Made by a program: the position numbers and the translations under genes
IMG/VR virus record: IMGVR_UViG_3300037067_018253
Source of the DNA: a virus
DNA length: 64,000 nucleotides
Reading direction: 5' to 3' (one strand)
Notes under the pieces: model-generated
Databases searched by the model: none
What the model saw: the letters and a program-made list of their open reading frames with translations, nothing else
Told to the model about the DNA's origin: nothing
Part shown: positions 1 through 64,000 of the stretch, piece by piece
How the letters are laid out: every line of letters begins with the position of its first letter
How positions within the stretch are numbered: position 1 is the first letter of the stretch

Positions 1-145
1 ACCCTCAGACCAGTCGCCGGAAGAATTAGACCAGCTTCCTAGCTATAGTTGTCCGGAATGTGGTGATACTGTAGCATGTAACCGTGATGATGCGGTTAGA
101 CTATTTGGCTTCATCCCAGTAAATACAAATTAAAAAGGGGGTAAC

Positions 146-427
146 ATGCCTAAAACAATTCAGGAATGGACATGGGAAGAGGCTTTCCAGAAGTTCGGAT
201 TCGGGGACGGAAACGAGACAATCCACACGGATGATATTGTTAGTTTATTGGCAAGCATGGGGTGGGGATATAATTACGCAGATAGCTCACATAACCAGTA
301 CATTTTTATGCTGGAAAAGGGTGGTGCCGTTATCGAGTTTGACGGTTATGATGATGAGGCTGCTATCCGCGCAAAGCTACCCATGAAATTAGTCGAGGCA
401 CTGGATAAAGAGTTCCCGGCAGAATAA
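146..427 (+). CDS. hypothetical small protein
   Basis: Complete 93-aa ORF preceded by strong RBS aaaagggggtaacATG; no recognisable motif. Confidence 0.45.
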   Translation: MPKTIQEWTWEEAFQKFGFGDGNETIHTDDIVSLLASMGWGYNYADSSHNQYIFMLEKGGAVIEFDGYDDEAAIRAKLPMKLVEALDKEFPAE

Positions 428-466
428 TAAGGGTAAATAATATATAAGGGGGCAAGGACAGGACTA

Positions 467-1150
467 ATGCAGAACTTCTATAATTCCTTCAGGCCACATC
501 AATTCGGACAAGTCATGGGACAAGATCAATCACTGACAATATTGAAGCGCCAGGCAATCAATCGCAACTTCTCACATAGCTATTTATTCCATGGGCCTAG
601 TGGTACCGGGAAAACGACTACAGCGAGAATACTGGCAATGGCACTATGTTGCGAACACATGGAGGCCGGGGAGCCTTGCGGTAAGTGCATAAACTGCGAG
701 CAAATTATCAAGGGAAGCTACTGGGATGTGGCTGAAATAAATGTGGCTAACTTCCGTGGGGTCGATGACGTGCGGAGCTTATGTTATAAAGCCTACTTAT
801 CGCCATTCGGACCGTATAAAGTGTTCATACTTGATGAAGTGCATATGCTCACCAAAGAGGCCGCTAATTGCCTTCTCAAGTTACTGGAGGAACCACCGGA
901 ACGGTGCGTGTTCATTCTCTGCACAACCGATATCTCAACATTACCAGAGACGCTTTTAAGCCGATGCGCACAGTTCAAATTCAATAAACTGGAGTCCGTG
1001 GATATCCGGCGCAAACTGGACTACGTATGTTCTCAAATCAAAATAGATGCTGATAAAAAGTACCTGGATTTCATAGCGGAAAGCGCACAGGGAAACTGTC
1101 GATCAGCCGAGGGATTACTAGAACAAGTTGTGTGTCTGCAAACAGTATAA
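467..1150 (+). CDS. DNA polymerase III gamma/tau-like clamp-loader AAA+ ATPase (short form)
   Basis: Walker A GPSGTGKTTTARILA, Zn module CGKCINCEQI, Walker B FILDEVHML, sensor/SRC-like LLSRCAQF; collinear with DnaX domains I-II. Confidence 0.8.
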   Translation: MQNFYNSFRPHQFGQVMGQDQSLTILKRQAINRNFSHSYLFHGPSGTGKTTTARILAMALCCEHMEAGEPCGKCINCEQIIKGSYWDVAEINVANFRGVDDVRSLCYKAYLSPFGPYKVFILDEVHMLTKEAANCLLKLLEEPPERCVFILCTTDISTLPETLLSRCAQFKFNKLESVDIRRKLDYVCSQIKIDADKKYLDFIAESAQGNCRSAEGLLEQVVCLQTV

Positions 1151-1209
1151 TCAATTTACGCTACCCGGTAAGCCACCTTGCCGGGGTGCGTTAGGGGATT
1201 ATTTCCAAT

Positions 1210-2124
1210 ATGGAGGTATTCATGGGTGAATTAGATGACTTTTTAATAAGCCGCGGATATGGGAAGCCTAAACCGTCCGAACAGCCGGCAACTTCAGTAC
1301 AAACCCAATCTACAAAGGATGATACCGTTAAATGGCTAGAGTTAATCCGCCCTACCACGGTCGATCTCATTCTCGGGCATAAGGGACGCGGGAAGTCCGG
1401 GCTAGGGTATTTTCTGCTGGACATGTGCGAGAAGCATTACAACCTCACTCCGCACGTAGTTAATCTACCGGATGATAAGCACCACCTGCTACCATGTAAT
1501 TATACCTTCGGTAATCTTGAGGATGTAAAGAAATTCAGAAATTCTGCGGTCTTAATAGACGAGGGAACGTGCGAACTGCCAACCGGATCAAAACTAGAAG
1601 TATTGCTCAAGGGGTATCAATCGCTTTCCAGGCAGCGTAACCAGATCATAATAATCATCTTTCACGCATCCAGTGATGTCGGCTCCCGAATACTGCGCGG
1701 TGTTGATACGGTGATGATAAAGGAGCCTTCCAAGAGGCAAATTCAGCATGGTAGTAAGGATAAGTGGTGGCATGATATCCTGATGGAGGCCAAGAGTAAG
1801 TTCAAGACTATCGCCGATATGGGGGATGATGTGCGTAAGTACACCTTCATTGACAGTGATGAGCCAGAGTTCCAGGGTATGCTTAGTAATTCAGTACCAT
1901 CGTACTGGAATGAAGAATTGAGCTGCGCCTTCGGGGAAACCGGGGATAGTGGGGATAGTGGGGATAGTGATGATGGTACGTTAATGTCCATCGACGGCCA
2001 GGCTGAGATCACGGCGGAAATGCGCGCCCGGGGTGTAGCCATGGAAACTGTTACCACGCCAAGCGGTAACTACAGGGTTTTCATGGATCCCTTTGATGCT
2101 AAAATAACATGGATGGAGAAATAA
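1210..2124 (+). CDS. P-loop NTPase (RecA/Zot-like fold) with acidic GDS tandem repeat
   Basis: Walker A GHKGRGKSGLG, Walker B AVLIDEG; 3x GGGGATAGT repeat encoding GDSGDSGDSDDG near the C-terminus. Confidence 0.5.
   Translation: MEVFMGELDDFLISRGYGKPKPSEQPATSVQTQSTKDDTVKWLELIRPTTVDLILGHKGRGKSGLGYFLLDMCEKHYNLTPHVVNLPDDKHHLLPCNYTFGNLEDVKKFRNSAVLIDEGTCELPTGSKLEVLLKGYQSLSRQRNQIIIIIFHASSDVGSRILRGVDTVMIKEPSKRQIQHGSKDKWWHDILMEAKSKFKTIADMGDDVRKYTFIDSDEPEFQGMLSNSVPSYWNEELSCAFGETGDSGDSGDSDDGTLMSIDGQAEITAEMRARGVAMETVTTPSGNYRVFMDPFDAKITWMEK
1941..1972 (+). repeat. 9-bp tandem repeat (ggggatagt x3) inside the NTPase CDS
   Basis: Direct reading of the sequence. Confidence 0.7.
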
Positions 2125-2399
2125 TGTCAGTCTGTATTCACTGCAGGAAACATTTACCCGGCCCGGATGGATATACAATTTGCCTGCCATGCGCCAGTGA
2201 ACTGATAGACCATTGCGCTACCAATGCTGAGATATGCGCTCTGGCTAAAGTGGGGATGGATGCACTGGTAGACGAAGCCACGGGGTATCAAAAGATTAGA
2301 CCGCGTTTTGACCTACAGGAACGCCTGCGGAAATATCATCAAAAACGCCTCGCCATATTCAGCGAAATAGAAGCGAGATTAACGGAGGGGAAACAATGA
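2109..2399 (+). CDS. small Zn-ribbon protein
   Basis: CIHCRKH...CLPCASE paired CxxC motifs; start overlaps the previous stop. Confidence 0.45.
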   Translation: MDGEIMSVCIHCRKHLPGPDGYTICLPCASELIDHCATNAEICALAKVGMDALVDEATGYQKIRPRFDLQERLRKYHQKRLAIFSEIEARLTEGKQ

Positions 2400-2677
2400 A
2401 AAGGCTAATTATCTTGGCAATCATGGCGGTAGTAGCCCTAGCCACACCCATCTTGGCTGATACATCGGAGGTGCAACCACCTTCGCCTACTCCAATTATC
2501 ATCCATGGTGATATCAATATGGATGGCAGGGTTGACGCTTGTGACATTACTAAATGTGAGCGTATTATGATTGGAATGGATAAGCCTACACCCGGCGCCG
2601 ATGTTAACCATGACGGACAGGTTAACTCTATAGACCTGACAAAAGTTGAAAGAATAATTTGCAGACTGGACTATTAA
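2396..2677 (+). CDS. secreted dockerin (type I)-domain protein
   Basis: N-terminal signal-like hydrophobic segment; two Ca-binding dockerin repeats DINMDGRVDACDITKCERIMIG and DVNHDGQVNSIDLTKVERIIC. Confidence 0.7.
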   Translation: MKRLIILAIMAVVALATPILADTSEVQPPSPTPIIIHGDINMDGRVDACDITKCERIMIGMDKPTPGADVNHDGQVNSIDLTKVERIICRLDY

Positions 2678-3020
2678 CCATGGTCAATAATCGAAGGACC
2701 AAGTGGAGAATTACTGCCAAAACGTGCCAATACAGAACTACTGATGCTTCCAGAAATGCGACCGGTAACCCTTTATGTTCGGTGTTACATCCACATATAA
2801 TGCGCTGCACGTTCTCAAAATGTCCCTTCGCGATGCGAGATAGAAATGAATAAAGCAATACAGAAGATCAGGGACTATGAAGACGAAGGTTATCGGTATG
2901 AATTGATGGACGTGGAGGAATCTCAATATACAGATATCGAAACCATGGAATCTGGCGACCGCGTTGTCATCCAAGTGGCCATGAAAAGGGTAAATAAAAG
3001 GGGGATTAAAGGGGGTAAAA

Positions 3021-3683
3021 ATGAGCTATCGTGTATTATTTAGTTTTTCGACTGGCATATCTAAGCCAATAGTCGTGCAAAAGGGCACACTGGAAAATAT
3101 AAAAGAGCGCGTTCATCTAACTGAAGAGGCATTAGGTCTTGAGGTCGAACAATACCGTGATAACCCTAAGTACTGGAAATCCACTGAACCCGAAGATGGT
3201 GTATCCGATAAACTGTATTGCCAGGTAGCCGAGGAACATAACAATTTTATCCGGTGGCTTTACCATCATTTTACGGACCATGCTGAAGTGCCATTTCCAG
3301 GTGATAGTGAGACGATAACGCCGGAGCAAATAGCACCTTTTTGGCATGGCTTAGTGGAAATAGATGTCCCCGTTGAGAGGTGGACCCGGGACTACTACGT
3401 TGCGCGCATGGAAGAGTTGTATGAATCAATGCGTGGCCGCGGTGAGGTTATAATATTCGATAGCAAGCCACTTACCGAAAGACAGGCAGCTGATGTAATT
3501 AATATATTTGCCGGCTATCTTGATAAACATGATGTTAGACTGGATTCCCCAGGGACAGATTCCCTAGCTGGTGAGGATGACGGCGGGTATTACTGGTGTG
3601 AAAAATGCGGGGCTGTTACCGAGCAACACGTCGTCGAATGCAAGAAGCGCAAATGCCCTATAAAAGCAGAGTGGGGAGACTAA
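3021..3683 (+). CDS. hypothetical protein with C-terminal Zn-ribbon
   Basis: RBS aaagggggtaaaaATG; C-terminal CEKCG...CKKRKC. Confidence 0.45.
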   Translation: MSYRVLFSFSTGISKPIVVQKGTLENIKERVHLTEEALGLEVEQYRDNPKYWKSTEPEDGVSDKLYCQVAEEHNNFIRWLYHHFTDHAEVPFPGDSETITPEQIAPFWHGLVEIDVPVERWTRDYYVARMEELYESMRGRGEVIIFDSKPLTERQAADVINIFAGYLDKHDVRLDSPGTDSLAGEDDGGYYWCEKCGAVTEQHVVECKKRKCPIKAEWGD

Positions 3684-4037
3684 GTGTTGAATCGAATCAA
3701 TCTCTGTAAATACTGTTTGAGCGACTGCAAGAAAAGCACGGTAGCCGGATGTAACCGGTACAACGAGGTCACAAAGGTAGACTTCTTCAGGGAAATGAAG
3801 CAAAAAGGAGGCAAAAAGAATGAAAATGGATGATATCAAGCGTCTTATCACGCTACAGCAAGCCGCTGATAACCTCATTATTAAAGAGAGGGAACTTATT
3901 ACTGTATTGGCAAAGGAATCAAAATGACAGACGGGCAACACACTGACTCTAAAATGCCACTCCGGTGTGGGGATTGCGGTAATGAATGGATTAAGTACTT
4001 TAAGTTGCCCATGGATATCAATGAATTTACTCATCAG

Positions 4038-4128
4038 CTTAATGTGACTGTTCCCCACGACTAAGGGACGAGACCCAGGCTATCCAGCCCGATGTGCCCG
4101 CACCGGGGTTTTAGACGGCGGGTATTGA
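4038..4128 (-). mobile_element. MITE-like miniature derivative of the IS200/IS605 element (RE end joined to LE end)
   Basis: About 50 nt match the RE of the full IS (ggctggatagcctgggtctcgtccc...gggaacagtca) fused via about 14 nt to 26 nt matching the LE terminus (tatcaatacccgccgtctaaaacccc); inverted orientation. Confidence 0.6.
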
Positions 4129-4412
4129 TAATACGTTGCCCTAAGTGTCGCGGCCAAAAAGCACTAATGCAGCCATCGGGAGATTTTTATGTCGCAGACT
4201 AGGGTTTTCAAGGGGGATAAGTTTACCCACGCTTTCGGTAGCCCGATTCCACATGGTTCCACTGTGTCAGTAGTTAAATTCTACCCACGCCGGCGTGTTA
4301 TCGTTGAGTATAATGGAGAACAATATTTGACGATGCTGTGGTGCCTAACTAAAATACCTCCATCCTAGAACTATTGCCAAAATTCCCCTGAAAGTGCTAC
4401 GCTTCTAATTAA

Positions 4413-6206
4413 ATGGAGGTGGACATCATGGCTAAATTTCCCAACATCAAGTATAGAGTTAATTACAATGCTTTCCCGGATATATCCTACATCCCCAATC
4501 AAGGTCCCTGTGAAGTAGTGTCCCCATTAGACTATTCATGGCTATCATGGTTCGGGGCGCCACTTCCAGACTTCAGCTTCGCTATTGAACCAGCGGTTAC
4601 TGGTGGTGAGCGTAAAATAGACCAGGCTATGGCCATGCTGAAGAACGGCGTTGAGTCTATTCAGAACAGTACCATCTTCAGGCAGTATCTGGAAACACTG
4701 GCCAAGTTCCATGACTATTCGATTGGCAATATCATGCTGATAATGCTACAAAGCAGGAATGCCACCAGGGTAGCCGGATTTAACACGTGGCGTGACCTGG
4801 GTAGGTTTGTTAAGGCTGGCGAAAAGGGCATCATGATACTAGCCCCCTGCTTGCCGCCAAAAGAGGTGTCTTGCCCATTATGTGGCACCAGTGGGCTGGT
4901 TGAGAAGTCTCTCCGTGAGCATGTCGCCGGCCAGCACCCGGGGGAGAATGTAGCGGCCATAGTTCGAACAGCTAAGGAAGGCGGCTTAACTGGTGGTGCT
5001 ATGTATTTCAAGGTTGTATATGTATTCGACATATCACAGACGGGCGGGAAGGACCTGCCTCAAATAGAGGTGCCAGCGTTATCCGGCGCAGCCAATGAAA
5101 CCCTGTTTTCACAGGCACTGGAGTTGGCACAAACACAGAATGTGGCGGTATCTTTTGAGGCAAGGCAGGCACAGGACCCGGAAATTAAGGGCATGTACTC
5201 TGGAATGGATATATGGGTGAAGGGCGATGAACCCCGGGCGCAGCAACTCAAGACATTACTTCATGAACTCTCCCATTATTACACTGAACGTGTGTTTGGC
5301 ATTGCCCGGGTTGATGCGGAAACCATAGCAGAAAGCTCCGCCTACGTAGTGGCTTCACGCTTTGGCTTCGACACTGGCACCAGGTCATTCCCTTATGTTG
5401 CCATATGGTCTCAGGATAAGAAGGTACTGGAAAAGAACCTGGCATCTATTCGCAGCGTGTCCGCACGGATAATCAGCGGATTAGAGGCTATTACAGTGGA
5501 GGTAAGTTTGCTAAAAGAATCGGACACAATTAATTACTATAACTATAAAGGTAAGAAGGTTGCTACCCCTGACGGAAATGGTGAGGTATTCCGAGCGGAA
5601 AAGGATGCCAAGGGATGGGCTTTCCTTGTGCGACTTGATAACCCGACTTCGCTTGAAAAAGCTAAATATTATCGAGTGGACGAGATTAATCTAGTGAGCC
5701 TGTTGAAAGAAACGGTGGTACCCACCGAGTGTTTCCTTTGTGGTAGAAAAATAAGAACACAACAATCACTTTATTACCGCTTCAATGATAAACTCTGGAA
5801 AGTAAGAGTATGTTCTATTTGTTATTCAGGTGCTAAAAACAATACACCTTCTACCGCTATTTCATGGAAATACGCGGACGAGGAAAGAGATAAAGCCAGA
5901 CGATTATTTGAGTCCGAAGGCAAGCCCGTTCCCGCCGAAGTCCTGAAGGATTATCCCGATTTAAAGCCAGTGAGTCTACTGAAAGAAAGCGCCATTAAAA
6001 CTCCATACCAGTACGGCAGAGAGGCTTTCGGCAAGGGACTTAAGGCAACCCCGCTGCACGATCCTGGTTTCATGAAGGCTTACCCGCTTAAGGGGTCCGT
6101 GGGTGAGAATACGGAATACTTTAAAGAGTGGAGCCAGGGATGGCATGAAGCCAATGCTAAATCAACTGAGGGACCGAGCCAATTGAAAGTCAAGGCCACC
6201 TATTGA
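4413..6206 (+). CDS. ArdC-like protein (N-terminal ssDNA-binding antirestriction domain plus zincin-like HExxH metalloprotease domain)
   Basis: N-terminal region (IFRQYLETLAKFHDYSIGNIMLIMLQ...GFNTWRDLGRFVKAGEKGIMILAP) typical of the ArdC-N/DUF1738 family; HELSH motif at LLHELSHYYTE. Confidence 0.65.
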   Translation: MEVDIMAKFPNIKYRVNYNAFPDISYIPNQGPCEVVSPLDYSWLSWFGAPLPDFSFAIEPAVTGGERKIDQAMAMLKNGVESIQNSTIFRQYLETLAKFHDYSIGNIMLIMLQSRNATRVAGFNTWRDLGRFVKAGEKGIMILAPCLPPKEVSCPLCGTSGLVEKSLREHVAGQHPGENVAAIVRTAKEGGLTGGAMYFKVVYVFDISQTGGKDLPQIEVPALSGAANETLFSQALELAQTQNVAVSFEARQAQDPEIKGMYSGMDIWVKGDEPRAQQLKTLLHELSHYYTERVFGIARVDAETIAESSAYVVASRFGFDTGTRSFPYVAIWSQDKKVLEKNLASIRSVSARIISGLEAITVEVSLLKESDTINYYNYKGKKVATPDGNGEVFRAEKDAKGWAFLVRLDNPTSLEKAKYYRVDEINLVSLLKETVVPTECFLCGRKIRTQQSLYYRFNDKLWKVRVCSICYSGAKNNTPSTAISWKYADEERDKARRLFESEGKPVPAEVLKDYPDLKPVSLLKESAIKTPYQYGREAFGKGLKATPLHDPGFMKAYPLKGSVGENTEYFKEWSQGWHEANAKSTEGPSQLKVKATY

Positions 6207-6224
6207 GATTTAAGGAGCAATCAA

Positions 6225-6563
6225 ATGCCTAAATCAATCGAGCCACGCCCAGATACTTTCAGTATTATTCCGCAGTATAGTTCAGTAAATAATCAACTAG
6301 TTGGTTTCACTGTTGAGGATCCTGAAGGCGGATTAATTGGGAAGCGTGATGACATTATCACCAAGATACATAAAAAGTTTCCCGAGGCCACACCTCGTAT
6401 CCTGAATCAAGCTGATTTTAAATACTTCCGCTATAGAGTGGTTATAAACCTAAAGAAAACAACAAAGGCCGGGGCTGATACTTCTGGAAAGCCCCGGCCT
6501 TTGACTGATGCTGAAATACTACGCCATGCCGATGAGATTATTAAGAGAATGAAATCCTCTTAA
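6225..6563 (+). CDS. hypothetical protein
   Basis: RBS aaggagcaatcaaATG; contains a perfect 11-bp inverted repeat (aaggccggggc/gccccggcctt) within the CDS. Confidence 0.45.
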   Translation: MPKSIEPRPDTFSIIPQYSSVNNQLVGFTVEDPEGGLIGKRDDIITKIHKKFPEATPRILNQADFKYFRYRVVINLKKTTKAGADTSGKPRPLTDAEILRHADEIIKRMKSS

Positions 6564-6802
6564 CGACCGGTGCCGGGGCGCTTTTTCGTGATGTTGAAGC
6601 CGCAGGCTTTACCGGCATCATACAGTGCCTGTTGAACCGCGATGTTATTGCGTCCGCCCATACCCTCGGGCGGTTTGGCGTAGGTCTTACCGGTGAGCTG
6701 ACCCTTGACGCAAATCTGTCCAGCTCCAGCCCGCCTGGCTTTAATACCGAGTGCGCGCCTCACTGTAACGGTAGGTACTGCCCCAAAACTTCTCTTGGCC
6801 AT
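6560..6802 (-). CDS. small basic protein, weak bL27-like resemblance
   Basis: 80 aa, Lys/Arg/Gly-rich; loose collinearity with ribosomal protein L27 (R-LG-K...GTK/GKTY...G-GR...A..DGK); solitary convergent gene followed by an AT-rich region. Confidence 0.3.
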   Translation of the reverse strand: MAKRSFGAVPTVTVRRALGIKARRAGAGQICVKGQLTGKTYAKPPEGMGGRNNIAVQQALYDAGKACGFNITKKRPGTGR

Positions 6803-7103
6803 TTTAATAAATCCTCCTATAAAAATTAAGAGCCACGCAAATTAATGCTGGCTCTTTGTTCCTACGTCCTCAAAGGCTCCTGAACTTTTGTCCTTCAGTT
6901 AGATACTATACCACCTTTTTAATAGTCTTGTCAAGAGTTTTTAAAGTTGGGTAGTGTAAAGTATTGTATTAACCGATACCGCTCAAGCATAATAAAGCTA
7001 AATTTCAAAACTTCGTGTTTAGTTTGCTTTTTTGCGCAGGTTGCACTTTGCCGCTTACATTTCCTGCAAAATTAGGGTGTTTATACCTCTATGGGAACAT
7101 CGC

Positions 7104-7727
7104 CTATTCTATTATAGGTTCAATGGTATATTCTTCCTCTTTCTCTTCCTCTTCCGCTTCACCTTGTTCCTCCCCACTACTATCATACACCGCCAATTGT
7201 GCGGCAAACTGCAATTTAACTACTTTGGGCACCTTTTTAACGAGTAGTAGTCGCCCCCCGGCGCCCGGTAAAAATTCATCCACTGTACCGGCAGTACTTA
7301 GCCCCCTCTCCCTTAACATACTCATAATTTTATTATCTGATAACATTAAATAAGTATCCATAAGTTCAAGTAGATCATCTGTGATTTCCTCGGCACCGGC
7401 CATCTTTAAGGCGTACTCCTTTGGGGACAACTGTGAGTAATCCTCTTTGGCCTTTACGTGGTTAGCCGCCTTGGCCTCCTGCCACTGTTTTCCCTTTTTA
7501 GATTGCTGTTGTTCTATGATGACAGAAAGGAGTATCTGTATCCTTTTACCAACACGCTTAGGTGAGTTTGATTCAATTATCTTGACCCACACCACTGGTT
7601 TAGTGCCCGGTTGCATCGGAGGTATGCTTTCTACCTCAACGATCTCGTCTTCGCCACTTCGGAACTTATCGCCTATTTTTATCGGCTTACGTGTTTTACC
7701 GGGTGGAAGCGCTTTATTCGGCTTCAT
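7104..7727 (-). CDS. hypothetical protein with poly-acidic C-terminal tail
   Basis: 207-aa ORF; C-terminus EEQGEAEEEEKEEEYTIEPIIE. Confidence 0.4.
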   Translation of the reverse strand: MKPNKALPPGKTRKPIKIGDKFRSGEDEIVEVESIPPMQPGTKPVVWVKIIESNSPKRVGKRIQILLSVIIEQQQSKKGKQWQEAKAANHVKAKEDYSQLSPKEYALKMAGAEEITDDLLELMDTYLMLSDNKIMSMLRERGLSTAGTVDEFLPGAGGRLLLVKKVPKVVKLQFAAQLAVYDSSGEEQGEAEEEEKEEEYTIEPIIE

Positions 7728-8074
7728 TGAATCTGCCTACCCTCCTGTACCTGTTGTTTGGCGAAGTTCTGCACCTCGCAATCAAACTCACGAAGCCTGG
7801 CTTTTAATTTATCATCGCCGGCCTTTTCTTTTATATCATCCAGTTTGGCGCAAATTGGCTCTATTTCCGTGTCGCCATGCTCATCCACTGTTTTCATCAG
7901 GTCATTAGCGAGGTCAGCCTTGCCGCGCTCTTCCAGTGTTTCCTTATACCACTGGACCACTGGACCAATCAGGCAAGGGTGACATACTTTATCATCCTTC
8001 TTTACCCATTCCGCCATCGGGACTGTGCAGGAACAGACATCTGTGTTTTCTACGGTGACCCCTTCATTGGACAT
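7724..8074 (-). CDS. hypothetical Cys-containing protein
   Basis: ORF in operon with 7104..7727; CSC...CHPC. Confidence 0.35.
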   Translation of the reverse strand: MSNEGVTVENTDVCSCTVPMAEWVKKDDKVCHPCLIGPVVQWYKETLEERGKADLANDLMKTVDEHGDTEIEPICAKLDDIKEKAGDDKLKARLREFDCEVQNFAKQQVQEGRQIQ

Positions 8075-8283
8075 CTTTACCCCCTTCGGCCTCTAATTTA
8101 TCTCCCAATTATTTACTATTTTCAATCACTAGCCGGACAACGCCGTTATGTAATTCGCAATCACGCTCGAACACCTTCTCTATATTATTTAACATCACTG
8201 GTGTAGGATTTTCAATTCCAATCGCACGCGCCAATTCATTCAAGGCTGCATCCTTTTGCCCCGCCTTATACTTTGTTTGGGCT

Positions 8284-8517
8284 TCAACGTAATGGTCGAG
8301 TGGAAGCATTTTTAATCCTCGCCGTCATCATTTCAGTGGTTAAAGTCTGTTCCTGTACCTTGCCAAGCACAGCCACGAATTGCTTGCATGCGTGACAACG
8401 GATATATATTTCAGCATCATTCACAATACCACGCAACCCTGTGAAGCGCCCGCAGTTAGAACACCGGATATTCTGTAAGCCATCAGGGTTAGCATCAGGA
8501 TGTTTAGGTACCATCAC
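8284..8517 (-). CDS. Zn-ribbon protein
   Basis: CSNCGRF...CHACKQF. Confidence 0.35.
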   Translation of the reverse strand: MMVPKHPDANPDGLQNIRCSNCGRFTGLRGIVNDAEIYIRCHACKQFVAVLGKVQEQTLTTEMMTARIKNASTRPLR

Positions 8518-9554
8518 TTATCCATCCTGGGCTTATAACTAATATCTGGAAAAGCCGTACTACCACCTTGTAGCAATACTCCGCTTTTGATATCGTCTAT
8601 GACTTTTATCATAATTTGCGCTGGGTCCACTATCCCGCGTCCCCTCATTTCCTGCATCACCTTACGATAGTAGGCGAAGTATTCCTTATTGCCTACAATT
8701 ACATCAGCAGTTACATCTTCGTGCGGGGTAGATTTCTTTGCCTTAACTGCCTCCGCCTTTTTAACTGTTTCAATCCCAAGTATTTTATCAATCTCATTCC
8801 TTTTGACCTGGAATGTTATGGACATCAAGGCGGCGGCATTCTGCACTGCCCGGGTGTGTTCCATTGTGCCATCAAGAGCATCTTCGCCACCAGCCCAGTG
8901 CCCCATTTCATGGTAGAAGGTGGATAGGGTGGATTCCTCATCTTCAAGAACATCCGGCACAAGATAAATTACGCCATCACTATAAGAGCATAGTCCTGAT
9001 ACCTGTGCCCCTGTACGTGGATCCGGTGGAATTGTCGCTGCCAGTATTTGAGGTTTGTTACCTCCATAAGTACACCGGTTGCACTGTTCGGATAAAAACC
9101 TTATAAGTTTTAAGTTGGTTTGTGCATTTTTAGACAGGTTTTTATCGAGGATAAACTTAGGTTTTTGCAACTCTTTTGCCCGCAGATCAGCGATGCTTTT
9201 ATCGGTAGGTACTATGTAGTATAGAAAACTTTTCACCGGATAAGTGAAGTCCTCGCCAACGGACTTATACCCGAATGCCTCCGCTATCCTGGATAGGTTA
9301 GGATCGCTCCTTAACACGGCACGCTTGCCATACAATGATTCCCACGCAGAAACCCACGCCGGTTTTTGCTCCTGTTCTTCCTGTAAATAGGCATTACCCC
9401 ACTGGGCGGTACTTTCAAAACTACCACGCTTCTCCATGGCCCTTAACGCCTTAACAGCTAAATCTTTGTCTGTTAAATTGGCCCATAATTTAGCTATAGC
9501 AGTGCGCATGGGCAGAGTTATCGATTTCACTGATACGGTCAGGGTTAAGCTCAA
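8514..9554 (-). CDS. HExxH (zincin-like) metallopeptidase-motif protein
   Basis: YHEMGHWAGGE motif; overlaps the upstream GHKL gene by 65 nt (possible single frameshifted gene). Confidence 0.45.
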   Translation of the reverse strand: MSLTLTVSVKSITLPMRTAIAKLWANLTDKDLAVKALRAMEKRGSFESTAQWGNAYLQEEQEQKPAWVSAWESLYGKRAVLRSDPNLSRIAEAFGYKSVGEDFTYPVKSFLYYIVPTDKSIADLRAKELQKPKFILDKNLSKNAQTNLKLIRFLSEQCNRCTYGGNKPQILAATIPPDPRTGAQVSGLCSYSDGVIYLVPDVLEDEESTLSTFYHEMGHWAGGEDALDGTMEHTRAVQNAAALMSITFQVKRNEIDKILGIETVKKAEAVKAKKSTPHEDVTADVIVGNKEYFAYYRKVMQEMRGRGIVDPAQIMIKVIDDIKSGVLLQGGSTAFPDISYKPRMDK

Positions 9555-10230
9555 GATTCCACAGATTATAGCTGTAATCAGATGGGCTCTCTAAGTCCCT
9601 TACATAGATATCGCCAACATATAACCTACCCTTGGGGCTAGTATATATTTGCTCTCTTCTGTCGAAGCGCCCGACTGATTCAGGATTACTATATATCGGC
9701 TTGCCCAGGAATGTAGTGAATCTATCTTTGTAAAGTTCGCCTGTATAACCCTCGATGGTCACTGTGGTGCCGGTACGTGTCTCATTCTGCTCTTTATATA
9801 TAAATGTGAGCAGGTTGGCCTCAATTCTACCCACGGTCATTGGGGATGCGTAAGCGCGGATAATCACACTGCCACTTTCAATTACAGGGATATACCCAAG
9901 CCGTACCGCCGTGATGCAGGCAAATTTAAGTCCCTCACCAAACCTACCACGCAGGTCCTTCTCCCCTTTAGACTCACGCAACAGCAGGCTTTCAGCGCCA
10001 AGCCCGCGCCCTTGGTCCTGAATAACTAAACCTTTTGTGGATAGTTTTATAGTTGGAGGTATGCTGATACCAGCGTCATCATGCTCATCGAGGGAATTCT
10101 GAAAAAATTCTCGTATAAAAAACCAAGGGGTATCCCAGTGACTTTTATAGGAGATGTCGAATCCCGGCTGAAATACCTTCCACCCCTTGCGCTTATAAGC
10201 GGTGAGTTGATCGGGGGAAAGGATATTCAT
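9490..10230 (-). CDS. GHKL (Hsp90/MORC/histidine-kinase-like) ATPase domain protein
   Basis: Bergerat-fold motifs: N-box FFQNSLDE, DxGxG as IQDQGRGLG, G-rich lid GRFGEGLKF. Confidence 0.6.
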   Translation of the reverse strand: MNILSPDQLTAYKRKGWKVFQPGFDISYKSHWDTPWFFIREFFQNSLDEHDDAGISIPPTIKLSTKGLVIQDQGRGLGAESLLLRESKGEKDLRGRFGEGLKFACITAVRLGYIPVIESGSVIIRAYASPMTVGRIEANLLTFIYKEQNETRTGTTVTIEGYTGELYKDRFTTFLGKPIYSNPESVGRFDRREQIYTSPKGRLYVGDIYVRDLESPSDYSYNLWNLELNPDRISEIDNSAHAHCYS

Positions 10231-10357
10231 TTTTTATCAGTGCCCTGCCCATTCTGTTTCCGGCGCCGGATTTCCTCAACCTGCTGCTTAACCAGCTTGT
10301 CTACACCTGATGTTTTCATGCTAGTATCGATTTCCTGTTTGGTATCACCTTTTTCCA

Positions 10358-10678
10358 TCATTCCACCATCCCTTTTACTTTGGCGAAACTATCATCAACA
10401 TTGGCAGCCGGGTTCTCCATGCGCCCAACCTCAACACCCTTTTTGAACACCACTGTTTCGCCGGCTTCTTTTACGCCCAGTTTATCGGCAATACCCTTAC
10501 ACGCATCGCAGTCCACGACATACACGGGTACCCCAGATTGTTCCAGGCTTTGCAGTTTTTCAAGGAAGTCGTTTAGCGGAGCTCCACCTTTTTCGGACCA
10601 GGTAGCGATAACCACCTTTTCCTCTTTATTCTTCAAGTCATCAACCCAACCCGGATTGCAGGTAAATATGTTAGGCAT
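10358..10678 (-). CDS. thioredoxin-fold protein (non-canonical active site)
   Basis: Collinear with thioredoxin, but WCGPC is replaced by WSEKGGAP; CDAC located later. Confidence 0.45.
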   Translation of the reverse strand: MPNIFTCNPGWVDDLKNKEEKVVIATWSEKGGAPLNDFLEKLQSLEQSGVPVYVVDCDACKGIADKLGVKEAGETVVFKKGVEVGRMENPAANVDDSFAKVKGMVE

Positions 10679-10679
10679 T

Positions 10680-11009
10680 TTACGCTTCGCTCCTTACTGG
10701 TACTCCCCCGGGTAGATATCTTATCTCCGGAAATTTCTTTTCTATTTCAGCGGCACCTTTTTCAAGTAATTTCGACTCCCCGGGGTCAAGGTAATCAATA
10801 AGACGGATAATCTCACCGGCGTGAACCTTTTCCTCATCGGCAATATCAAGTAATGCCCCGGCGACTATTTCGTTATCCGTTGCATCTGCGTGTGCCGTGT
10901 AAAGGTGTATCGCCTCTTCTTCCGCAGCCAGGTCAATCCGTAGTGCCCGCACAAGGTCAAGTGTGTTTAATGGTGTAGATAGACCCGGGAATGGATTTTG
11001 AAACGCCAT
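10680..11009 (-). CDS. ferritin-like / rubrerythrin-type di-iron mini-protein (EncFtn-like)
   Basis: Two ExxH motifs (EEEAIH, EEKVH) in a roughly 100-aa helical protein. Confidence 0.5.
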   Translation of the reverse strand: MAFQNPFPGLSTPLNTLDLVRALRIDLAAEEEAIHLYTAHADATDNEIVAGALLDIADEEKVHAGEIIRLIDYLDPGESKLLEKGAAEIEKKFPEIRYLPGGVPVRSEA

Positions 11010-11183
11010 AATTATACCTCCACCTTAATATCAATCATCCTGTCCAACCTATCCCATAACTGATAGGCGGTAGTTTGTCTCCATTTTGTTTTTCCGCCGT
11101 CCTTATGCGCCTGAATGATTGCCCACTTTTTAAATTCCTCGAGGCACTTAGGGCAAACCACTACTGGTTCTACTGTCATAACT

Positions 11184-11675
11184 TTACCCTAAATATCTCC
11201 CCGTAGCTTCATCAAAAGGTGCGAATAATTTAGGGTTTTCGTAGTAATCATTCAGTGCAGATTCTTTGGTCGGGAATGGTTCGGCATAAGTGGTCGCATA
11301 AACCCGTCCCCTTTTATAAATCTTGACTAATTTATGGTTCGTTCCCCAGTCTATAATTTCCACGTCAACACTGGGCAGTTGCTTACTTTGCCTCACCGAG
11401 CCAGTAAAGCTATTTATCTCTGGCCGTGTAGTGCGGACAGTATCGCCGATATACACCCCTTTTGTCTCAGGGTCATAGCCAAGCAGCCATGTGTTATCAT
11501 CGGATATCAATACACCGCGCTCGGCATCAAATTTACCCTTGCCGAAGGCACGTAAACTTTTGTCAGTCAACATACTACATCCTTGCCGTAGACGCGCCTC
11601 AAGTGACTCTTCGTCATCAACGACCTCTATGGGAGGTCCTTTGAAGGGTGCATTAAATTTCAACTTCTTGGTCAT
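11184..11675 (-). CDS. hypothetical protein
   Basis: 163-aa ORF in minus-strand operon. Confidence 0.4.
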   Translation of the reverse strand: MTKKLKFNAPFKGPPIEVVDDEESLEARLRQGCSMLTDKSLRAFGKGKFDAERGVLISDDNTWLLGYDPETKGVYIGDTVRTTRPEINSFTGSVRQSKQLPSVDVEIIDWGTNHKLVKIYKRGRVYATTYAEPFPTKESALNDYYENPKLFAPFDEATGRYLG

Positions 11676-11676
11676 G

Positions 11677-12360
11677 TTATCCCCCCTTTGATTTCATAAA
11701 ATCGGGTAGCCTCTTTGGTCCACCACAGGTAGTACAGGGCTTTCCGGCATCAACAGCCTTACGTAATTTCGAGCAGTTACCGCTTTCCTTCGGGTATCTC
11801 TCAGTGTATTGTCCCGATTCTACAGCCTCTTTACTGCCTATATCCTGAATACTCTTTGCCCAGGCAGCTAGTTGTGTGTAAATTTCCGTATTCTTACCCT
11901 GGCGCGATGCGATTGGAATTGACTCGACTGCCAGTTTCTTTATCAGCCGGGAGTGTTTCGCCAGGCAATCACATGCTTTCCCTGCAATTTTTCCGCCAGC
12001 GGCTAAGTGTGCCTCCAGTACCGTCATTTCGTCTACAATGCTATCTATCTGGTATTGTAATGTCTCTGCATCGCTTACTCCGGACTCGGTAATTATATCC
12101 TCTTGCTTTGCTACTTTCACCGGGGGCATTATGCTATCCAGCGGGGAAACCGTGATTGAATTAACCCGCTGTCTTGTACCCCTCAGACTGATAGCCTCCC
12201 CCAATGAGTGGATATCCTCAGCCATCCCATGTATCAGTTTCGTGGCATCCTCCATGGGACCATGGAGCGGGTTTGCGTCCGCGATTATCTTAGATAACCG
12301 TGGTGGGCGCGGTAACGACGGTGGCCTCGGCAGGCCAAGCCTTTCGAATATTGAGGTCAT
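11677..12360 (-). CDS. hypothetical protein
   Basis: 227-aa ORF; C-terminal CxxC pair (CTTCGG). Confidence 0.4.
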   Translation of the reverse strand: MTSIFERLGLPRPPSLPRPPRLSKIIADANPLHGPMEDATKLIHGMAEDIHSLGEAISLRGTRQRVNSITVSPLDSIMPPVKVAKQEDIITESGVSDAETLQYQIDSIVDEMTVLEAHLAAGGKIAGKACDCLAKHSRLIKKLAVESIPIASRQGKNTEIYTQLAAWAKSIQDIGSKEAVESGQYTERYPKESGNCSKLRKAVDAGKPCTTCGGPKRLPDFMKSKGG

Positions 12361-12533
12361 AATTATTCCCCCTTTATGTTAATGTAGTCCAAAATAATGG
12401 TTTTAGTCAATAGTTTTAGTGGCTTCAGGCCAATCTTTCTTAGCTTGTCTTAGCAATTCTTCCAGTTGATACGTGACCCCAGTGTAAGACTTGTCTCCAT
12501 TGAATAGTTGTTCCGCTAATTTGCACAGTGGGC

Positions 12534-12630
12534 AGAAGAGCACAAACGAAATAGAAAAGAAAGCCCAAAAGGGCTTTGCCGTCTGTATCCCCAGTATTGA
12601 AATACGGGGTTTTAGACGGTGGGTGTTGAT
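12534..12630 (-). mobile_element. solo left end (LE) copy of the IS200/IS605-family element
   Basis: About 95 nt at roughly 90% identity to the reverse complement of 56360-56457 (LE with hairpin ccccagtattgaaatacgggg). Confidence 0.65.
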
Positions 12631-12727
12631 AAATTTCATTTTCTTCAATCACCATACATCCTTCGATTTTATATCCACAGTTAGTACACTCGAATATTTC
12701 CGTCACGGATAATATACCCTGCCATTT

Positions 12728-13189
12728 TCAATCCTTCCTGCAACTCAGGCATTTCCACTCTATCCTATCTTCGCGCCTATTAAAACTAAATGTCCATGCG
12801 GTAGGTCCAGTGCCCAGATTTTCCGTCTTGCCACAAGTAACACAGGTAACTGAAACCGGAGACATTTTGGGAGATACGTAGCCGCGCCAATCAACCTGCT
12901 TACCGGATATTAACTCCAGTTTCTTCCACGCCTGAACGCAGTGCTGGCACAGTTTCTTACCCCTATATTCTATCAGTAAGCTATCAACGTGGTTATCGCC
13001 ACATACCACACCACAAGCCTGACACTCAGGATGTTTTTTAACCGGAGATCCGCAAACATCGCAAACCCTGGTAACCTTGCGATACTCGGTGTAATTAATA
13101 CACCGCGTGGTGCCGCAATCGCCGTTTTTATTCCAGTGACACCCTGATACTATGCATTGATGTGTAGTAGCGTACAAGGTTACCTCCAC
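12728..13189 (-). CDS. Cys-rich multi-Zn-ribbon protein
   Basis: Numerous CxxC pairs across 153 aa. Confidence 0.45.
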   Translation of the reverse strand: MEVTLYATTHQCIVSGCHWNKNGDCGTTRCINYTEYRKVTRVCDVCGSPVKKHPECQACGVVCGDNHVDSLLIEYRGKKLCQHCVQAWKKLELISGKQVDWRGYVSPKMSPVSVTCVTCGKTENLGTGPTAWTFSFNRREDRIEWKCLSCRKD

Positions 13190-13193
13190 GTGC

Positions 13194-13490
13194 CTAGCGG
13201 TACTGGTTAAATTTTATTCCTGGTCTCTTGGTAATTGGGTTATTATCATCGCCGCCCCCATAAATCTGTATACGGGCAGCCGGCGTTACTGTCCCCTTTT
13301 TACCCAACTCCTTCCGGCAAGTGTCGCAGATTTTTATCTTGGCATGGAAGGGGCGGTCACCCCGTGTAATATCGCTGACATTTTCGGAGTAGAAAATCCT
13401 CTGGCAAATATCACACTGGGAAACTACTTTTATATCATCGTCATCCTGGTTGCCTGGTTCTACTACCTGCCTCATGGGGGACTCCTTCAC
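13194..13490 (-). CDS. Zn-ribbon protein
   Basis: CDICQ...CDTC. Confidence 0.4.
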   Translation of the reverse strand: MKESPMRQVVEPGNQDDDDIKVVSQCDICQRIFYSENVSDITRGDRPFHAKIKICDTCRKELGKKGTVTPAARIQIYGGGDDNNPITKRPGIKFNQYR

Positions 13491-13804
13491 CTATTTACTA
13501 TTTTTGGGGAATCGTTTTGCGCATTTGCCGGTTTTAATCCGAATGACCTCCGGGGGTAGCCCATATTTCTTTTCAAATGGCCCCACCTTGACATCACTCC
13601 GGTCTTTTATTACGGGCATATCCACACTCCTTGGTTATTTTAAAACCCACTTTAGCGGAAATATTTCTGCATTTTTCGGTAAGTAGAGTGGGTGCCTGGG
13701 TTGACCTGACTTAGTTAGCCCAAATATGAAGGCATCGGTGAACATTTTCATCACAATGTCGCCACGTCCCATGTACTCCCCATCATTTCCCCAGCATAGT
13801 ATGG

Positions 13805-14074
13805 TTATCTGACCTCATTCTTTTTGTATGCGACGGCTATTCTATCTACCAACTTACCAAACGTGGTCATATTATCGCCCAGCCACTCCATTTTCATTCG
13901 CATGGTAACATCATATCCAACCTCAACACCCTCCGGTATTTCCCGCAGGCTAGTATATTTTTTAACCAACTGTGCCAGGATAAAAGCGCGGCTGAATCCC
14001 CGGTCCAACATCCACTCGATATATTCCCGCACCTCATCCTTGTGTCCGTTGCCAGGTATACCGTTTTCATCCAT
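13805..14074 (-). CDS. hypothetical protein
   Basis: 89-aa ORF. Confidence 0.35.
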   Translation of the reverse strand: MDENGIPGNGHKDEVREYIEWMLDRGFSRAFILAQLVKKYTSLREIPEGVEVGYDVTMRMKMEWLGDNMTTFGKLVDRIAVAYKKNEVR

Positions 14075-14103
14075 GCATTAAACTCCTTGCTTCTATTGAG
14101 GCG

Positions 14104-15063
14104 TTAAGCCCACAGTTTTAAAACCGGATGATGCTCTAATACCAGCTTGTCCACTGTCTCCGGCGACTTCGTGTAATATGTGTCTGCAATTTCACCGCTA
14201 CTGGATATTTTCCACCGCAGAAATATGTGGGCGGCCAGTACCGGCTCCATTTTCAACTGCGGTAGCCCTGCAAAGGTATCCCTGATTGTTTCCGCCAGGT
14301 ACCGGCGGAATGAGTGCCAGTTTTTATGATACTGGTTTTCTACACCAGCTTTTTTGCAAATCCTTTTGAACATGGCGAACATGTAGAGTTTATTATGCGG
14401 AGTGTCAAAGTCACAGGCTTTTAAATGTGGCACTAATTCTTTTGCCAGCACCTGCCCGCGCTTCTCTCCGCCTTTCTCTGTATCGACAAAAATAGACATC
14501 CCGTTGTAATCTATGTCCCCATTCCTAACCCGCCACAGCTCGCCGGCGCGCAGACCATATACAGATGCGAGACACAGGTACGCAGTTTCATCAGTAGTGA
14601 GTTTCCCCGACCGAGCAGCTATAACCATGCTCTTAATTTCCCCTGCCGTAATAGATGGCTTGGTTTTATCCGATTCATCCACCCGCGGCATGTCCCTTTT
14701 ACCCCAATCCCACACCGGGGCACGTGTATTAATAGCCTTCAGAATCTTTGCGGTGGCGCTGGGGTCGTCTGGATTTATCTGCCCTATGACTTCCTCCCTC
14801 TCCACCTCATGTGCCGTCCTGGCCGCGTCGTAGACCCTCTTAACAGCACCCATCGCAAATCTAACCGTGGTCGGCGCATAGCCCTCTTTTTCAATTTTCT
14901 TTTTAAAACTGGTGGCCAGCGCTCCATCCCATTTCGATACGGGTATTTTTTCAGTATATTTCAGAAATTTGTCCATCCAGAAGGTCTGCACATTCACAGT
15001 GTCGTGGCTGGAATTACCGAGGCTCTTCAAACGTTGTGCGCGTATTGCTTTAGTTGTAACCAT
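14104..15063 (-). CDS. tyrosine recombinase / phage integrase
   Basis: N-terminal SAM-like domain; LRAGELWRVR box, HSFRRYLAET (HxxR), C-terminal ...DTYYTKSP tyrosine region. Confidence 0.7.
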   Translation of the reverse strand: MVTTKAIRAQRLKSLGNSSHDTVNVQTFWMDKFLKYTEKIPVSKWDGALATSFKKKIEKEGYAPTTVRFAMGAVKRVYDAARTAHEVEREEVIGQINPDDPSATAKILKAINTRAPVWDWGKRDMPRVDESDKTKPSITAGEIKSMVIAARSGKLTTDETAYLCLASVYGLRAGELWRVRNGDIDYNGMSIFVDTEKGGEKRGQVLAKELVPHLKACDFDTPHNKLYMFAMFKRICKKAGVENQYHKNWHSFRRYLAETIRDTFAGLPQLKMEPVLAAHIFLRWKISSSGEIADTYYTKSPETVDKLVLEHHPVLKLWA

Positions 15064-15072
15064 TAATTACTC

Positions 15073-16035
15073 CTATATACCCGGTAATCTTGCTATATTT
15101 AATTGTTTTTTGGGCTTCTTGGCATCATTCTGAGGGCCGTATGTAACACTCAGGTGGATAATGCGCTTAACCTCTTCAATGGTCGGCGCTTTCATAAGCT
15201 GCCATATACCGCGCGCCTTACGCACATCCCCAAGCCCCATATCGTGTACCTGTATACCGATCATCTCCGCTATTTCAGATGGGCAATCTTCTGCGTGTGC
15301 CAACATACCAACGACCACATCAATAAATTCCTGGCGTGTGTACTCGGGAAAATGGGCGTGGAAAGCGAACCGAGATAGAAATTCCGGTGTCATTTTATCA
15401 GAACGATTACACCCTGCGATAACACTGGTATTCAAGGTTATGCCCCTCGTCCTGCCGCTTTTGGTTTCCAGTATCTCCCCCTTCTCCATCAATCCCAGCA
15501 TCACCGAATAACAGTAGCGGTCAAGTTTATCCGCCTCATCAAGTAAAAGCATGTTGGGTCTGAACTCGAATAATACATCGGATAATCCGGCTGCGCTGGT
15601 ACGGCTCCCGAAGGCCATATATGCGCTGGGCACTACTGAACGGATTGCATCAAGCATCAACGATTTTGCGCACGCCGGCGGGCCCTGCAAGAGTATGCAT
15701 ATTTTTCTCTGCGATGTTATTGCGTCCGCCATCATCTGCTTAAGGTCATCAAAACCAACAATTAAATCCATGGCCTGTAGAATTTCCTCGCGACTAACCC
15801 GTTCCATCTCCCTTTCCATTGCACATGGAAAGGCCAGCCCTTCGCCTTTCTCTGTGAGAAGATACCGGTTTGGTTCACTATAAACCAATTTAACCAGCCC
15901 CTCATTCATTAGCCGATTTATATCAGCTACCGTGGCGCCAACCGCATGATGCTGCCATGGCTTGAAACGTGTCGGTCGCCGCGGGTCATGTTCGCGCTCA
16001 TGCGCTTTCTGGAGTATTTCTGCATCGGAGTTCAT
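15073..16035 (-). CDS. AAA+ ATPase with N-terminal winged-helix domain
   Basis: Walker A GPPACAKS, Walker B LLLDEADKL, sensor-1 AGCN, Arg finger region SRF. Confidence 0.6.
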   Translation of the reverse strand: MNSDAEILQKAHEREHDPRRPTRFKPWQHHAVGATVADINRLMNEGLVKLVYSEPNRYLLTEKGEGLAFPCAMEREMERVSREEILQAMDLIVGFDDLKQMMADAITSQRKICILLQGPPACAKSLMLDAIRSVVPSAYMAFGSRTSAAGLSDVLFEFRPNMLLLDEADKLDRYCYSVMLGLMEKGEILETKSGRTRGITLNTSVIAGCNRSDKMTPEFLSRFAFHAHFPEYTRQEFIDVVVGMLAHAEDCPSEIAEMIGIQVHDMGLGDVRKARGIWQLMKAPTIEEVKRIIHLSVTYGPQNDAKKPKKQLNIARLPGI

Positions 16036-16811
16036 TTTACAGGAAGCTCCTTGCGTTCAACTGGCCATCCCACCTTCTGTAGCCTGCTTTTAATATATAC
16101 GGCTACGTTCACGATAGAAGCCGCTGTGATAATCTCCCTGACCCATTCTATGCGTGGCTGGGTATAGGCGCGCACCGGGGTCATGGTACCAATAACAAGC
16201 CATTTTATATTGGCAACCAGTAGGCCACCAGCCAAGTCGTCTATTTTACCGATATTCCAACTGATTAATGGCTCAAAGGACACCCATTTATGGCTTGCGT
16301 TTACATTGGCTAATGCATGTAGCACCTCGTCGTAATTCGTGCCTGTGCTGGTGCCGCCTACCCATGCGTTTTCCGGCCACTTCCCCCATTTGCGCCAGTT
16401 GCCAGGCGTTTTAGACAGGAATAAAAACTGGTGCTGCGGGCATTGTTCTATAACGCTAAATACCGCATCCCGTAGTTTTAAACCGGGCAATATCGACATA
16501 AAACAATCACTGCCTGGGTCCACCCATGAACCACCGAGATCGCCCATAAAAGCTACGCCAATCCTGGCAGGTATCTTTTGTTTTATCGGATCCATTAAAC
16601 GCTCAGGGTAAAAAGTTGGATTGAAGCCATTGGGATAATTGTCATGGAATCTGGTTATCACTGTGTTTGCCCAGCAACGTTCCCTACCAACAGCGCACAC
16701 CGGTTTTCCGTTAGCCCCCAGTATTGCGTACTGCTTGCAACCGGTGTAAAAGGACCATGTGTAATTCAGATATTCAATATTTGATTTTGTTAACCCATTT
16801 TTACTTGGCAT
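16032..16811 (-). CDS. phage Gp37/Gp68-family (DUF5131)-like protein
   Basis: N-terminal TKSNIEYLNYTWSFYTGC motif typical of that family; assignment by recall only. Confidence 0.35.
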   Translation of the reverse strand: MPSKNGLTKSNIEYLNYTWSFYTGCKQYAILGANGKPVCAVGRERCWANTVITRFHDNYPNGFNPTFYPERLMDPIKQKIPARIGVAFMGDLGGSWVDPGSDCFMSILPGLKLRDAVFSVIEQCPQHQFLFLSKTPGNWRKWGKWPENAWVGGTSTGTNYDEVLHALANVNASHKWVSFEPLISWNIGKIDDLAGGLLVANIKWLVIGTMTPVRAYTQPRIEWVREIITAASIVNVAVYIKSRLQKVGWPVERKELPVK

Positions 16812-17614
16812 TATTTCGCCGCCGTATTAAAAAATTCTATTCTCTTTAGCTCCACCACTGCGTTAAGCCATGCCACCTGTGTTTCGGGTTTCCAGTTATC
16901 ATTGAATGGCGGAAGCAACTGCGTTATTGGATTGTCTGATTCGTGTGGCAGGTATGCGTTTTTCCAACTCGCCAGTCTCCATCCCGGGATACCATACTTT
17001 TTTGTTGTTGCAGGGAAGCCGGAGGAAACAGCCTCCTTGATTATGGCTATGCGCTGCTCGCGGGTGTACTCCTTCACATCTGGTGTTTCTGCCTGCAAAG
17101 ATAGTGTCCGTTTTTCCTTTTTAGCCACAGGCACACCCTTGGATACAGTGTTCCTCTTCCGTGACAAGTCGATAACCATGGGTCTCAGGGAGCGCATCGG
17201 CACGTTATATTTCCCGGCTACTGTAACAACTCCACCCTTGCCAAGAGACAGTGCCTCTAGTGCTATTTCCATACGTCCTTCAATGGACATATCTATCCAA
17301 TTTTCCAGGGGACTCTTTTCCAGAACAGGAGATGAGTTATGTGCAGGTGGTACGGTGATATTCTTTTGCGTGGCTAGAACAGTTACTGGCCTATCGTTCA
17401 TTATTTCATCCACGTATTTAACAACATCGCCGCGCTTACCCAGTGTTTGGTTTAACTCTCTCACCCTGGCGCTTATTTTGGGGTCCATGATGTCTTTCGG
17501 ATGAAACTGCACCTCGCCGCAATAACAGGTGAGTTTATCAACACCAGGTTCATAAATGATATGTTCGAAAAAGTGTTCATGTTTCCTGCTTGTTTTAGTT
17601 GGCTGTGTGGTCAT
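16811..17614 (-). CDS. putative DNA-binding protein (two HTH-like segments)
   Basis: Helix-turn-helix-like stretches ALSLGKGGVVTVAGKYNVPMRSL and AVSSGFPATTKKYGIPGWRL. Confidence 0.35.
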   Translation of the reverse strand: MTTQPTKTSRKHEHFFEHIIYEPGVDKLTCYCGEVQFHPKDIMDPKISARVRELNQTLGKRGDVVKYVDEIMNDRPVTVLATQKNITVPPAHNSSPVLEKSPLENWIDMSIEGRMEIALEALSLGKGGVVTVAGKYNVPMRSLRPMVIDLSRKRNTVSKGVPVAKKEKRTLSLQAETPDVKEYTREQRIAIIKEAVSSGFPATTKKYGIPGWRLASWKNAYLPHESDNPITQLLPPFNDNWKPETQVAWLNAVVELKRIEFFNTAAK

Positions 17615-18506
17615 TTTTACCCCCGTCGTTTAATTTACTCTGCCTGAAACTCTTACCCTCCATCTGGATAAAACGTCCCTGTGTCATTTCCATCAGGCGA
17701 TCAAAAGAGGCTTGGTTCGCGCCGCCAAGATGATCTCTTAATTTGTCTATGCTCAGGTTGGTGGTCATTACTACCGGGCGTGGGCCGGCTTTGTAGCGAC
17801 CGTCAATGATGGTGAAAAGTGTGCGCTGGACAAATTTCAGGTCCGATACCTCGACCTTGCCGATATCATCAAGTACCAGCAATGGCGTGGCTATACACCG
17901 GTTTACTATCGCGAACTCACTCTCCTTGCTTTCCCTGTCACTGAAGCTATAGCTGTAAGTAGCACGTATTCTATCGAACAACTCCGGCTCTGAAATAAAA
18001 TGAGGGACTCCCTGCCACTCCCCATGCCACCTGTCTATAATCGCATTGCAAATTGCGCTGGCCAGGTGTGTTTTTCCGGTTCCCCAGCTCTTCTCTGAAA
18101 ACATAAGGAGTGAGGATGTTTTTTCGGAATGAATAATGTCGTAGTTATCTGCATATGCCTTGCACCGGTTAAATGCAGCCGGTTGCCGTGATTTATCAAA
18201 ATTCCCAAATGAGGCTTTTGTGTACTTGGGCGGTATCCCGCTATTTTGCCTCATTTTTTCTCTCTGGTCTTTAATTATCGCTTCATCCGCCGCTACTGCT
18301 TTGGCATATGCCTCCGCATTACACCTGGTGCATCTGCCACCGCCTTGGATATATTTAGTGCCAAAAAGCGGGCTAACTGTGGTTAGTTTTTTCCCGCGCT
18401 CTGTTAAATTAAGGTTGCCTTTTATTTCAATACCCTGTGCTTCGTATTCATTCCCGCATGTAATACATCTACGTTTTTCACTGATAGCCTTGATTTCTTT
18501 ACTCAA
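17595..18506 (-). CDS. DnaC/IstB-like helicase loader ATPase with N-terminal Zn finger
   Basis: CITCGNEY...CTRC; Walker A GTGKTHLASAICNAI; Walker B LLVLDDIGK. Confidence 0.75.
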   Translation of the reverse strand: MSKEIKAISEKRRCITCGNEYEAQGIEIKGNLNLTERGKKLTTVSPLFGTKYIQGGGRCTRCNAEAYAKAVAADEAIIKDQREKMRQNSGIPPKYTKASFGNFDKSRQPAAFNRCKAYADNYDIIHSEKTSSLLMFSEKSWGTGKTHLASAICNAIIDRWHGEWQGVPHFISEPELFDRIRATYSYSFSDRESKESEFAIVNRCIATPLLVLDDIGKVEVSDLKFVQRTLFTIIDGRYKAGPRPVVMTTNLSIDKLRDHLGGANQASFDRLMEMTQGRFIQMEGKSFRQSKLNDGGKNDHTAN

Positions 18507-19401
18507 TTATAACCCCCTCTAAAGGTTCCAGGTGTGTATTTGTTGTACCGCCGTTCTTGGATTTCATTTTCATGTATAGCCTATCGAACTTCTCACGGAG
18601 GCTGGATGCGCTGAGTATATTAGACATCCAGAAGCTGTCCGATTGGCAAAAATCTATCACATCATGTATTTCCTGCGGTGTCCTTTTATCAAGCCTTAAC
18701 ATCAACCCGATTTCCTTGGACCATTTGGCTAAATTGTCCGGTACTTTAGCCCCGGGGTTGTTAATTAGCACCCTCTCTTTTAAATAATTTGCCAGTAAAA
18801 CTGCCCTGTCCGGACAGGGTTCGGACGTAGATGTTTCTTTAAGAGATTTATTTAATATTTCTTTATATAATGTAGGATGTGAACTTTTGTTCACGTCCAC
18901 CCCTGAACTTTTGTTCACGTCCACCCCTGAACTTTTGTTCATGTCCGTAACTTCAGGGGGTGAACTTTCGTTCAGGGGTAGAACTATTTGTTCACCCCCA
19001 TCATTTTGTTCCAGACCTGAAAATTTCTTCAATAACCGCTGATTTATGGTACCACTATTCCAGTTAGAAATCCGGGTGTTCATCTGGTAAATGTACCCTT
19101 TCCCTTGACCTAAGTCTTTACGTAATATTATTTTTGCTTCAGCCAGGTGTTTTATGCACTTAAATATGGCACGTTCACTAACGCGCAGATATTCTGCTAT
19201 CTCAGGTCTATGCAGGCACGTTTCTTTTTGGCGCTCTCCGTTGACTACCCATCCATAGGTTTTACGCCACAGTAGCAACACTATGCTTTTTTCGGTCCCA
19301 CTCAGGTTAGACAGCGCCAGTGCCTCCAGTAATAAGTTTGATACCGGAGTGGTCCCGTCTTCTGGATCTGCTTTAAGTTTGAATTTATCGCCCTTTGGCA
19401 T
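18499..19401 (-). CDS. phage replisome organizer / replication initiator (DnaD-like, Phage_rep_org_N-type)
   Basis: N-terminal LSGTEKSIVLLLWRKTYGW motif; contains iteron array encoding KSSGVDVNKSSGVDVNKSS. Confidence 0.6.
   Translation of the reverse strand: MPKGDKFKLKADPEDGTTPVSNLLLEALALSNLSGTEKSIVLLLWRKTYGWVVNGERQKETCLHRPEIAEYLRVSERAIFKCIKHLAEAKIILRKDLGQGKGYIYQMNTRISNWNSGTINQRLLKKFSGLEQNDGGEQIVLPLNESSPPEVTDMNKSSGVDVNKSSGVDVNKSSHPTLYKEILNKSLKETSTSEPCPDRAVLLANYLKERVLINNPGAKVPDNLAKWSKEIGLMLRLDKRTPQEIHDVIDFCQSDSFWMSNILSASSLREKFDRLYMKMKSKNGGTTNTHLEPLEGVIIE
18880..19000. repeat. iteron-like array: three 24-bp direct repeats (tgaacttttgttcacgtccacccc) plus inverted partial copies
   Basis: Direct reading; located inside the initiator gene as in lambda O-type origins. 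Confidence 0.55.
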
Positions 19402-19610
19402 TAATTTACCCTCTGTGTGAACCTGTTATATTCAGACACAGGTATACGCCAGGTGTTTCCCACTCGAATGCCTTTCAATGTTCCCTTGTTAAGCCAGCGA
19501 TAAACTGTTTCTGTATCAACTCTCAGTTTAGCGGCTATTTCACTGACAGTGTAGTATTCTACTGTTTCCATAATTACCCATAACTTACCACTTTTAACCC
19601 ATATTGTCAA
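19401..19610 (-). CDS. HTH_17/excisionase-family DNA-binding protein
   Basis: YTVSEIAAKLRVDTETVYRWLNKGTLKGIRVGNTWRI. Confidence 0.55.
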   Translation of the reverse strand: MTIWVKSGKLWVIMETVEYYTVSEIAAKLRVDTETVYRWLNKGTLKGIRVGNTWRIPVSEYNRFTQRVN

Positions 19611-19615
19611 TGGCC

Positions 19616-20794
19616 CTATTTCAGCTTGTAGGTATCATTAACCTTACTGGCAAGTTGCTTGAATTGTTCGGGGGTAACTCTTTTTATTACCTCACCAAGG
19701 GTACCGTCAGTATTTACCACCTTCAGGCTTTTTAGGTACGATCTCCATGAAGCGCCATTATTACGGTCCCAATGGATGTCTGCAATCATGGTATTTAGGT
19801 CTGTTAGATTAACCCCAAGGTAGACTTCATCCGACTTTGATACCGGTGTACTTACGGATGTCGCCGGTGTTTTCTGGTCATCACGTTTTAAATCGTCCCA
19901 CATCGCAGCGGTTTTGTTTTCTGTATCCGGTGGTTGCATCGGCTTGCTTGTAGTGGTATCGGGAACAGGTGACTGCTCTTTGGCCAACGCATTATCTACC
20001 AGCTTCACACATTCAGCCGGGGTACGTCCATCCTTGATTAATTCAGTTAAAGAGGTTACCCCGAGCAGTGCATGTACTCTATCCCCGGATAGCCCGCGCT
20101 GTTTCATTTGCGCATAGAAAGAGCCCCACGGGTTATCTTTCTTTTGTTTTTGCCCCTTATCCATCCCCTCATTGAATTTTTCGGCGAGGGCACTGGATAC
20201 GCCTGGTAATGTTTTCGCAGCTGCTATCCTGGCCCTCTTGGCCGCCATCTTCCAAACCACGTTAAGGAGTTCCGCCCGGTTCGGGTTTATTATCTGGTAC
20301 TCAGTATCATTCCATTTTTTCCGGGTCTTTAGTGCCTTAATAGCCGCTTCGTCATGGTATCCCCAGTCAGCCAATTCATATTTCCTTAACCATCGGTACT
20401 TATGTTTGGTTTCCATGGTAGAGGCGGCCCCAATCCCGCATCCAACCTCTTGTCCGGTCTGGAAACTTATTAATGGCATTTCAAGGATGACTGAAATCGT
20501 GTCCTCGGTATTTGTCTCTTTAATAACCCGAACTGGCCCAGGCCGGCAGTTAAAAGAAGCTATAATCTGGTTGGCACCGGCATCCCAGAGAAATTCATCG
20601 GATATACCTGGCACAGTACCGTAATCAATCCCCTTGACCAGTGAACTATCAACCAGTTTTCGCAACAATGTCAGTGATTCCATGGTACGGTCTATATATT
20701 CCTGTGTCACCATTAACGCGGAACTGAATTGTTCCTGCTTTTGTTCTACTATCGCAGTCGTATTTTGTGTTACCAGCGCATTTTCATTTTCCAT
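19616..20794 (-). CDS. putative recombination (ssDNA-annealing-like) protein
   Basis: Position between the exonuclease and excisionase genes in the recombination module; no firm motif. Confidence 0.25.
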   Translation of the reverse strand: MENENALVTQNTTAIVEQKQEQFSSALMVTQEYIDRTMESLTLLRKLVDSSLVKGIDYGTVPGISDEFLWDAGANQIIASFNCRPGPVRVIKETNTEDTISVILEMPLISFQTGQEVGCGIGAASTMETKHKYRWLRKYELADWGYHDEAAIKALKTRKKWNDTEYQIINPNRAELLNVVWKMAAKRARIAAAKTLPGVSSALAEKFNEGMDKGQKQKKDNPWGSFYAQMKQRGLSGDRVHALLGVTSLTELIKDGRTPAECVKLVDNALAKEQSPVPDTTTSKPMQPPDTENKTAAMWDDLKRDDQKTPATSVSTPVSKSDEVYLGVNLTDLNTMIADIHWDRNNGASWRSYLKSLKVVNTDGTLGEVIKRVTPEQFKQLASKVNDTYKLK

Positions 20795-20796
20795 AA

Positions 20797-21306
20797 TTAT
20801 ACCCCCTTTTTAATTTGCTCCCATAGCTTCCGGTGCAACTCACGCAAATTAAAGACATCCTCCATATTGTAACGCAGAAGCATAGCCATGGAATCATTGT
20901 CCCCCTGTTGGTACTTTTGCCAGAGTTCGACAGCAACCTTCCCGTCTACATCCGGCAGGAGGCGTTTAATGCCAAACTGCTCCTGAATCTTCTTGAATCC
21001 GCCGTAAATGCCTTGGTTATGGCAGTAATCACACAGGTCTATATGCTTTACGTCCTCACCGGGAATGCTAAGATTGTATTTGGCATTTACAAATGGGATA
21101 TCGAAAGATGCGCCGTAATAGGTGTATATACGGGTTACCCCTTGAAGCCAATAGGTAATATTTTCCGTGGTTAAGGTCTTATCGTATAGTTGCACCAGGT
21201 TCTTGCCTTTATTACTGGATATCAACATCCCCAAAACTGTGATCAGGTTGTTTTCAGGATCAAGCCCGCTTGTTTCGATGTCTAAGTAGCAATCTACGTT
21301 CCACAT
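20797..21306 (-). CDS. DEDD-family 3'-5' exonuclease (DnaQ/epsilon-like)
   Basis: Exo I DIETSGLD, Exo III YNMEDVFNL. Confidence 0.65.
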   Translation of the reverse strand: MWNVDCYLDIETSGLDPENNLITVLGMLISSNKGKNLVQLYDKTLTTENITYWLQGVTRIYTYYGASFDIPFVNAKYNLSIPGEDVKHIDLCDYCHNQGIYGGFKKIQEQFGIKRLLPDVDGKVAVELWQKYQQGDNDSMAMLLRYNMEDVFNLRELHRKLWEQIKKGV

Positions 21307-21309
21307 GGT

Positions 21310-21540
21310 CTACCCCTTAACCTTTTCATTTAATTTATCCCCGGACCATACCGCCAGGCACTCTATGGAACAAAAATCCCGCTCCACCAGCTCTTCATTT
21401 TCAATATAGGTGGTACGGATCCATCCATCATCAGCGTACGGATACTTTTTAGGGTTCTCCAGATTGGGATATTGTGTTAATGCACGCGTCTCGCTCTTAC
21501 ATCCTTCGCGATCACATTTGTATACTTCTGAGTACGCCAT
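21310..21540 (-). CDS. small Cys-containing protein
   Basis: RBS aagggggtaacaaataATG; CDREGC...CSIEC. Confidence 0.4.
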   Translation of the reverse strand: MAYSEVYKCDREGCKSETRALTQYPNLENPKKYPYADDGWIRTTYIENEELVERDFCSIECLAVWSGDKLNEKVKG

Positions 21541-21566
21541 TATTTGTTACCCCCTTAAAAAAACTA

Positions 21567-21596
21567 TTGACAATTACAAACATTATCTGATAATAT
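21567..21596 (+). promoter_or_regulatory. sigma-70/sigma-A-type promoter (TTGACA-18 nt-TAATAT)
   Basis: Near-consensus hexamers read directly; divergent and partly overlapping the upstream region of 21310..21540. Confidence 0.4.
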
Positions 21597-21676
21597 AAAA
21601 GAGTCATCAGTTACCCTCGTCGGTTTTCCCTCTTATTAGACCTGAGCCGCTCGGACTTGTCCCCGGGCGGCTCAAA

Positions 21677-21865
21677 CTATTTCAATTCTTTTAAGCGGTT
21701 TATTTCAGATACGGGCACATACATAACGCCAGCAATACGTACCGGGATAAAAATACCATCCTTAGCCCATTGATATATTGTTTGGCGCGATACACTCATC
21801 TCCCCCGCGGCCTGCTGCACAGACATCAAATCATCAGTATTTACCTTGAACAATATTTCTACCAT
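21677..21865 (-). CDS. HTH_17 (excisionase/MerR-like) DNA-binding protein
   Basis: MSVSRQTIYQWAKDGIFIPVRIAG. Confidence 0.55.
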   Translation of the reverse strand: MVEILFKVNTDDLMSVQQAAGEMSVSRQTIYQWAKDGIFIPVRIAGVMYVPVSEINRLKELK

Positions 21866-22217
21866 CTAATACCCCTTGTTCCATTATCTTAATGCCTGCT
21901 TAACAGGCTGTCAAGTGGTTTTTATTGTCATTCGCAAACCTCATGATTTTAATTGGAGAACCTAGGAGAATTCGAAGCTAGAATAGCTCTTTGAACCAAG
22001 TCTACTTGTCACAAAGAATCTTGAGGAAAGTCGTAGTATCTTTACTTTCTTCTACCTGTTCTTATAATGTGGAAATACATCCAAGAGCGCGCAGGAAGGC
22101 ACACAGCGCAACCATAGGGATAAAACATAGAAAGATACTAGCCAGTGGTATATAGACCTGCTGGCGATGTTCTGTGGGGCTTAAGGTCTATTCCTTGCCA
22201 TGTTGGTGCCCAGTAGT

Positions 22218-22511
22218 TCAGGCTTTACCGTTTCCCTTGTCTTTGCCAAAGCAATTATCCATCCGGCGGTCCAGCCGGGCGATTCCCTCATTGACCTCTT
22301 GCTTTGTTTCCTTGATACCGTCATGGAACTCTCTTTTGGCGTTCGCCATCTCAGTCTGTAATACCAAGGTAGTGCCGGCCACTTCTTTTTCACAAGATGA
22401 AATGCGCCCTTCGAGTTTGCCCATACAGCCTGATATTTTCCAGACAGATCCAATAACGGTAAATATAATTCCGCTTCCAGTTCCGATAATGGCTATAGTT
22501 GCTGCGTCCAT
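22218..22511 (-). CDS. holin-like small membrane protein
   Basis: N-terminal TM segment TIAIIGTGSGIIFTVIGSVW followed by coiled-coil; immediately upstream of the peptidase. Confidence 0.35.
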   Translation of the reverse strand: MDAATIAIIGTGSGIIFTVIGSVWKISGCMGKLEGRISSCEKEVAGTTLVLQTEMANAKREFHDGIKETKQEVNEGIARLDRRMDNCFGKDKGNGKA

Positions 22512-22523
22512 GACTTTTCCTTT

Positions 22524-23222
22524 CTACTTGTCTACCATTTTCCAGATATCGCCGTTAGGTAGCACGTTCTTAGTGAACATCTTGTATGGCATGGTTGATA
22601 TTCCGTTCACACCCCACAGCAACCTACCCCATGAGTTAGCTACAAGCCACCCTATCTCATCCCACCCAATAATTCTGAAGGCATGACCGCCGGCATTATT
22701 ACCATGTGGTTCAGGGAACATAGCCTTGGCATTATTCCAACTTTCAAACCACAGGCAAGCCGCGACAATACTGCCGTACTGGTACAGCACCTGTTTTATC
22801 GCTTCATCAGTACTCTCCGGCCCCATCCGGTAGTAAGCCTGGATCGCCCAGTATGAATCAGGCTTTTTCTGGAAACACAGTGATCCCTTCTGCCGGCACC
22901 CTTGTTCCTGAAGTATTTTCATCACTACACGCGGATATGTGCCCGGGGTATCAGGTATGCCGTCTATCTTCTTGCATTCGTTGTATAGCCACAACCCGTC
23001 GAAATTAACACGTTGCTTCGATTGCAAGAACTCCTGGTCAGTCTTACATCCGGTTGCGGCAAAAGCGCTGCACGCCGGATCCCCATTCTGGTCGTATATA
23101 ACCGTGTCCGGCCAGACAGTGTACTTTTTGGGAAGAGGCAGCGCCTGGTAGATTAGCCGCCTTGCCTCAAAATCACGGCTATCGGGGATATCCTTGATCC
23201 ATCCAAATAATCTTTCAACCAT
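22524..23222 (-). CDS. papain-like (C1-type) cysteine peptidase, candidate lysin
   Basis: Q...C block YDQNGDPACSAFAATGC; His block GGHAFRIIGWD; Asn block ANSWG. Confidence 0.5.
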   Translation of the reverse strand: MVERLFGWIKDIPDSRDFEARRLIYQALPLPKKYTVWPDTVIYDQNGDPACSAFAATGCKTDQEFLQSKQRVNFDGLWLYNECKKIDGIPDTPGTYPRVVMKILQEQGCRQKGSLCFQKKPDSYWAIQAYYRMGPESTDEAIKQVLYQYGSIVAACLWFESWNNAKAMFPEPHGNNAGGHAFRIIGWDEIGWLVANSWGRLLWGVNGISTMPYKMFTKNVLPNGDIWKMVDK

Positions 23223-23902
23223 TATATTGCAAAATACTTTCTTTCTGATTGAAACACTTTATATAGTTGATTTACTGTGGTGGTTACTGACATGCGAAGC
23301 ATAACGATGTAACCATCAAAGGTTCTATTGAGTGTTGCAGTTCCAACTCTTGCCAATGCTCCAACATTTGGAGGCGAAGTGACTGCACCTACTACTGAGG
23401 TTACATCAGTAAAACCATTCTTATTACCAATGTAAAGCTTCCTGGCGACTGTATTTATATGTGCTACCACAAATTGCCAGGAATTCATAACAACAGAGTT
23501 GCCAGACGACTCTGTTGCTGAGTCGTGGTCAACCAAAACTCTTAGAATATTACCAGTAGAAACATAGAATGCATAACCATCATACGCAGTTGTTGCAGTG
23601 CTTTTTTCTATAATGCGACCTGATGAAGCTGCTCCTAATGTTCTCGGATAAATCCACCCATAGATAAAGCCACCTCGTGTGAATCTCATTGATGGTGAAT
23701 CAGGAATTTCACAGTAAGAAGTAGCACCATTGAAATCTCGTACAAATAATCCCGATGGCAGCCTCACCCATGTAACATTGCTGTGTGTGCCATTATTGTG
23801 CCACCGAGAATTATCTTCATAGGCTGAGGCTGGTGTCGCTATACCAGTGTAGACTCGCTCGTTTAAGACCAAATTTGTTACACTCATATAATTCCAAACC
23901 AC
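23222..23902 (-). CDS. LamG/ConA-like lectin-domain protein (paralog 4)
   Basis: DNSRWHNNGTHSNVTWVRLPSG...FDGYI; conserved C-terminus SERKYFAI. Confidence 0.55.
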   Translation of the reverse strand: MVWNYMSVTNLVLNERVYTGIATPASAYEDNSRWHNNGTHSNVTWVRLPSGLFVRDFNGATSYCEIPDSPSMRFTRGGFIYGWIYPRTLGAASSGRIIEKSTATTAYDGYAFYVSTGNILRVLVDHDSATESSGNSVVMNSWQFVVAHINTVARKLYIGNKNGFTDVTSVVGAVTSPPNVGALARVGTATLNRTFDGYIVMLRMSVTTTVNQLYKVFQSERKYFAI

Positions 23903-24708
23903 CGCTTTTCAGATTCAAAGTTATTGCGAATTTCTCCAACAGATAATACTCTTTTAGATACCTTTAATGGATGTAAAAATCCATCAAAACTAGCTGCACT
24001 AGCAGTATTATCACCGATGCGTAAATTTTCACTTGCATCAGATATAATAGCCCCTACTGGAGCTAAGGTCTCAGTGACTGTAATAGAATTTCCATTCAAT
24101 GTAAAAATAGGATTATTCGCAACATTAGAGCCATTATATGTAATCCCAATATGAGAATATTTATTTAATGGAATAACTCTATCGGATTCCCAAGTTGCCC
24201 ATCCACCTGTCCATAATACTGCAAGACCTAGTTTTACATATCCAGCAACTTCATCATAAACATAAGAATAAAATCCCAATGTTGCTAAATCACTTTTATC
24301 TATGATTCTACCAACGTCATTTTCTCCATCACTTAATGGATTTATCCATATAAGAATTGTTCCTCCAGTGATAAAAATATTCTGAATTGATGGTGAATCA
24401 GTTATTGTTATTCGACTCGAAGCTCCATTAAATGAATATAACCATTTTCCACTAGGTAGTCTTACTTGTGTTACATTAGTAAAGACGCCATTATTATGAT
24501 AACGACTTCTATCCACTAGACTCGCTGGTGGAGTAGAGTTACTATTATACCTAGCTGGATTTAGAACAATATTATCAGACATTGAACCACCTACGCTCAG
24601 ACTCATAACTTTTACCAGCATCATCAGAATTAAATAGATAATTATGTATCTCAGGTAATGCCATATACCCAGGAAGTCTCCTTGGGGTAGCTCCACCTCT
24701 AGCTCCAA
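23884..24708 (-). CDS. LamG/ConA-like lectin-domain protein (paralog 3)
   Basis: DRSRYHNNGVFTNVTQVRLPSG...FDGFL...SEKRWFGII; true start probably internal, around 24582-24606. Confidence 0.55.
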   Translation of the reverse strand: MELEVELPQGDFLGIWHYLRYIIIYLILMMLVKVMSLSVGGSMSDNIVLNPARYNSNSTPPASLVDRSRYHNNGVFTNVTQVRLPSGKWLYSFNGASSRITITDSPSIQNIFITGGTILIWINPLSDGENDVGRIIDKSDLATLGFYSYVYDEVAGYVKLGLAVLWTGGWATWESDRVIPLNKYSHIGITYNGSNVANNPIFTLNGNSITVTETLAPVGAIISDASENLRIGDNTASAASFDGFLHPLKVSKRVLSVGEIRNNFESEKRWFGII

Positions 24709-25276
24709 GCATGACTGTATTACCGACTGGATTCAGAATGTCCACAATGTTTACCAGAGTCATAACTACACCATTTAGATAAAATTCAATAGTTGAAGTC
24801 GCTATGTTCCAGACATGAATCCACTGGTTCCAACGAGTAGATAGTAATGCTGACCCTCCCAATATACCGACCGTATTGGCACCAATGCCGAGGTAAACTG
24901 CATCAAGAGTTTGACCATATCCTATAGTTATGTCTGCTGTGGTAGGAGTATTAAGGTCTTTATTAAATACCACATAATTATTTGCAAAGTTATTGAACTT
25001 TACCCAGGCTTTAAATGTCTGTTGGGTATTTAAGTATAAACTTGCTCCTGTTCCTAAAGTTATTTGGCTGGTTACACCGTCAAACGATATAGCGAAAAGA
25101 TCGGATGGTAATTGGCTCCATGTAGTACCTGCTGTAAATACTCCGTTGTTGTTATAACGAGAAGAATCAGACAATTCCAACGCAGGTGAAGTACTACCTG
25201 GAGGACTCCAGAATTTCTCACCTTGGAATACTATATTTGAGGCTTTAGACATTATAGAGCCTCCTCTCGGATTCAA
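24575..25276 (-). CDS. LamG/ConA-like lectin-domain protein (paralog 2)
   Basis: SDSSRYNNNGVFTAGTTWSQLPS...SERRWFNV. Confidence 0.55.
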   Translation of the reverse strand: MNPRGGSIMSKASNIVFQGEKFWSPPGSTSPALELSDSSRYNNNGVFTAGTTWSQLPSDLFAISFDGVTSQITLGTGASLYLNTQQTFKAWVKFNNFANNYVVFNKDLNTPTTADITIGYGQTLDAVYLGIGANTVGILGGSALLSTRWNQWIHVWNIATSTIEFYLNGVVMTLVNIVDILNPVGNTVMLGARGGATPRRLPGYMALPEIHNYLFNSDDAGKSYESERRWFNV

Positions 25277-25964
25277 AAATATGGAGTAACTGCGCTAAAT
25301 CTAATGCGTAGGTAAATATGCGTAATTTAGAGATGTAACCATCAAAGCCTCGGTCTACTGCAGCAGTTTGATTTCCAATTCTCGTTATCGAAGATACATT
25401 AGGGGGTAAAGATAATCCACCTGCGATGTTAGTAACATCACTAAAACCTTTAGCATTACCAGAATATATTTTACGGGCGGTACTATTAATATATACTACA
25501 CAAAACTGCCAAGAGTTAAGTATGATTGAATTTGCATTACTGATTGTTACCGCATCGTTATTTACTGATACTATCAAACTCCTTACATTGGTTACATTAT
25601 TAACTTGAAATCTATATCCATTTGTACCAAGTACATCACTGCCTTTATGGATAATGCGACCACCATTAGACCCTCCAAGAGTTCGTGGATAAATCCACCC
25701 TAGTATCATTCCACCACGTGTAAATCGCATACTTGGTGAATCAGGTATTTCTGCATACGCATCTAATGCACCGCCATTGCCATAGTCAGGAATCCATAAG
25801 TCGTTATTCGGAAATCCATTTAACTTATTTTGCTGGCTCCATGTGACATTAGTAAGCGCACCATTGTTACCCATCCTCGATGCGTCATATAAAGTAACAG
25901 CAGATGGGGATGCCCCACCTGCTCTACTGGCGACATCTAATATTTCACTTGAACTTAGCTTCAT
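25245..25964 (-). CDS. LamG/ConA-like lectin-domain protein (paralog 1)
   Basis: DASRMGNNGALTNVTWSQ...FDGYI...SERRLYNV. Confidence 0.55.
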   Translation of the reverse strand: MKLSSSEILDVASRAGGASPSAVTLYDASRMGNNGALTNVTWSQQNKLNGFPNNDLWIPDYGNGGALDAYAEIPDSPSMRFTRGGMILGWIYPRTLGGSNGGRIIHKGSDVLGTNGYRFQVNNVTNVRSLIVSVNNDAVTISNANSIILNSWQFCVVYINSTARKIYSGNAKGFSDVTNIAGGLSLPPNVSSITRIGNQTAAVDRGFDGYISKLRIFTYALDLAQLLHIFESERRLYNV

Positions 25965-26164
25965 TTTGTCTCGCTTGAAATATCTTTTAACTCCGGTACA
26001 TCGATATCAATGGTATCTTTGGTATTAGTCAGATAATTAAGAGCCCCGTTAACACGCTGTAATTCTGATTCAAGAGATGCCTTTTCCCTCGAGAGTTGTT
26101 TTATCTGAGATTCAATGCCTTCTCGATATTTTGAAATCGCATTTTTAGTTACATCCGATAACAT
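25961..26164 (-). CDS. small coiled-coil protein
   Basis: 67-aa heptad-rich ORF. Confidence 0.35.
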   Translation of the reverse strand: MLSDVTKNAISKYREGIESQIKQLSREKASLESELQRVNGALNYLTNTKDTIDIDVPELKDISSETK

Positions 26165-26175
26165 CTCAATACTCC

Positions 26176-26604
26176 TTAATATGTAATGGCATCATATGTA
26201 TGATACAAAACTTTGACTATTGCAGCAGAACCACCTACTGAATCCATGATTTTTGCTCTCAGCCTGCTATTGCGTGGAATTATTATTGTCTGCATCGGCA
26301 TTGAGTGTGAGCCTAATAATAAATTTGTTCTAGCAAAAGTAAGGCGACCGCACTCAGTATCAGCAGCTCCATAGTACAACACAAGTTCATAATCAGCATT
26401 TACACTCTCTCCTGATACCACTATCCAGTGAATATCGAATGGCAATGCCACTGCATTGGCTGCAATTATATCGTTGCTAAAGTTACCGAGTGTCCACGCT
26501 GCGACATTTGATGTGACTGTAATACCAGCTGCCCCACTGGGCGCAACCATTTGTGGAGAATGAATATGGTCACATAGTTCATGCAAATTACCTATCGGTG
26601 ACAT
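26176..26604 (-). CDS. structural-module hypothetical protein
   Basis: Operon context. Confidence 0.4.
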   Translation of the reverse strand: MSPIGNLHELCDHIHSPQMVAPSGAAGITVTSNVAAWTLGNFSNDIIAANAVALPFDIHWIVVSGESVNADYELVLYYGAADTECGRLTFARTNLLLGSHSMPMQTIIIPRNSRLRAKIMDSVGGSAAIVKVLYHTYDAITY

Positions 26605-26607
26605 ATT

Positions 26608-27096
26608 TTACCTCTTTGCGTCAAAGATTTCATAAGTTAAAGTATTCCAACCGCCACCAATGGCAGCTTGTTGGGTAGTAACCCGTACCCCGTAGACGCT
26701 AAATAATCTACCTGGCGTCACATCTGTATTCGTATTGCGCGGGAATGGGACGAGTATTGGTACTGGCAATGCTGCAGCTAAGAATGTTTCAGTATATAGT
26801 AATCTCAATGTGCCCGCTGGTACTATTGAGCCATAGACTCGTATCGTAGTGTCCTCACCAGCGCCAAAGTTAAGTCCTGTCCAATCGATGTAGCCACCAT
26901 AAAACTCAAATGGAGTGGTGCTAGTCTCAAGATAGAGTTGCTGTTCTGCACCAGTCATTAGCAATGTGCCTGATTGCGGCGAGCGAGCTAAATCAAGCTG
27001 TTGGTCGAGCCTGTCTGCTATAGATTGGAGAGTTTCAGCCCCGCCTTGTATTAGCAACTCAAGCCAGTAAATACGCTGCAAGTTAGTTTCTGACAT
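26608..27096 (-). CDS. structural-module hypothetical protein
   Basis: Operon context. Confidence 0.4.
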   Translation of the reverse strand: MSETNLQRIYWLELLIQGGAETLQSIADRLDQQLDLARSPQSGTLLMTGAEQQLYLETSTTPFEFYGGYIDWTGLNFGAGEDTTIRVYGSIVPAGTLRLLYTETFLAAALPVPILVPFPRNTNTDVTPGRLFSVYGVRVTTQQAAIGGGWNTLTYEIFDAKR

Positions 27097-27106
27097 ATCC
27101 CTCTCC

Positions 27107-27793
27107 CTAATTTCTCACTATGAACTCGGGGTATATTTTCACCACGCCGATCGCCGGTGTAGACGCACCCCCGGCGCCATTTAAAATATAAAAGTTCGGG
27201 AACATCGCCTGGTCCGGTAGGTTTGCAACATGGTCCGCTATCTGTGTTCCGTTCAGGAAGAATACCACGTGCCCACGGTATATCTCCATCCTGAAATTAT
27301 TTCTATTTGTAAGAGTTTCACCAAACCCGGTATTAACGGTTTCCACACCACCAAGGTCCGTGACAGTTTGAAGCGCATTTCCAGCGCCGATGAGGGCAAC
27401 CCCGATTATATCATTAGTCGTTCTCGTGCTTACCACTGTCGGCGTGAAACCGAAGAATGTTGACACATTACTCATGTTGGCAACATTAGTAAGCTGCATA
27501 ACCCATTCAAATATAATCTTCTTGATTATCGTGCTGGTGTTGTATATTGTCGGCGCGACACTCCACGCATTATTACCAACGAGCCGGCAATTTTCACTGG
27601 CCGCTGGAACTGCCGTAGCCCGCTGCATGCCACTGCTTGCGCTAATAGCCCATGCGGCCCCAGTGAGTGGTTGTGTAAGCGTCCAGCGTAATTCAGAAAT
27701 ACCCACCGGGCTTTGCCATGTTTCGATAAGCTGCTCGGTGGGGGACTGAATGGTATTAAGAATATCCTTTAATGCCCCAATTTCATCTATCAT
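27107..27793 (-). CDS. structural-module hypothetical protein
   Basis: Operon context. Confidence 0.4.
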   Translation of the reverse strand: MIDEIGALKDILNTIQSPTEQLIETWQSPVGISELRWTLTQPLTGAAWAISASSGMQRATAVPAASENCRLVGNNAWSVAPTIYNTSTIIKKIIFEWVMQLTNVANMSNVSTFFGFTPTVVSTRTTNDIIGVALIGAGNALQTVTDLGGVETVNTGFGETLTNRNNFRMEIYRGHVVFFLNGTQIADHVANLPDQAMFPNFYILNGAGGASTPAIGVVKIYPEFIVRN

Positions 27794-27795
27794 TA

Positions 27796-28482
27796 CTAAA
27801 CCCCAAACAAATCACGTTCGAGTTGGAATAGCTGATATGCTTCTGCCGCACTCAACTGCCGTCCCCATATCCGAGGACGGTACATATAACCGGAGTACTG
27901 AGGCGCGCCACCGGCATTATTACATCCGAAGTACATATTTCTTACCGCGGCGGCTGGATTCACATGTACGCCTACGCTTGAATACGCTGGCTCCGCCCCG
28001 TTTATATAGATGTGACAACTTGCCCCGGAACGAGTCGCCATAATTAAATACCACTGGTTAATCAATATTACGTTTACAGTGAATGTGCTTTGCCCTGTTC
28101 CACCTTGGCGCGTGAGAAGAGATACCTTGCCTTCGACGCTAACATTCATTGACCAACCATCGGTAATCGTTGCGCCCCGGTTCATTAACGGGTATCCCAA
28201 CAGGGCGCCGGTATTTATCCACACCATGAGGCTGAAATCCCCAGCCGTAAAATTCAGGTCAGCCGTTGCAGCCGCCGGGCACTGCAAGTAATCCGGGTGA
28301 GCTGGATTGAAAGACAAATATGGCGTGCCGTTAGCCAGGGATGCCCATGACGGCGTGCCGGTTAGCGTATGCTGGTGATGCGGCTTGGCGTTATCGTTCG
28401 TCAATACCCCGGTTTCTTCCATGAAAGGAAGGTCCAGCAGTATTTGCGAGTATAGTGATTGTTTATCATATCCAATTGTCAT
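27796..28482 (-). CDS. LamG/ConA-like lectin-domain protein (paralog 5)
   Basis: HHQHTLTGTPSWASLANGTPYLSF...FSLMVWI...LERDLFGV. Confidence 0.5.
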   Translation of the reverse strand: MTIGYDKQSLYSQILLDLPFMEETGVLTNDNAKPHHQHTLTGTPSWASLANGTPYLSFNPAHPDYLQCPAAATADLNFTAGDFSLMVWINTGALLGYPLMNRGATITDGWSMNVSVEGKVSLLTRQGGTGQSTFTVNVILINQWYLIMATRSGASCHIYINGAEPAYSSVGVHVNPAAAVRNMYFGCNNAGGAPQYSGYMYRPRIWGRQLSAAEAYQLFQLERDLFGV

Positions 28483-28488
28483 GTAAAT

Positions 28489-29199
28489 TTAAACCCCGTA
28501 ATGCGAATGTTCTAATTGAAAGATGGTTTTCATTTCCATCGCATTTAGTTCCCGTCCCCATATCCTCAATTGCCCCATGTATCCATCCCACCCGTTAGTA
28601 ATCTCATTATTTTGTATGCCCACCAGCAGTTTGTTGCCACCGGCGCAGGATACAGGGTCAATCAATGTTCCGATGGTATCCGCCACATCACCATTGATGT
28701 AAAATTGCCCCGAAGCGCCATGGCGCGTTACGCCAGCAAGGTGCCACTGAGATGGAATAAATGCGCCTACCGCGCTAATTCCGGTATGGGACCCCAACTG
28801 GCTGGTCCGGAGTGCCAGTGTATTTACACCCGGGAACATATAGAACTCAAATCCATCGACATCAACAGCCCCCTGGCACACGATTTCCTGTGCCCCTCCG
28901 AGTGCATTATTGTATACCCATGCCAGGAAGGTAAAATCTCCATTAGTGAAATTAACATCAGCACTCTCAGCGCCAGGGCACTGTAAATACTTGGAACCAC
29001 CACTGAGGTCCAGATATGGCGCACCGCCTGGTAGTGAAGCCCACGCTGCGCCACCTGTAAGGGTTAATTCATGATGAGCCTTGGCGCGGTCATAAGTAAC
29101 CAGCCCGCTCATTTCCGTGAAGGGTAAGTCTACCAGCATCTGGTAGCCTATGCCGGTCTTGTCGTAGGCTATCTTCACGATCTCAATAGTACCTCCCAA
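28489..29199 (-). CDS. LamG/ConA-like lectin-domain protein (paralog 6)
   Basis: HHELTLTGGAAWASLPGGAPYLDL...FTFLAWV...LEHSHYGV. Confidence 0.5.
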   Translation of the reverse strand: MGGTIEIVKIAYDKTGIGYQMLVDLPFTEMSGLVTYDRAKAHHELTLTGGAAWASLPGGAPYLDLSGGSKYLQCPGAESADVNFTNGDFTFLAWVYNNALGGAQEIVCQGAVDVDGFEFYMFPGVNTLALRTSQLGSHTGISAVGAFIPSQWHLAGVTRHGASGQFYINGDVADTIGTLIDPVSCAGGNKLLVGIQNNEITNGWDGYMGQLRIWGRELNAMEMKTIFQLEHSHYGV

Positions 29200-29873
29200 T
29201 CGTAATCAAGCGCATTTCCAACCAGCCTGGTGAGAGTCACCTTGACACCAAAGCGGTTTGGCTCCAGCTCTACATTTTTAAGCGGCATAGATTGCGCGCC
29301 GATTAACGTAATCGTGTCTTTGAGTATGAAATTGCCGCCGGCTTTAATCCGGTAATATACTTTCAGCGCAATCGTTTCTGCCGCCGTATTATTAGTGAAA
29401 TCAATAAGAACCCTTAACGGCTCAAATACCCCAGCTGGGGCATTGTTGATATAAATATTTTGTTCTGTACCGTCTGTGGTTAAAGTGCCCCCGGTTTCAT
29501 TTAACACAAGGATAGAGGCAATCAAGTTGATCAGGTTGTTATATATATCAGTTAGCATGCCAGAGCTATTAGGGGAAGGTACGTTGACCTTGTATCTTAC
29601 GCCGGCTGGTACCTGTCCGCCCTTAAAGGCAGCGTCAACTGTTATTTCACCAGTGAGGTTATTAAATGCAGTAGCCGAATGAACATCGATTCTAGTCGGG
29701 TCATCGTAATATATTTCTATTGAGAAACCAACGAATGTATTAGCGCCATATCCAATTAAATTGGCATCAATAATACTCATTCCGCCAATGGCGCCAGCCA
29801 CAGTGGTTAAACCCTGGTATGCAACCGTGGAATGAAAAACGCTAACTAACTCATCTATAGGTGGTCTTTGCAT
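29175..29873 (-). CDS. structural-module hypothetical protein
   Basis: Operon context. Confidence 0.4.
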   Translation of the reverse strand: MQRPPIDELVSVFHSTVAYQGLTTVAGAIGGMSIIDANLIGYGANTFVGFSIEIYYDDPTRIDVHSATAFNNLTGEITVDAAFKGGQVPAGVRYKVNVPSPNSSGMLTDIYNNLINLIASILVLNETGGTLTTDGTEQNIYINNAPAGVFEPLRVLIDFTNNTAAETIALKVYYRIKAGGNFILKDTITLIGAQSMPLKNVELEPNRFGVKVTLTRLVGNALDYDWEVLLRS

Positions 29874-29878
29874 ATTTT

Positions 29879-30526
29879 CTAATTCCCCAGCGCACTTATA
29901 ACTTCAAGGTCAGTTATAGCCTGTGCAGCATCAAGATTTTCAATTCTTACCTTGGCATACATTGGCGCCGTGTCATAATGCCGTGTTTCCCTTAAAACAC
30001 CCCCAGCCGCAAATCCACAATCAAATGAATCCCAGTCATAATTATCATAGTCAGCGCCAGGTATCGAGTATACATCACCAAGATTCCACCTGTTGGTAGT
30101 ACCACCTAGCAGTGCCGCTACAGTCACGGTAGTCTCAGTATTCCCAGTGATAACGCCAGAACTGCCATCGGTAACATTCTGGATTGTCAAGCCGATTAAT
30201 TCATTGGCGACAAAATGTGCAGCTGCATCCGTCATAACGGTAAGGTTCATAGCGGCCGTATGTGTTCCGGCACTGGCGTTGGTGGTAGACGTTACCACGT
30301 GTACCCTTGCGCCCCGGGTGGCCGCAGCATTATATCTGCCCTTTATGGTCAATGTTAACGTGCGCTTACCTGCCTGCATGTTAATAGCAGTACAGTTAGC
30401 TAAAGTAGTAATGGCAGTAGCCGCAAGTGGGGTTAAATCAATTACCGTTGTTGCGGTTTTTACCCCGGGTATGCCACCGCCACCAAATACAGCCAGTAGT
30501 ACTCTGGTTAATACAGATTCCAACAT
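29879..30526 (-). CDS. Thr/Ala-rich beta-type structural protein
   Basis: Composition; operon context. Confidence 0.4.
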   Translation of the reverse strand: MLESVLTRVLLAVFGGGGIPGVKTATTVIDLTPLAATAITTLANCTAINMQAGKRTLTLTIKGRYNAAATRGARVHVVTSTTNASAGTHTAAMNLTVMTDAAAHFVANELIGLTIQNVTDGSSGVITGNTETTVTVAALLGGTTNRWNLGDVYSIPGADYDNYDWDSFDCGFAAGGVLRETRHYDTAPMYAKVRIENLDAAQAITDLEVISALGN

Positions 30527-30530
30527 AGCT

Positions 30531-30701
30531 TATTTATCCTTATCTTTTATCCACGGCCAAAAAATACCGAGTCCGCATGGCAGTGGAGGGCCACTCCACG
30601 GCGGCATGGGTATTAGCTTCTGTATACCCACGGGTTTTTCCGACTTGAATATATTAGCCACGACTTTTTCGGTGTCAACCACACCATATGGGGTTACTAT
30701 T
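30531..30701 (-). CDS. 56-aa protein ending in PPWSGPPLP...WPWIK motif (absent from the ORF track)
   Basis: Manual translation MSIIVTPYGVVDTEKVVANIFKSEKPVGIQKLIPMPPWSGPPLPCGLGIFWPWIKDK; C-terminus is paralogous to that of 40456..41250. Confidence 0.4.
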
Positions 30702-30722
30702 ATACTCATGGATGCACCAACC

Positions 30723-31409
30723 TTAATTGTATTTCTTTTTACCCCGACCTAATCGAGTGGTATCGTAAACATAATACTTTCTTCCGCAGGAATGGCACGT
30801 CACTATAGTAGTGATAACCGGCTCGATCTGCTTGTTATTACAGAACGGGCATATAGTCTCTTTATTATCTGGAAATGGCGGAGTGCCTATTGCTTCGAGT
30901 ATTGCTGCGTATGCGAAAGCACCCTCTAAGGCGCCGCCACCCCTATTTAACACCACTATATCTATGGTATGAGGTAAGGCTGCTGTGGGGTCCAGTGTCA
31001 AGGTGCTGTAAGTATAGACTGGATTGGAATATACATCACTGCCACTCTCAGTAATTCCAGGTATAGCGACAAGCAGGCCATCGAAATATAAAAATTGCTC
31101 ACAATCTTCCGATGAGTTCCAGTCTTTTTGCACCATAGTAAGTGCATATCCAGCTGGTATGTTATATGGCATTACAATACCAGTATCTTGTGCGTAAAGA
31201 TGCGCGTTTGCTCCTATGGCTAGTTGTGGTCGTACCCATGTAATCGGATATGGGAATGGAACAGAGTTTGTGAATAATATTCCAAACAGCACTAACTGCT
31301 GGTTGAATTTAAGACTAATACCAGACCTCATTTGGCCTAAACTTATTTCGCGCGTGTAGTCTGGCTTGCCAATTCCCCTGGTAGTTACAGTAATCGGTTG
31401 TTCAGCCAT
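30723..31409 (-). CDS. structural-module protein with C-terminal Zn-ribbon
   Basis: CPFCNNK...CHSCGRKYY. Confidence 0.4.
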   Translation of the reverse strand: MAEQPITVTTRGIGKPDYTREISLGQMRSGISLKFNQQLVLFGILFTNSVPFPYPITWVRPQLAIGANAHLYAQDTGIVMPYNIPAGYALTMVQKDWNSSEDCEQFLYFDGLLVAIPGITESGSDVYSNPVYTYSTLTLDPTAALPHTIDIVVLNRGGGALEGAFAYAAILEAIGTPPFPDNKETICPFCNNKQIEPVITTIVTCHSCGRKYYVYDTTRLGRGKKKYN

Positions 31410-31875
31410 TTATCTTACCTTCCAAGACGAAAGTTACTGCCAGGTAGTGGTTATTTACCGCATCCGCATTTCTGAATATGACCCAGAGCTCACCCCCAAG
31501 GCTTATTTCCTCTTCTACATTAACAACCGGCGTGGCATCATTAAGAGACACGTAAATATCTACCTCACTGGGTAACAGCCAGATATCCTGAGATAGAGTT
31601 TTGTGCCCGACGGCAATATCGGCCAGCCCATTTGTTCCATCCGGCCAATGGCGTATTATTTGCTTTATATGTCCCGCCAAAGGCGATGGTTTGGATAAAC
31701 GCATACCGGTTCCAGGTAGCATCACCCTTTGGAATATGACCTCTCTGCTTACAGTCATAAATACCCCCAATTCCTTTTTACCCCATATCCGGAGGGTCAT
31801 CCTCAAAGTGGTATATGAAACTAACAACGCAGTTAGCGTCAATCCCACCGCCGCGTACCACCTGAACAAGACCAA
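31402..31875 (-). CDS. structural-module hypothetical protein
   Basis: Operon context. Confidence 0.35.
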   Translation of the reverse strand: MVLFRWYAAVGLTLTALLVSYTTLRMTLRIWGKKELGVFMTVSREVIFQRVMLPGTGMRLSKPSPLAGHIKQIIRHWPDGTNGLADIAVGHKTLSQDIWLLPSEVDIYVSLNDATPVVNVEEEISLGGELWVIFRNADAVNNHYLAVTFVLEGKING

Positions 31876-32191
31876 CGAAGCTGATGTTTTTCATCCAGTC
31901 CATTGTGGACGGTGCCGTCCCCATGCCGATATTAAGCTGAAGGCGCGGGACAGTTTGCAGGACTGGCACCGCCACGCCGTTACTTACGGATGGGGTGAAC
32001 ACATCATTGAACACCAGCACTGCATCAGCAGCCCCATTCACGTTGTCAACGAAGATACTATCCGGGCGTATTTTGGCATTGCGCCTCTCGGTTACAAGTG
32101 TGCGAGTGGCAACCGCCATGGTTACTACAGAACTAGGCATTTTTAACAGCCTCCTGATATATTTATTGCTAAATTAATATTTTATTTAAAA

Positions 32192-32854
32192 TTACCAGCG
32201 CTCGTCGAGATAGTACTCGATTTTAAGAGAACGGGACCTCATTTCATCGGTTACCTTATCCGGGTCTATTACATTCATGTAGCATTTATTTATTGTCAGT
32301 CCCATGACCACCTTTTCAAAGTCCACGCCGTTGTCCACGAACAAGCGAAGAATAAAAGGCTCCATGTTATACACGGAGTAGAAGTAGAACCTTTTGTCAT
32401 AGTAGGGACTGTCCTGCCACTTTATTGCACCCAGGTATCGTAGCGTGGCGCTGGTTACATTAGGTACCATGTTTGCCTGCTCAAGACGGCTCACGTACTC
32501 ACCAGCCGGTATGTAGCGTATCGCAAGGAAATTACCGCGCTTGAAGCCGATCTGCGTCTGATAGAGGGTAATAGGATTCTGCGGATAAAGGTTTTCGTTA
32601 AAAGTGGATAAAAGATTACTGAAATCCACATCACGGAAGTCCCCGGACGGTATGATATAGGACAAATCATACGGGACCTGGTTTGTACGGCTAATCTGCG
32701 CGAATATTCCGCGAGTAGCGCCTTTTTTGTCTTGGTATGTGACGGATAGGTTACCCGGCCAGCTATCTGAAAACTGGACGTAATATCCTGGTTGTAACAG
32801 CGCGGGTACGCCCGGTGTTACAGTCGCCTGCGGCATGGCTTTTATTTGGAACAT
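32192..32854 (-). CDS. structural-module hypothetical protein
   Basis: Operon context. Confidence 0.4.
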   Translation of the reverse strand: MFQIKAMPQATVTPGVPALLQPGYYVQFSDSWPGNLSVTYQDKKGATRGIFAQISRTNQVPYDLSYIIPSGDFRDVDFSNLLSTFNENLYPQNPITLYQTQIGFKRGNFLAIRYIPAGEYVSRLEQANMVPNVTSATLRYLGAIKWQDSPYYDKRFYFYSVYNMEPFILRLFVDNGVDFEKVVMGLTINKCYMNVIDPDKVTDEMRSRSLKIEYYLDERW

Positions 32855-32938
32855 TGCTTAGAACCTCCTCAAGTTCTCTCTTCTCTCCTTAGAGAAAGTA
32901 TCTTTAAATGTCTTATGTATAAACTTATTCAGTTTTAA

Positions 32939-33724
32939 TTAACAAATTTTAATCGCATCTTCCAGTCCAGTGTTTTTAACATAGCTATCGACTTCCTCTT
33001 TGGTTAATATCCAGAGTAATTCAACGCCTTCATATTGCGCTATTTTAATTTCCTGCACCATGTTTTCTATCGCGAGCCACTCTACGGGACAAAGTATCCT
33101 GTATAATAGTGTAGGTAACCATCCCTTGCGTAATTGCTGCGGAAGATACTCACGTAGCAATCCTTTCAATGCCGCCGTCTGGTAGCCTATCTCTTTTACT
33201 ATTGGGTCACCGGATCCAATGTAATTACGCAATTGTTCCGTTTCACTTGGGTATGCCGGCCTAGGGCACTTACCCCCAGGTGGTCTGGTTATGCCCCAGG
33301 CACGACAAGTCACATCCCTCCATGGGTAAATCAGGCACTTGCCGGTTTCATCCACCAAGGGGCACCATAGCTTTCCTGTAATCTCGTACTCATTTTGGCG
33401 TAGTCGTGTTTCTATATCATTAGTATCATTGGAGAAATTCAGGCGAACCCCCGGTACATTAAACAGCAACCATTTCCTGAGCCGGTCCGTAATGAATCCT
33501 TGTCTTTCCGCCGGCAACACGGATTTTATATTAGCCGCCATGTACTGTGCCGAAATCTCCGTTATAACCAAGCTCTGGTGGCAACACTGCCCGCCACACT
33601 GCTCTACACAGACCGGACCGCCGAGTAAGTAGGATAGGGTGGTCTCGGCATAGTCCAGGTCTTTGTGTATAGAGTTAAGCAGGCTAAAGGCGCGCCCGAC
33701 TACTACGGCGCTATCCTCTGCCAC
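32939..33724 (-). CDS. Cys-rich UPF0153/YkgJ-like (FliB-type zinc/iron-chelating) protein
   Basis: CVEQCGGQCCHQ matches the CxxxCGxxCC signature of that family. Confidence 0.35.
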   Translation of the reverse strand: MAEDSAVVVGRAFSLLNSIHKDLDYAETTLSYLLGGPVCVEQCGGQCCHQSLVITEISAQYMAANIKSVLPAERQGFITDRLRKWLLFNVPGVRLNFSNDTNDIETRLRQNEYEITGKLWCPLVDETGKCLIYPWRDVTCRAWGITRPPGGKCPRPAYPSETEQLRNYIGSGDPIVKEIGYQTAALKGLLREYLPQQLRKGWLPTLLYRILCPVEWLAIENMVQEIKIAQYEGVELLWILTKEEVDSYVKNTGLEDAIKIC

Positions 33725-34163
33725 GGCTGATTATTACCGAAACGCTTATTTTCTTGCCGCCAGCGGCGACATCATAACAAGCTGCGCGTATGCCGGTCCC
33801 AGACGGGAAGTAAACCGGCGGCTCCAGTTTAACTGTCTCATGGAAATCGGCTGCAACCGTTGTATTGACGCACTGTGTGACTTGAGCCTCGATTGCAGCA
33901 GGCGCACCGCCGGCCACCTCGCGAGACAAGCAAACCCCGTAAGTAGCCGCAGCCGTATCCGGGCTGTTCATTACTATATGGGTTACCCATGCGTCGCTGG
34001 CATTCCCCACATCAGACAGAAGCTCAACCAGGTTGCCATAGGTAGCAGCGGCTCCACCCGTAAGCTGTTTACTGACAGCTCCAGCAGGAGCGAATGAAAT
34101 GGGCAACCCCTGTGCGGCTGGTTTGGGAACCAGGGTATTTACAATACTATTCCACCATGCCAT
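33711..34163 (-). CDS. Ala/Gly/Thr-rich beta-type structural protein
   Basis: Composition similar to 34245..34712. Confidence 0.35.
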   Translation of the reverse strand: MAWWNSIVNTLVPKPAAQGLPISFAPAGAVSKQLTGGAAATYGNLVELLSDVGNASDAWVTHIVMNSPDTAAATYGVCLSREVAGGAPAAIEAQVTQCVNTTVAADFHETVKLEPPVYFPSGTGIRAACYDVAAGGKKISVSVIISRGRG

Positions 34164-34244
34164 ATTAAAATTCCTCCTTGATTATTAAAAATATAAATAT
34201 GAAATCAATGGGCGGGAATTTCACCCGCCCCGGTTTATTCACTT

Positions 34245-34712
34245 TTAGGCAGGAGCAACTGAGGCAGCCGCGTCAAACGGGAACCACTTGAGGGTCCAGC
34301 GGACACGACCTGTTACCTGGCCCGCAACAGCGATAGCCATATCAATGGTACCAGCCTGCACTATCCAGAATACTGTTTGCGCCGGAATACCGCCGCCGGT
34401 TGCAGCCGGCAATAGTGCATCGGTCGGGATACCGGTAATGCCGAGTACATCACCAATCGCATAACTGGCGATATTAGTGCCCAGGCACATTGCCACAGTC
34501 GTACCCACGGTGGGATTAGCGTTCAGGCTGGTTACAGTGGCGTTGACATCACAAGCTGCCGTAAGTGTGCCGACTATGCTGGTCACACAAATCTTGCCAC
34601 CGGATACAGTGAAAAGACTCCCGGTAGCAGGTAACGCGGTAACCCTCTCGGTTGTCTGCCCATATATTCTCTTCCCGAGATAGAGGGATTGAAGCCATCT
34701 GAAATCAAGCAT
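34245..34712 (-). CDS. Ala/Gly/Thr-rich beta-type structural protein
   Basis: Composition. Confidence 0.35.
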   Translation of the reverse strand: MLDFRWLQSLYLGKRIYGQTTERVTALPATGSLFTVSGGKICVTSIVGTLTAACDVNATVTSLNANPTVGTTVAMCLGTNIASYAIGDVLGITGIPTDALLPAATGGGIPAQTVFWIVQAGTIDMAIAVAGQVTGRVRWTLKWFPFDAAASVAPA

Positions 34713-34846
34713 TTTCTCTAATACCTCCTTAATGTATTAGGTTAATCGACAGCACTATACAAGTATTTAAGTGCTGTTTACTCGGGCACCTATATTTCAT
34801 AAGTGCCCGGTGACATACATAGTTATATTATTTTTTCCGGATGCCG

Positions 34847-35680
34847 TTAGCTGGTTGCCAGAGCTCTCAGGTTGCCGCTGGTCTTAACCCACAGACCGAT
34901 AGGCTGGAGTTCGTCGGAACCATTGGTGTAATACCTTACACTGATAGAGGTATTCTCGCCGGGATAGACGAACAACGGCTGTTTTAGTTCCATGACCGGA
35001 TCTCCGAAAATATTGGTGGCCTTCTGGAAGTCCAGGTTCTGGATGTTGTAGGTTACGCCCAGATAGGTGACCTGAACGGCACTGGTAACAGGGGCGCCAG
35101 CCGGGTTGCTGAATCCCAGGATTGCGATTGCTTCGTTCAGGGAGCCAGCGGGCACACCGTTCATGGTAAGCGCGCCATGCAGGTTGGCACCAAGGGCATC
35201 CTGAGCGATGATAAACTGTAGGGTACTGGCGGCGGCTACTGCTCTAACCCACGAAGTCCTCAGTGTGGCTGAGTTAGCCTGGTCGGGGTCGCCGAACTGC
35301 TCTGAGCGGAACATAATAGCATCAAGCTGGTTGCCGGAACCAATCGAACCCTTGAAGCCGGAACGCGTCTGGTAATTGACCACCCTGATCAACTGTGAGA
35401 GACTCAGGATATTTTTGGCGAACAGGTTTTGAATCAAAGGATTCTCAAGCCGCAACGCCACGTCCAGTTCGTCGCAAAACGCCTTGAGGTCGCGGAAGCT
35501 GATCTGTCCCATGATATGGGTAGCTTCCTGCTGGTCCGGTCTCTTGGTAATAAGGTCCTGTTGCTCAATTATCTGGTCGGAATCCTGATACAGGGGCACC
35601 ATAGTCCCGCCGACCTGTATTCTGGTCATCTTGGCTGCCTCTACGCAGCTAATGGGGAGGATTAGATTATCGTAAGCCAT
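34847..35680 (-). CDS. putative major structural (capsid-like) protein
   Basis: 277 aa, first large gene after the intergenic terminator region near 36450-36700; no motif-level support. Confidence 0.3.
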   Translation of the reverse strand: MAYDNLILPISCVEAAKMTRIQVGGTMVPLYQDSDQIIEQQDLITKRPDQQEATHIMGQISFRDLKAFCDELDVALRLENPLIQNLFAKNILSLSQLIRVVNYQTRSGFKGSIGSGNQLDAIMFRSEQFGDPDQANSATLRTSWVRAVAAASTLQFIIAQDALGANLHGALTMNGVPAGSLNEAIAILGFSNPAGAPVTSAVQVTYLGVTYNIQNLDFQKATNIFGDPVMELKQPLFVYPGENTSISVRYYTNGSDELQPIGLWVKTSGNLRALATS

Positions 35681-35725
35681 GTCTTTTTATAGACCTCCTT
35701 AAAATATTTGCACCTTTAAAAACTT

Positions 35726-36046
35726 TTAGAATCCCCGGTGGGTAACGATCTGCTGTGTGACATTTCCAGCCGCCGGATTCGGCGCCGGGAAGTAAGTATT
35801 GCTATCCAGTCTGGCGCTGGTTTGCGCCGGGGTAGTTACCTGAAAGAAACTTGACAGAGGCTGCCCTGCGTCGGTGGGGGCGGGAGGTTCCAGTACTTTT
35901 GTCAGCCATTCAGGGTAATTCGGGCCAGCGGGAAGCATTCCAGCGAATTTAGCCATGCCCTCGGATAGCTTGGGAAGTTTGAACTTGTTTTCTATGGCAG
36001 CCGGTATACGGGTATTAGTAGTGAGTATCTGTGGAAGTGTAGCCAT
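35726..36046 (-). CDS. hypothetical protein
   Basis: ORF. Confidence 0.35.
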   Translation of the reverse strand: MATLPQILTTNTRIPAAIENKFKLPKLSEGMAKFAGMLPAGPNYPEWLTKVLEPPAPTDAGQPLSSFFQVTTPAQTSARLDSNTYFPAPNPAAGNVTQQIVTHRGF

Positions 36047-36089
36047 GTTTTTTATTTCCTCCTCCTTAATAATAAGAAGCCTTCTCTAT

Positions 36090-36422
36090 TTATTTCTTGC
36101 CGAAGGGCATTTTAATGCCGCCGGCTATCTGGTCAATGGGGTGTTGCAGCGCGTTATTGATGCCATGTCCTACGTCCTGGAGGCTGCCGATGATGCCGTT
36201 ATCGATGAAATTTTCAGTACCATTTTTTACTCCATCCGCGGCGCGGTCTACAATATGGAGCGGTCCCTGCTTTTTAGTGATGGCGTAGAAGGGTTTATCA
36301 AGACCATTCACTACCGTTTTGCCCACTCCCTGAAAGGCTCCGAGTACACCATTGACGGCACCCTTTACACCGTTAGCCAGTCCATCGAGAACACCATTGA
36401 CAACATTGTTAGGGGATTCCAT
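36090..36422 (-). CDS. repetitive Gly/Asn/Val-rich small protein
   Basis: Degenerate repeats VNGVLDGLANGVKGAVNGVLGAFQGVGKTVVNGL. Confidence 0.4.
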   Translation of the reverse strand: MESPNNVVNGVLDGLANGVKGAVNGVLGAFQGVGKTVVNGLDKPFYAITKKQGPLHIVDRAADGVKNGTENFIDNGIIGSLQDVGHGINNALQHPIDQIAGGIKMPFGKK

Positions 36423-36444
36423 ATACTGACGACCTCCTTAATTT

Positions 36445-36600
36445 AGTTGGGTAACGGCCCTAATAAAAAGGAAAGGGGGTAACCTGACCTTCTTAAGGCC
36501 GTTACCCCCTTTCAGTTCTGACTGTCCAGAACCCCGGTTTATAAGCAAAAAGGCTGGTAAGCCCGGATTTGCCTATTCCGGAGTTCTTACCAGCCTTGTA
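36445..36600. terminator. compound GC-rich stem-loops in the intergenic region (terminator-like)
   Basis: gggtaacggcc...ggccgttaccc (11 bp) and aaggctggtaag...cttaccagcctt (12 bp) with nested ccgg hairpin. Confidence 0.35.
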
Positions 36601-36696
36601 AGGTCTCTACCCGTCGGCTTCAACCTACTGTTATAATAGTCTAATATTATTTTCAACTTTTTGTCAATAGTTTTTGGGATATTATTCTAATTTAAT

Positions 36697-37335
36697 TCAA
36701 AATATTAATGGAGGTGGAGGTGGAAGTACCACCCTTGGCCTTGCCCTGATAGTAGCGTTGCCATCACCAAGCAGGACTATGTGCGCCGCATCAAATTCAA
36801 GGCAAGCCCGAGATAACTCAAAATCACTGTTCGCCGCATTTTTAAGTAATCCGTTCTTTTGAATTAAATAGCTTTCATAAATAGTTCTGCCGTCAAGCAG
36901 GTTATTTAATCCGTCCACTATTGGCTGTAGCGCTTCTCTGGTATATTTATCGTTCCACGGGTCTGGCCAGTTATCGCTGCAAACGATCCAATTTAAATCG
37001 TCATCGAATCCAATGACTGCCTTAGCACCTTGCTTTACTAATTCAGGGCCAAGTTCTTTGCCACAGTTACAGCTTATTAATTCGATAACCTTATCATTCA
37101 CCTGGTTGCGGTCTATGCCGCCAACTTTCCAAATTCCCTTTAATTCATCCGGGTCGCCATGGCCAGTTGCAACTATCAAGTCTGATTGTGGTGCGGTAAA
37201 ACCAAACATGAATTTTCTTGCCATAGGACCATAAAGCTGAAATGGCTCTACACGCGCACCTATCCCGCGTAAGACCATTCCAGAGCTAAAGTGGCTCGGT
37301 ATATCCGTTGAGGGGAGCAGGAGAGTACAGGTCAC
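36697..37335 (-). CDS. possible caspase-like (His-Gly / Cys dyad) peptidase
   Basis: ATGHGDPDELKG and ISCNCGKEL resemble caspase/CHAT HG and xSCxG blocks. Confidence 0.3.
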   Translation of the reverse strand: MTCTLLLPSTDIPSHFSSGMVLRGIGARVEPFQLYGPMARKFMFGFTAPQSDLIVATGHGDPDELKGIWKVGGIDRNQVNDKVIELISCNCGKELGPELVKQGAKAVIGFDDDLNWIVCSDNWPDPWNDKYTREALQPIVDGLNNLLDGRTIYESYLIQKNGLLKNAANSDFELSRACLEFDAAHIVLLGDGNATIRARPRVVLPPPPPLIF

Positions 37336-37571
37336 TACTTTCCGCTTACCATCTTTTTGATGCGGTCAAACACACTGGGGTTCTTAACCATCTCGTTGCC
37401 GAGGTTGCCCAGGTTTACTGCGGTAACGCCATTGGCCTGCATAGTCACCAGATGGTTATTGTTAGCTCTATTACTATTAATATACTCCTGTACGGCCCTC
37501 GATGCCTCCGCTTTTTCAGCAGACGTATTCGCTGTTGTAACCATTCTCCTTACTTCATCCCATGTATACAT
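37335..37571 (-). CDS. hypothetical small protein
   Basis: ORF. Confidence 0.35.
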   Translation of the reverse strand: MYTWDEVRRMVTTANTSAEKAEASRAVQEYINSNRANNNHLVTMQANGVTAVNLGNLGNEMVKNPSVFDRIKKMVSGK

Positions 37572-37583
37572 ATCGGCCTCCTT

Positions 37584-39389
37584 CTATTCCACTCTCACTA
37601 GGTGGTCGGTCCAGAATTGGTAACTACACCCGGGTTGCAATAATGCCCCTGGTGCCGTAAACTGGCCAAGGTATTCTTCGCCATTAGCGCCACCATAGAA
37701 GTTTATAGCGAATATATCCCCGAAATACCCATTGGCATTAAGTTTACTGGCTGGCCCCTGATATACCCATGGGTTGGGGACTTTAATTGTATATGCTGGT
37801 GCAATAGCACTAGGGATAAAATAAGGGTACCAGTAAGTCACTCCAGGTGGTACTGAACCAATGAAAACGCCCAGGCTAACACCAGCAGTTTTGGTTTGGA
37901 ATGAAACCGTTACGCCACTAGATATAATCTCATTCATCAGCTTCTCAGTGGTCGAGTGAATGGCTTTATTGGCCGAGGCCACAGCGCGGAACTGGCATGA
38001 TTTATCAGGAGATAGTCCGGTTATAATAACCTGAAATTGCTGCGGTTCATATAGTAACTGCGATGCCGTTTTATTCCACATCTGTGAATCCGCCTGCTTC
38101 CACTCAAAGTAACAGGATGGATATGAATACACGCCGCCCGCCGCCCATCCCATAGCATCTAGTTTTCCCCTTAACTCAGCGCTTACACCGGTTATATTAC
38201 CGGCTGGCAATGTTATCACGGTCGGTAAAACCACATCCTCCGGTTCAAATATAGGTATCCCTCCGCCTCCGCCACCAGCCCCGCTGATGGTAATTACATT
38301 GGCTACTACCGGACTAACCACATTAACCCCATCTACTATCTTGGCATAGACAGAGTAAGTCCCGGGGTCAACCGCAGATGTAATTGGTATAGTTATAGTG
38401 GACGTTCTTTGTGTCCATGTGCTGGATGCTTCGTTATTCATCCCCACCTTTCTACTTAGAACCTCGTCGAAGCCAAAAATACCACTGTTACCGATAGCAG
38501 CGTACAGGCTTTGCCCGGTTGAAGTAGGTCCCATGTATTCATATCTAACCGTGATATTCAGATTCCCGCCAACGGCCACATTGCCAGTTTGCCCAATCAC
38601 GGATAGATTCCTATACTGCGGATTACCAGATGGCGTTCCTCCGCCTCCGCCACCAGCCCCGCTGATGGTAAAAATATCATCATCCTGCCTGCTGGCAACC
38701 TTCTCGCTGTTTACCCATGCCTCCACCCCGACATCATACCTATCCTTAATAGCCCCGGTCGTATCATGTTCAACCACGGCATTTATAGTCTGGTCCGTGT
38801 TGACCCTGATTGTCTTTGAGTAGCTTTTTATAAGGTCACCGGCCCCAGGTAATATCGAGCCTTCATACACGCCCACCTTAACAGTAACATCAACCGGTGA
38901 TCCTGTATTTGTAATCGGGGTAGTGATAGTTGTTTTCTGTCCAGCTGTAACTGAACTTGGACTTGCGTATGGAGCTGCCAGTTTAATGCCACCCCCGCCA
39001 GATGGTAATGATGCGCCTGCAACCGTCATGGTTTTTATCTCGCTTGCAACCGGTGGAAATGGAGGTAGCACCACTGACCCAACTGGAATAGATGGACCGA
39101 TATATACCCTCGGTATCACCTTATAATCCCCGGTACGGCTAAACCCCTGGTCATAGGTCACATTGAATTTACCCCCGATTACAGTAGACAGTTCGCGTAC
39201 CTCGGGACTACCGAGCAATGGTATTATTTCCTCCCATAACGACTGGGGATATTCCACGGTCACGATTAGCCATACTGGAAGCAAGAAGGACAATCCGAAC
39301 AAGTCTATCTCACCGGATATGGCTACTGGTTGGTCCGGACGCGGTGTTTCCGGTGTTATCTTTAGGTTCTTAATTTCAAATAAAGCCAT
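37584..39389 (-). CDS. large beta-rich (Ig-like) structural protein with duplicated GAGGGGGG module
   Basis: Internal repeat ISGAGGGGGG occurs twice; roughly 40-nt nucleotide repeats at about 38263 and 38638. Confidence 0.45.
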   Translation of the reverse strand: MALFEIKNLKITPETPRPDQPVAISGEIDLFGLSFLLPVWLIVTVEYPQSLWEEIIPLLGSPEVRELSTVIGGKFNVTYDQGFSRTGDYKVIPRVYIGPSIPVGSVVLPPFPPVASEIKTMTVAGASLPSGGGGIKLAAPYASPSSVTAGQKTTITTPITNTGSPVDVTVKVGVYEGSILPGAGDLIKSYSKTIRVNTDQTINAVVEHDTTGAIKDRYDVGVEAWVNSEKVASRQDDDIFTISGAGGGGGGTPSGNPQYRNLSVIGQTGNVAVGGNLNITVRYEYMGPTSTGQSLYAAIGNSGIFGFDEVLSRKVGMNNEASSTWTQRTSTITIPITSAVDPGTYSVYAKIVDGVNVVSPVVANVITISGAGGGGGGIPIFEPEDVVLPTVITLPAGNITGVSAELRGKLDAMGWAAGGVYSYPSCYFEWKQADSQMWNKTASQLLYEPQQFQVIITGLSPDKSCQFRAVASANKAIHSTTEKLMNEIISSGVTVSFQTKTAGVSLGVFIGSVPPGVTYWYPYFIPSAIAPAYTIKVPNPWVYQGPASKLNANGYFGDIFAINFYGGANGEEYLGQFTAPGALLQPGCSYQFWTDHLVRVE

Positions 39390-39402
39390 TATTCATCCCT
39401 CC

Positions 39403-40446
39403 CTATAATTGGTAGGTGGTATATGTCTGCGATTCCCCGCTCATATATTGTATTTCAACCTGCGCATTTCCAGGCTGTAGTGTTCCATAGGTACCTACAT
39501 CTATGGTGTTTTGCCCAACTCCGCCCGGTCCAGTCGCAGAACCCAGTGTAAATCCATCAGATCTGCGAGATATAATCACGGCTACCGTCTCCGCGGCCTT
39601 TCCACTGATGGTATAATTAACCCTTACCTTTCCATTGTCAGCCAGTGCCGGTACTACGATTGATGCAGACGTGATATTTACCTGTGTGGGGGCGCCTTCA
39701 CCCCTGGCTGGTATATATACCTCAGACTCCACCCAATTAGAATATACAGGGCTGCCATAGGCATTAGGTACGCCCGCTATGGGTTTATATACAACCACTC
39801 TGAATTTGATTGCATGCATACCTTCAGGCACATCGCTTGAAACCGCCTGATACCCGTTGATAGAAAATTTTTGTTCCGGTTCTGGCACGGGCCAACCATA
39901 ATCAAGCTCCTGAACCTGTGGGCTGTAATCAGGGATGTTCATTTGCAATCTTGCTACACCAGGCTTCTCGCCGGTATAATACCACGTTCCCTGTATCAAT
40001 AATCCGGGCGGTACCGTTGTAAATGTCATCCATCCGGCCCCGCATCGCTCAAGGTATACAATGGTAGATGGTGAAGTCGGCGGCGGTTCAGTTTCTGGTG
40101 GTGCCTCCGGTGGAGTAAATGCATTGGTATAATTCTGTGCCAGTAACGACAGGTCGAGTGAATCTATGACACCATCATTATTAAAATCAGCCTGCGGATT
40201 CCATATACCGAGTGTCGGCGTAGCCATGTAGGACTCCAGTAATATATTCGTGTCCTCGTCATCCACTACACCATCATGGTCAAGGTCAAAATCTGGCTTA
40301 CCCGGTATTATCTCCGGGGGTAACTCCACGGATTCTTTATACCACGGCCACCGACCTTTCCATGGAAGATAATCCTCCAGTATTTTTGGCAGTGGCGGCC
40401 CCTCTTTAATGCCGACAGGCAACCAATCTATTATTTTAAAAGACAT
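39403..40446 (-). CDS. structural protein carrying a type I dockerin module and Pro/Thr linker
   Basis: DLDHDGVVDDEDTNILLESYM and DFNNDGVIDSLDLSLLAQNY repeats; PPEAPPETEPPPTSPS linker; N-terminal GPPLP...WPW motif. Confidence 0.6.
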   Translation of the reverse strand: MSFKIIDWLPVGIKEGPPLPKILEDYLPWKGRWPWYKESVELPPEIIPGKPDFDLDHDGVVDDEDTNILLESYMATPTLGIWNPQADFNNDGVIDSLDLSLLAQNYTNAFTPPEAPPETEPPPTSPSTIVYLERCGAGWMTFTTVPPGLLIQGTWYYTGEKPGVARLQMNIPDYSPQVQELDYGWPVPEPEQKFSINGYQAVSSDVPEGMHAIKFRVVVYKPIAGVPNAYGSPVYSNWVESEVYIPARGEGAPTQVNITSASIVVPALADNGKVRVNYTISGKAAETVAVIISRRSDGFTLGSATGPGGVGQNTIDVGTYGTLQPGNAQVEIQYMSGESQTYTTYQL

Positions 40447-40455
40447 TTAAACCTC

Positions 40456-41250
40456 CTATTTTATCCACGGCCATTTTATATGAAGGAAATTTGGCAGTGG
40501 GGGTCCATTCCATGGCAGCATGGGCAACCACATGGAAAGAAGCGATGAGCCGCTTTCCAGAACAGGTGGTGTCGCCGCCTTTTCTCTAATTGTATTACTG
40601 TTCCAGTCATATACATAGATCTTATCGGTTTCAAGTTCCAGGAATGGAACCTGCCTGATTTCTTTTTGAATACTCCCATCTTCATCCATGCGGAAATTAA
40701 GGTACTGGTAGGTCTTTAGATTCCATATGGAAACAGGCTGGTCTACTGCCGCATCACCACTAGTATAATTACCGGTCACGAATCCATTTACCCACCAGTG
40801 GACAGTTCCAGCCGGCGGATTTTCCAAGTAGATAGTAGTGCGCGGCACCTCAACCGGAGGTGGTGGTGTAACTATCACTGCTGATGGTGTAACGGTTACA
40901 ATAGTACCATCACCACTAAGCGCAACGTCGAATGTATCATCAACAGTATTGATTATAAATGGTTGCGAATAGTAGTAATCATCCACCGGCAGGGGCTTTA
41001 TACCGGTGAAATCCAGCCATCTTATTCCTAATACCACCGGTCTATTCAAAAAGTCATTTATGTTAATCCAGTCTGGTGGGCTCGTATTCCACGTATATCC
41101 CTCTGCGGGGTAGCTAACTACGGATGGCCCAAATGCACTAGGCGATGATGCTGGATTAACTATCTGCAACGTGATACCCATAGCACTTGGTGTTCTGTTT
41201 AGAATCGGGCTTATGGGATTACCTGTCAGTAAGAATGTAGGCATTATCAT
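40456..41250 (-). CDS. structural protein with C-terminal PPW-GPPLP-WPWIK motif
   Basis: C-terminus LPMLPWNGPPLPNFLHIKWPWIK. Confidence 0.45.
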   Translation of the reverse strand: MIMPTFLLTGNPISPILNRTPSAMGITLQIVNPASSPSAFGPSVVSYPAEGYTWNTSPPDWININDFLNRPVVLGIRWLDFTGIKPLPVDDYYYSQPFIINTVDDTFDVALSGDGTIVTVTPSAVIVTPPPPVEVPRTTIYLENPPAGTVHWWVNGFVTGNYTSGDAAVDQPVSIWNLKTYQYLNFRMDEDGSIQKEIRQVPFLELETDKIYVYDWNSNTIREKAATPPVLESGSSLLSMWLPMLPWNGPPLPNFLHIKWPWIK

Positions 41251-41258
41251 GGCCTCCC

Positions 41259-41498
41259 CTAGATTATTTTTCTTCCGGTAAGTACCTCAAACTCACGGCG
41301 AAGTTCCTCGGTAAACCCGCGCTTCCTGATTGTCACCCATGGGGGCTCTTCCTGAATACGTCTGACTGCGCGGGTAAAGAAACCAGGCCATGAAATATCC
41401 CACGAATCCGGCAACGGGGGTCCTTTGGATGGTGAGGTCGGTTTTAGAAGTATCTCTGCAATTTGCAGTACAGTCGCCTGTTTATTTGTTACTGGCAT
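41259..41498 (-). CDS. small protein with GPPLP...W.WPG motif
   Basis: SKGPPLPDSWDISWPGFF. Confidence 0.35.
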   Translation of the reverse strand: MPVTNKQATVLQIAEILLKPTSPSKGPPLPDSWDISWPGFFTRAVRRIQEEPPWVTIRKRGFTEELRREFEVLTGRKII

Positions 41499-41826
41499 TA
41501 CTTTCCCCCTTGACCGCTTTTGCCACTACATTTGGTACCGGGGGCAACCACTTATTTACCAGTGCAGGGGCAAGAATGTCGTTCACCTTATCTCTTAATT
41601 GAGGAAGTCCGTCTATATTGGGAACAGGGGGAGCCATAACCTTAATGACCCCCGCAAACTTACTCTCGAAAGTACCGGGGCCATGTATAATAGCGGCACT
41701 TCTCTTTATGGCCTCTATTCCCTGACTAATGGGGTTGTCTGTTAGAATATTAAACATAACAACTACACCTCCCCTTATAGAGAAGTGTAGTTGAAAAATG
41801 GCAAAAATGTCAATAGTTTGATGCAT
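41482..41826 (-). CDS. hypothetical protein
   Basis: ORF. Confidence 0.3.
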   Translation of the reverse strand: MHQTIDIFAIFQLHFSIRGGVVVMFNILTDNPISQGIEAIKRSAAIIHGPGTFESKFAGVIKVMAPPVPNIDGLPQLRDKVNDILAPALVNKWLPPVPNVVAKAVKGESNASNK

Positions 41827-41838
41827 GAGGGTGCAAGA

Positions 41839-42063
41839 TTAGATTACAGGGGGCTCAAACATTCCAGCGAAGGGCATTTTAACGCGACCATGGCTAGGGC
41901 ACATTGCGTTAGGTTGATTAATAAGGCCAGATACGTTATCAAGTTCAATAGCCTCATCCGGTTCAACGGCTTCTCTGCAAATAGGACAAATAGCACGGAA
42001 CGTGTACTCCCCGTATCTCATTAATCTCAGCCGCAGTAATTTATTACCGAAATCTTTGGTCAC
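41839..42063 (-). CDS. Zn-ribbon protein
   Basis: CPICRE...CPSHG. Confidence 0.35.
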   Translation of the reverse strand: MTKDFGNKLLRLRLMRYGEYTFRAICPICREAVEPDEAIELDNVSGLINQPNAMCPSHGRVKMPFAGMFEPPVI

Positions 42064-42069
42064 TTTTTA

Positions 42070-42984
42070 TTATCCTTTTGGGTTAATTCCCAGTATTTCC
42101 CTGATTCTTTCCCTGATGTCATAGTCGTAAATACATCCATCAGTAAGATTACTGGGGAAATCTTGGCCTTGCAGATATGGCAAAAATGCACTAGCCAGCC
42201 GATTGAAGGCATATTCAGGTGGAGAAGGTGAATACTTGTCCTGCGTGCATTTAATGTTGAGCATGACCACTTGTCCAACCCACTCAGCGATCTGGTTCAT
42301 AGTTGGCGGAGATGGATTTGTAAGCCAGTACGTGCCTGGCTCTTTTATCCGCGCCATTGCATCCGTAACAGCCTCAACCTTGACGATATTAAGATGCCCG
42401 CATGGATTACCGTAAAGCCTGAAAGTAATCTCTAATGGTGGTAAATGTACCGCACCCTCGAATGCCCTGCGGATTAACTCTGCGCGCCGGTGTACCTTTA
42501 TTATTAAAGATATAAAGGTGGAAAAATGTTCTTCATTTGGACCAAACACAATCCCCGGCTTAAAAACGGTCACATTCGGAATGTCACTGTGGCTTACCAG
42601 CAGTTCGCAGACTGATTTTGATATTTCGTAGGTATTCATAGACTGGCAAAAGGCAGTGCTGCAATAATACAGGTGGGGTACTTTATGCTTTGCGCAGAAA
42701 TCTATGACGTTTTTAGTGCCTTCTACATTGGTACGCCATATTTCCCCGGATTTATCTTCTCCAAGGCGTAGAACTGCGGCCAGGTGGTATACTGCATCGA
42801 AATGTTTATCGTTCCATACCCTGCCGAAATCAGGCAATAGTATATCGCCGGAAACCTCTCCATTATCTGGATAAGCTGCACCATGATGTATGAGTTTTAC
42901 TACTTCGTTACCTTGTTTTACCAGCTTGGGTATCAGCGAACGTCCGATTGCCCCAGTACCACCGGTGACTAATATAGTTCCCAA
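42070..42984 (-). CDS. NAD-dependent epimerase/dehydratase (extended SDR)
   Basis: VTGGTGAIGRSL Rossmann motif; YxxxK at YEISK; probable TTG start. Confidence 0.7.
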   Translation of the reverse strand: MGTILVTGGTGAIGRSLIPKLVKQGNEVVKLIHHGAAYPDNGEVSGDILLPDFGRVWNDKHFDAVYHLAAVLRLGEDKSGEIWRTNVEGTKNVIDFCAKHKVPHLYYCSTAFCQSMNTYEISKSVCELLVSHSDIPNVTVFKPGIVFGPNEEHFSTFISLIIKVHRRAELIRRAFEGAVHLPPLEITFRLYGNPCGHLNIVKVEAVTDAMARIKEPGTYWLTNPSPPTMNQIAEWVGQVVMLNIKCTQDKYSPSPPEYAFNRLASAFLPYLQGQDFPSNLTDGCIYDYDIRERIREILGINPKG

Positions 42985-42999
42985 GATTTTACCTCTTAT

Positions 43000-43092
43000 C
43001 TACCGAGAATGACTGTTCCCCACGACTAAAGTCGGGGGCTTCTAGGGACGAGACCCAGGCTATCCAGCCCGATAGCCAGAATATTAAGTGAG
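43000..43092 (-). mobile_element. solo right-end (RE / tnpB 3' end) copy of the IS200/IS605 element
   Basis: Reverse complement matches 57520-57597 (cctcacttaatattctggctatcgggctggatagcctgggtct...gggaacagtca) with one indel; lies 25 nt upstream of the SDR gene start. Confidence 0.65.
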
Positions 43093-43134
43093 GCATGCGC
43101 TTACGGGAATATTTCTCTGCCATTTCAGTGTCCA

Positions 43135-43443
43135 TTAAAAAGGTATTTCCCCCTCATCTTCCGCACTCGCTCTCCCCGGTGGTAGTTGCAGGTCAAATAC
43201 ACTGATAGGCGCCGGTTCATGTGTAAAGGCAAAGCGCCGCGCAATATCCTCGGTACATGGAGTTAGGCTAAAGATATTCATTGGGTTATATAGCTGTGTA
43301 ACCATGGTATTATCCCGCTTGGGGATGTCCAGCCGGATGAACTGCGCGCCGGCTACCTTTGCCTCCGTTACTTTTGCCCCCAGTTTCCTGTAGCCCACGA
43401 TTTCCACGATGCACCACTGCTCAAACTTTTCTTCGGTTTCCAT
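43135..43443 (-). CDS. hypothetical protein
   Basis: ORF. Confidence 0.35.
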   Translation of the reverse strand: METEEKFEQWCIVEIVGYRKLGAKVTEAKVAGAQFIRLDIPKRDNTMVTQLYNPMNIFSLTPCTEDIARRFAFTHEPAPISVFDLQLPPGRASAEDEGEIPF

Positions 43444-43646
43444 TAGTTACCCTCCTTAAATTCAAGGATAGTATTACCATCAGGTCCAACCTGTATCACT
43501 TCTAGTGAAGCGTTATCAGGTACATTGGACATTGCTTCCTTAACAGCGAGGCCAGAATATCCGGCAGAAACGGTTACTATGTGCCTAGCTGGAATAATTT
43601 GCTGTTCTACTTTACGGTAGCTCACCTTATTCCCCCTTGATCCCAT
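43443..43646 (-). CDS. hypothetical small protein
   Basis: ORF. Confidence 0.3.
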   Translation of the reverse strand: MGSRGNKVSYRKVEQQIIPARHIVTVSAGYSGLAVKEAMSNVPDNASLEVIQVGPDGNTILEFKEGN

Positions 43647-43935
43647 TTTCCTTGTTACCTACATACCCTTCTTTAATAGTAGAGCCGGTCGAATACAGCC
43701 CGCTGGCCGCCATACCAGCGATAATACCATTAAATAGCGCGCCTACCCATTCTGAGGCTGTGCTTGCGCCAAGCGCCCATCCAGATATAAGGTTGATTGC
43801 CAGTCCGAAAGCCACGGCCAGCAGCGGGTAAAACCGGGTATCGGAGATGAAAGGCTTAAAAAGCTGGACTATACCCAGTATTAATGGGACGCCGCCAATA
43901 GCTACCAGGGATTTAGTTAAATCACTACTAATCAA
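43627..43935 (-). CDS. small membrane protein (3 TM)
   Basis: Hydrophobic segments. Confidence 0.35.
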   Translation of the reverse strand: MISSDLTKSLVAIGGVPLILGIVQLFKPFISDTRFYPLLAVAFGLAINLISGWALGASTASEWVGALFNGIIAGMAASGLYSTGSTIKEGYVGNKENGIKGE

Positions 43936-43972
43936 TTTACATGTTCCTCCTTGAATTTAGTATCACTAATCC

Positions 43973-44245
43973 TTACACCCCCACCTTTAACCTACCGGCC
44001 ATCTCCATTATATATTTTCCAGGCAATGCTATATAGTAATGGCGATTTCCATCTAAATTTGATTTCTTACTCAGGTAATTGGTGAAGCATGTAACAGAAC
44101 CAAAGTCTAATTCTTCAAATGGAGATGGTTCACCGGGATAATCAACTGTTATATGTATATGTTCTCCCTCGATTATCCTTTCACATTGGTCACAGGTTAA
44201 TATGGATTCCTCCGCCGTAATTATCTCTTTCATTATTTCCCCCAT
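43973..44245 (-). CDS. hypothetical protein (CDQCE Zn-like)
   Basis: ORF. Confidence 0.3.
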   Translation of the reverse strand: MGEIMKEIITAEESILTCDQCERIIEGEHIHITVDYPGEPSPFEELDFGSVTCFTNYLSKKSNLDGNRHYYIALPGKYIMEMAGRLKVGV

Positions 44246-45666
44246 ATCTTCGCCGCCTGCTGTTCGGCGGCGGTATCTTTATCCAGCGCAGTATTCAGGG
44301 CACCGTCAAGAAGTTTTTTCCTGTCATCGGTCATAGCCGGGGGCTTTTTCCCTGCGAAGGTTTTAACGGTATCCATAATATCTCCACCAGCTCGGTCTAT
44401 GGTACCCTTAAGTCCGCTTAGTCCCTCTTTAAGCACATCCATTTCGCTTGTGGATCCAGCCGCCGGTTGTTCCTTGAGTTTCTTTATCTCTTCGTAAAGG
44501 CCACCGATCATGCCATCCTGTTTAGCCAGCTTTTCCATTAGAGCCGCTTTTTCCTGGTCATCTAGTCGCCTCATCAACTCGGCGTTCTGCGCCTTCAGCA
44601 TGGCCATTTCAGGTGATTCGGCAGGCGCATTCAATTTAGTCTTGATAATTTCAAGCGTTTCCTTCAAGGCTGGGTCCGTACCACCGAAAACACCGAGCTC
44701 TTTCCACATCCTTATCCTGTCAAGCTCGCTCATTTCATTACCACTGGCCCCGGGTTGCTTTCCGGTAAGTTGGGCTATGGCTTGCTGTTTCCGTACCTCT
44801 TCTTCAAGGATATCGGTAACGCCACGATTATCACCCTGGTTACGGCGTGATTTTATGGCTTCCAGTATCATAAAGTCTTGCGCTGAATACCTCTCGCCCT
44901 CAACTGGTTCCGGTGTTCCGTCCTCACCCCTTACGAATTTACCGGATGGTGGGGTTGCAGACGAAATGGCCTGTTTTGCCGCCGCCTCCTTCTTTTCTAT
45001 GTTTGTTATATTCCTTGCCGATGCCCTTTCAGCCTCTGCGTATGTCATGCCTTTTTCACCCTCCGAGGCGTTCCTGATCGTTCCATCCAGGTCAACCGCG
45101 AAACGATAGCTGGCCTCGCTTTCTACTGCCTTTTGTTTGTCAATTTGAGACGGCATTAACGCCGCATTTTTAAGCAGTGCAGATTGAACAGGGATACCGC
45201 GGCTCTTAAACCACTGCTCGATAATCTGTGGCCGTTTGTATGCGGATATATTTTCATGCCAGGTACGTAATCTTTCCGCCAGTTGTTCCGGCTCCTCGAA
45301 AACAAATTCAGTGCCAGTCTCAGCGATATTAAGAGCAATAGCTTCAGCTGTTATTTTGGGCGTTCCAATACCATGCATTTTTAATAGATTAGCGAAGTCC
45401 TTTTGCACATCGGGCATTTCCCGCCTGAACTCCGGCTTTTGAGACACCGGCGCAGATGTCTGTGTTGGCGTAGATAGCATTACATCTTCAGGGCCTGTTT
45501 CTTCATCCCCGTCACCCTCGATTGATTCTATTACCGGTATTTGTTCCTCCACTGCCTGTCCCTTCCTTTTCTTTACTTCTTTGGGCATCTTTCCACTCCT
45601 CGTAATTGTGTAATCTGTACCATGTTTTATCGCCAAAGGGTGATAAAGAGACTTTCCCTTGCTCAA
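44233..45666 (-). CDS. acidic, coiled-coil-rich protein (scaffold-like?)
   Basis: Low-complexity E/K/A-rich sequence; no NTPase motif; true start may be internal (MPKEVKK). Confidence 0.4.
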   Translation of the reverse strand: MSKGKSLYHPLAIKHGTDYTITRSGKMPKEVKKRKGQAVEEQIPVIESIEGDGDEETGPEDVMLSTPTQTSAPVSQKPEFRREMPDVQKDFANLLKMHGIGTPKITAEAIALNIAETGTEFVFEEPEQLAERLRTWHENISAYKRPQIIEQWFKSRGIPVQSALLKNAALMPSQIDKQKAVESEASYRFAVDLDGTIRNASEGEKGMTYAEAERASARNITNIEKKEAAAKQAISSATPPSGKFVRGEDGTPEPVEGERYSAQDFMILEAIKSRRNQGDNRGVTDILEEEVRKQQAIAQLTGKQPGASGNEMSELDRIRMWKELGVFGGTDPALKETLEIIKTKLNAPAESPEMAMLKAQNAELMRRLDDQEKAALMEKLAKQDGMIGGLYEEIKKLKEQPAAGSTSEMDVLKEGLSGLKGTIDRAGGDIMDTVKTFAGKKPPAMTDDRKKLLDGALNTALDKDTAAEQQAAKIWGK

Positions 45667-45850
45667 CCCACTCCAATAGATTTATTTTAAGATAACGAAA
45701 TATACGGCGACGCGCAGCTACATATGTCATACCAAGGTAGTCGGCTACCATGATGCTATTAACAGCACCCATGTTTTTAATCGCGTCCAAATATTTATAT
45801 TTACTTACTCTCTGCATCTTCTCAGTTACAAGTGACAATAACAACGTCAC
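45512..45850 (-). CDS. small HTH-like DNA-binding protein
   Basis: Basic helical protein at the head of the operon; overlaps the next ORF. Confidence 0.3.
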   Translation of the reverse strand: MTLLLSLVTEKMQRVSKYKYLDAIKNMGAVNSIMVADYLGMTYVAARRRIFRYLKINLLEWVEQGKVSLSPFGDKTWYRLHNYEEWKDAQRSKEKEGTGSGGTNTGNRINRG

Positions 45851-45893
45851 CCACCTATCCGGTTTTAGGAAATTCTATCCGCCTGTATCCCCT

Positions 45894-46253
45894 TTATTTA
45901 ATCCTGACAGTAACATTGGCATTTTGGGTTTTACTGTATATATGCAAAGTGGTATCTGCCAGGTTAAGTACATAATTAATATATGACTGGAAAGTGGGTT
46001 CCGGGATAACATGAATCAGGTGGGCATACTGTATTAATTTTTCCAGGTGGTCGTTTTCTGCCGGGGTAAGACGGAACAACTTCTGTATCCTGGGTGGGGG
46101 GGGTGGTTTAATGGCGCCAGCATCACCCTGCGACCTGGATTGTTCCATGCCAGTATTCCCGCTATTTTCCTGTGCGGTATCATTTTGCGTGCTACTTTCC
46201 GGTAACTGGATATTTTCTGCTTGTCCCTGAAATTCTACCATTGTATCCATCAT
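45894..46253 (-). CDS. hypothetical protein (first gene of the minus-strand module)
   Basis: ORF; PPPPR stretch. Confidence 0.35.
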   Translation of the reverse strand: MMDTMVEFQGQAENIQLPESSTQNDTAQENSGNTGMEQSRSQGDAGAIKPPPPPRIQKLFRLTPAENDHLEKLIQYAHLIHVIPEPTFQSYINYVLNLADTTLHIYSKTQNANVTVRIK

Positions 46254-46575
46254 GGAATTATCCTCCTACTTCTGTTATATGCTATCATAAATAGAAAAAA
46301 GAGTCAATATGTGTTATCAATCCAATTATAAAAGGGCTTGTATTACTAAAATAGATATGCTATCATAGGGATAAAATAGAGTGACAAAGGCGGGCAAACA
46401 TGACACAGGACAATAATTCACAAAAGACAGAATTAACCGAAGAGCGTATCCGTGAAATAGTGCGGGAAGAAATAACCTTAGCCGCAGTAAGAAATATGGT
46501 AGAGCTCCTAGATGTGGATGTTCGGTTTGCCCATATCAAAGATAACCTTTTGCGTCATAAAAAGGTGGCGGATTA

Positions 46576-47436
46576 ATGACAACACGTAAGATATGCTCAT
46601 GGGCGCTCAAGGGGGGAGCTGGAAAAACATTTGTCGCCGCTAACCTCGGATATGCGCTTCAGCGAGTCGGACACAAAATTGGATTCACTGATGCAGATGT
46701 AACCGGACCAAAACTCCCCGGGTTTCTCGGTATGACAAGACCGTATCCATATCCAAAAGTGGATGTGGAGAAAGTCGAGAAGTACCCTGCGCTATGGAAT
46801 GGATTTGAAGTCTATAGTCTTGCGTTTGAGTTCGATGGCGCCGTGATGCTCAAGGGCGGCGAAGAAAAAATACGTGCGTTCGGTCATGAGTATGAAATCC
46901 ATGGTACAGGCATATATAATCTGGTAAAAAATACCCTTGAACACCTCAAGTATTCCGATGACCTGGATTATCTTATATACGACCTGCCTCCCTCGACCTC
47001 AGACAGTGTTCTGTCTCTCTTTGAAAATATCAAGGACCTTTACGGCGTTATATTGGTCTGCCAGCCGACCGGACAGGCCATTGATGATATGGAACGCGCC
47101 GTGGACCTGCTAATAAAAAGAAGGTTGCCTGTTATCGGCATGGTCGGCAATATGACACACGTATCCTGTCCGGCATGTAGCCATGAGTTCTACCCATTCG
47201 CTGAAAACTCTATCAACCTTATGCAGTTCTGTAAGGACAACGGAATACCGTATTTAATGGGTGTACCACTCACCCGCGATAAGTATGCTATCGATGTTCA
47301 ATTTGATCTGCTGGCTAAAATAGTGGATGTATCCAATCCAATTAAACTTAGTGATGTCCCCTTGCCAAAAAGACTGGGGCAAATGGTACTCAGGAAAGCC
47401 GTTGAATCAATGGTGAATAATACTGCGAATGAGTAA
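46576..47436 (+). CDS. Mrp/NBP35/ApbC-family Fe-S cluster carrier ATPase homolog
   Basis: KGGAGKT P-loop, LDYLIYDLPPSTSD, VILVCQPTGQAIDDM, CPACSHEF CxxC block; all collinear with Mrp/ApbC. Confidence 0.7.
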   Translation: MTTRKICSWALKGGAGKTFVAANLGYALQRVGHKIGFTDADVTGPKLPGFLGMTRPYPYPKVDVEKVEKYPALWNGFEVYSLAFEFDGAVMLKGGEEKIRAFGHEYEIHGTGIYNLVKNTLEHLKYSDDLDYLIYDLPPSTSDSVLSLFENIKDLYGVILVCQPTGQAIDDMERAVDLLIKRRLPVIGMVGNMTHVSCPACSHEFYPFAENSINLMQFCKDNGIPYLMGVPLTRDKYAIDVQFDLLAKIVDVSNPIKLSDVPLPKRLGQMVLRKAVESMVNNTANE

Positions 47437-48988
47437 CGAACCATTCTATCAAGATTCACAGTTCACGCAGTACGTGGGCGATGCCACGGAAGTGATAGAT
47501 AGCCTACCGGAACATTCCGTTGACAGTATTATGACGAGTCCGCCTTATTTCGGGCTGAGAGTTTACGATGCACCGGTAAGGATATTCGACAACCATAATA
47601 ATTGCGAACACGAGTGGGGAGAGAATATAATTACGGGCGATAATAGATTTAGGGGGGAACATTCTATTGACGGAAGGAACAAAAATCCCGAGGTTACCCT
47701 TCATGGGAAGTTTCGTTCTAAATTCTGTTCTAAATGTGGTGCTTGGCAAGGGGTGCTTGGCTCCGAAAGCCGTCCAGGTGATTATATCCATCACCTAGTA
47801 CAGATATTCGATTCATGTAAGCGTATACTAAAGCCTTCGGGAAGCCTTTGGGTAAACATTGCAGATACACGGTGGAATGCGAAGGGAAGTTGCTTTAACC
47901 CGGGTGGTGGTAATACATCCCTGCAAAACAACAAAAAGGAGGCCGGGGTCTTTCCTGTTCAGCGCGGAAATAAGTCCGATAATCCCAATATACCAGTAAA
48001 ATCCATGGTGGGGATACCGGAGAGATTCGCCATAGCGATGATAGACCGTGGTTGGATTTTACGTAATAAAATCATATGGCACAAGAATAACTGCCTACCA
48101 TCAAGTGCCCGGGACCGGTTCACCGATGATTACGAGTTGTTGTTTTTCTTTACCCTTAACGGCAAACCTCTTTATTGGATTAATGAAAAGACGATGCAGT
48201 GCGTAAATAAAAAGCCAGCCGGTATACACGGACAAGAAAATATCGACTGGAAATATATACCGTGCCCGAAATGCACTTCGTTTGAATCCCAGGTTAAAAC
48301 GGCTGATTGTAAGCGTTGTAATAGTACTGGTGTGGTAAGGGATAGTTTATGGGATAGCTATGATTATTACTTCGAGCAACAATTCGAGCCAATGAAGTAT
48401 CCTGAACGCCTCTTTAATCCAGATACCAGTGAACATAAAACTACTACATTAAAAGATGAGGGCAACCGAGTCACTGGCGGTTTGCATGATGGGCGAACAC
48501 AATACGGAAATCCGGCGCTGGGAAGAAATATGCGTACAGTTTGGACCATTAACACACGTGGTCTTGGCAAGGAATATAAACACTACGCAGCCTTTCCAGC
48601 AGAATTATGCACCACGCCAATTTTATCCACGATACCCGAGTTCATTTGCTCAAAGTGCGGGCTGCCCAAGACGAAGGTATACCAAAAGACCGGTGAGTTG
48701 ATCGGGGAAGATGGATATGGCTCTCGCACTGCGGAAGTACAAGGAGTGTCGGTAACAAGTTCATTATTAACAAAAAAGGTCATGGAGAAGGAGTTTTCCG
48801 GCTTATCCACTTGCTCATGCTCAGCATCGTTTGTACCCGGTGTAATCCTTGATCCGTTTGGTGGTACCGGGACAACTGCGCTGGAAGCCCGTAGATTGGG
48901 CAGAAGGGCTATATGTATAGACATTTCTGAGTCGTATGCTAAAATGGCGGTTAAGAGGGTTACTGGAATTCCTAACCCATTTGATTAA
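47429..48988 (+). CDS. beta-class DNA amino-methyltransferase (N6A/N4C) with Cys-rich Zn-ribbon insertions
   Basis: Motif IV SPPY (DSIMTSPPY) N-terminal, motif I DPFGGTGTT C-terminal; inserts CSKCGAWQG and CPKCTS...CKRCNSTG. Confidence 0.7.
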   Translation: MSNEPFYQDSQFTQYVGDATEVIDSLPEHSVDSIMTSPPYFGLRVYDAPVRIFDNHNNCEHEWGENIITGDNRFRGEHSIDGRNKNPEVTLHGKFRSKFCSKCGAWQGVLGSESRPGDYIHHLVQIFDSCKRILKPSGSLWVNIADTRWNAKGSCFNPGGGNTSLQNNKKEAGVFPVQRGNKSDNPNIPVKSMVGIPERFAIAMIDRGWILRNKIIWHKNNCLPSSARDRFTDDYELLFFFTLNGKPLYWINEKTMQCVNKKPAGIHGQENIDWKYIPCPKCTSFESQVKTADCKRCNSTGVVRDSLWDSYDYYFEQQFEPMKYPERLFNPDTSEHKTTTLKDEGNRVTGGLHDGRTQYGNPALGRNMRTVWTINTRGLGKEYKHYAAFPAELCTTPILSTIPEFICSKCGLPKTKVYQKTGELIGEDGYGSRTAEVQGVSVTSSLLTKKVMEKEFSGLSTCSCSASFVPGVILDPFGGTGTTALEARRLGRRAICIDISESYAKMAVKRVTGIPNPFD

Positions 48989-49604
48989 TCAACTATATAC
49001 AAAGGAAGGTAAGATGTCTCCTGATAATGACAATAAAGACAATTGGGCTGTAGTCGGCAAGGGCAGCACTGTTTATAAACTGCTTAACAAGTGCTTTGAT
49101 AGGCAGAAGGTGGTGGTAGACAGGTTGCCGGAAAAAGAACGCAAGAAGCTATATGGTTTCGCCTGCCAGTTCATTGTAAAAGGCAAGGAATCCGAAGGCG
49201 GAATATTTAACTTGTGGTTCTGTTCGGAGGGGATACAACCAAAGCCGCCGGACGCGCCACTGCGTAACTACGTTATCTTGTCCTATGATACCTTTCTAAA
49301 TCTATTTACGCCTGATTATGATAGTCTCAAGGCCATTACTCCTAATGGTGAAAGGCTGGCCGGCTTTGATGCGCTGTCATATTATATTGAGAACGGCATG
49401 TTTAAAGACATACTGCCTACTCTCAAGCCGGTACAAAGCTTCAATAATGCCATGGCCAATGGATCCATTGAGTTCGGGGGCGTTATGCCGGATATAGACA
49501 GTGCCAAATGGGGTGAAATGGTCAACGAGGTACTTTACGAGATAGCCTTCCCCATGGTTGTCGAGGGATTAATGGAAACAACGAAGTCAAAAAAGAAAAG
49601 GTAA
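48936..49604 (+). CDS. hypothetical protein
   Basis: ORF in tight operon. Confidence 0.45.
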   Translation: MLKWRLRGLLEFLTHLINQLYTKEGKMSPDNDNKDNWAVVGKGSTVYKLLNKCFDRQKVVVDRLPEKERKKLYGFACQFIVKGKESEGGIFNLWFCSEGIQPKPPDAPLRNYVILSYDTFLNLFTPDYDSLKAITPNGERLAGFDALSYYIENGMFKDILPTLKPVQSFNNAMANGSIEFGGVMPDIDSAKWGEMVNEVLYEIAFPMVVEGLMETTKSKKKR

Positions 49605-49606
49605 TA

Positions 49607-50032
49607 ATGGGCGACGGCGGGTGGAAGATTGTATCTAGTAAGGATTTTACGCCTGAATTTCTTGAGCGTAATCCTGAACTGGCTGGTGTAGTTGGTAAGA
49701 TTACCCACCGGAAGTATCGTAATGAGCCGGCTATTTCATTTGACCGTGTATTTGAATCTACCCTGGAAGCTGAACGGGCGGGAGAGTTGATGATACTCCT
49801 GAAAGAAGGTAAGATATTTAACCTGTACTTTCAAGTGCCGTTTGTACTGCAAGGCGGGGTGAAATACGTGGCTGATTTCGTGTATCTCGATGATAAACTT
49901 GATTGTGTGGTTGAGGATACCAAGGGAGTATGGACCCGGTCATCTAAAGATAAGGTAAAGCAATTCGAGGCTGCGTATAGGAAAAAGGTAAATGTAATCA
50001 AGAGAGAAAAATTTAATGCAATTAACACTTGA
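49607..50032 (+). CDS. PD-(D/E)xK-type nuclease-like protein (DUF1064/VRR-NUC-like)
   Basis: ADFVYLDD...VVEDTKG (D...E-x-K). Confidence 0.4.
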   Translation: MGDGGWKIVSSKDFTPEFLERNPELAGVVGKITHRKYRNEPAISFDRVFESTLEAERAGELMILLKEGKIFNLYFQVPFVLQGGVKYVADFVYLDDKLDCVVEDTKGVWTRSSKDKVKQFEAAYRKKVNVIKREKFNAINT

Positions 50033-50765
50033 TAATAAAACAATAGACCAACTTGCAATTGAATTAATACAATCTGTGGTTGGCAACAAAACAGCTTATG
50101 TGACCTTATCCGGTGGGAAGGATAGCATCGTCGAGGTTGATTTAGTTAGACGTTCTGGAGTACCCCATGAGTTGCATTATCACCGAACTGGCCTGGACGC
50201 TCCCGAAACAATAAGATTCATCAAGTTGGTTTACCCGGATTGTATTTGGGACATTCCTGACCGAACATTCTGGGAAGGTATGCTTTCCAACGGATTACCT
50301 CGGCGGTTGCAACGATGGTGTTGCGGGGAATTGAAAGAATGTTTTGGCCGAGGCCAAAACAATATTATCATTGACGGCATTAGAGCGGGAGAATCTAATA
50401 GCCGTGAGGCTCGTAATTGCTTCGAGGCGTGTGATGAGGATGAGGGAACTACTTTTCTTCATCCTATTTTCAGGTGGTCTGTAGATGATGTTTGGCAGTA
50501 CATTGACGAACGCAAACTGCCACATAACCCTCTTTACTATTCAGGGGGAAAACGGGTTAAGAAACGTAGAATTGGCTGTATCTTATGCCCGATGGTGTCT
50601 AAGTTTGAAGCGGAAAGACAAATGGGAATGTTCCCTGGCTTCGTCAAATTGTATTTAGACTATTCTGAGCGATATGTACAAATTCGCCGAGACCGAGGTA
50701 CTCCGCTTACTCAACAAACGGGGCGTGAATATTTTGATTGGTGGATTAATGACCATGACAGCTAA
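50016..50765 (+). CDS. PAPS reductase-family PP-loop ATP pyrophosphatase (DndC/SspD/CysH-like)
   Basis: PP-loop SGGKDS, CCGELKE, GIRAGES, CILCP; all hallmarks of PF01507. Confidence 0.7.
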   Translation: MQLTLDNKTIDQLAIELIQSVVGNKTAYVTLSGGKDSIVEVDLVRRSGVPHELHYHRTGLDAPETIRFIKLVYPDCIWDIPDRTFWEGMLSNGLPRRLQRWCCGELKECFGRGQNNIIIDGIRAGESNSREARNCFEACDEDEGTTFLHPIFRWSVDDVWQYIDERKLPHNPLYYSGGKRVKKRRIGCILCPMVSKFEAERQMGMFPGFVKLYLDYSERYVQIRRDRGTPLTQQTGREYFDWWINDHDS

Positions 50766-50800
50766 ATTTATAATCAAGAGAGATAGGAGGTAAAAATAAC

Positions 50801-51166
50801 ATGGTAATGCACAGGATCGAAAAACTCGCGGGACTGCCTAGTTTTGACGAGGTAAGGCAGACTACGCAAGCAGTGAACAGCCTAATGACTGCGCTCAATG
50901 ACAAGAGGCTTAACTCGCTACGCCAGCTCACCGATAACCTGCTTAAACTACAGGAACAGGGCGGACCACAAGGTATGCAGAGCTTCATACAGATTCTCAA
51001 TGTCCTGGCAAATGTGCCGGAGACCAAATTCGACAAGATAGACAGTACACTGAGAGACGTGATGGGGATTATTAATTCCCTGCAACGCCTGGTCAAGTCC
51101 CTGCCGGAAGGCATGCTGAGTGGGCTATCTCTTAGTAATCTGATGGACGAAATTAAAAAGCAATAG
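50801..51166 (+). CDS. hypothetical protein
   Basis: ORF. Confidence 0.4.
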   Translation: MVMHRIEKLAGLPSFDEVRQTTQAVNSLMTALNDKRLNSLRQLTDNLLKLQEQGGPQGMQSFIQILNVLANVPETKFDKIDSTLRDVMGIINSLQRLVKSLPEGMLSGLSLSNLMDEIKKQ

Positions 51167-51176
51167 GAGGATTTAC

Positions 51177-51539
51177 ATGTCAGAAAAACCTGCCAACCAG
51201 AATAAAAACCAGATTCAGGATATCTCCGATGTGAAAGAGTGCCCGATATGCCACAGTACGGATACCGTGTATAGAAAAGCTAATGAGTTTGCTATCAAGG
51301 CCGGCAAGGCGCCTTTATACATCGAGGCGGCCCTGATACCACTGGACCAGCCCGGCATGGCGGTGTTAGTCAATCACACCTTGATAAAATACTTCGATGA
51401 CTGTGCCCAGTGCGGTATACGCTATTGCGTTCATTCCCAGGTAATTACCACTGCAATCGGCGGAAGCGCACAGCAGGCTATGGCGCAGATGCTCGGTAAA
51501 TCCAATGGGCCCATGGGTCCGCAGCAGTTGAAGGGGTAG
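51177..51539 (+). CDS. Zn-ribbon protein
   Basis: CPICHS...CAQCG. Confidence 0.4.
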   Translation: MSEKPANQNKNQIQDISDVKECPICHSTDTVYRKANEFAIKAGKAPLYIEAALIPLDQPGMAVLVNHTLIKYFDDCAQCGIRYCVHSQVITTAIGGSAQQAMAQMLGKSNGPMGPQQLKG

Positions 51540-51540
51540 A

Positions 51541-51753
51541 GTGCCCAATAAACCTGATTACCACGTCGTAGCGGCTATATCCGCTGAGATAATTGGCCAG
51601 CCCATGCGTGAGGATGCGCAACGGGCGCTGGCTGCATCAATATGCCGCGGACAGTGCGGTCAGGAACCATGCAGCCCTCTTTGTAATGTGATGGTGCATG
51701 ATATAAACGAGGTATTGAGGGTAAAATGGGCACAGTACGCAATGTTGAATTAA
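51541..51753 (+). CDS. small Cys-containing protein
   Basis: CRGQCGQEPCSPLC. Confidence 0.35.
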   Translation: MPNKPDYHVVAAISAEIIGQPMREDAQRALAASICRGQCGQEPCSPLCNVMVHDINEVLRVKWAQYAMLN

Positions 51754-51821
51754 GGTGTTCGCCGCCGAAGTCCAGAAGCGACTTGAAATAAGCAGGAAGT
51801 AATTAAGGAAAGGAGAAGATA

Positions 51822-52634
51822 GTGAACAGCATGAAATGGATTGGATTAGGAATTGGAATTATACTACTTATCATCACGCTTGTTGGTGGAACTGTAATAA
51901 CTCCAGCAGGACACGTTAATGTAGTATTGAGGTTCGGTAGGGCAATAGGGGTAAAAACCGATGGGCTGTCCTTCAGAATGCCTCTCATCGACAATCTACA
52001 GTTAATGAGTATTCAGACGCAATTATTCGAGGTAGAAAATGCAGAGGCGGCATCAAGGGATATGCAGGACGTTGCTGCCTCTATAGCTATCAACTATAAG
52101 ATAGAGCCTCAATACGCAAGCGATATTTACCGAACCTTGGGAACAGACTACATCAAAAAGATTGCATACCCAGTAGTTCAAGAGGTAGTAAAATCTGTAA
52201 CCGCCAACTACGATGCGCAAGATTTAATACTCAGACGTGAGGACGTAAAAAATGTAATATCGACAGAATTGGGTAGGCGACTGGGAGAACGGCACATAAT
52301 AACGGAAACAATCAATATAACCAATTTTAACTTTAGCGAAGAATTTACTAAATCTATTGAGGCAAAAATGGTAGCGGCACAGAAAGTTATAGAAGCAGAA
52401 AATACACTGCGCCGTATAGAAGTCGAGGCACGACAGGCAGAGCAAAAAGCTAAAGGTGAAGCAGCCGCCGCAATAGCCAGAGCCGAAGGACAATCAGAGG
52501 CTAATAGAATATTGGCTGATAGCCTTACTCCTGAATTGCTACAATATACTTTCATCGATAAGGTTGCCGATCAAGATGTTGACAAGATACTAGTAATACC
52601 TTACGGTTCGCCCATTACATTACCGGCAAACTAA
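51822..52634 (+). CDS. SPFH/Band-7 (HflK/C, prohibitin-like) membrane protein
   Basis: N-terminal TM; SPFH core followed by coiled-coil RIEVEARQAEQKAKGEAAAAIARAEGQSEA. Confidence 0.6.
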   Translation: MNSMKWIGLGIGIILLIITLVGGTVITPAGHVNVVLRFGRAIGVKTDGLSFRMPLIDNLQLMSIQTQLFEVENAEAASRDMQDVAASIAINYKIEPQYASDIYRTLGTDYIKKIAYPVVQEVVKSVTANYDAQDLILRREDVKNVISTELGRRLGERHIITETINITNFNFSEEFTKSIEAKMVAAQKVIEAENTLRRIEVEARQAEQKAKGEAAAAIARAEGQSEANRILADSLTPELLQYTFIDKVADQDVDKILVIPYGSPITLPAN

Positions 52635-52690
52635 AGGAAAGGAGGCAGCAGAAACAGTCCTGAGTAGAGTGGAAATAATGCTTAGTCCAA

Positions 52691-52860
52691 GGCAGAGGGA
52701 TTTTACCCTCCGCCTGATTCGGGGAAGCAAGATGTAGCCTTACCAAGTGTCACACCGACAAAAGAAACGGTCACAGCTTGGAACGCAGAGGAATGAAGGG
52801 TTAGCCCACCCAATGGAGTTTCCCTGAGTCAGATAGAGGGCAAAAGAATGAGAGAGAAAG
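52691..52860 (+). promoter_or_regulatory. structured 5' leader of cassette A (paralog of 60757..60982)
   Basis: Conserved 5' hairpin ggcagagggattttaccctccgcc, conserved 3' end cagatagaggg...agagagaaaATG; the long-range helix differs from copy B but pairing is retained. Confidence 0.4.
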
Positions 52861-53151
52861 ATGAACCATAAGATTGCCAGAGCAGAAGCACTACGCCTAT
52901 CTAAAGAAACAATGGTTAAGGCAGAGCAGGAACGCAAACAACCCGCAATCTCTCACTGGCAAGACAAGCCTGATAAAGTTGGATACTGGTGGCTATTCAA
53001 TGAACGTAAAAATGTTGTATTAGTTATTCATAATATTAATAATCATGGTTTCGAAGTTTTGAATAACATGGGTCTTTTTCCTGTAGAAAATTATGGTGCC
53101 AAGTGGCTTTACATCGAGCAACCAGAAGCTCCAGAAGTAGGAGGGAAATAA
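52861..53151 (+). CDS. cassette A gene 1: hypothetical protein with conserved C-terminal domain
   Basis: Shares HWQDKPDK.GYWW...KWLYIEQPEAPE.GG with 60983..61498. Confidence 0.5.
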   Translation: MNHKIARAEALRLSKETMVKAEQERKQPAISHWQDKPDKVGYWWLFNERKNVVLVIHNINNHGFEVLNNMGLFPVENYGAKWLYIEQPEAPEVGGK

Positions 53152-53417
53152 TGCCTAAAGTATGGAACAAAAGAGATAAAAATACTCCTGTTGATGTTGT
53201 CTATGTAGGCAGACCTAGTAAATGGGGAAATCCTTTTAAGATAGGCAAAGACGGAAACAGAACTGAGGTTATTAACAAATACAGAATGAGAGTTATTAAT
53301 ATTCTCCAATTTACAGATAGTCATTGGCTTGATGAACTTAAAAATAAAGATTTAGTTTGTTGGTGCGTTCCTGCACCTTGCCATGCTGATGTACTGTTAG
53401 AACTTGCTAACAGATAA
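53151..53417 (+). CDS. cassette A gene 2: DUF4326-like protein
   Basis: VVYVGRPSKWGNPF...CWCVPAPCHADVL; the track ORF (53103) is extended by the conserved upstream sequence; probable start is ATG 53151 after ggagggaaata. Confidence 0.5.
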   Translation: MPKVWNKRDKNTPVDVVYVGRPSKWGNPFKIGKDGNRTEVINKYRMRVINILQFTDSHWLDELKNKDLVCWCVPAPCHADVLLELANR

Positions 53418-53645
53418 CCTTGCCATGTGGAAGTGGCAAGCCTGTACCAGCCACCCGAAAGAGCTAGGCTAACCAGTTGGTGTCACCGAGGATTGAGTAG
53501 GGTAGTCCAAGCTGAGTAGTATGACTTGCGACGGCTACTGGCTGGTACAGGAATCAAGACTCAAGGTGCTGGTGTCATAAAGGTAGACCTGAGATAGACG
53601 CAAGCGTGGTTTGAAAAGTGAACCAGCCAGCACCTGGGTGAATAA
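53418..53645 (+). ncRNA. conserved structured element A (paralog of 62017..62235); unclassified
   Basis: Conserved hairpin cttgcca-tgtggaag-tggcaag; 12-bp helix cctgtaccagcc/ggctggtacagg with compensatory change in copy B; conserved aatcaagRctcaaggtgctggt and ccagccagcacc. Confidence 0.4.
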
Positions 53646-53658
53646 ACAAGGAGACAAA

Positions 53659-54087
53659 ATGGATACTACAGAATTATATATAACAATGTGTGAAAAGTCC
53701 CCAGAGATTCAGGGACTTCGCCCAAGGGATGACAACGAATTTATACCTGACTGTTATTTTGGATTGTTTATCTTTGAACGAACCAAGAAACGAGAGAACT
53801 TTCATCTATTTTGTGTTTCAGATGATAGAGTAGTACAGGAACAGTCTATTTGGCTCCCCAGGCAAGACGAGCTTCAGAAGATGATGAAATATTTAAAGTT
53901 AAATCTTCATCTTGAGTATGCTGTTGATTCTGTATGGCTGCTTTATAATGAAACTAGGCAGAATTTTAGGAATGAATACTATGAAAGTTTTCGATCAATG
54001 GAGCAACTCTGGCTTGCCTTTGTTATGAGAAAAAAGTATCACCAAGTATGGGATAATGATAAAAAAGACTGGTTTGAAGAAAAATGA
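53659..54087 (+). CDS. hypothetical protein
   Basis: RBS aaggagacaaaATG; the track ORF begins earlier at 53611. Confidence 0.45.
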   Translation: MDTTELYITMCEKSPEIQGLRPRDDNEFIPDCYFGLFIFERTKKRENFHLFCVSDDRVVQEQSIWLPRQDELQKMMKYLKLNLHLEYAVDSVWLLYNETRQNFRNEYYESFRSMEQLWLAFVMRKKYHQVWDNDKKDWFEEK

Positions 54088-54398
54088 AACTTATAGACAA
54101 AGTAGCAAATTTAGTATGCTGTGATTGCCCTGAAGGGAAAAAGCTCATCAAAAACTGGAGATGTATTCTTGGTTTTAATCCAGTTTTATCAGAGAAGCAT
54201 TGTACTCAGTGTGAAGCTGAAATGAAGAAATATCGCGAGAAAATAAAATGTAGATATTTTAATAGGATATTATCTCAGAAAGAAATTAAAGAGATGTATA
54301 ATGTTGAAAAATACATAATGAGAGAAGAAGATTGCCTGATAATGAAAAGGGGATCGCCGTCAATCATTATCCGGGGCGGTAATATGGAGGTTAAATGA
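54084..54398 (+). CDS. Cys-rich small protein
   Basis: CCDCPEG...CTQCE. Confidence 0.4.
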   Translation: MKLIDKVANLVCCDCPEGKKLIKNWRCILGFNPVLSEKHCTQCEAEMKKYREKIKCRYFNRILSQKEIKEMYNVEKYIMREEDCLIMKRGSPSIIIRGGNMEVK

Positions 54399-55078
54399 GC
54401 GAGTTAATGAGAGAAATACCGTACCTGTTATTAGTGGCCGGTGGCAGCCTGATTGGACTCTGGTGGGCAAACTACTTCTTCGACCACGGTATCAGCCATT
54501 GGAGAAGTCGTAAGGTTGCCCATGCTTTTGGCGGCGGGGCTAGTCTGTTAGCGGCTTTACTATTTGAGTCGTGGGTATTACCAGTGGCGCTTGCCACTAT
54601 GTTCGCACTGATATTGGGCATAGCAAACAGGCTTGCTCCAAAAACCTTCCGTGGTACCGGTGGCTCTGGGCGTAATACCCGGGCGATGTCTGAATTTTGG
54701 TTTGGTTTCTCTACTGCCTTAATCTGGGGTATCGGCTGGGGAGTATTTAATCGCCCCATTGAATCTACCGCCTGCATCCTTATGATGTCGTGGGGAGATG
54801 CTGTAGGGGGATGGGTTCGCGCTTTCCGCTATAATACAGCCACGAAGGGGTGGGAAGGCAGCATGGTTAATCTCTGTGTTTGCATGGTATTGGCGTGGGC
54901 ATTTCTATCACCTTTATGGCTGGGCGTTCTCGCCGCGGTTGGCGCTGCGGCCGCTGAATATGCGTGTGGAGATGTTAGCAAGATAAGGTTCCTGAGGTGG
55001 GCGGATGATAACTTGTTTATACCGGTAGTGGCAGCTTTAATTTACTTCGGTGGACTTTATGCGATAGGGGCACTGTAA
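54395..55078 (+). CDS. CTP-dependent polyprenol (dolichol/phytol) kinase / CdsA-like integral membrane protein
   Basis: Multi-TM; WGDAVGGWVRAFRYNTATKGWEGS matches the G-D-x-x-G...K-G-x-EGS signature of the DolK/DUF92 family. Confidence 0.45.
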   Translation: MSELMREIPYLLLVAGGSLIGLWWANYFFDHGISHWRSRKVAHAFGGGASLLAALLFESWVLPVALATMFALILGIANRLAPKTFRGTGGSGRNTRAMSEFWFGFSTALIWGIGWGVFNRPIESTACILMMSWGDAVGGWVRAFRYNTATKGWEGSMVNLCVCMVLAWAFLSPLWLGVLAAVGAAAAEYACGDVSKIRFLRWADDNLFIPVVAALIYFGGLYAIGAL

Positions 55079-56382
55079 TGCTCAATCCCTGTTATAGTGA
55101 TAATACCTCTGCCTTCTATGAAATGGACTGCCTAGATGGCCTAAAAGATATCCCTGATAATTCTATAGACCTTCTTTGTACGGACCCGCCATATGGACTC
55201 GCATTCATGGGATTAAAATGGGACAAGGCTGTTCCACCAGTAGATACATGGAAACAGTGCCTGCGTGTCCTTAAGCCCGGGGCATTTGGGTTTATAATGT
55301 GCATACCGCGCCAAGATTGTTTATCCCGGATGATTGTTAATCTGCAAGACGCTGGATTTGAAACGGGCTTTACGTCAATGTACCACACCTTTGCCCAAGG
55401 CTTTCCGAAGGCAGAGAATATATCGAAATCCATAGACCGTAAACTCGGGGTACAACGCACTGTGGTAGGCAAGAAAATGGTTGATATTGGTATCCAAAAG
55501 GGTTCTATGCACGCTGGACAGGATACTAATGTGGTTGAGGTTGATGATACCATAGCCACGTCTCCGCAGGCTAAGGCTTTAGACGGGAGCTATACTTATA
55601 ACCCTAAGCCAGCTATTGAAGTCATTTTGGTGGTGATGAAACCGCTTGAAAGGAAAACCTACGTAGAGCAAGCCATGGATAACCAGAAGGGTGTTGTTTG
55701 GTTTGATGATTGCAGGATACCGGTGGACCCGGACGTAGACGATCATCGGCTAGGCGGTAAAGGCACGTGGTCAACTGGAAAGATGTGCAAGAACACCTAT
55801 GAGGGCGGGTATGCAGGGGAAAGAGTTGGCTCATCGCCAGCAGGCAGGTTTACGGCTAATCTACTCGTTTCTAACGATATTCTTAATAATGGCATAGAGT
55901 GGAAATCTGGTAGTAATGTGACCGGGATAGAACCGTCAGTACCAACCAAGAATGTTTACGGTGAATACGAAAGACGTAGTTTCGTTTCCTATGGTGACAC
56001 CGGTTCATTTAGCCGCTTCTTCAGTCTGGATGCATGGTGGAGTAATAAGATAAAAAACTTACCGGAATCAGTACAAAAAACCTTTCCATTCTTTCTGGTG
56101 GCCAAGGCATCTGCAGGCGAGAGGAATAATGGTATTGAGCCAGGCTGTGAAAATCATCATCCATCAGTTAAACCCTTAACTCTTATGAGCTATCTTGTAA
56201 CATTAGGCAGCCGCCCCGGTGACACCATCCTTGAGCCATTCCTTGGTTCCGGTACTACTGCAATCGCATGTAAAATATTAAACCGGAAGTGCATTGCGTT
56301 TGAAATCAGCCACGAATATATTCAAATCGCTATATCCCGTCAGAATCTGATACAGACAAAATTATCAATACCCGCCGTCTAA
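55078..56382 (+). CDS. beta-class DNA amino-methyltransferase (N6A/N4C)
   Basis: Motif IV DPPY (LLCTDPPYGLAF); motif I EPFLGSGTTAIAC; last 7 codons and stop lie inside the IS left end. Confidence 0.7.
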   Translation: MLNPCYSDNTSAFYEMDCLDGLKDIPDNSIDLLCTDPPYGLAFMGLKWDKAVPPVDTWKQCLRVLKPGAFGFIMCIPRQDCLSRMIVNLQDAGFETGFTSMYHTFAQGFPKAENISKSIDRKLGVQRTVVGKKMVDIGIQKGSMHAGQDTNVVEVDDTIATSPQAKALDGSYTYNPKPAIEVILVVMKPLERKTYVEQAMDNQKGVVWFDDCRIPVDPDVDDHRLGGKGTWSTGKMCKNTYEGGYAGERVGSSPAGRFTANLLVSNDILNNGIEWKSGSNVTGIEPSVPTKNVYGEYERRSFVSYGDTGSFSRFFSLDAWWSNKIKNLPESVQKTFPFFLVAKASAGERNNGIEPGCENHHPSVKPLTLMSYLVTLGSRPGDTILEPFLGSGTTAIACKILNRKCIAFEISHEYIQIAISRQNLIQTKLSIPAV

Positions 56383-57597
56383 AACCCCGTATTTCAATAC
56401 TGGGGATACAGACGGCAAAACCCTTTTGGGATTTCTTTTCTATTTCGTTTGTGCTATAATGTAAATAATGCATAAAACTACTTTCCAGTATCGCATATAC
56501 CCGACCAAAAAGCAATTGGCGTTACTGCAAGGCACTCTTAACGAGTGTCGCTGGCTTTACAATCACTTTCTTGAAGAGCGCAAGAATTCCTGGGAACAGA
56601 AACAGGAATCCATTACAATGTACGACCAGATTAAAACATTGCCATCCCTTAAAAAGGATAATGCTTCTTTGGGTATGGTTCATAGCCAGGTACTGCAAGA
56701 TGTGGCAGTACGTATTGATCTGGCGTTTAAGGCTTTCTTCAGGCGTGTCAAGGCCGGAGATAAGCCCGGTTACCCGAGGTTTCGCGGTACCGGCTGGTAT
56801 GATAGTTTCACGTATCCACAAAGTGGCTATTCTATTAGCATGGATACGATCACACTGTCTAAGATTGGAGTAATTAAAGCCGTTATCCACCGACCCATCG
56901 AGGGTAAGATGAAAACCTGTATTGTAAGGCGCACGTCTACCGGTAAATGGTTCGTATCTTTCTCTTGTGAAGTGGAAGATAAACCGCTTCCAGAATCCAA
57001 CGAGGCTGTTGGCATCGATGTTGGATTGGAGTCTTTCGCTACTCTTTCCACCGGGGAATCTATCGCCAATCCACGCTTCTTTAGAACTGATGAAAAGGCG
57101 CTGGCCAAAGCACAAAAGAAAATGTCTAAATACGACAAAGGCACACCTGAGAGACGGAAAGCTCGTAAGGTAGTATCGCATATACATGAGCGAGTTGCCA
57201 ATAGACGTTCTAACTTTGCTCACCAGCTTAGTCGTAGAATCGTAAATAGCTATGGAGTTATCTGTGTAGAAGATATCCAAACCAACCGGATGCTTCATAA
57301 TCATTGTTTGGCTAAATCCATTTCGGATGCAGCTTGGGGTATGTTCTTCGCCTGCCTCGCGTACAAAGCTGAAAATGCTGGTCGCAGGTATAACGCTGGC
57401 AACCCCGCCTACACTACTCAGGATTGCTCCGGGTGCGGACACAGACAGAAGATGGAACTCTCTGAAAGAGTCTATCATTGTCCTTGTTGTCAGCTTACAT
57501 TGCCTCGCGACCATAATGCCTCACTTAATATTCTGGCTATCGGGCTGGATAGCCTGGGTCTTGTCCCTAGAAGCCCTAGTCATAGGGAACAGTCACT
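56360..57597 (+). mobile_element. IS200/IS605-family TnpB-only element (IS1341-like), about 1.24 kb
   Basis: LE with hairpin ccccgtatttcaatactgggg; tnpB; RE with terminal hairpin ccctagtcataggg; LE and RE homologs elsewhere in the window define the ends. Confidence 0.7.
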
Positions 57598-57601
57598 ATG
57601 A
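56468..57601 (+). CDS. tnpB: TnpB (IS605 OrfB) RuvC-like RNA-guided nuclease-family transposase accessory protein
   Basis: N-terminal YRIYPTKKQLALLQ; RuvC-like core; C-terminal Zn-ribbon CSGCGHRQK...CPCCQ. Confidence 0.8.
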   Translation: MHKTTFQYRIYPTKKQLALLQGTLNECRWLYNHFLEERKNSWEQKQESITMYDQIKTLPSLKKDNASLGMVHSQVLQDVAVRIDLAFKAFFRRVKAGDKPGYPRFRGTGWYDSFTYPQSGYSISMDTITLSKIGVIKAVIHRPIEGKMKTCIVRRTSTGKWFVSFSCEVEDKPLPESNEAVGIDVGLESFATLSTGESIANPRFFRTDEKALAKAQKKMSKYDKGTPERRKARKVVSHIHERVANRRSNFAHQLSRRIVNSYGVICVEDIQTNRMLHNHCLAKSISDAAWGMFFACLAYKAENAGRRYNAGNPAYTTQDCSGCGHRQKMELSERVYHCPCCQLTLPRDHNASLNILAIGLDSLGLVPRSPSHREQSL

Positions 57602-58488
57602 ACATCGGCTTGCTTAACCTGGAACCGAAATACAAAAACTTCGCCCTTGAAAAATTGCGCATCTATCATCAGTCTAAGGGTGATTACGCAGAAGATTACT
57701 TCGCCTTGAATCATTACGACAAGGTGTATGTTTCCAGTATATTTACATTCACCGGCAAGTCAATAGTGCCACAGGGGGCTGTGTGTGGTGGATCCGGCTT
57801 CGATTTGACCACTGTTTTGCCACCGGAAGTAGAAGATATACAGCCACATCTTAATTTTGGATTTACCACGCGCGGATGTCCCAATAATTGCCCATTTTGC
57901 ATCGTGAGGCGTAAAGAAGGGGATATTAAGATTGTATCTCGCCTGAAGGATTTATGGAACGGTGTGAAGGGTGCACTGATTACTCTTTATGATAACAATG
58001 TACTGGCGGTAATGGAGCACTTTCAAGAGGTTTGCCGTGATTCGGTAGAGTACCATGTCAAGCTGGATTTTAACCAGGGACTGGACCACCGGAAACTTAC
58101 ACCGGAGATAGTCGGGGTGATGAAGTCCATTAGCCACGTCGAGTATCGTTTCGCATTCGATAGCCCTGCCTATTACAATTCGGTAGAACGTGCCCTTAAA
58201 TTACTTCAAGATGGAGGTATTAACCGCAGCCTTTGGTATGTTTTGGTCGGATTTAACACCACATTTCAAGAGGATTTAGACCGGGTTAATTTCCTCCGGA
58301 GCCGCGGACAACAAGCCTATATCCAAAGATATCAACACCATGCCAACGATTACAAATACATTGCCCTGGCGCAATGGGTTAACCAGCACAATATCTTCTA
58401 TGGCATGACGTGGGAACAATTCCTTGCCACAGACCACAGTAGGAGAAGGGGATATGCTAAATTAGTCCTTGACAATACAGTGCAATAG
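57598..58488 (+). CDS. radical SAM-like protein
   Basis: CxxxCxxC at GCPNNCPFC; start codon abuts the IS right end. Confidence 0.45.
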   Translation: MNIGLLNLEPKYKNFALEKLRIYHQSKGDYAEDYFALNHYDKVYVSSIFTFTGKSIVPQGAVCGGSGFDLTTVLPPEVEDIQPHLNFGFTTRGCPNNCPFCIVRRKEGDIKIVSRLKDLWNGVKGALITLYDNNVLAVMEHFQEVCRDSVEYHVKLDFNQGLDHRKLTPEIVGVMKSISHVEYRFAFDSPAYYNSVERALKLLQDGGINRSLWYVLVGFNTTFQEDLDRVNFLRSRGQQAYIQRYQHHANDYKYIALAQWVNQHNIFYGMTWEQFLATDHSRRRGYAKLVLDNTVQ

Positions 58489-58524
58489 TTGTATGATTAG
58501 TACAAATCCACTCAGGAGTACACT

Positions 58525-58821
58525 TTGATTACGTTCGGGCAAAAACTTCGGCAAATCCGCAAGGAAAAACATCTAAACCAAACCGAAATGGCTAAAATAC
58601 TGGAATGGGATTTCACGTATTTATCCAGACTAGAGAATAATGTGAATCCTCCGTCGATGGAGACAGTTAATAACGTAGTTAATAAACTGAATATAGAACT
58701 ACCACTCTCCGATGAACTCTATGCCTTGGCGCATAAGCTCCCCCCGGACATATCTGAGAAGATTACCATAGAGGTTATCAACATCGTGAGGGAGTTCACA
58801 GAGGGGTCGGATGCAAACTAA
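58525..58821 (+). CDS. XRE-family HTH transcriptional regulator
   Basis: FGQKLRQIRKEKHLNQTEMAKILEWDFTYLSRLENN. Confidence 0.55.
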   Translation: MITFGQKLRQIRKEKHLNQTEMAKILEWDFTYLSRLENNVNPPSMETVNNVVNKLNIELPLSDELYALAHKLPPDISEKITIEVINIVREFTEGSDAN

Positions 58822-59209
58822 AATAATAATCATAGCCTTAATCACATGCGCCGCAATTATAGGAATGATAGTCGGTATAGTATATGGTTCAATTCCAATT
58901 CCAAATAAATATACCACGCAACAATATTTCGATGACCGCGAACAGATGTTCCAATACATTGCCACTCTTCCTATAGAGAATAGCAACATCACGATAACAA
59001 ACATAAATGATAAACTGCCAGCGGAAATCAGGGGTAAATACATCGCTGTACAAATCGATATATCTATTTTATATAACTCTGAAATTAAATTGGATTTACC
59101 GCGTATCAGAGGTGGGGTAAGTACCGGTGTTCCTATTGGAATCGGCACATTCCTATTGGCATTTGTCTTGTTTATGCTTGGTGCAGGGGCCTTTATGCGA
59201 TGGAAATGA
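58811..59209 (+). CDS. small membrane protein (2 TM)
   Basis: Hydrophobic N- and C-terminal segments. Confidence 0.4.
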   Translation: MQTKIIIIALITCAAIIGMIVGIVYGSIPIPNKYTTQQYFDDREQMFQYIATLPIENSNITITNINDKLPAEIRGKYIAVQIDISILYNSEIKLDLPRIRGGVSTGVPIGIGTFLLAFVLFMLGAGAFMRWK

Positions 59210-59421
59210 AAACCATGAAATTGCATACCTGCGCTAATTGCAAGGGGCATAGATTCTATATAGTGATGCTTGAAACACGCATCGCTGAGTTCAGGGAGAA
59301 GAATGATAAACCTGATATAGAAACCAACAAGCAATTTAGGAGTATTCACTGCACTAATTGCGGTGAGTCCGTAATGGGTAGACATCTTAGAATAATGATG
59401 GAGGAGTTGAAAATAAAGTGA
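59200..59421 (+). CDS. Zn-ribbon protein
   Basis: CANCKGH...CTNCGE. Confidence 0.4.
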   Translation: MEMKTMKLHTCANCKGHRFYIVMLETRIAEFREKNDKPDIETNKQFRSIHCTNCGESVMGRHLRIMMEELKIK

Positions 59422-60398
59422 AGATTGGCACAGTACCATTGGGGGTAAAATTAAAGGCGTGGTTTTGGACCCTTGAGAGATTCTTCGCGACACCATTCTT
59501 TGGAGCCGCCCTGTTTATCGGCGTGGCGCTTTCCGGTGGTTCCATGACAAGTCTGACAACGTGGTTGGCTTTTATCGCCGGCATATCCTTGATGTGCGCC
59601 GGACATTGCCACAACAGTTTCTTGGATTATTCATGGACTGGCCTGGACAAGGGTGAAGTCGAGGACCGGAGTGCCGAGAAATCTTACTGCGGCGGGCAGA
59701 ATCTTATTGAGGCCGGGGTAGTAAGTTCGCGGGAATGCGCTTTTGTGGGATTAGTATGGGATGCGATCGGGATAGGGATATTGGTGTGGATGACGATACA
59801 CTTCCATCTCTCTGTGATGATGATTTACCTGGCCATCATGAGCGCAATTATCCCAATTGCCTACTCCGCAGGGAAATTTACTACCTGGGGACACGAACTG
59901 TCATTAGGAATATCCTGTGGACCATTACCAGTCCTGATTGGAGCTTTTGCCGTTAATCCAAGTCCACCCGTGATTAATCTGTTGCTGGTTTCAATAATAC
60001 CGGCTGCTATACTAAGTTTCGCCGGACTGGCCATAGATGAGTTCCCGGACGCATTAGCGAATCTTAAAAAAGGTGTCAAGAGTTTGCCTTATAAAGTCTG
60101 GCAATATTCGACTATAGAGATAGGGATAATACCGGGGGGCATCGAGGGTTCAAAGTCAATGGAAACACTGCGCTGGTATGTGACCGGCTGGCTGTTGATG
60201 GTATTTATCTACCATGTATTCCTGATTAACATTGGAGTTCTGGCGCCGATGACTGGAATAGCTTTTATAACACTACCAATGTTGCTGGCTTCGCAGGTGT
60301 TCCTTAAGGCCAATTTCGACAAAGCCGCAGTGTGGATAGTGGCGCTAGGGGCAGCATATCTAATACTTCTGCTCGCCGGGCAAATAATCGGAGGATAA
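59418..60398 (+). CDS. UbiA-superfamily-like polytopic prenyltransferase
   Basis: 8-9 TM; Asp-rich segments NSFLDYSWTGLD and IDEFPDA in loop positions expected for UbiA motifs. Confidence 0.4.
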   Translation: MKIGTVPLGVKLKAWFWTLERFFATPFFGAALFIGVALSGGSMTSLTTWLAFIAGISLMCAGHCHNSFLDYSWTGLDKGEVEDRSAEKSYCGGQNLIEAGVVSSRECAFVGLVWDAIGIGILVWMTIHFHLSVMMIYLAIMSAIIPIAYSAGKFTTWGHELSLGISCGPLPVLIGAFAVNPSPPVINLLLVSIIPAAILSFAGLAIDEFPDALANLKKGVKSLPYKVWQYSTIEIGIIPGGIEGSKSMETLRWYVTGWLLMVFIYHVFLINIGVLAPMTGIAFITLPMLLASQVFLKANFDKAAVWIVALGAAYLILLLAGQIIGG

Positions 60399-60399
60399 G

Positions 60400-60747
60400 A
60401 TGAAACTATCTAAAGCTGCAATTGAGTTGATTGAAAAAGCGCTGGATACTGGACATGCTTGTCGGGTGCATAATGGGCGACCGGTTATAGGGGGCAATGG
60501 GGGAGTTGTAGAAATACAGGTACTGCCTAAAAATATGATAACGGCAAAAACTCCGTTTCCTTTATTTATGGCTGATGAGAACGAGCCAAGTATAATAAGA
60601 GTGCAAGTAGATAAAAGGGATTTTGAATTTATTACAGTAGCGGAGTTTCCTGCTCGATATAGTCATAAAATATGGCTTGATGGTCTGTTACTCCATAGCG
60701 AGGATAACAGTGAGATGAGTGGAATGACGGGCTATTTTCCAGGATAA
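60400..60747 (+). CDS. hypothetical protein
   Basis: ORF. Confidence 0.4.
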   Translation: MKLSKAAIELIEKALDTGHACRVHNGRPVIGGNGGVVEIQVLPKNMITAKTPFPLFMADENEPSIIRVQVDKRDFEFITVAEFPARYSHKIWLDGLLLHSEDNSEMSGMTGYFPG

Positions 60748-60756
60748 ATAATCGGT

Positions 60757-60982
60757 GGCAGAGGGATTTTACCCTCCGCCTGGTGGGTTGGAACTCGGGA
60801 GAGACTTTATATAAAGGGCTATCATCGTGGGAAACAAAGCGATTAACTATCGTGGCGTAGAACCACATAAGCACCGATAAAACTGGCGGTGACGCAGTTC
60901 GGGCGGAGGTACAGGTCATCCCCAATATATAGCCTGTACAGGGAGTCCAGCCTACCAGATAGAGGGTAAGAAGGAGAGAGAA
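60757..60982 (+). promoter_or_regulatory. structured 5' leader of cassette B
   Basis: Same conserved 5' hairpin and 3' end as leader A; 12-bp long-range helix ctggtgggttgg/ccagcctaccag (two G-U pairs). Confidence 0.4.
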
Positions 60983-61498
60983 ATGAAAGATTATCGAGTA
61001 AGTTGTTGGACAATCATAGGGGCGGAATCAGAAAAAGAGGCAAGAGAATCATTTTGTCGAGATATAGACGAAAGAAATGTTGATGTCGAACTTGAAGGAC
61101 AAACACTACATGATAATACATGGAACTGCAAAAATGACTGTATTTATATAACGCCTGATGGATGTTATATAGATGATAAGATGCCGAATCCCAGGGGTAC
61201 TTTGTCTTGTGAGTGTGAGAACGGTAGCTACCCCCTTTGCCCACGTTACGTACAGGCTGAAAAAGCCAATCAAAACAATCACTGGCAAGACAAGCCGGAC
61301 AAAGCTGGATACTGGTGGAGATACCATCCAGCGTATCGTATTCCTCAGCTAACAGAGATATTTGGGGAAAAGGAACTACTTGTTAATTACGCAGGCATTC
61401 TTATAGTTTCAGTAGACACAGATTTAAAAGAATATTATCCCGACTCCAAGTGGCTTTACATCGAGCAACCAGAAGCACCAGAAGCAGGAGGGGAATAG
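60983..61498 (+). CDS. cassette B gene 1 (paralog of 52861..53151)
   Basis: Shared C-terminal domain; distinct Cys-rich N-terminal half. Confidence 0.5.
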   Translation: MKDYRVSCWTIIGAESEKEARESFCRDIDERNVDVELEGQTLHDNTWNCKNDCIYITPDGCYIDDKMPNPRGTLSCECENGSYPLCPRYVQAEKANQNNHWQDKPDKAGYWWRYHPAYRIPQLTEIFGEKELLVNYAGILIVSVDTDLKEYYPDSKWLYIEQPEAPEAGGE

Positions 61499-61503
61499 TA
61501 AAT

Positions 61504-62007
61504 ATGAGAGCTGATATGCCAACTATTGTCTGTCTTTGTGGTTCTACACGCTTCGGTGAGGCGTTTAGGGAAGCACAGTTTCAGGAAACTATGAACGGTA
61601 AAATAGTGCTGACCATAGGTTGCAATATGAAATCTGATGCTGACTTATTTGGGCACATGGCAGAACCAGCCATACAGGTTATCAAGAAGCAACTGGATGA
61701 ACTTCATAAACGCAAGATAGACCTAGCCGATGAAATCTTAATCTTGAATGTGAATAGCTACATTGGAGAATCAACACTGAGTGAACTCGAATATGCAAAA
61801 GCACACGGTAAACGAATTAGATTTATTGAGGAAATAGGCGCACCTGGAATCCGTGACCCTGAAAGTATCTGTGATGATTTTAAACCCATTGGTGGAGTTT
61901 ACGGAAACTCTAACGTTGGGGAGTGCGAATCTGATGGTCATTACAAGTGTCTTGATTGTGTGTGTCGTGAGCCATTAACTAAGTATGATTTTCCAGAGGA
62001 AAGCTAA
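61504..62007 (+). CDS. cassette B gene 2: hypothetical protein
   Basis: MRADMPTIVCLCGSTRFGEAF...; the track ORF (61450) is extended by the conserved upstream sequence. Confidence 0.45.
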   Translation: MRADMPTIVCLCGSTRFGEAFREAQFQETMNGKIVLTIGCNMKSDADLFGHMAEPAIQVIKKQLDELHKRKIDLADEILILNVNSYIGESTLSELEYAKAHGKRIRFIEEIGAPGIRDPESICDDFKPIGGVYGNSNVGECESDGHYKCLDCVCREPLTKYDFPEES

Positions 62008-62016
62008 TTAACAATT

Positions 62017-62235
62017 AAATAACCTTGCCATGTGGAAGTGGCAAGCCTGTATCAGCCACCCTACGGGGCTTGTAGTAGCGATGGTTTTGACCTGACGTAA
62101 GACGAGGCTACTGGCTGATGCAGGAATCAAGGCTCAAGGTGCTGGTAACGTATACGCTTGTCTCGTGTAGTGTTTCAAGTGTCTACGGAAGTGGTTAAAA
62201 GCCAGCCAGCACCAAAGCCTAAAAGCATCGGGCGA
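62017..62235 (+). ncRNA. conserved structured element B
   Basis: See element A; cctgtatcagcc/ggctgatgcagg (C-G to U-A compensatory change plus G-U). Confidence 0.4.
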
Positions 62236-62370
62236 ATAGATGAAAAGTAAAGTCAGTGGTAGGTGAGGAGTACCACGCAGGAGAAATGGCGGGAACACCC
62301 TAACGTCACCTGCAATGCTAGTGCAAGACTAGCCACCCGACCAAAGCCTAAAGAGAGAGGGAAAAGCTAA

Positions 62371-62630
62371 ATGACTTCAACGGAATTATTCATGGCAGCA
62401 ATCGATAAGTGGGGGAGGGCGTTACAACTTGTGATGGTTTGCGAGGAAACAGCCGAACTTCAAAAAGAAGTCTGCAAAATCATACGGGGTGACTGGTCAA
62501 ACAACCGGATGTTAAAATTGCAGACGTTGAATTGACTCTCTCCCAACTCAAACTCATGACCGGAACCAGCGAAGAAGTAGAGCGTCAAAAGAAGGTTAAA
62601 CTTGAACGCCTGGGAGCAGAAGCTAAATGA
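62371..62630 (+). pseudogene. MazG-like NTP pyrophosphohydrolase, frameshifted
   Basis: Frame 1 gives AAIDKWGRALQL...EETAELQKEV and stops at 62535; the frame continuing IADVELTLSQLKLMTG...KLERLGAEAK completes the MazG pattern. Confidence 0.4.
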
Positions 62631-62791
62631 ACGCACGTAAGCGCATCATCAAGATTACTCGCAAGATGAAACGGGAAACTGAGGGGCTGAATGTAGCATA
62701 CCGCAAGCTGTGCCGGTTGCAGAAGAAATCAGAACTTGAAGCTCGGAGGATGATTTAGGAAGTTAAAACAGATTCAGCGATGGAGGGATAG

Positions 62792-63223
62792 ATGGAATTA
62801 ACACCAACTAAGGCACTATCTGGCTATGCCGAATATTTCTATTGCCTGGCGATGAACTGGAAGCCCGTGGAAAACAGGAACTGGCCACTTACCCGGTTCT
62901 TTAGGCGGTCACAGTTGCCAATCAGAATATACTTGCACGCCAGTAAGACGAAGGGAACACGCGAGGATAAGCTATTTATACAGTCCTGTTTACTCCCTAA
63001 CCAGTGGCAAGAGTTCATGGAGGTAGACTGGGACAGGATACGCGGGTGTATCATCGGGGAAATTACTCTTACGGATGAGGTAACGGATGATGATATCGGT
63101 CTACCGGCCGTTCAATCTCCGTGGTTCTTTGGACCCTATGGGTTTGTGTGCGAGGACGGTATATTGTATGATAAACCAATACCATGCCGCGGCAGAACGT
63201 TTTTCTTTAAGCCGGAGGTATAA
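62792..63223 (+). CDS. ASCH-domain (PUA-like) protein
   Basis: WKPVENRNW...IRIYLHASK matches the ASCH core. Confidence 0.5.
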   Translation: MELTPTKALSGYAEYFYCLAMNWKPVENRNWPLTRFFRRSQLPIRIYLHASKTKGTREDKLFIQSCLLPNQWQEFMEVDWDRIRGCIIGEITLTDEVTDDDIGLPAVQSPWFFGPYGFVCEDGILYDKPIPCRGRTFFFKPEV

Positions 63224-63224
63224 A

Positions 63225-63482
63225 GTGCCAGCTATTGAGCAGGAAATACGCAATACAATGCTAATTGGCTCCTGTTGTTGGTGGGATGATGAGAATGGCT
63301 GGCAATTCCACTATATTGAGCATGAGGATGTATTTGAGAGAATATTTTCCTCCAAACACCATGCATGCCTCGTGAAATTATTTGAAAGAACCCTGGATAC
63401 AACTGAGGTTAATAGGATTAGGGATAATGAGTCAAAGTGGTTAGAATATAGAATAGAAAGGGATAACGATGGTCACAAATAA
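63225..63482 (+). CDS. hypothetical protein
   Basis: The track ORF 63087..63482 overlaps the ASCH gene; probable start at GTG 63225 or ATG 63258. Confidence 0.3.
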   Translation: MPAIEQEIRNTMLIGSCCWWDDENGWQFHYIEHEDVFERIFSSKHHACLVKLFERTLDTTEVNRIRDNESKWLEYRIERDNDGHK

Positions 63483-64000
63483 ACCCAAGTTAATTAGCAT
63501 CGGTTTTCAGCCGGCCCCATATGAATATACGCAGGAAGAGATATTCAAGGTCATGGGATATCCGAGGCCATGGTTTCGTATATTCCGTGAAGCGCAGATA
63601 GACAGGAGGTATTTTTCGATACCACTAGAAAAAGTCAAGGCGTTGTCTTTCCAAGAACAGCAAGAGCAATACCTGAAAAGCGCCGTGGAAATATCGAAAC
63701 GGGCTGCGTTGAATTGTCTGGATGGAAGGGATCCCCATGAAATAGGGTGCCTTGTATATGCAAGTTGCACTGGAATAGCCCCTGGGCCCACTGTGGGGCA
63801 CTACCTGATGAGCGAGCTCGGCCTGAAGGATGATGTTTTTATCACAAATATAGGCGGCATGGGATGTGAGGGTGGGGGTACACCCGGGTTAAAGCGGGCT
63901 GTTGATTTTACCATGGCCAATCACAAACAGAGCCTGGTAATCGCCACTGAACTATCCAGCTTGTCTTATTTCCCCGAGATAGGTGGTTTGGATAGTAGCG
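63469..64000 (+). CDS. type III polyketide synthase (chalcone/stilbene synthase-like), 5' partial (runs off window)
   Basis: Manual translation with no stop to the window end; [27 protein letters not shown] aligns with the CHS active-site Cys region [35 protein letters not shown] aligns with GCFAGGTVL. Confidence 0.55.
   Translation, partial: [177 protein letters not shown]

Follow-up and report, generated by a model that had tools for sequence, protein, structure and literature searches.

An uncultivated temperate-type phage has expanded to six copies a stand-alone LamG gene that pairs with a jelly-roll gene in related loci

An uncultivated, temperate-type phage (IMG/VR record IMGVR_UViG_3300037067_018253), with a possible host among the Chloroflexota, has six genes encoding LamG-domain proteins, which represent the expansion of a LamG gene that pairs in relatives with a gene for a jelly-roll (JR) protein. 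The founding LamG gene is the obligate downstream partner of this conserved JR gene. A viral origin is supported by other genes of the 64,000-nucleotide stretch of DNA analysed here (the window), which encode Rep_O, a DnaC-like protein, an integrase, a holin and DNA methyltransferases. The six LamG genes are placed immediately before lysis-type genes, in an apparent host-recognition region. All six open reading frames, the proximal pair E and F and the distal array A to D, are present on the minus strand where an earlier note on this DNA had placed them. The genes discussed below are as follows.

JR protein g29175, 29175..29873, minus strand: N-terminal beta-barrel, helix and C-terminal 8-stranded jelly roll; upstream of LamG E
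LamG E, 28489-29178, minus strand: 229 aa, ending LEHSHYGV; Pfam E 4.8e-18; proximal JR-partner type
LamG F, 27796-28482, minus strand: 228 aa, ending LERDLFGV; Pfam E 5e-16; second proximal type, of an old lineage that differs from E
g27107, 27107..27793, minus strand: 228 aa; N-terminal "MIDEIG..." as in the DGR target of locus L008 and many JR proteins
g26608, 26608..27096, minus strand: 162 aa; divergent second JR paralog
g26176, 26176..26604, minus strand: 142 aa, beta-rich; GC3 0.315; opens the low-GC3 island
g25961, 25961..26164, minus strand: 67 aa; coiled coil-like by eye; directly upstream of the distal LamG array
LamG A, 25245-25964, minus strand: 239 aa, ending SERRLYNV; Pfam E 5.9e-13; GC3 0.275
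LamG B, 24575-25252, minus strand: 225 aa, ending SERRWFNV; Pfam E 1.5e-8; most divergent copy
LamG C, 23884-24582, minus strand: 232 aa, ending SEKRWFGII; Pfam E 1.2e-12; GC3 0.15
LamG D, 23222-23887, minus strand: 221 aa, ending SERKYFAI; Pfam E 1.1e-8
Peptidase_C1 (papain-family) protein, 22524..23222, minus strand: Pfam E 3.7e-7; phrog_16701 "peptidase", E 1.1e-12; putative lysis enzyme at the end of the late operon
97-aa protein, 22218..22511, minus strand: hydrophobic N-terminal segment; holin-like by position only

Fold and paralogy of the LamG proteins

Starts shorter than the longest open reading frames are favoured for four of the genes (ATG at 25252, 24582 and 23887 for B, C and D, and GTG at 29178 for E), the choice being based on the N-termini of homologs and on independent gene calls on the same contig. 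All six proteins match PF13385 (Laminin_G_3) in Pfam at 35.4 to 66.2 bits (E 4.8e-18 to 1.5e-8; gathering threshold, 27.6 bits), and each consists of one complete Laminin_G_3 unit without an additional domain. A profile of the six matched solved LamG domains, namely 4qvs (2.5e-9) and pappalysin-1. The AF2 model of LamG E (pLDDT 84.4, pTM 0.85) is a ConA/LamG beta-sandwich of 16 strands with a C-terminal helix, and Foldseek returned 561 BFVD and 395 PDB matches to it at E<=1e-3. The LamG/ConA-like beta-sandwich proposed in the earlier note is thus borne out by the Pfam matches of all six proteins, the model of E and its fold matches in BFVD and the PDB; by homology, A to D and F are predicted to share the sandwich of E. 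Orthologs of LamG E on other contigs are 44 to 55% identical to it. No trimeric fibrous shaft, coiled coil or beta-helix was seen in the AF2 secondary structure of LamG E or in the Pfam matches of the six LamGs, an anchoring domain apart from the binding domain is absent, each protein being one unit from end to end, and no conserved ligand site could be assigned in the LamG sequences.

The paralogy of the six proteins is confirmed by BLASTP E-values well past chance, both within the distal array (A/D, 5.8e-62, with 44% identity over the alignment; C/D, 5.7e-31; A/C, 2e-15; B/C, 2e-10) and in comparisons involving E (E/F, 1e-50; A/E, 1.9e-11; D/E, 1.3e-10), and pairwise identity among the six ranges from 15 to 48%. 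The central regions are divergent, as had been claimed: mean pairwise identity falls to 17 to 20% in alignment columns 121-180, from 29 to 36% in columns 41-120, whereas the C-terminus reaches 34%. A DxSRxxNNG pattern had been ascribed to the whole set; it is found in A to D but not in E and F, which have D-x-A-K-x-H-H, and the Asp alone is invariant across the six. Nor do the D-x-S, W..LPSG and FDG elements make up a special scaffold, being the ordinary N-terminal part of a LamG_3 unit.

Pairing with the JR gene and genomic context

The stop codon of g29175 and the GTG start codon of LamG E overlap by 4 nt (GTGA), and the two genes are therefore probably translationally coupled. Across 58 related loci, a LamG open reading frame of ~230 aa lies directly after 52 of 56 JR genes; the four JR genes without a downstream LamG are three at contig ends and the second JR gene of locus L009. 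At the gene junctions read, stops and starts overlap or nearly abut. The JR gene is found on 51 IMG/VR contigs, again in favour of a viral origin, and the JR-LamG order is present in L004, L005, L007, L008 and L009. We define the JR-partnered LamG subfamily as LamG proteins of ~230 aa starting within a few nucleotides of the stop of a g29175-family gene. LamG E belongs to it; F, A, B, C and D are further copies that do not lie directly behind a JR gene. One LamG copy is found in 49 loci, two in 4, four in 2 and six in the window. The earlier note attributed the array to duplication and divergence, and the NJ tree upholds this in part. A and D grouped in 100 of 100 bootstraps and are the only clear recent duplication among the six, but E and F did not group (3/100) and are old, separate lineages, each clustering with the partner LamGs of other phages (those of L007, L048 and L060 in the case of F), and A to D fall in an older "accessory" clade that includes LamGs of other phages.

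The distal array has a GC3 of 0.15-0.30, against 0.46 +/- 0.075 for other genes, C having the lowest value in the window. The stop of g25961 overlaps the start of LamG A (ATGA). The divergent JR paralog g26608 matches a JR HMM built without it (E 1.1e-4) and is 52% identical to a 164-aa gene at the equivalent position in L009. No Pfam, PHROG or PDB match was obtained for g27107, no match in searches for g26176, and no sequence match between g25961 and its positional counterpart in L009 (68 aa). In L009, a homing endonuclease lies within the LamG array.

Three observations are consistent with a host-recognition setting: a DGR target in one relative, weak matches of neighbouring genes in relatives, and lysis-type genes downstream of the LamGs. 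In L008, the JR-LamG pair is immediately followed by the target gene of a true DGR, with a reverse transcriptase downstream, VR and TR of 113 nt, and 25 of 29 mismatches at TR adenines; this target is a different, 513-aa protein. Upstream neighbours in relatives give weak or faint beta-helix, BNR and Glug matches. LamG arrays are followed by holin or lysis-type genes, the LamG region in L005 and L009 by holin or small proteins with hydrophobic N-termini; the 97-aa protein of the window had no PHROG match. A second gene of the holin family, at 43627-43935, is located far upstream, so that the lysis cassette has no clean boundary. Recognisable capsid, portal, terminase and tail genes are lacking both from the window and from the relatives, and the label of tail region therefore depends on gene order, on the DGR target and on the weak neighbour matches. 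The window itself carries no DGR, in agreement with the earlier note: no reverse transcriptase was found in searches with Pfam and/or PHROGs that covered nearly all window open reading frames of at least 75 aa, and positions 22000-30000 contain no adenine-biased repeat pair, the repeats there reflecting paralog similarity only.

The C-terminal motif

The six C-terminal strings are exactly as previously read. Their description as near-identical is apt within A to D; across all six, the common elements are limited to the Glu, an aromatic residue and a terminal aliphatic residue. The motif had been taken for an anchor to a common virion site, a reading that its placement and distribution do not support in this form: it is only moderately conserved, lies in the terminal alpha-helix of LamG E (residues 213-227, a block with pLDDT 93-96 in the AF2 model) rather than a free tail, is absent from the invariant columns and is carried by 19 of the 52 partner LamGs of relatives. 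The E[RK]xx[FY]G[VIL] ending of the helix is confined to a single clade, unlike in other stand-alone viral LamGs, and a similar signature, Y-x-S-E-F-x-K-Y, is found in some internal LamG repeats of giant proteins.

The motif might also be a nucleotide-level artefact, the last codons holding the Shine-Dalgarno sequence and start of the next gene and serving no protein function. LamG A ends in GAGAGGAGGctctataATG, so that the ATG of LamG B sits within its last codons, 7 nt past AGGAGG; LamG B ends in ...AGGTGGttcaATG, C and D each end in an overlap with the start of the gene behind them, and two "GV-stop" ends in L009 read GGAGTATGA, with the next ATG inside. Against this, the residues are kept despite synonymous changes (S as tcc, tct or tca; E as gag or gaa; R as agg, cgt, aga or cgg), the conserved W, F and Y cannot encode a Shine-Dalgarno sequence, and the motif is retained where a gap precedes the next gene. 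The first basic position is Arg in 8 of 10 LamGs of the window and L009, and AGR is used in 6 of these 8 versus a background of 0.50, a difference that is not significant. These observations largely refute an artefact as the sole cause, which we regard as highly improbable; the Shine-Dalgarno and start overlap may be a secondary constraint on the E-R-R codons.

Possible role and comparison with known systems

On an even balance of probabilities, we propose that LamGs A to F are virion-borne accessory lectins docking on JR proteins. Some proteins with LamG domains carry a virion structural or tail annotation, including those of Synechococcus phage S-PM2 and Pseudomonas phage SCUT-S3. The JR protein and its divergent paralog g26608 would serve as an adaptor attached to the virion, within the tail or the host-recognition apparatus, and each LamG would dock on JR by way of its conserved pole, the end of the sandwich at which N-terminal strands and C-terminal helix come together. 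The variable central strands and loops would point outward and, to judge from the fold family, bind host surface glycans or proteins. The set has expanded to six, the proximal E and F plus the accessory A to D, which may give the particle several binding specificities. A to D, g26176 and g25961 are foreign-looking in composition and were probably imported or exchanged as a cassette, the A/D pair having arisen by duplication after the putative import.

In an alternative that we consider unlikely, JR would be a jelly-roll protein that cements or decorates the head, and the LamGs would be lectins facing outward from the head that adhere, Hoc-like, to environmental or host glycans instead of binding receptors at the tail; the fold match of JR is generic, and capsid cement proteins are among the matches. 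Strict synteny in which a small gene is translationally coupled to a structural gene ahead of it is also the layout of fibre/chaperone gene pairs (for example lambda stf-tfa, Mu S-U and T4 gp37-gp38), and the LamG after JR could be a chaperone, or an assembly protein of the tail-fibre type, that the finished virion does not retain, with the extra copies serving other fibres. This is improbable: A to D are consecutive, without a client gene between them, LamG domains are present in proteins annotated as virion structural, and the LamG fold is a binding module, no fibre chaperone with this fold being known to us. We think it very unlikely that A to D are separately encoded cell-envelope-binding subunits that target the downstream papain-like lysis peptidase, as in a multi-subunit endolysin. 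The LamG D stop does overlap the peptidase start (TAATG), the peptidase has a catalytic domain only, and lysis-type genes directly adjoin the distal array in the window, as they probably do in L009, but in 52 loci the E-type LamGs go with JR rather than with lysis genes, and A to D have no homology to known endolysin binding subunits. Tail-fibre genes usually lie just ahead of lysis cassettes, and the adjacency of LamG and lysis genes is therefore uninformative.

Docking of accessory lectins on JR, the reading we favour, has partial parallels among phages. As in CBA120 (TSP1-4) and Klebsiella phage K64-1 (depolymerases), which have tandem multiple receptor-binding proteins, the LamGs are paralogous candidate host-binding proteins encoded side by side near lysis genes, in a copy number that varies between relatives; the proteins of those two phages are beta-helix tailspikes that form trimers and share a conserved N-terminal adaptor, whereas the LamGs are ~25-kDa single domains without shaft or adaptor. 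The JR-LamG gene order resembles fibre/tip-protein pairs such as that of T2/T6-type gp38, a small tip adhesin encoded directly after the fibre gene, and by analogy LamG may cap JR and set specificity; LamG and gp38 have no sequence or fold relation. We offer only tentatively the broader view that JR-LamG is an undescribed plug-in adhesin system of a large uncultivated phage group, possibly on Chloroflexota, in which a virion jelly-roll adaptor would take interchangeable LamG lectins by a conserved pole, made up of the N-terminal strands and of the C-terminal helix with its E[RK]xx[FY]G[VIL] ending, and six genes, partly a low-GC cassette, would yield a mixed, bet-hedging glycan-binding repertoire. 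If so, the system would be a functional analogue of the diversified lectins of Streptomyces umbrella toxin particles, the UmbA lectin domains of which include one laminin_G_3 family (PMC13274773; bioRxiv 10.1101/2025.04.24.650519). Those particles carry diversified lectins of several specificities on a common scaffold, a likeness to the LamGs that is by analogy only; they are not phages, their scaffold and attachment domains differ, and we claim no homology.

The best solved structural match of LamG E is the HCN lectin-like jelly-roll subdomain of the receptor-binding domains of tetanus and botulinum neurotoxins (Foldseek E ~3e-11, query-normalised TM 0.65-0.71, 10-16% identity). Like LamG E, HCN is a sandwich with a helix after it; it belongs to a large toxin and is linked to the phage LamGs neither by evolution nor by function. 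Domain and fold are common to A to F and other PF13385 family members, including "ConA-like" proteins of 220-240 aa from uncultured Caudovirales, and many uncharacterised stand-alone viral LamG proteins are of similar size. To our knowledge, there are no functional data for any of these stand-alone proteins. Six such genes are in themselves a useful lead rather than a new kind of system; what distinguishes A to F from other stand-alone viral LamGs is that their genes are separate, closely packed and linked to that of a jelly-roll partner. Giant multi-LamG proteins carry 5-29 LamG_3 units per polypeptide. Their repeat is the whole ~220-aa unit, D-x-S strands and terminal helix included, the internal repeats match profile positions ~9 to 228, and a minority of units carry YQSEFQKY, similar to the helix signature of A to F. 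In the giant proteins the units are fused in one chain, whereas in A to F each unit has its own gene and start codon.

The LamG family and its fold

Six stand-alone LamG genes, A to F, lie on the minus strand of the window, with A to D forming a distal array and E and F lying proximal to it. Their limits were taken from gene calls made independently for this contig in a different sample, from the N-termini of homologs, and from the junction sequences.

LamG genes of the window
28489-29178, minus strand, LamG E, 229 aa, GTG start
27796-28482, minus strand, LamG F, 228 aa
25245-25964, minus strand, LamG A, 239 aa
24575-25252, minus strand, LamG B, 225 aa
23884-24582, minus strand, LamG C, 232 aa
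23222-23887, minus strand, LamG D, 221 aa

All six products pass the gathering score of the Pfam family Laminin_G_3 (PF13385; E values from 4.8e-18 to 1.5e-8), and a profile of the six paralogs matches solved LamG domains (4qvs at 2.5e-9 and also pappalysin-1). All-against-all BLASTP showed one family with two subfamilies, A to D (A versus D, 5.8e-62; C versus D, 5.7e-31; A versus C, 2e-15; B versus C, 2e-10) and E plus F (1e-50), with matches across the subfamilies between A and E (1.9e-11) and between D and E (1.3e-10). ORF calls, Pfam, and BLASTP together bear out the six paralogous LamG ORFs that an earlier note, made from the sequence alone, had flagged here, and the C-terminal strings it listed are the same as ours. 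Its description of the central regions as divergent also holds, mean pairwise identity being lowest in the centre (17-20%) compared with the N-terminal third (29-36%) and the C-terminus (34%). The family HMM found no seventh copy among window ORFs of at least 80 aa. Because the paralogs are 15-48% identical, synonymous sites are saturated. Two further samples contain this contig with 1 and 4 base differences from the window, all outside the LamG genes. An enzymatic role (glycanase or lyase of ConA-like fold) was discarded: the Pfam matches are to LamG_3 only, and to no catalytic family.

The structure predicted for E with AF2 from 15 homologs (pLDDT 84.4, pTM 0.85) consists of a beta-sandwich and, after it, an alpha-helix spanning residues 213-227, supporting, for E, the LamG fold that had been proposed. 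Foldseek searches with this model (E<=1e-3) returned 561 viral matches from BFVD, showing that LamG/ConA-like proteins are common in phage metagenomes, and 395 from the PDB. The best BFVD matches are LamG/ConA-like, and many are stand-alone proteins of 220-240 aa from uncultured Caudovirales; the best solved match is the lectin-like HCN subdomain of clostridial neurotoxins. A to F belong to Laminin_G_3 by sequence and, going by the E model, by fold. Databases already contain large numbers of stand-alone viral LamG proteins, which to our knowledge are functionally uncharacterised.

A search of 1.84 billion representatives with the LamG profile gave 227,675 matches, the top ones being giant proteins with 5-29 internal LamG units that align at profile positions ~9 to 228. 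Since these repeats span nearly the entire profile, the whole ~220-aa protein is the domain unit, and it takes in both the 'D-x-S...W..LPSG...FDG scaffold' and the terminal helix; as a guide to function these matches were uninformative. Each of A to F is one such unit with no separate anchor domain, and the E model and a reading of the N-termini revealed no shaft or signal peptide, in contrast to classical tail-fibre and tailspike receptor-binding proteins, which have a separate anchor domain and a trimeric shaft. Nor are A to F members of the class of diversity-generating retroelement (DGR) targets. They are paralogous, single-domain proteins of lectin fold, conserved at one pole and variable in the centre.

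Near-obligate pairing with a jelly-roll gene

Directly upstream of E lies the window member of a conserved jelly-roll (JR) gene family, g29175 (29175-29873, minus strand), and E starts on its stop codon (GTGA). g29175 has >255 homologs but falls in no Pfam family; over the C-terminal ~115 aa, sequences from different metagenomes are 50-60% identical and share the signature 'TETGGTxTTDGTEQNVYINNAPAGVF...IDFTN.TA.ET...YYRI'. A PDB sequence search with the JR profile found no relative. From g29175 through the peptidase gene that follows the arrays, every gene abuts or overlaps the next, and a promoter and terminator scan of 21000-31000 gave no intergenic signal above shuffled background.

In all relatives with gene calls examined (L004, L005, L007, L008, and L009), a LamG of ~230 aa follows the JR gene. 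A scan of IMG/VR placed the JR family on 51 contigs, adding 51 viral loci, and over the 58 loci, 52 of 56 JR genes have a LamG ORF directly after them; the four exceptions are three genes at contig ends and the second JR gene of L009. One LamG ORF is present in 49 loci, two in 4, and four in 2, counts that are lower bounds because many loci are on short contigs; relatives show one to four copies against six in the window, the maximum seen. These results establish the near-obligate pairing and close coupling of LamG with the JR gene and its expansion in this phage. Pairing so close to invariant, together with growth to six genes in a lineage whose structural genes are unrecognisable, is what is new here.

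Between F and A lies a second, divergent JR paralog, the small minus-strand gene g26608 (E 1.1e-4 with a JR HMM from which it was left out), which is 52% identical to the L009 gene at the same position. The gene order in L009 runs JR, LamG, JR2, three further genes, a 68-aa gene, and LamG, and continues with a homing endonuclease, two LamGs, and small proteins with hydrophobic N-termini, an order that mirrors the window. Comparison by hhalign of two other genes of this interval, g27107 with the LamG profile and g26176 with the JR profile, detected no relation, and PDB sequence searches with g44233, g37584, and g27107 yielded nothing useful.

An N-terminal motif, 'MID[LEI]IG.[LI][KR].[IL]', opens a number of proteins of this region, from various phages, that are otherwise dissimilar (window 27107-27793, minus strand; L008:11394; L007:11731 and 13037; L009:11394; proteins P0048, P0053, and P0136), among them a DGR target in L008 and many stand-alone JR proteins. 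Judged from sequence, it looks like a common N-terminal attachment helix bearing interchangeable distal domains.

The C-terminal motif and the origin of the repertoire

The conserved C-terminus reads S-E-[RK]-[RK]-x-[FY]-x-[VI] in A to D and L-E-[HR]-x-x-[FY]-G-V in E and F, and in the E model it falls at the end of the terminal helix, in a block with pLDDT of 93-96. LamGs of other contigs repeat it (e.g., ERHWFGV, ERALYGV, and ERDWFGV). The strict form occurs in 19 of 52 JR-partner LamGs and the core E[RK]x[WFLY][FYW] in 22 of 52, alternative ends being HRLLYRLGYP, ELIKGWL, or EKRWFE. It is missing from P0019, the sole outside relative of A and D, and from the invariant alignment columns. Among 859 LamG repeats internal to giant proteins, 18 have a similar helix signature, Y-Q-S-E-F-Q-K-Y, which cannot be a free end there. 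The earlier note had suggested that each member attaches to a common virion site through the motif; nothing shows that it is the virion anchor. It is a clade-specific ending of a structural helix and might form part of an interface.

The final codons of each of A to D also hold the Shine-Dalgarno sequence and/or the start codon of the next gene, as at the A/B junction (GAGAGGAGGctctataATG), and L009 has similar junctions at LamG ends. Such an overlap is what one would expect if the motif were purely an artefact of translation signals, an embedded ribosome-binding site and nothing more. However, the first basic position is Arg in 8 of 10 LamGs read (window and L009) and 6 of those 8 codons are AGR, not significantly different from the background of 0.50; the conserved aromatics are left unexplained; and the motif is kept in the protein despite synonymous codon changes. 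We regard this explanation as largely refuted and the least credible of those considered.

In a neighbor-joining tree of 31 LamGs, A and D form a solid recent pair (bootstrap, 100/100), whereas A+D+C (36/100) and A to D as a whole (7/100) are unsupported. E and F do not pair (3/100): the E group contains partner LamGs from L009 and L004, the F group those from L007, L048, and L060. A to D fall within an 'accessory' clade, for which no bootstrap value covers the whole, with distal copies from L009, L004, L036, and L047. The second LamG of L004 joins an E-like N-terminus to the D-x-S-K-Y-H-N-N-G motif of A to D. A low-GC3 island at 23222-26604 comprises A to D and two small genes, g25961 and g26176, with values of 0.15-0.32; GC3 is 0.46 +/- 0.075 in other genes and reaches 0.51-0.57 in E, F, and the peptidase gene on either side. 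The distal array of L009 shows a milder GC3 dip and contains a homing endonuclease, which hints at cassette mobility:

L009:15146-15889, NUMOD3-domain homing endonuclease, between the first and second LamG of the distal array

No reverse transcriptase was found among the scanned window ORFs (nearly all those of at least 75 aa), and no TR/VR pair in 22000-30000, in agreement with the earlier view that no DGR lies behind A to F. That view attributed the array to duplication and divergence, which fits the local duplication of A and D. The tree, the island, and the L009 array indicate that the repertoire also draws on old paralog lineages and, probably, cassette exchange.

Genomic setting and possible role

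The element resembles a phage: its genes include those for Rep_O, a DnaC-like ATPase, a clamp-loader subunit, a tyrosine integrase, ParA, two DNA methyltransferases, and a holin-family protein, and the JR family is present on IMG/VR contigs. The window may be part of a larger genome, because contigs of relatives reach 91-130 kb. Searches with Pfam, PHROGs, tblastn, and PDB sequences recognised no capsid, portal, terminase, or tail gene. The DNA of 22001-30000 had no match among 50,697 phage records; by tblastn, g37584 and g34847 had none among phage records either, and E had only a weak one, to a tail protein of Pseudomonas phage SCUT-S3. A genome scan with the E-family alignment was also negative. 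PHROG and Pfam searches on the neighbouring late genes gave almost nothing beyond a dockerin, an epimerase, a CxxC domain, and one holin.

In L008, the gene directly after the JR-LamG pair is a genuine DGR target of 513 aa with a 113-nt VR at its 3' end; 25 of 29 VR/TR mismatches are at TR adenines, and the TR lies upstream of an RVT_1 gene.

DGR of L008 (91-kb contig), 11394-14694
12817-12929, VR
13336-13448, TR
13591-14694, RVT_1 gene

In relatives, genes upstream show beta-helix, BNR, and Glug matches that are weak or faint. After the array come, in the window, a papain-family peptidase and a small hydrophobic protein; in L005 and L009 the corresponding place is taken by a holin or by small hydrophobic proteins. 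The DGR target, these neighbours, and the lysis-type genes suggest that the JR-LamG pair sits at the host-recognition end of the late operon.

One joint reading has, in our judgement, about an even chance of being correct. JR proteins would be virion-attached adaptors in the host-recognition apparatus, LamGs would dock on them via the pole holding the N-terminal strands and C-terminal helix, and the variable LamG part would bind host surface glycans or proteins, giving several specificities. A to F may work like accessory adhesins; multi-copy host-binding gene sets are a known theme. The fold likenesses of JR, to XepA, YomS, and parts of tailspike structures, are generic, and it might instead be a cement protein on which LamGs decorate the head. 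This seems unlikely. That the LamGs are non-virion assembly factors we consider improbable, and BFVD matches of E include a Synechococcus phage S-PM2 protein annotated as virion structural. The peptidase downstream could use them as envelope-binding subunits, for which we see a slimmer chance still.

One LamG subfamily is thus almost always paired with a conserved, unannotated jelly-roll gene in dozens of viral contigs, and its copy number can grow from one to six. Pairing and expansion yield a concrete, testable hypothesis, with JR as adaptor and the LamGs as exchangeable lectins, that bears on host recognition in phages without recognisable structural genes. If true, it would add a modular lectin-type adhesin design to known receptor-binding architectures and help to annotate many 'hypothetical' genes; if wrong, the finding reduces to a paralog family of a very common domain. 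Two genome-collection contigs with a JR gene (L063 and L064) belong to MAG bins of Anaerolineales and Dehalococcoidales, a weak hint that the hosts of this phage group are Chloroflexota, a phylum difficult to culture.

The sole candidate lysis enzyme adjoining the array (22524-23222, minus strand) is a single-domain papain-family protein (Peptidase_C1) and not a recognised muramidase or amidase; one might speculate that this unusual choice relates to protein-rich envelopes of the suspected hosts. A 102-aa protein of holin family phrog_1299 (E 1.2e-14) is encoded (43627-43935, minus strand) 20 kb upstream of the peptidase and small hydrophobic protein at the operon's end, so the lysis genes may be split, or two holin-type genes may be present. 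The holin gene lies within ~20 kb of co-oriented late genes (26000-46253, minus strand) without a capsid, portal, terminase, or tail match in Pfam, PHROG, PDB, or the phage database, midway along which are an NAD-dependent epimerase (42070-42984) and a dockerin protein (39403-40446).

The motif 'GPPLP-x(5-9)-WPW/WPG' recurs in four minus-strand products (30530-30709, 40456-41250, 41259-41498, and the dockerin protein), sitting C-terminally in two, N-terminally in the dockerin protein, and internally in a 79-aa protein; a CARDB protein (L007:16867-17391) has the GPPLP part N-terminally as well. It could be a shared docking peptide. On the plus strand, a module at 46576-58488 encodes ParA, a Band 7/SPFH protein, two DNA methyltransferases (47429-48988 and 55078-56382), a PAPS-reductase-like protein (50016-50765), a transposase (phrog_506; 56468-57601), and a radical SAM protein (57598-58488).

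Follow-up and report, generated by a model that had tools for sequence, protein, structure and literature searches.

Viral stand-alone PAPS-reductase-like genes, often adjoining DNA methylases, have been described previously (10.1101/2021.05.05.442762; PMC11437467; PMC13551039). PAPS reductases occur in phage regions that are variable or under aca regulation (PMC13551039), and the PAPS-Dam fusion of Vibrio crassostreae phages was demonstrated to overcome Dnd (10.1101/2021.05.05.442762). The window analysed here (the whole stretch of 64,000 nucleotides) comes from a virus-like, uncultivated mobile element of ~69 kb found in metagenomes of anaerobic landfill and digester; the ORFs tested included no recognisable terminase, portal or capsid. 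The initial annotation described positions 46576-51753 as a tight eight-gene operon in which an Mrp/NBP35 ATPase and a PAPS-reductase-like enzyme may serve a DNA-modification or self-protection pathway that had not been described. That last point does not hold for the PAPS-like gene, as viral stand-alone versions are known and one has an anti-Dnd role. The remainder is partly supported: the packing, the domain assignments and the rarity of the ATPase stand, and the integrated pathway is not supported. We conclude, with a probability of roughly 0.6, that the region consists of a gene string, conserved and probably lipid-related, that carries separately mobile anti-restriction-type cargo, and is not a single modification pathway.

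Nine same-strand ORFs lie between 46400 and 51753, with overlaps or gaps of no more than 35 nt (Table 1). The g0/g1 junction is TAATG (1-nt overlap), g1/g2 overlap by 8 nt and g4/g5 by 17 nt, and the gaps measure 25 nt (g2/g3), 2 nt (g3/g4), 35 nt (g5/g6), 10 nt (g6/g7) and 1 nt (g7/g8). Ribosome-binding sites of the GGAGG type precede most starts. Within 46400-53400, no terminator-like sites were found on the plus strand, and promoter-like matches were no more frequent than in shuffled sequence. The plus-strand unit is probably co-transcribed. These coordinates and spacings bear out the overlapping and abutting junctions noted initially; the eight-gene extent needs revision, as g0 (46400), one gene upstream, is the first of the unit, which also continues past 51753 on the same strand. 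Additionally, g8 has no homologs, and public annotations of the contig omit it; the true number of genes in the initial range may therefore be seven rather than eight. Profile searches matched g0 to no family, and the most likely start of g3 is 49014, not 48936. As part of the same reading, and at the same joint probability, the tight spacing would reflect the usual compaction of a mobile-element operon and not a dedicated pathway.

Table 1. Features of the plus-strand unit and its upstream region.
Feature	Coordinates	Strand	Length	Matches and remarks	Layer
Divergent intergenic region	46254..46399	.		between minus-strand block and plus-strand unit	
g0	46400..46576	+	58 aa	opens plus-strand unit; TAA stop overlaps g1 ATG	
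g1, Mrp/NBP35-like P-loop ATPase	46576..47436	+		kept in 5/5 relatives	backbone
g2, beta-class N4/N6 DNA methyltransferase	47429..48988	+	519 aa	PF01555 2.1e-32; PADLOC MTase_II 1.4e-56	cargo
g3, SCP2 (sterol-carrier-protein-2) fold with long C-terminal helix	49014..49604	+	196 aa		backbone
g4, DUF1064 small nuclease-like protein	49607..50032	+		PF06356 1.4e-8; phrog_190 1.9e-16	cargo
g5, PAPS-reductase-fold PP-loop protein	50016..50765	+		PF01507 4.9e-22; phrog_424 6.8e-31	cargo
g6	50801..51166	+	121 aa	homologs in L012 and L013	backbone
g7, Zn-ribbon-like	51177..51539	+	120 aa	two CxxC pairs	cargo
g8, Cys-rich ORF	51541..51753	+	70 aa	GTG start; doubtful gene	
g9, SPFH/Band-7 membrane protein	51822..52634	+		PF01145 9.4e-25; outside the range first annotated	cargo
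Multi-pass membrane protein	54395..55078	+	227 aa	kept in 5/5 relatives	backbone
Second DNA methyltransferase, DPPY type	55078..56382	+		further block between backbone genes	cargo
TnpB	56468-57601	+		block after second methyltransferase	cargo
Radical-SAM protein	57598-58488	+		block after TnpB	cargo
UbiA-superfamily prenyltransferase-like membrane protein	59418..60398	+	326 aa	homologous to L099 protein with PF01040	backbone

The closest solved folds to the AF2 model of g5 (pLDDT 90.6) are APS/PAPS reductases (Foldseek 2goy 3e-10, TM 0.55-0.61), and the best BFVD match has a TM of 0.84. An alignment of homologs demonstrated that the SGGKDS PP-loop and C102, C103, C188 and C191 are invariant. 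In APS reductases, the CC...CxxC arrangement supplies the [4Fe-4S] ligands, and g5 itself probably requires an Fe-S cluster. As first annotated, g5 is a PP-loop protein; its cysteine motif is of the Fe-S type, and it falls within the broad group to which DndC, SspD and BrxP belong. Assimilatory APS reductases (P. aeruginosa 2GOY; M. tuberculosis 7LHS) share the motif type, and the database labels (jgi name and phrog_424 category) also lean to PAPS reductase, as would be expected of an auxiliary metabolic gene that boosts host assimilatory sulfate reduction. That g5 is a true PAPS or APS reductase of this kind is extremely improbable. In none of the 24 g5 homologs does a cysteine follow C191, so the ECG(L/I)H cysteine used for catalysis by sulfonucleotide reductases is absent from the family, and where g5 has a canonical SGGKDS, CysH has a degenerate SxG. 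HMM scores fall well under the CysH, CysD and DndC cut-offs (PRK02090, 43 against 154; TIGR00434, 36.5 against 165; TIGR02055, 34.8 against 235.3; DndC, 20.8 against 290.4), in agreement with the expectation that the protein is not CysH or CysD, and SspD matched at 1.2e-3. Genes of this family lie in replication/early or variable regions and frequently have a DNA methylase next to them.

The best defence-library match of g5 is BrxP (4.5e-22, residues 6-222), although g5 lacks BrxP's DUF4007 and C-terminal domains. Fold and length are the same as in the viral stand-alone proteins of PHROG 424, which include those of Methanosarcina virus MetMV (AZF89934.1), an Altiarchaeum virus, and Bacteroides and Clostridium phages. 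Homologs with 27-36% identity occur in 20 phage records, and both g5-family motifs are found together in at least 581 IMG/VR stretches; g5 is a member of a widespread, uncharacterised family borne by viruses. Among the identifiable neighbours of PAPS-like genes, DNA methylases are the most frequent, at 8/118 flanking versus at least 2/118 distal ORFs, a marginal excess (one-sided p = 0.05) for which the control count is a lower bound; MetMV and NatCom_17901 are examples. By analogy with the anti-Dnd PAPS-Dam, in which the PAPS domain is fused to the methylase whereas g5 is a separate gene, we infer that g5 may adenylate a nucleic-acid or nucleotide substrate and act as stand-alone cargo in DNA modification or counter-defence.

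The ATPase g1 matches PF10609 (Mrp/NUBPL-type ATPase) at 2.5e-39 and 135.6 bits and PDB 2ph1/3kb1 at 8e-20. Its motifs (Walker A KGGAGKT, DLPPSTSD and C198-P-A-C201) correspond to the deviant Walker A, DxPPxTxD-like motif and CPxC of Mrp/NBP35/ApbC carriers (A. fulgidus 2PH1/3KB1; E. coli ApbC/Mrp 8ZKC), with the CPxC aligned to the cluster-bridging motif of A. fulgidus Mrp. Together with the PF01555, DUF1064 and PF01507 matches, this confirms the domains originally assigned. The clade to which g1 belongs is nevertheless distinct from these carriers: 8 of its 25 members lack both CxxC cysteines, it always adjoins an SCP2-fold gene, and g1 falls well short of the equivalog cut-offs for ApbC and MrpORP. 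A MinD-like amphipathic tail is present at the C terminus of most clade members. The clade is restricted to related uncultivated elements (best IMG/VR identity ≤35%), and known phages yielded a single weak match to an Mrp/NBP35-type ATPase among 50,697 records, which upholds the description of g1 as unusual on a phage.

If the operon were one pathway, g1 would load an Fe-S cluster onto g5, and g5, acting with the methylase and nuclease, would add sulfur or some other modification to DNA. The tight spacing, the retained CPxC of g1, the PP-loop and CC...CxxC of g5 with its BrxP match, and the near absence of Mrp-like genes from known phages are all consistent with such coupling. We consider it decidedly improbable, however, because the two genes are not co-inherited: none of 80 IMG/VR loci with PAPS-like homologs has an Mrp-like gene, the reverse test of 64 Mrp/ParA-like loci likewise gave no PAPS-like gene, and five relatives keep the Mrp-like and SCP2-fold pair without the cargo. 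Homologs of g5 instead occur in unrelated contexts, at 49-68% identity in L001-L004 and L008 and at 27-38% in L009-L011, the 20 phage records and the 80 IMG/VR loci. The constant partner of g1 is an SCP2-fold protein and no DNA enzyme, the eight clade members without both cysteines retain synteny, and DndC and SspD scores are well under cut-off. Finally, a desulfurase, a DndD/SspC ATPase and a DndE/SspB partner are all missing from the operon; the absence of a cysteine desulfurase and a DndD-like protein had been recognised at the outset. An opportunistic link between g1 and g5 in this one genome is compatible with the lack of co-inheritance, and the window's g1 keeps its CxxC.

Five relatives were compared (L012, L013/L014, L015, L098 and L099). 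Their Mrp-like homologs share 35-46% identity with g1, and in all five a g3 homolog follows no more than two genes later, making g3 the constant downstream partner. The gene order is Mrp-like, g3, a small ORF, the membrane protein, the UbiA-like protein and an SDR reductase. At the g6 position, L015, L098 and L099 have an ORF near g6 in size. The 227-aa membrane protein matched no Pfam family, and two of the five members of the UbiA-like family match UbiA (best 2.9e-10). The UbiA-like and SDR genes are present in L013, L015, L098 and L099; L012 stops at its contig edge. In the window, the SDR gene lies upstream on the minus strand (42070-42984), whereas in relatives it lies downstream on the same strand as the string. 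A type III PKS gene stands between the UbiA-like and SDR genes in L013 and L015, and the window also encodes a PKS-like enzyme. PF01555, PF06356, PF01507, g7, g8 and SPFH are absent within 10 kb in all five relatives.

From fold and domain assignments and synteny among related, collinear genomes, we infer that the backbone forms a module related to membranes or lipids; its ATPase would act together with the lipid-carrier-fold protein. This conserved, putatively lipid/membrane backbone is the newer feature of the region. Like SCP2-domain carriers such as UbiJ of the ubiquinone-synthesis complex, g3 has the SCP2 fold, but it lacks sequence-level family membership, has an additional long C-terminal helix and is encoded by a mobile element beside a Mrp-like ATPase. 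The relatives being collinear, the synteny counted for the lipid module may reflect common ancestry alone.

Alternatively, g1 could mature Fe-S clusters for several enzymes of the element, such as g5, the radical-SAM protein and the DUF5131 protein (16032-16811); the window's g1 has the CxxC, and a putative Fe-S enzyme, either radical SAM or DUF5131, is encoded at least once in the window and in each relative. This is unlikely, since the CxxC-less members of L015 (P0031), L098 (P0048) and L099 (P0045) hold the same position in the gene string, L015 nonetheless having a DUF5131 gene, and the genes consistently found next to it encode SCP2-fold, membrane and UbiA-like proteins. The low equivalog scores also argue against it. 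Membership of g1 in the ParA/MinD superfamily, its match to phrog_164 'ParA-like partition protein' (2.6e-15) and the nearby divergent intergenic region, which contains an imperfect 28-nt direct repeat (46277-46304 and 46355-46382), could indicate that g1 and g3 form a ParA-type partition cassette of an episomal element, with the repeats as centromere. We regard this as very unlikely: g1 is specifically of the Mrp/NBP35 type (135.6 bits to PF10609 versus 34.8 to CbiA, and 29.8 to ParA_partition against a cut-off of 180), g3 has a lipid-carrier fold and not a ParB or RHH DNA-binding fold, and there are only two repeat copies.

Under the backbone-and-cargo reading, the region would be the start of a long plus-strand unit with two layers. 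The backbone would comprise g1, g3 and g6, then the membrane protein, the UbiA-type prenyltransferase and the type III PKS-like enzyme, and cargo would have been put in at at least four points between these genes. The methylase, nuclease and PAPS-like genes would be separate insertions into the conserved string and hence not one DNA-modification pathway. Homologs of g2 are absent from L012-L015, L098 and L099. Like orphan phage N6_N4 (beta) methyltransferases, g2 has PF01555 and motif IV (SPPY, residue 37) before motif I (FGGTG, 477); no cognate restriction enzyme was found near it. It differs in that the two motifs are separated by an unusually long insert of about 430 aa, which carries CxxC pairs at 100, 279, 294 and 407; these four pairs are in line with the Cys-rich insertions reported initially. 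This methyltransferase may protect the element from host restriction by methylating its DNA, probably at N4-cytosine. The cargo would also include two small Zn-ribbon-type ORFs, g7 and g8; profile matches of g7 are all sub-threshold (e.g., Lar_restr_allev, 0.0064). The DUF1064 protein g4, which has no homolog in the relatives, is a putative recombination or replication nuclease, and PHROG 190, which it matches, is labelled 'Holliday junction resolvase'.

The gene region from 46400 onwards is best read as a mosaic, in which a probably lipid- or membrane-related backbone shared with other elements carries independent cargo of anti-restriction type (probability about 0.6). Gene order and spacing, the content of domains, folds and motifs, and a lack of co-inheritance argue for this reading; from these we infer the steps of a mechanism, and every function named here is deduced from sequence, fold and context.

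Genes g0 to g8 are closely packed, with spacings from g0/g1 to g7/g8 of -1, -8, +25, +2, -17, +35, +10 and +1 nt, a TAATG junction between g0 and g1, and GGAGG-type ribosome-binding sites ahead of most starts. The plus-strand run extends well past 51753, through genes for an SPFH protein, a DUF4326 protein, a membrane protein, a second methylase, TnpB, a radical-SAM protein and more. No terminator-like site was seen on the plus strand between 46400 and 53400, and promoter-like matches in the gene run equalled the shuffle expectation, with no excess. The whole unit would be carried on a single transcript starting from the divergent promoter region at 46254-46399. Three independent assemblies of this element (L005-L007) show the same gene arrangement. 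The call of g8 is doubtful, because it has a GTG start and no homologs, and public annotations left it uncalled on the identical contig. A 28-nt imperfect direct repeat (ATATGCTATCATA...) occurs at 46277-46304 and 46355-46382 (82% identity, 78-nt spacing) in the divergent intergenic stretch ahead of g0, and may be an operator or promoter element. The intergenic gaps at 52635-52860 (226 nt) and 53418-53610 (193 nt) are unusually long for a compact plus-strand unit, and neither matched Rfam.

Coordinates of the gene run, the remaining backbone genes and the replication and integration genes of the element.
Feature	Coordinates	Strand	Description
g0	46400-46576	+	58 aa; no significant family match
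g1	46576-47436	+	286 aa; Mrp/NUBPL-type ATPase, PF10609
g2	47429-48988	+	519 aa; DNA methylase, PF01555
g3	49014-49604	+	196 aa; SCP2 fold; no significant family match
g4	49607-50032	+	141 aa; DUF1064
g5	50016-50765	+	249 aa; PF01507, phrog_424
g6	50801-51166	+	121 aa; no significant family match
g7	51177-51539	+	120 aa; no significant family match
g8	51541-51753	+	70 aa; no significant family match
Multi-pass membrane protein	54395-55078	+	backbone; homolog in relatives
UbiA-like protein	59418-60398	+	326 aa; backbone; homolog in relatives
Type III PKS-like gene	63469 to window end (64000)	+	backbone; found in L013 and L015
SDR epimerase/NAD_binding_4 protein	42070-42984	-	backbone
Extra-gene blocks in the window			g2; g4 and g5; g7 through ORF 54084-54398; second methylase, TnpB, radical SAM and others
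Tyrosine integrase	14104-15063		
RepO	18499-19401		
DnaC/IstB-like protein	17595-18506		loader
Clamp-loader-like ATPase	467-1150		

Profile scans (Pfam, PHROG, NCBIfam and PADLOC) bore out the domain calls of the initial annotation for this operon. That annotation had further suggested that eight of the genes form one undescribed modification or self-protection pathway, and here the comparison with related elements points elsewhere. Homologs of g1 (35-48% identity) were traced to five such elements (L012, L013/L014, L015, L098 and L099). Mapping all window ORFs against the relatives' loci by tblastn revealed a collinear backbone common to the window and the relatives, the first member of which is the Mrp-like gene. 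A g3 homolog lies directly downstream of that gene in the relatives, or one to two ORFs off, and the g6 slot is occupied by a g6 homolog or by a similarly sized ORF. None of the five relatives, inspected within 10 kb of the anchor gene, carries g2, g4, g5, g7, g8 or the SPFH gene. The backbone genes are almost contiguous in L015, L098 and L099, but in the window four or more blocks of extra genes interrupt them. Backbone and cargo genes differ in GC3 by a weak trend only.

The same picture emerged from the side of g5, the PAPS-reductase-like gene. Its homologs in L001-L004 and L008 (49-68% identity) and in L009-L011 (about 30-36% identity) sit among unrelated genes, none of which matches PF10609. 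Scanning IMG/VR from alignments yielded 80 PAPS-like and 64 Mrp/ParA-like loci with up to 10 kb of flank per side; a g1 relative was present in 0 of the 80 and a g5 relative in 0 of the 64. As the components recur together in neither direction, the eight genes are not a co-inherited unit. An integrated eight-gene pathway is thus improbable, and the packing of the genes, which by itself pointed to it, misled.

The backbone also differs in layout between elements. In the window, the SDR gene and genes for 601-aa and 212-aa proteins (36697-42984, minus strand) lie upstream of the backbone on the opposite strand; in L013, L015 and L098 this block is downstream of the backbone on the same (+) strand. 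The placement indicates an inversion or a different genome permutation.

Judged by its sequence, g1 is a genuine Mrp/NBP35 member at the Pfam level, in a separate clade seen only on related uncultivated elements. PF10609 scored 135.6 bits against a gathering score of 27.1 (2.5e-39). The deviant Walker A motif KGGAGKT (KGGxGK[ST]) and a DxPPGTGD-like motif, DLPPSTSD, are confirmed by columns invariant across the clade (K12, G13, G14, G16, K17, D136, P138 and P139). Scores fall below the equivalog cut-offs for ApbC (76 vs 348) and MrpORP (115.1 vs 450). The best IMG/VR match is 35% identical, a search of 50,697 phage records returned one fragment (28% identical), and PLSDB returned megaplasmid housekeeping copies only (about 26-31% identity).

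Among solved structures, g1 comes nearest to A. fulgidus Mrp (2ph1/3kb1, 8e-20) and to the iron-sulfur cluster carrier protein 8zkc, and C198-P-A-C201 of g1 aligns to the CPxC of solved relatives (CPNC in 2ph1). This CxxC is kept in 17 of 25 clade proteins; the other eight have A-P-[KQE]-S (APKS, APQS or APES) and include those of L015, L098 and L099, where full synteny is retained. A general Fe-S maturation factor, a role with which the aligned cysteines of g1 agree, is unlikely beside the CxxC-less members and the low equivalog scores. Smaller weight still is given to a ParA-type partition role; the Pfam match and nearest structures of g1 are of Mrp type. Most clade members end in an amphipathic ...KGxVKGLFxK tail, less clear in the g1 of the window, which we take to resemble the membrane-targeting helix of MinD.

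The partner of g1, g3, matches SCP2 domains by structure. A g3 profile found no match among PDB sequences; the fold search alone was informative. The family is tiny: a word-indexed homolog search returned g3 itself only, and an exhaustive search of 1.84 billion representatives found 16 relatives. The 326-aa backbone protein belongs to the UbiA superfamily, as the L099 homolog has PF01040 and two of five family members match it (best 2.9e-10). A possible likeness of the 227-aa membrane protein to polyprenol or phytol kinases found no Pfam support and was dropped. The UbiA, SDR and type III PKS-like genes suggest a backbone concerned with lipids or membranes and not with DNA, and g1 and g3 would act on a lipid together with the downstream membrane, UbiA, PKS and SDR proteins.

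We offer a more specific proposal only tentatively, since we consider it less probable than its negation: the backbone may be a mobile-element module for the synthesis or transport of a lipid, such as a prenylated phenolic or quinone-like compound, with an Fe-S-carrier-family ATPase repurposed as a membrane-associated lipid-carrier partner. Equally tentative is its list of parts, which would be an Mrp/NBP35-derived ATPase whose MinD-like tail targets it to membranes, an SCP2-fold carrier, one small protein and one multi-pass membrane protein, a UbiA-type prenyltransferase, and type III PKS-like and SDR enzymes. If the backbone does make or move lipid, this would be a new role for the Mrp family and unusual among the capabilities of bacterial or archaeal mobile elements. 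The backbone is the less expected outcome, with an Mrp/NBP35-like clade whose constant companion is an SCP2-fold protein, and with UbiA-type and PKS-type enzymes after them. This Mrp-like/SCP2-fold/UbiA/PKS arrangement is the newer feature of the region; no close counterpart of the backbone genes tested was found in the 50,697 phage records (g1 and the UbiA-like gene) or in PLSDB (g1 and g3).

Among the cargo genes, g5 matches PF01507 (4.9e-22) and phrog_424 (6.8e-31). In its SGGKDS PP-loop, S32, G34, D36 and S37 are invariant across 24 homologs and G33 and K35 are kept in at least 90%; C102, C103, C188 and C191 are likewise invariant. Cysteines of the CC...CxxC type ligate a [4Fe-4S] cluster in assimilatory APS reductases. 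Sequence alignments of g5 with the APS-reductase ligands end before the motif, so an Fe-S cluster in g5 is suggested by motif type and fold. The g5 model is confident (pLDDT 90.6), and Foldseek assigns it the PAPS-reductase fold: among solved structures it matches APS reductase 2goy best (E 3.1e-10, TM about 0.6), followed by 2oq2 (5e-9) and 1sur (2.6e-7). A gut siphovirus "PAPS reductase" (BFVD A0A8S5N1G6) matches near end to end (E 7.6e-21, TM 0.84-0.85).

A CysH-type auxiliary metabolic gene would account for this fold; it is given small weight. Curated CysH models score far under their cut-offs (PRK02090, 43 vs 154; TIGR00434, 36.5 vs 165.1), as do APS-reductase model TIGR02055 (34.8 vs 235.3), TIGR02057 (30.2 vs 254.2) and the CysD models (25-36 vs 195-397). 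Sulfonucleotide reductases carry a C-terminal catalytic cysteine in an ECG[LI]H motif. The last cysteine of g5 is C191 of the CxxC, and the C-terminal 55 residues are cysteine-free in all homologs, so the catalytic cysteine is missing. These results set g5 apart from CysH and CysD. The view of the initial annotation that the operon departs from the canonical Dnd and Ssp layouts held: no cysteine desulfurase, DndD/SspC ATPase or DndE/SspB was found among g0-g9 (Pfam, NCBIfam, PADLOC). Membership of g5 in DndC or SspD themselves was not borne out. The PP-loop SGGxDS (ATP pyrophosphatase) is common to these proteins and g5, but g5 has neither a passing score nor clustered partners; DndC model TIGR03183 scored 20.8 against a cut-off of 290.4, and PADLOC gave partial matches only (DndC, 1.5e-5; SspD, 1.2e-3). 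The PAPS-reductase portion of BrxP matches g5 at 4.5e-22 over positions 114-344 of a 779-position model. In BrxP of type 4 BREX this domain is expected either fused to DUF4007 or beside it, with BrxC, PglZ and BrxL as neighbours; no BREX gene was found among g0-g9 (PADLOC) or other scanned ORFs (Pfam/PHROGs), and g5 does not qualify as BrxP. Besides the BrxP portion, the profiles that match best are archaeal "hypothetical protein" models of uncharacterised families (PRK13795, PRK08557 and PRK08576; 1e-24 to 1e-21). By motif and fold, g5 is probably a PP-loop/Fe-S enzyme of the same kind as DndC, SspD, BrxP and TtuA. It would be an Fe-S-dependent ATP pyrophosphatase adenylating a nucleic-acid or nucleotide substrate, and would serve DNA modification or counter-defence independently of g1.

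Uncharacterised stand-alone PAPS-reductase homologs are well known on phages, archaeal viruses and plasmids (PMC11437467; 10.1101/2021.07.29.453957), and are found in aca-regulated and variable regions (PMC13551039). By profile and by structural match over its full length, g5 is a new member of this virus-borne family (PHROG 424). Relatives occur in 20 phage records, including Bacteroides and Clostridium phages, Methanosarcina virus MetMV, an Altiarchaeum virus and Sulfolobus SMV2, and both family signature motifs occur in at least 581 IMG/VR stretches; an IMG/VR scan with g5 as a single protein confirmed none, and the alignment-based scan succeeded. The family merits attention as widespread, invariant in PP-loop and four cysteines, and clearly not CysH. 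Its one tested role is that of a single relative, a PAPS-Dam fusion through which Vibrio phages escape Dnd (10.1101/2021.05.05.442762).

Of the families that could be identified near PAPS-like genes, DNA methylases occur most often, with 8 among 118 flanking ORFs (five N6_N4, two C5 and one Dam; two ORFs per side, 30 dereplicated IMG/VR loci), against at least 2 among 118 control ORFs five to eight genes off (one-sided Fisher p 0.05). The enrichment is suggestive, not conclusive. In MetMV, a methylase lies 0.9 kb downstream of the PAPS-like gene, and phage NatCom_17901 has the order methylase-PAPS-methylase. Two Lar-type proteins are also among the 118 flanking ORFs (L164-L243 loci; best Lar_restr_allev 1.1e-11). 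In L004, a 49%-identical PAPS-like gene accompanies glycosyltransferases, STT3/AglB-type oligosaccharyltransferase domains, a Prim-Pol and an SPFH protein (13235-19188); this element could be an archaeal virus that encodes a cassette for protein glycosylation.

Two further cargo genes, g2 and g4, are of familiar types. PF01555 scored 113.3 on g2 (cut-off 26.7; 2.1e-32), and motif IV (SPPY at 37) precedes motif I (FGGTG at 477), the beta-class (N6_N4) order, with four CxxC pairs in a long insert. SPPY is more typical of N4-cytosine enzymes in this methyltransferase family; the second methylase (55078-56382) carries DPPY. A DUF1064 protein, g4 matches PF06356 (35.6, cut-off 24.7; 1.4e-8) and phrog_190 "Holliday junction resolvase" (1.9e-16), and is a small putative nuclease of PD-(D/E)xK-like type. 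Both genes are ordinary: g2 would methylate the element's DNA and thereby evade restriction, and g4 would be a recombination or replication nuclease. A restriction-modification system of g2 and g4 was considered and rejected, as a backbone gene lies between them and the DUF1064 family is of replication or recombination type. Methylase, nuclease and PAPS-like gene each count as independent cargo, and such genes are known from many viruses. A sub-threshold match links g7 to the Lar restriction-alleviation Zn-ribbon (E 0.0064).

Further genes of these types lie elsewhere. A second cargo block amid the backbone (55078-58488, plus strand) holds the DPPY methylase, an IS605-family TnpB and a radical-SAM gene (phrog_9298), the last two joined by an ATGA overlap. 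The gene at 4413-6206 (plus strand) is another of anti-restriction type on the element; its 597-aa product begins with an ArdC N-terminal (anti-restriction) domain. Putative Fe-S enzymes are DUF5131 (Gp37/Gp68-type; 16032-16811, minus strand), also in L012 and L015, and the radical-SAM protein (57598-58488, plus strand), also in L013.

On its gene content the element may be a virus or a plasmid. At the nucleotide level the region matched none of the 50,697 phage records, no terminase, portal or capsid was recognised among about 30 ORFs tested (Pfam, PHROGs, PDB sequence search), and the whole window gave no Rfam match and no tRNAs. TnpB has its nearest relatives in Anaerolineae MAGs (60%) and in Methanotrichaceae (Methanothrix, Methanocrinis; 53-60%), so that the host is ambiguous from this protein. 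Relative L013 has a sigma-70 gene; together with the bacterial-type primase, RepO and DnaC-like genes in the window or relatives, this favours a bacterial host, and the host may be either bacterial or a methanogen neighbour. At least six tandem paralogs of about 230 aa each (23-44% pairwise identity) occupy 23222-29199 on the minus strand, and similar-sized ORFs run on from this array to about 33.7 kb.

Follow-up and report, generated by a model that had tools for sequence, protein, structure and literature searches.

The locus examined here, a 64,000-nucleotide stretch of viral DNA (IMG/VR record IMGVR_UViG_3300037067_018253; below, the window), carries two gene cassettes with matching non-coding flanks. 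This raises the question of what the flanks are: the 5' and 3' ends of the cassette itself, as the original prediction held, or elements that exist apart from it. Cassette A lies at 52691–53634 and cassette B at 60757–62213, both on the + strand, as are the parts given below by coordinates, and both have the order leader, gene 1, gene 2, 3' element. Sequence comparison agreed with the prediction that the two have the same architecture and conserved non-coding flanks. The conserved blocks are 90–100% identical, which never occurred by chance; they are short (26–52 nt), and the window has only two copies of them. A TnpB gene is found between the cassettes, and the window also contains an integrase.

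Gene 1A (52861–53151, 96 aa) encodes a DUF551-like small phage domain (W.DKPDK.GYWW ... KWLYIEQPEAPE), and one gene 1 homologue carries the UniRef name DUF551. Gene 1B (60983–61498, 171 aa) shares the DUF551-like domain at its C-terminus and has an additional Cys-rich insert. The C-terminal motif expected of both was confirmed as KWLYIEQPEAPE.GG. The cargo carried as gene 2 varies: it is DUF4326 in cassette A (53151–53417, 88 aa; Pfam PF14216, E = 1.4e-24), a nucleoside 2-deoxyribosyltransferase-like protein in cassette B (61504–62007, 167 aa; tblastn), and an ORF of 45 aa in L001, a third cassette. The tblastn matches to gene 2B include an Anabaena phage A-1(L) gene annotated 'deoxyribosyltransferase', and IMG/VR holds homologues with 64% identity. 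The predicted overlap of gene 2 with gene 1 exists in A, where the ATG at 53151 overlaps the gene 1A stop (TAATG), and not in B, where the ATG at 61504 is 5 nt past the stop of gene 1B. ORFs with an overlapping GTG start (53103 and 61450) were rejected as gene 2; they are by-products of the conserved DNA. DUF4326 is restricted to gene 2A of the two cassettes, and its suggested association with the non-coding elements proved non-specific, as one of 80 DUF4326 loci has the RNA, 1.6 kb off.

Cassette L001, from another sample, is a chimera. The N-terminus of its gene 1 is B-like and the C-terminus A-like, its gene 2 is new, its 3' element is of the A type, and its leader is different, with a sequence almost wholly unlike those of A and B. 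In both L001 and A, the gene 2 stop codon falls within ATAACC, the conserved opening of the 3' element. The chimeric cassette shows that the modules, being repeated and conserved, also provide joints of homology through which phages exchange gene 2 and halves of gene 1.

Leader A starts with hairpin 1 (52691–52714), GGCAGAGGG-ATTTTA-CCCTCCGCC, with 9 bp including one A.C mismatch and a duplex energy of -13.7 kcal/mol. Its sequence, GGCAGAGGGATTTTACCCTCCGCC, occurs exactly twice, at 52691 and 60757 (shuffles expect 0), so that hairpin 1 of leader B (60757–60780) is an exact duplicate; a weak promoter-like site lies upstream of it at 60724–60752. At the other end of the leader, both gene 1 ATGs are preceded by CAGATAGAGGG and then a purine-rich ribosome-binding site (RBS), in line with the prediction that the leaders share a hairpin and a 3' end. 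Between these is the long-range helix 2. In A (52714–52832) it encloses a variable insert of ~97 nt and pairs CTGATTCGGGG (52714–52724) with CCCTGAGTCAG (52822–52832), 11 bp including two G.U, at -17.0 kcal/mol. In B (60780–60958) it encloses a variable insert of ~155 nt and pairs CTGGTGGGTTGG (60780–60791) with CCAGCCTACCAG (60947–60958), 12 bp including two G.U, at -20.5 kcal/mol. None of 2000 shuffles gave as good a helix in either case, and helix 2 of A is present in the minimum-free-energy fold. The retention of this helix despite sequence change had been predicted from two copies, and L001 adds independent compensatory support: among the three leaders, which are all known copies, helix 2 has three wholly different sequences and is kept in all three. 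The leaders fold better than shuffled sequences, with z-scores of -3.5 (A) and -3.0 (B).

The segment before each start codon has an alternative partner. In A, ATAGAGGGCAAAAGAA with the purine-rich RBS (52833–52860) can instead base-pair to hairpin 1, engaging its loop and 3' strand (-9.8 kcal/mol, one A.C mismatch). In B, ATAGAGGGTAAGAAGG with the RBS (60959–60982) can form a 10-bp helix with TTTTACCCTC of hairpin 1 (-14.6 kcal/mol; 29 of 2000 shuffles as good). The paired strands are UUUUACCCUC:GAGGGUAAGA in B and UUAAUCUCCU:AGGGGAUUAA in L001, and the minimum-free-energy folds of these two leaders choose the alternative helix. It is moderately better than shuffles, of which 97, 29 and 7 of 2000 do as well in the three leaders. 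This suggests a two-state leader, in which the long-range helix and the alternative pairing are mutually exclusive.

The 3' element (53414–53634 in A, 62019–62213 in B; fold z-scores of -4.2 and -3.9) is a composite with four components: hairpin H1, a three-way junction (3WJ) of 80–110 nt, a linker, and H3, a tRNA-like minihelix domain. H1 of A (CTTGCCA-TGTGGAAG-TGGCAAG, 53419–53440) is exactly duplicated in B (62024–62045) and has a single change in L001, within the loop. As predicted, the two copies share a sequence block: CTTGCCATGTGGAAGTGGCAAG is found exactly twice, at 53419 and 62024 (expected 0). The 3WJ core of A (53441–53551) consists of P1 CCTGTACCAGCC/GGCTGGTACAGG, P2 CCC-GAAA-GAG and P3 AGTAGG...GCTACT, and that of B (62046–62124) of P1 CCTGTATCAGCC/GGCTGATGCAGG, P2 CCC-TACG-GGG and P3 AGTAGC...GCTACT. 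They match the family model, R2, with 60.9 bits (E = 1.2e-12) and 85.5 bits, respectively. Compensatory changes had been predicted in the 12-bp helix P1; one C-G to U-A change is compensatory and the other difference is U-A to U.G. The two copies by themselves give weak evidence of covariation, and homologues elsewhere supply the strong evidence. No promoter or terminator was found flanking the 3' element in scans of 52400–54000 and 60500–62600.

In A, the linker AATCAAGACTCAA and H3 occupy 53552–53634, with a closing helix of GGTGCTGG (53565–53572) and CCAGCACC (53627–53634) and an inner hairpin, TGGTT...AACCA, that abuts the 3' strand of the closing helix. In B, the linker AATCAAGGCTCAA and H3 occupy 62125–62213, with the same closing helix (62138–62145 with 62206–62213) and the inner hairpin TGGTT-AAA-AGCCA. 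The minihelix of this phage, UGCUGG-UGU ... hairpin ... G-CCAGCA, is homologous to the Pa/Pb domain beside the 3WJ in five other loci (L137, L140, L141, L166 and L175). Its closing pairs covary (GG/CC, CU/AG, GU/AC), as does its inner hairpin (UGGUU/AACCA, UGGUU/AGCCA, UCGGU/ACCGA, UCGGA/UCCGA). ARAGORN and the Rfam tRNA model recognised neither the 3WJ nor the minihelix module. Beyond cassette B, an extra non-coding stretch upstream of a MazG-like gene (62214–62370), read directly from the sequence, carries an RBS like that of the leaders (AGAGAGAGGGAAAAGCTAAATG) and a truncated 5' remnant of the 3WJ (TAGCCACCCGACC, 62330–62342). The 12 nt CCAAAGCCTAAA are repeated directly at 62212–62223 and 62341–62352, and the stretch may be a recombination scar.

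Model R2 found 18 copies of the 3WJ over the window and 14 other loci, 16 of them outside this phage. Thirteen of the other loci are IMG/VR viral contigs and one is a Dehalococcoidia MAG. The 3WJ core is a conserved structured three-helix RNA family absent from Rfam: Rfam 15 gave no match to the flanks at gathering thresholds or at E<=10, which agrees with the prediction that the elements are outside known riboswitch, ribozyme and intron classes. P1 (5–13 bp) is the closing helix and P2 a short hairpin (CCC-tetraloop-GGG); in the second hairpin, P3, the 3' strand GCUACU continues directly into that of P1. In the family alignment, which was fitted to the model itself, 94.3% of cells are paired, and six P1 pairs vary on both sides. 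The covariation score was 0.176 versus 0.077 for shuffled alignments, was reached by none of 500 shuffles, and collapsed once the partners were slid. The flanks are RNA structures kept under selection, as had been proposed. For P2 and P3 the support comes from conservation and from swapped tetraloops, not from compensatory changes. RNAalifold recovered P1 and P2 unaided, and did not recover P3 in the register used. P2 loops are GAAA (n=7), UUCG (n=2), UACG, AUAGC and longer loops, and P1 has 11 G.U versus 4 A.C. Most members were fetched with a pattern fixing CAGCCACCC and GGCTACTGGCTG, and the invariance of those blocks is partly ascertainment; two members found with the 3' half unconstrained still keep GGCUACUGGC, with inner P1 pairs UAGCC/GGCUA and AUGCC/GGCAU. 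Three unrelated contigs (L136, L144 and L150) share the interior of copy B exactly, but differ from it in the P2 loop and outer P1.

No gene 1 relatives were found near the 3WJ at the 14 other loci, and no 3WJ RNA near distant gene 1 homologues. The 3' element is an independent RNA module and not the tail of the cassette, contrary to the predicted picture of elements that bracket the cassette and form its two ends. The 3WJ is always sense and always intergenic. Terminators lie 5–190 nt downstream of it, ahead of packaging genes: L137 has a 12/12 promoter, a terminator, the 3WJ, a terminator directly behind P1, and an HNH gene; L145 has an 11/12 promoter, the 3WJ, a terminator, and the small terminase and portal genes; and in L138 the terminator is followed by an intein-containing ORF read as terminase large subunit (Pfam). 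In L176 the 3WJ is followed by a terminator and a fresh promoter, with a PD-(D/E)XK gene ~2 kb downstream, past both. The 3WJ precedes recombination modules in L140 and L148. In L136, L144 and L150 it starts 2 nt after a stop codon, with the next start 33–38 nt on, and in these and L140 an RBS lies 32–38 nt past P1. A tRNA is found 44 nt downstream of the 3WJ in L134, and an atypical tRNA with the same acceptor sequence upstream of it in L166. L175 has tandem copies and the window is also multi-copy; most other phages have one copy per fetched locus. The core of L140 is flanked by an 11-nt direct repeat, CAGCAAGCCTG, and several contigs end close to the motif.

Several explanations can be weighed against these contexts. 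A cis-acting leader governing elongation or termination of the following operon, either a processive antiterminator like HK022 put or a site for a phage antiterminator protein, is possible but doubtful. The two window copies would then re-arm RNA polymerase along a long operon. The 3WJ does lie where operons begin, after strong sigma70-like promoters, close before terminators ahead of packaging genes (L137, L145, L138), and ahead of recombination modules (L140, L148) or, at a distance, the PD-(D/E)XK gene of L176. It is sense whichever gene comes next, occurs in several copies in some genomes, and has highly conserved loops and junctions that suit a contact surface for polymerase or protein. 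Its placement at operon starts and beside terminators suits such an element as well as it suits a small RNA. However, the 3WJ of L176 resembles a closed transcription unit, the scanned regions of the window have no downstream terminator, and the closeness to tRNAs and tRNA-like modules is left unexplained. It is rather unlikely that the leader and the 3' element serve the cassette as UTRs of its own, moving together and stabilising, processing or tuning translation of the gene 1–gene 2 message. A and B keep both elements, the 3' element directly follows three different genes 2, strong folds might stop 3' exonucleases, and the alternative leader would form an RNase III-like interrupted duplex of ~22 bp by the RBS. 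Yet the 3WJ occurs at 14 loci without gene 1, often just upstream of genes or from promoter to terminator; distant gene 1 homologues lack such flanks; and the nearly all-different leader of L001 means that leader and tail are not one travelling unit.

The blocks might instead work as DNA, with the pairing being terminal inverted repeats at mobile-cassette ends (MITE/PATE-like, integron attC-like, or integrase or TnpB sites). This would account for variable cargo inside conserved ends, the chimeric cassette, near-identical 3WJ interiors sporadic across unrelated phages, the L140 repeat, the neighbouring TnpB and integrase genes, and the contig ends near the motif. It is improbable, as stable RNA-specific tetraloops (GAAA, UUCG) occur solely on the gene-sense strand, G.U exceeds A.C, the 3WJ is always sense to genes and mostly single-copy per fetched locus elsewhere, and a GTTRRRY core is absent, as is any target duplication at the boundaries of A and B. 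It is improbable as well that the 3WJ is a self-cleaving ribozyme of a new kind, placed between cistrons, or the aptamer of a riboswitch with the downstream terminator or RBS as its expression platform. The multi-stem junction, highly conserved junction and loop nucleotides, diverse sense and intergenic contexts, the L137 terminator straight after P1 and the RBS spacing in four loci fit this, but the downstream genes are unrelated, unlike those of metabolite riboswitches, the entire P3 hairpin is the same in different phages, an unusual trait for an aptamer, and no Rfam ribozyme or riboswitch is similar at E<=10. The closest orphan motifs that precede terminators were tested and showed no self-cleavage (PMC5737381). 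That the blocks are duplication remnants kept alike by gene conversion, with incidental pairing, is hardly credible: the short blocks and two window copies would suit it, but it is contradicted by the family-wide covariation, with compensatory changes at 14 other loci, fold z-scores of -3 to -6 across leaders and 3' elements, and helix 2 pairing in three unrelated sequences.

The explanation we favour, tentatively, treats the flanks as RNA modules in their own right, either a stable small RNA or a leader, that double as recombination joints. The window would then contain a mosaic accessory-gene module twice, in the form of a DUF551-like gene 1 with an exchangeable gene 2, each copy framed on the coding strand by two different, independently folding RNA modules. 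The leader would combine a GC-rich 5' hairpin, a long-range helix closing a variable domain, and a pre-RBS segment able to pair with the hairpin instead, and the alternative state would place the interrupted rod beside the RBS; processing, stability or translation of the gene 1–gene 2 message may be controlled in this way. The 3' module is most likely co-transcribed with the operon to yield a stable small RNA, with ends presumably set here by the flanking tRNA-like and hairpin structures and in other phages by its own promoter and terminator.

The modules differ from the known systems that they call to mind. HK022 put consists of two stem-loops, whereas the element described here is a three-way junction. 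The leader and tail hairpins are unrelated to each other, unlike the left and right ends of IS200/IS605 elements. The P1 helix of the 3WJ differs from a tRNA acceptor stem in that its length is variable.

The cassettes at 52691–53634 (A) and 60757–62213 (B) carry two kinds of independently folding sense-strand RNA modules that are under selection and are re-used as recombination joints. Each cassette consists of a 5' leader, gene 1, gene 2 and a composite 3' element, or tail, made up of a hairpin (H1), a three-way junction of helices P1, P2 and P3 (3WJ), a linker and a tRNA-like minihelix (H3). The sequence statements of the original prediction were all correct on checking, and the two cassettes have in common six blocks of 26–52 nt with 86–100% identity, interspersed with sequence that cannot be aligned. 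The leader hairpin (24 nt) and the conserved tail hairpin (22 nt) each occur exactly twice in the 64 kb, with none expected by chance. All four non-coding elements (two leaders, two tails) have folds 3–4 standard deviations better than dinucleotide shuffles. ENA and JGI samples contain independent assemblies of the same phage with 99.9–100% identity, so these features are not assembly artefacts.

The window is a phage-like contig of ca. 45% GC that encodes a clamp-loader-like ATPase, an ArdC-like protein and a tyrosine integrase (14104–15063). Its minus strand has a long run of unannotated structural genes, and a plus-strand accessory region from ca. 46 kb onward encodes ParA, two N6/N4 methyltransferases, PAPS-reductase-like, Band_7, TnpB and HTH proteins. 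The TnpB (IS605 OrfB / Cas12f-like) gene is on the plus strand between the two cassettes (56468–57601), and its stop codon overlaps the ATG of a radical-SAM-like gene (57598–58488). No TnpA was seen with it, and no repeats common to the TnpB element and the cassettes were found. The phage also encodes a 351-aa chalcone-synthase / KAS-III-like protein (type III PKS fold), unusual phage cargo, from about 63469 to just past the end of the window (6487–7542 in contig L039).

The 12-bp helix of the tail was predicted to be preserved by compensatory change, and A and B indeed differ in it by one C-G to U-A and one U-A to U.G replacement. R1, a covariance model built on the entire tail, matched one of 85 DUF4326 or deoxyribosyltransferase loci in IMG/VR, over only the domain enclosed by this helix, and had no other match in the window or near the distant gene 1 homologues. 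A gapped pattern built from the blocks common to A, B and the R1 match found 18 viral loci, of which 14 were genuine and 10 distinct; L139, L143, L146 and L149 were judged from sequence to be coding false positives. In GTDB genomes the gapped pattern found 24 loci, and only one, in a Dehalococcoidia MAG (L166), was real. Twenty-two of the 24 were GC-rich and read as coding from sequence (recurring GGCTACTGGCTG = ..GYWL..), and the other, L162, has a long opposite-strand ORF and scored only 14.7 bits. A second pattern with the 3' half left free added two contigs, one of them with two tandem copies. A final relaxed pattern found no new members in IMG/VR, so the family is small there. With a covariance model of the 3WJ family (R2), window copies A and B scored 60.9 and 85.5 bits, and there were 16 further matches with E≤1e-3. 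It is a small, environmentally restricted family of about 18 copies, whose hosts appear to include Dehalococcoidia.

The 3WJ is ca. 80–110 nt long. P1, the closing helix, has the inner bases CAGCC/GGCUG and is followed by a single A. P2 is CCC-loop-GGG, followed by a C that starts a variable joining strand, often ending in UUG. P3 is AGUAGC ... GCUACU, and its 3' strand continues straight into the 3' strand of P1. Both window copies have this arrangement, P1-A-P2-C...(UUG)-P3 abutting the P1 3' strand. Among the 18 distinct copies, most of them ascertained by a pattern that fixes 21 bases and aligned by fitting to the model, 94% of cells pair, and six of the eight P1 pairs have changes on both sides. 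This alignment has a covariation score of 0.176, which none of 500 column shuffles reached (mean 0.077) and which falls to 0.01–0.04 when the partners are slid by 1–3 columns. The two members recovered with an unfixed 3' half have compensatory changes in inner P1 (UAGCC/GGCUA and AUGCC/GGCAU) and keep GGCUACUGGC. In P1, G.U outnumbers A.C by 11 to 4. P2 and P3 are conserved, not covarying; RNAalifold recovered P1 and P2, but not P3 in the assigned register, which makes P3 the least certain helix. The P2 loop is GAAA in 7 copies and UUCG in 2, with others besides – an interchange of GAAA and UUCG that is typical of RNA hairpins and has meaning on the gene-sense strand alone.

The interior of window copy B is base-for-base identical to that of three other loci (L136, L144 and L150), though their flanking genes differ; the copies vary among themselves in the P2 loop (UACG, AUAGC and UUCG) and the outer P1 pairs. 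Similarly, L176 equals L138 except in the P2 loop, one base of the P3 hairpin and P1. Such conservation is typical of a structural RNA gene whose sequence is strongly constrained.

In every case the 3WJ occupies an intergenic gap and shares the orientation of the genes on either side. In L136, L144 and L150 it starts 2 nt past a stop codon and ends 33–38 nt before the next start, and in L140 a gap of 32 nt separates its end from a gene that is itself followed by a PD-(D/E)XK nuclease. In L137 a perfect TTGACA-17-TATAAT promoter is followed by a terminator, the 3WJ, a second terminator 5 nt past P1, and an HNH endonuclease gene. In L145 an 11/12 promoter, the 3WJ and a terminator precede the small terminase and portal genes. 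The 3WJ of L176 is followed by a terminator and then a new promoter. That of L138 is followed by a terminator read by eye and then a large intein-containing ORF; the automatic scan of L138 called no sense-strand promoter or terminator. The ORF (515–2911, 798 aa, with a LAGLIDADG/Hint intein) has no terminase Pfam match and is by reading a putative terminase large subunit. Two loci have a tRNA close by: 44 nt downstream of the 3WJ in L134, and just upstream of it on the minus strand of L166 (1037–1124), where the tRNA is atypical (called tRNA-??? by ARAGORN, with an odd anticodon loop). A DUF3800-VII RNA (RF02967, 61 bits) is 70 nt downstream of the 3WJ in L055 (287–377), the same site as 9605–9695 on the minus strand of L148. 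This site is at the end of a 41.6-kb viral contig, and the region has three copies of the hairpin CAAGAGCYAGAC-AAAGACGAGATAA-GTCTGGCRAAG.

Two loci have tandem arrangements. L175 has two 3WJ copies in direct tandem (705–931), the second of them diverged (P1 CCAGCU/AGCUGG). On the minus strand of L133, a non-coding region of ca. 740 nt around 2849–2935 has two tandem composite RNA units, the first of which ends in AAAAAGGAGAATCAAAAC; this resembles an RBS, but no ORF follows, as though the gene of the unit had been lost.

There are no gene 1 relatives at the other 3WJ loci, and the 3WJ RNA is thus independent of the cassette. The link to DUF4326-like genes, which the original prediction proposed to check, is not specific: a DUF4326 gene was near the 3WJ in one outside locus, 1.6 kb away. 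A homologue of gene 2B was 1.4 kb from the 3WJ, also in one locus.

The H3 helix of the window, GGUGCUGG/CCAGCACC, is downstream of the 3WJ, and has counterparts upstream of the 3WJ in L137, L140, L141, L166 and L175, of the form (C/G)UUGCUGG-UGU ... ACCGA-G-CCAGCAA(G/C). The outer pairs covary (GG/CC, CU/AG, GU/AC), as does the inner hairpin (UGGUU/AACCA, UGGUU/AGCCA, UCGGU/ACCGA, UCGGA/UCCGA), whose 3' strand is one base from the closing helix. Read in this way, the arrangement is the acceptor/T-arm topology of a tRNA. In the Dehalococcoidia locus, the neighbouring tRNA-like gene starts with exactly the sequence of the 5' box, UGCUGGUG, and the UGCUGG/CCAGCA acceptor of this tRNA is repeated in the tRNA-like helix immediately downstream, adjoining the 3WJ. 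The domain is by reading probably tRNA-derived or tRNA-like, though ARAGORN and the Rfam tRNA model reject it. H1 (CUUGCCA/UGGCAAG) is possibly a reduced version of such a helix.

The leader has a fold of its own. Its long-range helix (helix 2), predicted to be kept with changed sequence, indeed differs in sequence between the cassettes, with 11 bp in A, 12 bp in B and two G.U pairs in each, and its stability in A and B was equalled by 0 of 2000 shuffles. A third, chimeric cassette, on a 911-bp Logan contig (L001), has a leader with the same architecture and new sequences: a GGCAGGA-UUAAUC-UCCUGCC hairpin, a CUUCGGG/CCCGAAG helix, then GAUAGGGG. In the minimum-free-energy folds of B and L001 hairpin 1 is unused, and its loop and 3' strand pair with the segment after helix 2 (UUUUACCCUC:GAGGGUAAGA in B, UUAAUCUCCU:AGGGGAUUAA in L001); A has the same alternative pairing but with one A.C mismatch. 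Hairpin 1 and the alternative helix are mutually exclusive. The alternative stacks on helix 2 to form an interrupted rod of ca. 22 bp, which ends a few bases before the Shine-Dalgarno sequence. These three sequences suggest a two-state element, which could switch translation, be a site of RNase III-type processing or represent an intermediate of folding – roles that look alike at the level of sequence. An AAATAAT box is found 4–12 nt upstream of the leader hairpin in both A and B; it scores as a weak promoter in B, a hint that the cassette may have its own promoter.

The leader and tail show no complementarity kept in both cassettes. In L175, the domain upstream of the 3WJ has the hairpin AGAGGATTTATCCTC followed by AATAACC, like the leader hairpin and tail start of the window. 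The idea that leader and tail are one RNA split by inserted ORFs was dropped, as it comes from this short resemblance, possibly due to chance. No exact copy of the leader hairpin, of the H1 hairpin or of the linker turned up in scans of IMG/VR. A linker pattern found 34 loci in metagenomes (L004–L037), all by chance, several of them with the same coding-like context, ATGATCCAGCAGGAATCAAGGCTCAAGGTCGCCGACAAC, which we take to be the start of rplN. A descriptor search and short-word blastn for the leader, H1, linker and H3 in ca. 100 loci gave chance-level matches only.

The genes between these elements are less conserved. The overlap of gene 2 with gene 1, predicted in both cassettes, stands for A; in B there is none when gene 2 is read from the ATG at 61504. 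Gene 2A alone is DUF4326, and gene 2B resembles nucleoside 2-deoxyribosyltransferases. Gene 1 had no Pfam match, DUF551 included, even at E≤10. A profile search of 1.8 billion representative proteins found a small family, 15 representatives in all, that carry the signature W.DKPDKAGWWW ... KWLYIEQPEAP, and a word-indexed profile search added Dehalococcoides prophage proteins, one of them named DUF551 by UniRef. This one name among the profile matches, with a motif resemblance, suggests a link to DUF551. Given these matches, gene 1 is an ordinary small phage accessory domain. One protein in the representative library (P0006) has the gene 1 domain fused to the C-terminus of a DUF4326 protein (...KWLRIEQPEAPIPCHADVLLELANK...), so the adjacency of gene 1 and DUF4326 exists in a more distant relative. 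Blastn in distant mode with both cassettes against INPHARED phages found no match, tblastn of gene 1B against phages found nothing, and none of 152 matches to a gene 1 protein pattern in JGI metagenomes was real. Neither RNA element is present next to the distant gene 1 homologues (L038, L043–L046).

The chimeric cassette has a gene 1 whose N-terminus is B-like (83% DNA identity) and whose C-terminus is A-like (97%), a new 45-aa ORF as gene 2, an A-type 3' element (99%) and an almost wholly different leader sequence. Given this make-up, gene 2 is exchangeable cargo. Recombination takes place within gene 1, at its junction with gene 2, where a conserved AGGAGG ribosome-binding site is located within ...PE.GG., and at ATAACC, which provides the gene 2 stop codon and begins the 3' element. 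The last 13 codons of gene 1 (53099–53150, 61446–61497, and 1338–1376 in L038) have 90–94% DNA identity. The L038 homologue has only 39% protein identity, yet it shares this stretch, which holds the AGGAGG of gene 2 and may be kept as a translational-coupling and recombination linker.

Just downstream of cassette B, a 12-nt direct repeat, CCAAAGCCTAAA (62212–62223 and 62341–62352), brackets a 117-nt stretch that ends in TAGCCACCCGACC (62330–62342), which resembles the 5' stub of a third 3WJ copy; the bracketed region, 62212–62352, may be a recombination scar. It is followed on the plus strand by a MazG-like pyrophosphohydrolase gene split by a frameshift (62371–62630), with the N-terminal 54 aa in one frame and the helix conserved at the C-terminus (KIADVELTLSQLKLM...KLERL) in the +2 frame. 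An independent JGI assembly is 99.95% identical here, with 1 mismatch somewhere in 2,005 nt, so a pseudogene or a programmed frameshift is more probable than an error of assembly.

The elements had not been recognised as any known RNA class, and the window has 0 Rfam matches at gathering thresholds. In the region 52400–62600, with E≤10, Rfam 15 gave only a chance snoRNA match elsewhere, and on the homologous loci only DUF3800-VII and tRNA, both beside the 3WJ and not on it. ARAGORN found 0 tRNA or tmRNA genes in the window and none on the 3WJ in 15 loci; a P1 of 5–13 bp and the lack of a GTTC-type T loop also speak against these classes. A group I intron is contradicted by upstream genes that run to stop codons of their own (52634, 60747), by downstream genes that have no relation to these or to one another, by the lack of any match to the core model RF00028 at E≤10, and by tail helices that are nested and closed, not in P7-P3'-P8 pseudoknot order. 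Integron attC sites were rejected on their boundaries (GGCAGAGGG... and ...CCAGCACC, no GTTRRRY) and on the distance of the only integrase-family gene (14104–15063, about 38 kb away). IS200/IS605 elements or PATEs were rejected on leader and tail hairpins unrelated in sequence and on left flanks without a common adjacent motif (TCCAA vs TCGGT). For a diversity-generating retroelement, there is no reverse transcriptase among the annotated or tested genes, and the mismatches in the 52-nt gene 1 block (T/A, T/C, A/G) are not confined to adenines. Group II introns, permuted introns and retrons were considered and dropped. Promoter and terminator counts were at or below shuffle expectation, so the blocks are not duplicated promoters or terminators; the only promoter-like site near them is a weak 9/12 match (60724–60752), and no sense-strand terminators were found.

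The 3WJ may best be read as a stable small RNA. In some phages it would be transcribed from its own promoter and terminator; in this phage it would be released from, or protected within, the operon transcript, aided by the flanking hairpin and the tRNA-like domain, and the leader would be a separate two-state element governing the gene 1–gene 2 message. The scheme as a whole is tentative, with a little under an even chance of being right. In the main rival reading, which we regard as doubtful, the 3WJ would work as the put RNAs do, influencing in cis how transcription elongates or terminates where operons start. HK022 has two paralogous structured RNAs per phage, putL and putR, which cause processive antitermination on their own transcript, downstream of promoters, upstream of terminators and independent of the following genes. 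The window likewise has two paralogous structured RNA copies, and the position of the 3WJ in L137 and L145, with a promoter upstream and a terminator downstream, and ahead of packaging genes, fits such a role. However, the put RNAs are two stem-loops of ca. 70 nt at divergent early promoters, while the window has three-way junctions, both on one strand and 8.6 kb apart, with no nearby terminators.

That the elements are cassette-specific UTRs is improbable; a leader rod close to the Shine-Dalgarno sequence suits this reading, and a 3WJ in phages without gene 1 does not. DNA-level mobile-element ends are very unlikely: exchange at the flanks would fit, and the pairing favours RNA. A ribozyme or riboswitch, for which the Rfam comparison offers no relative, is slightly less likely still, and chance is barely credible beside the column shuffles. 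It is unlikely that the 3WJ is a new phage RNA class with its own biochemical activity, with the two-state leader as a second new regulatory RNA. As a tRNA-shaped decoy or cofactor, the 3WJ would be matured by tRNA-processing enzymes and would counter host tRNA- or RNA-targeting defences; as an antiterminator, it would be RNA-only, processive, structurally unrelated to put, and would gate packaging and recombination operons.

Either an antitermination RNA or an anti-defence tRNA mimic would be a new mechanism. Phage intergenic 'dark matter' is abundant, and few phage RNAs have known roles. The 3WJ is compact and clearly covarying, located at operon starts, before terminase or recombination genes, and beside tRNAs, and the same RNA is operon-embedded in one phage and a promoter-to-terminator unit in others – a natural experiment. 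Should the 3WJ turn out to be no more than a module for processing or stability, the chimeric cassettes would still show conserved RNA modules serving as joints at which accessory genes, such as those for DUF4326 and deoxyribosyltransferase-like enzymes, are swapped between phages. The 3WJ RNA is well defined, readily testable and suggestively placed, though many comparable orphan motifs already exist.

Several known systems resemble parts of this one. T4 species 1 and 2 RNAs are small stable RNAs embedded in a phage tRNA cluster. Like tRNAs and small stable RNAs, the 3WJ is sense-oriented, between cistrons, with a conserved interior and variable flanks; as in a tRNA, the 3' strand of the closing helix continues from an internal hairpin. 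UGCUGG-UG is also the 5' end of the neighbouring tRNA-like gene in the Dehalococcoidia locus, and a tRNA follows in L134. Unlike a tRNA, the 3WJ has no D-loop or T-loop consensus and no CCA context, and its P1 is 5–13 bp.

The cassettes recall the PeSL mobile regulatory cassettes of T4-type phages, reportedly described by Arbiol et al. in 2010. A PeSL combines an early promoter with a single stem-loop; copies of this short regulatory sequence lie on either side of small accessory ORFs in a plastic region and are recombination joints for modular shuffling. The window cassettes have repeated flanks in the same role, with exchange seen in L001, but their flanks are multi-helix RNAs of 170–220 nt, and no convincing promoter was found.

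The closest parallels are orphan RNAs. Weinberg et al. (2017) described phage and prophage motifs (DUF3800-I to XI, skipping-rope, drum) that are conserved RNAs with several helices, found in phage-like regions; a Rho-independent terminator often follows them, they are seldom classic 5' UTR riboswitches, and they are of unknown function (PMC5737381). The 3WJ is likewise a conserved multi-helix phage RNA, but matches none of their models, and no DUF3800 gene was seen near it among the proteins tested. Fremin, Bhatt and Kyrpides (2023) predicted 10,006 unnamed candidate structured RNAs (csRNAs) from IMG/VR, covarying intergenic phage RNAs of which many are tRNA-like or upstream of genes (PMC10690425). 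The 3WJ shares its data source with the csRNAs and is an object of the same sort. It is in no curated family of Rfam 15 and is therefore rated, relative to that collection, a new family of a known general kind.
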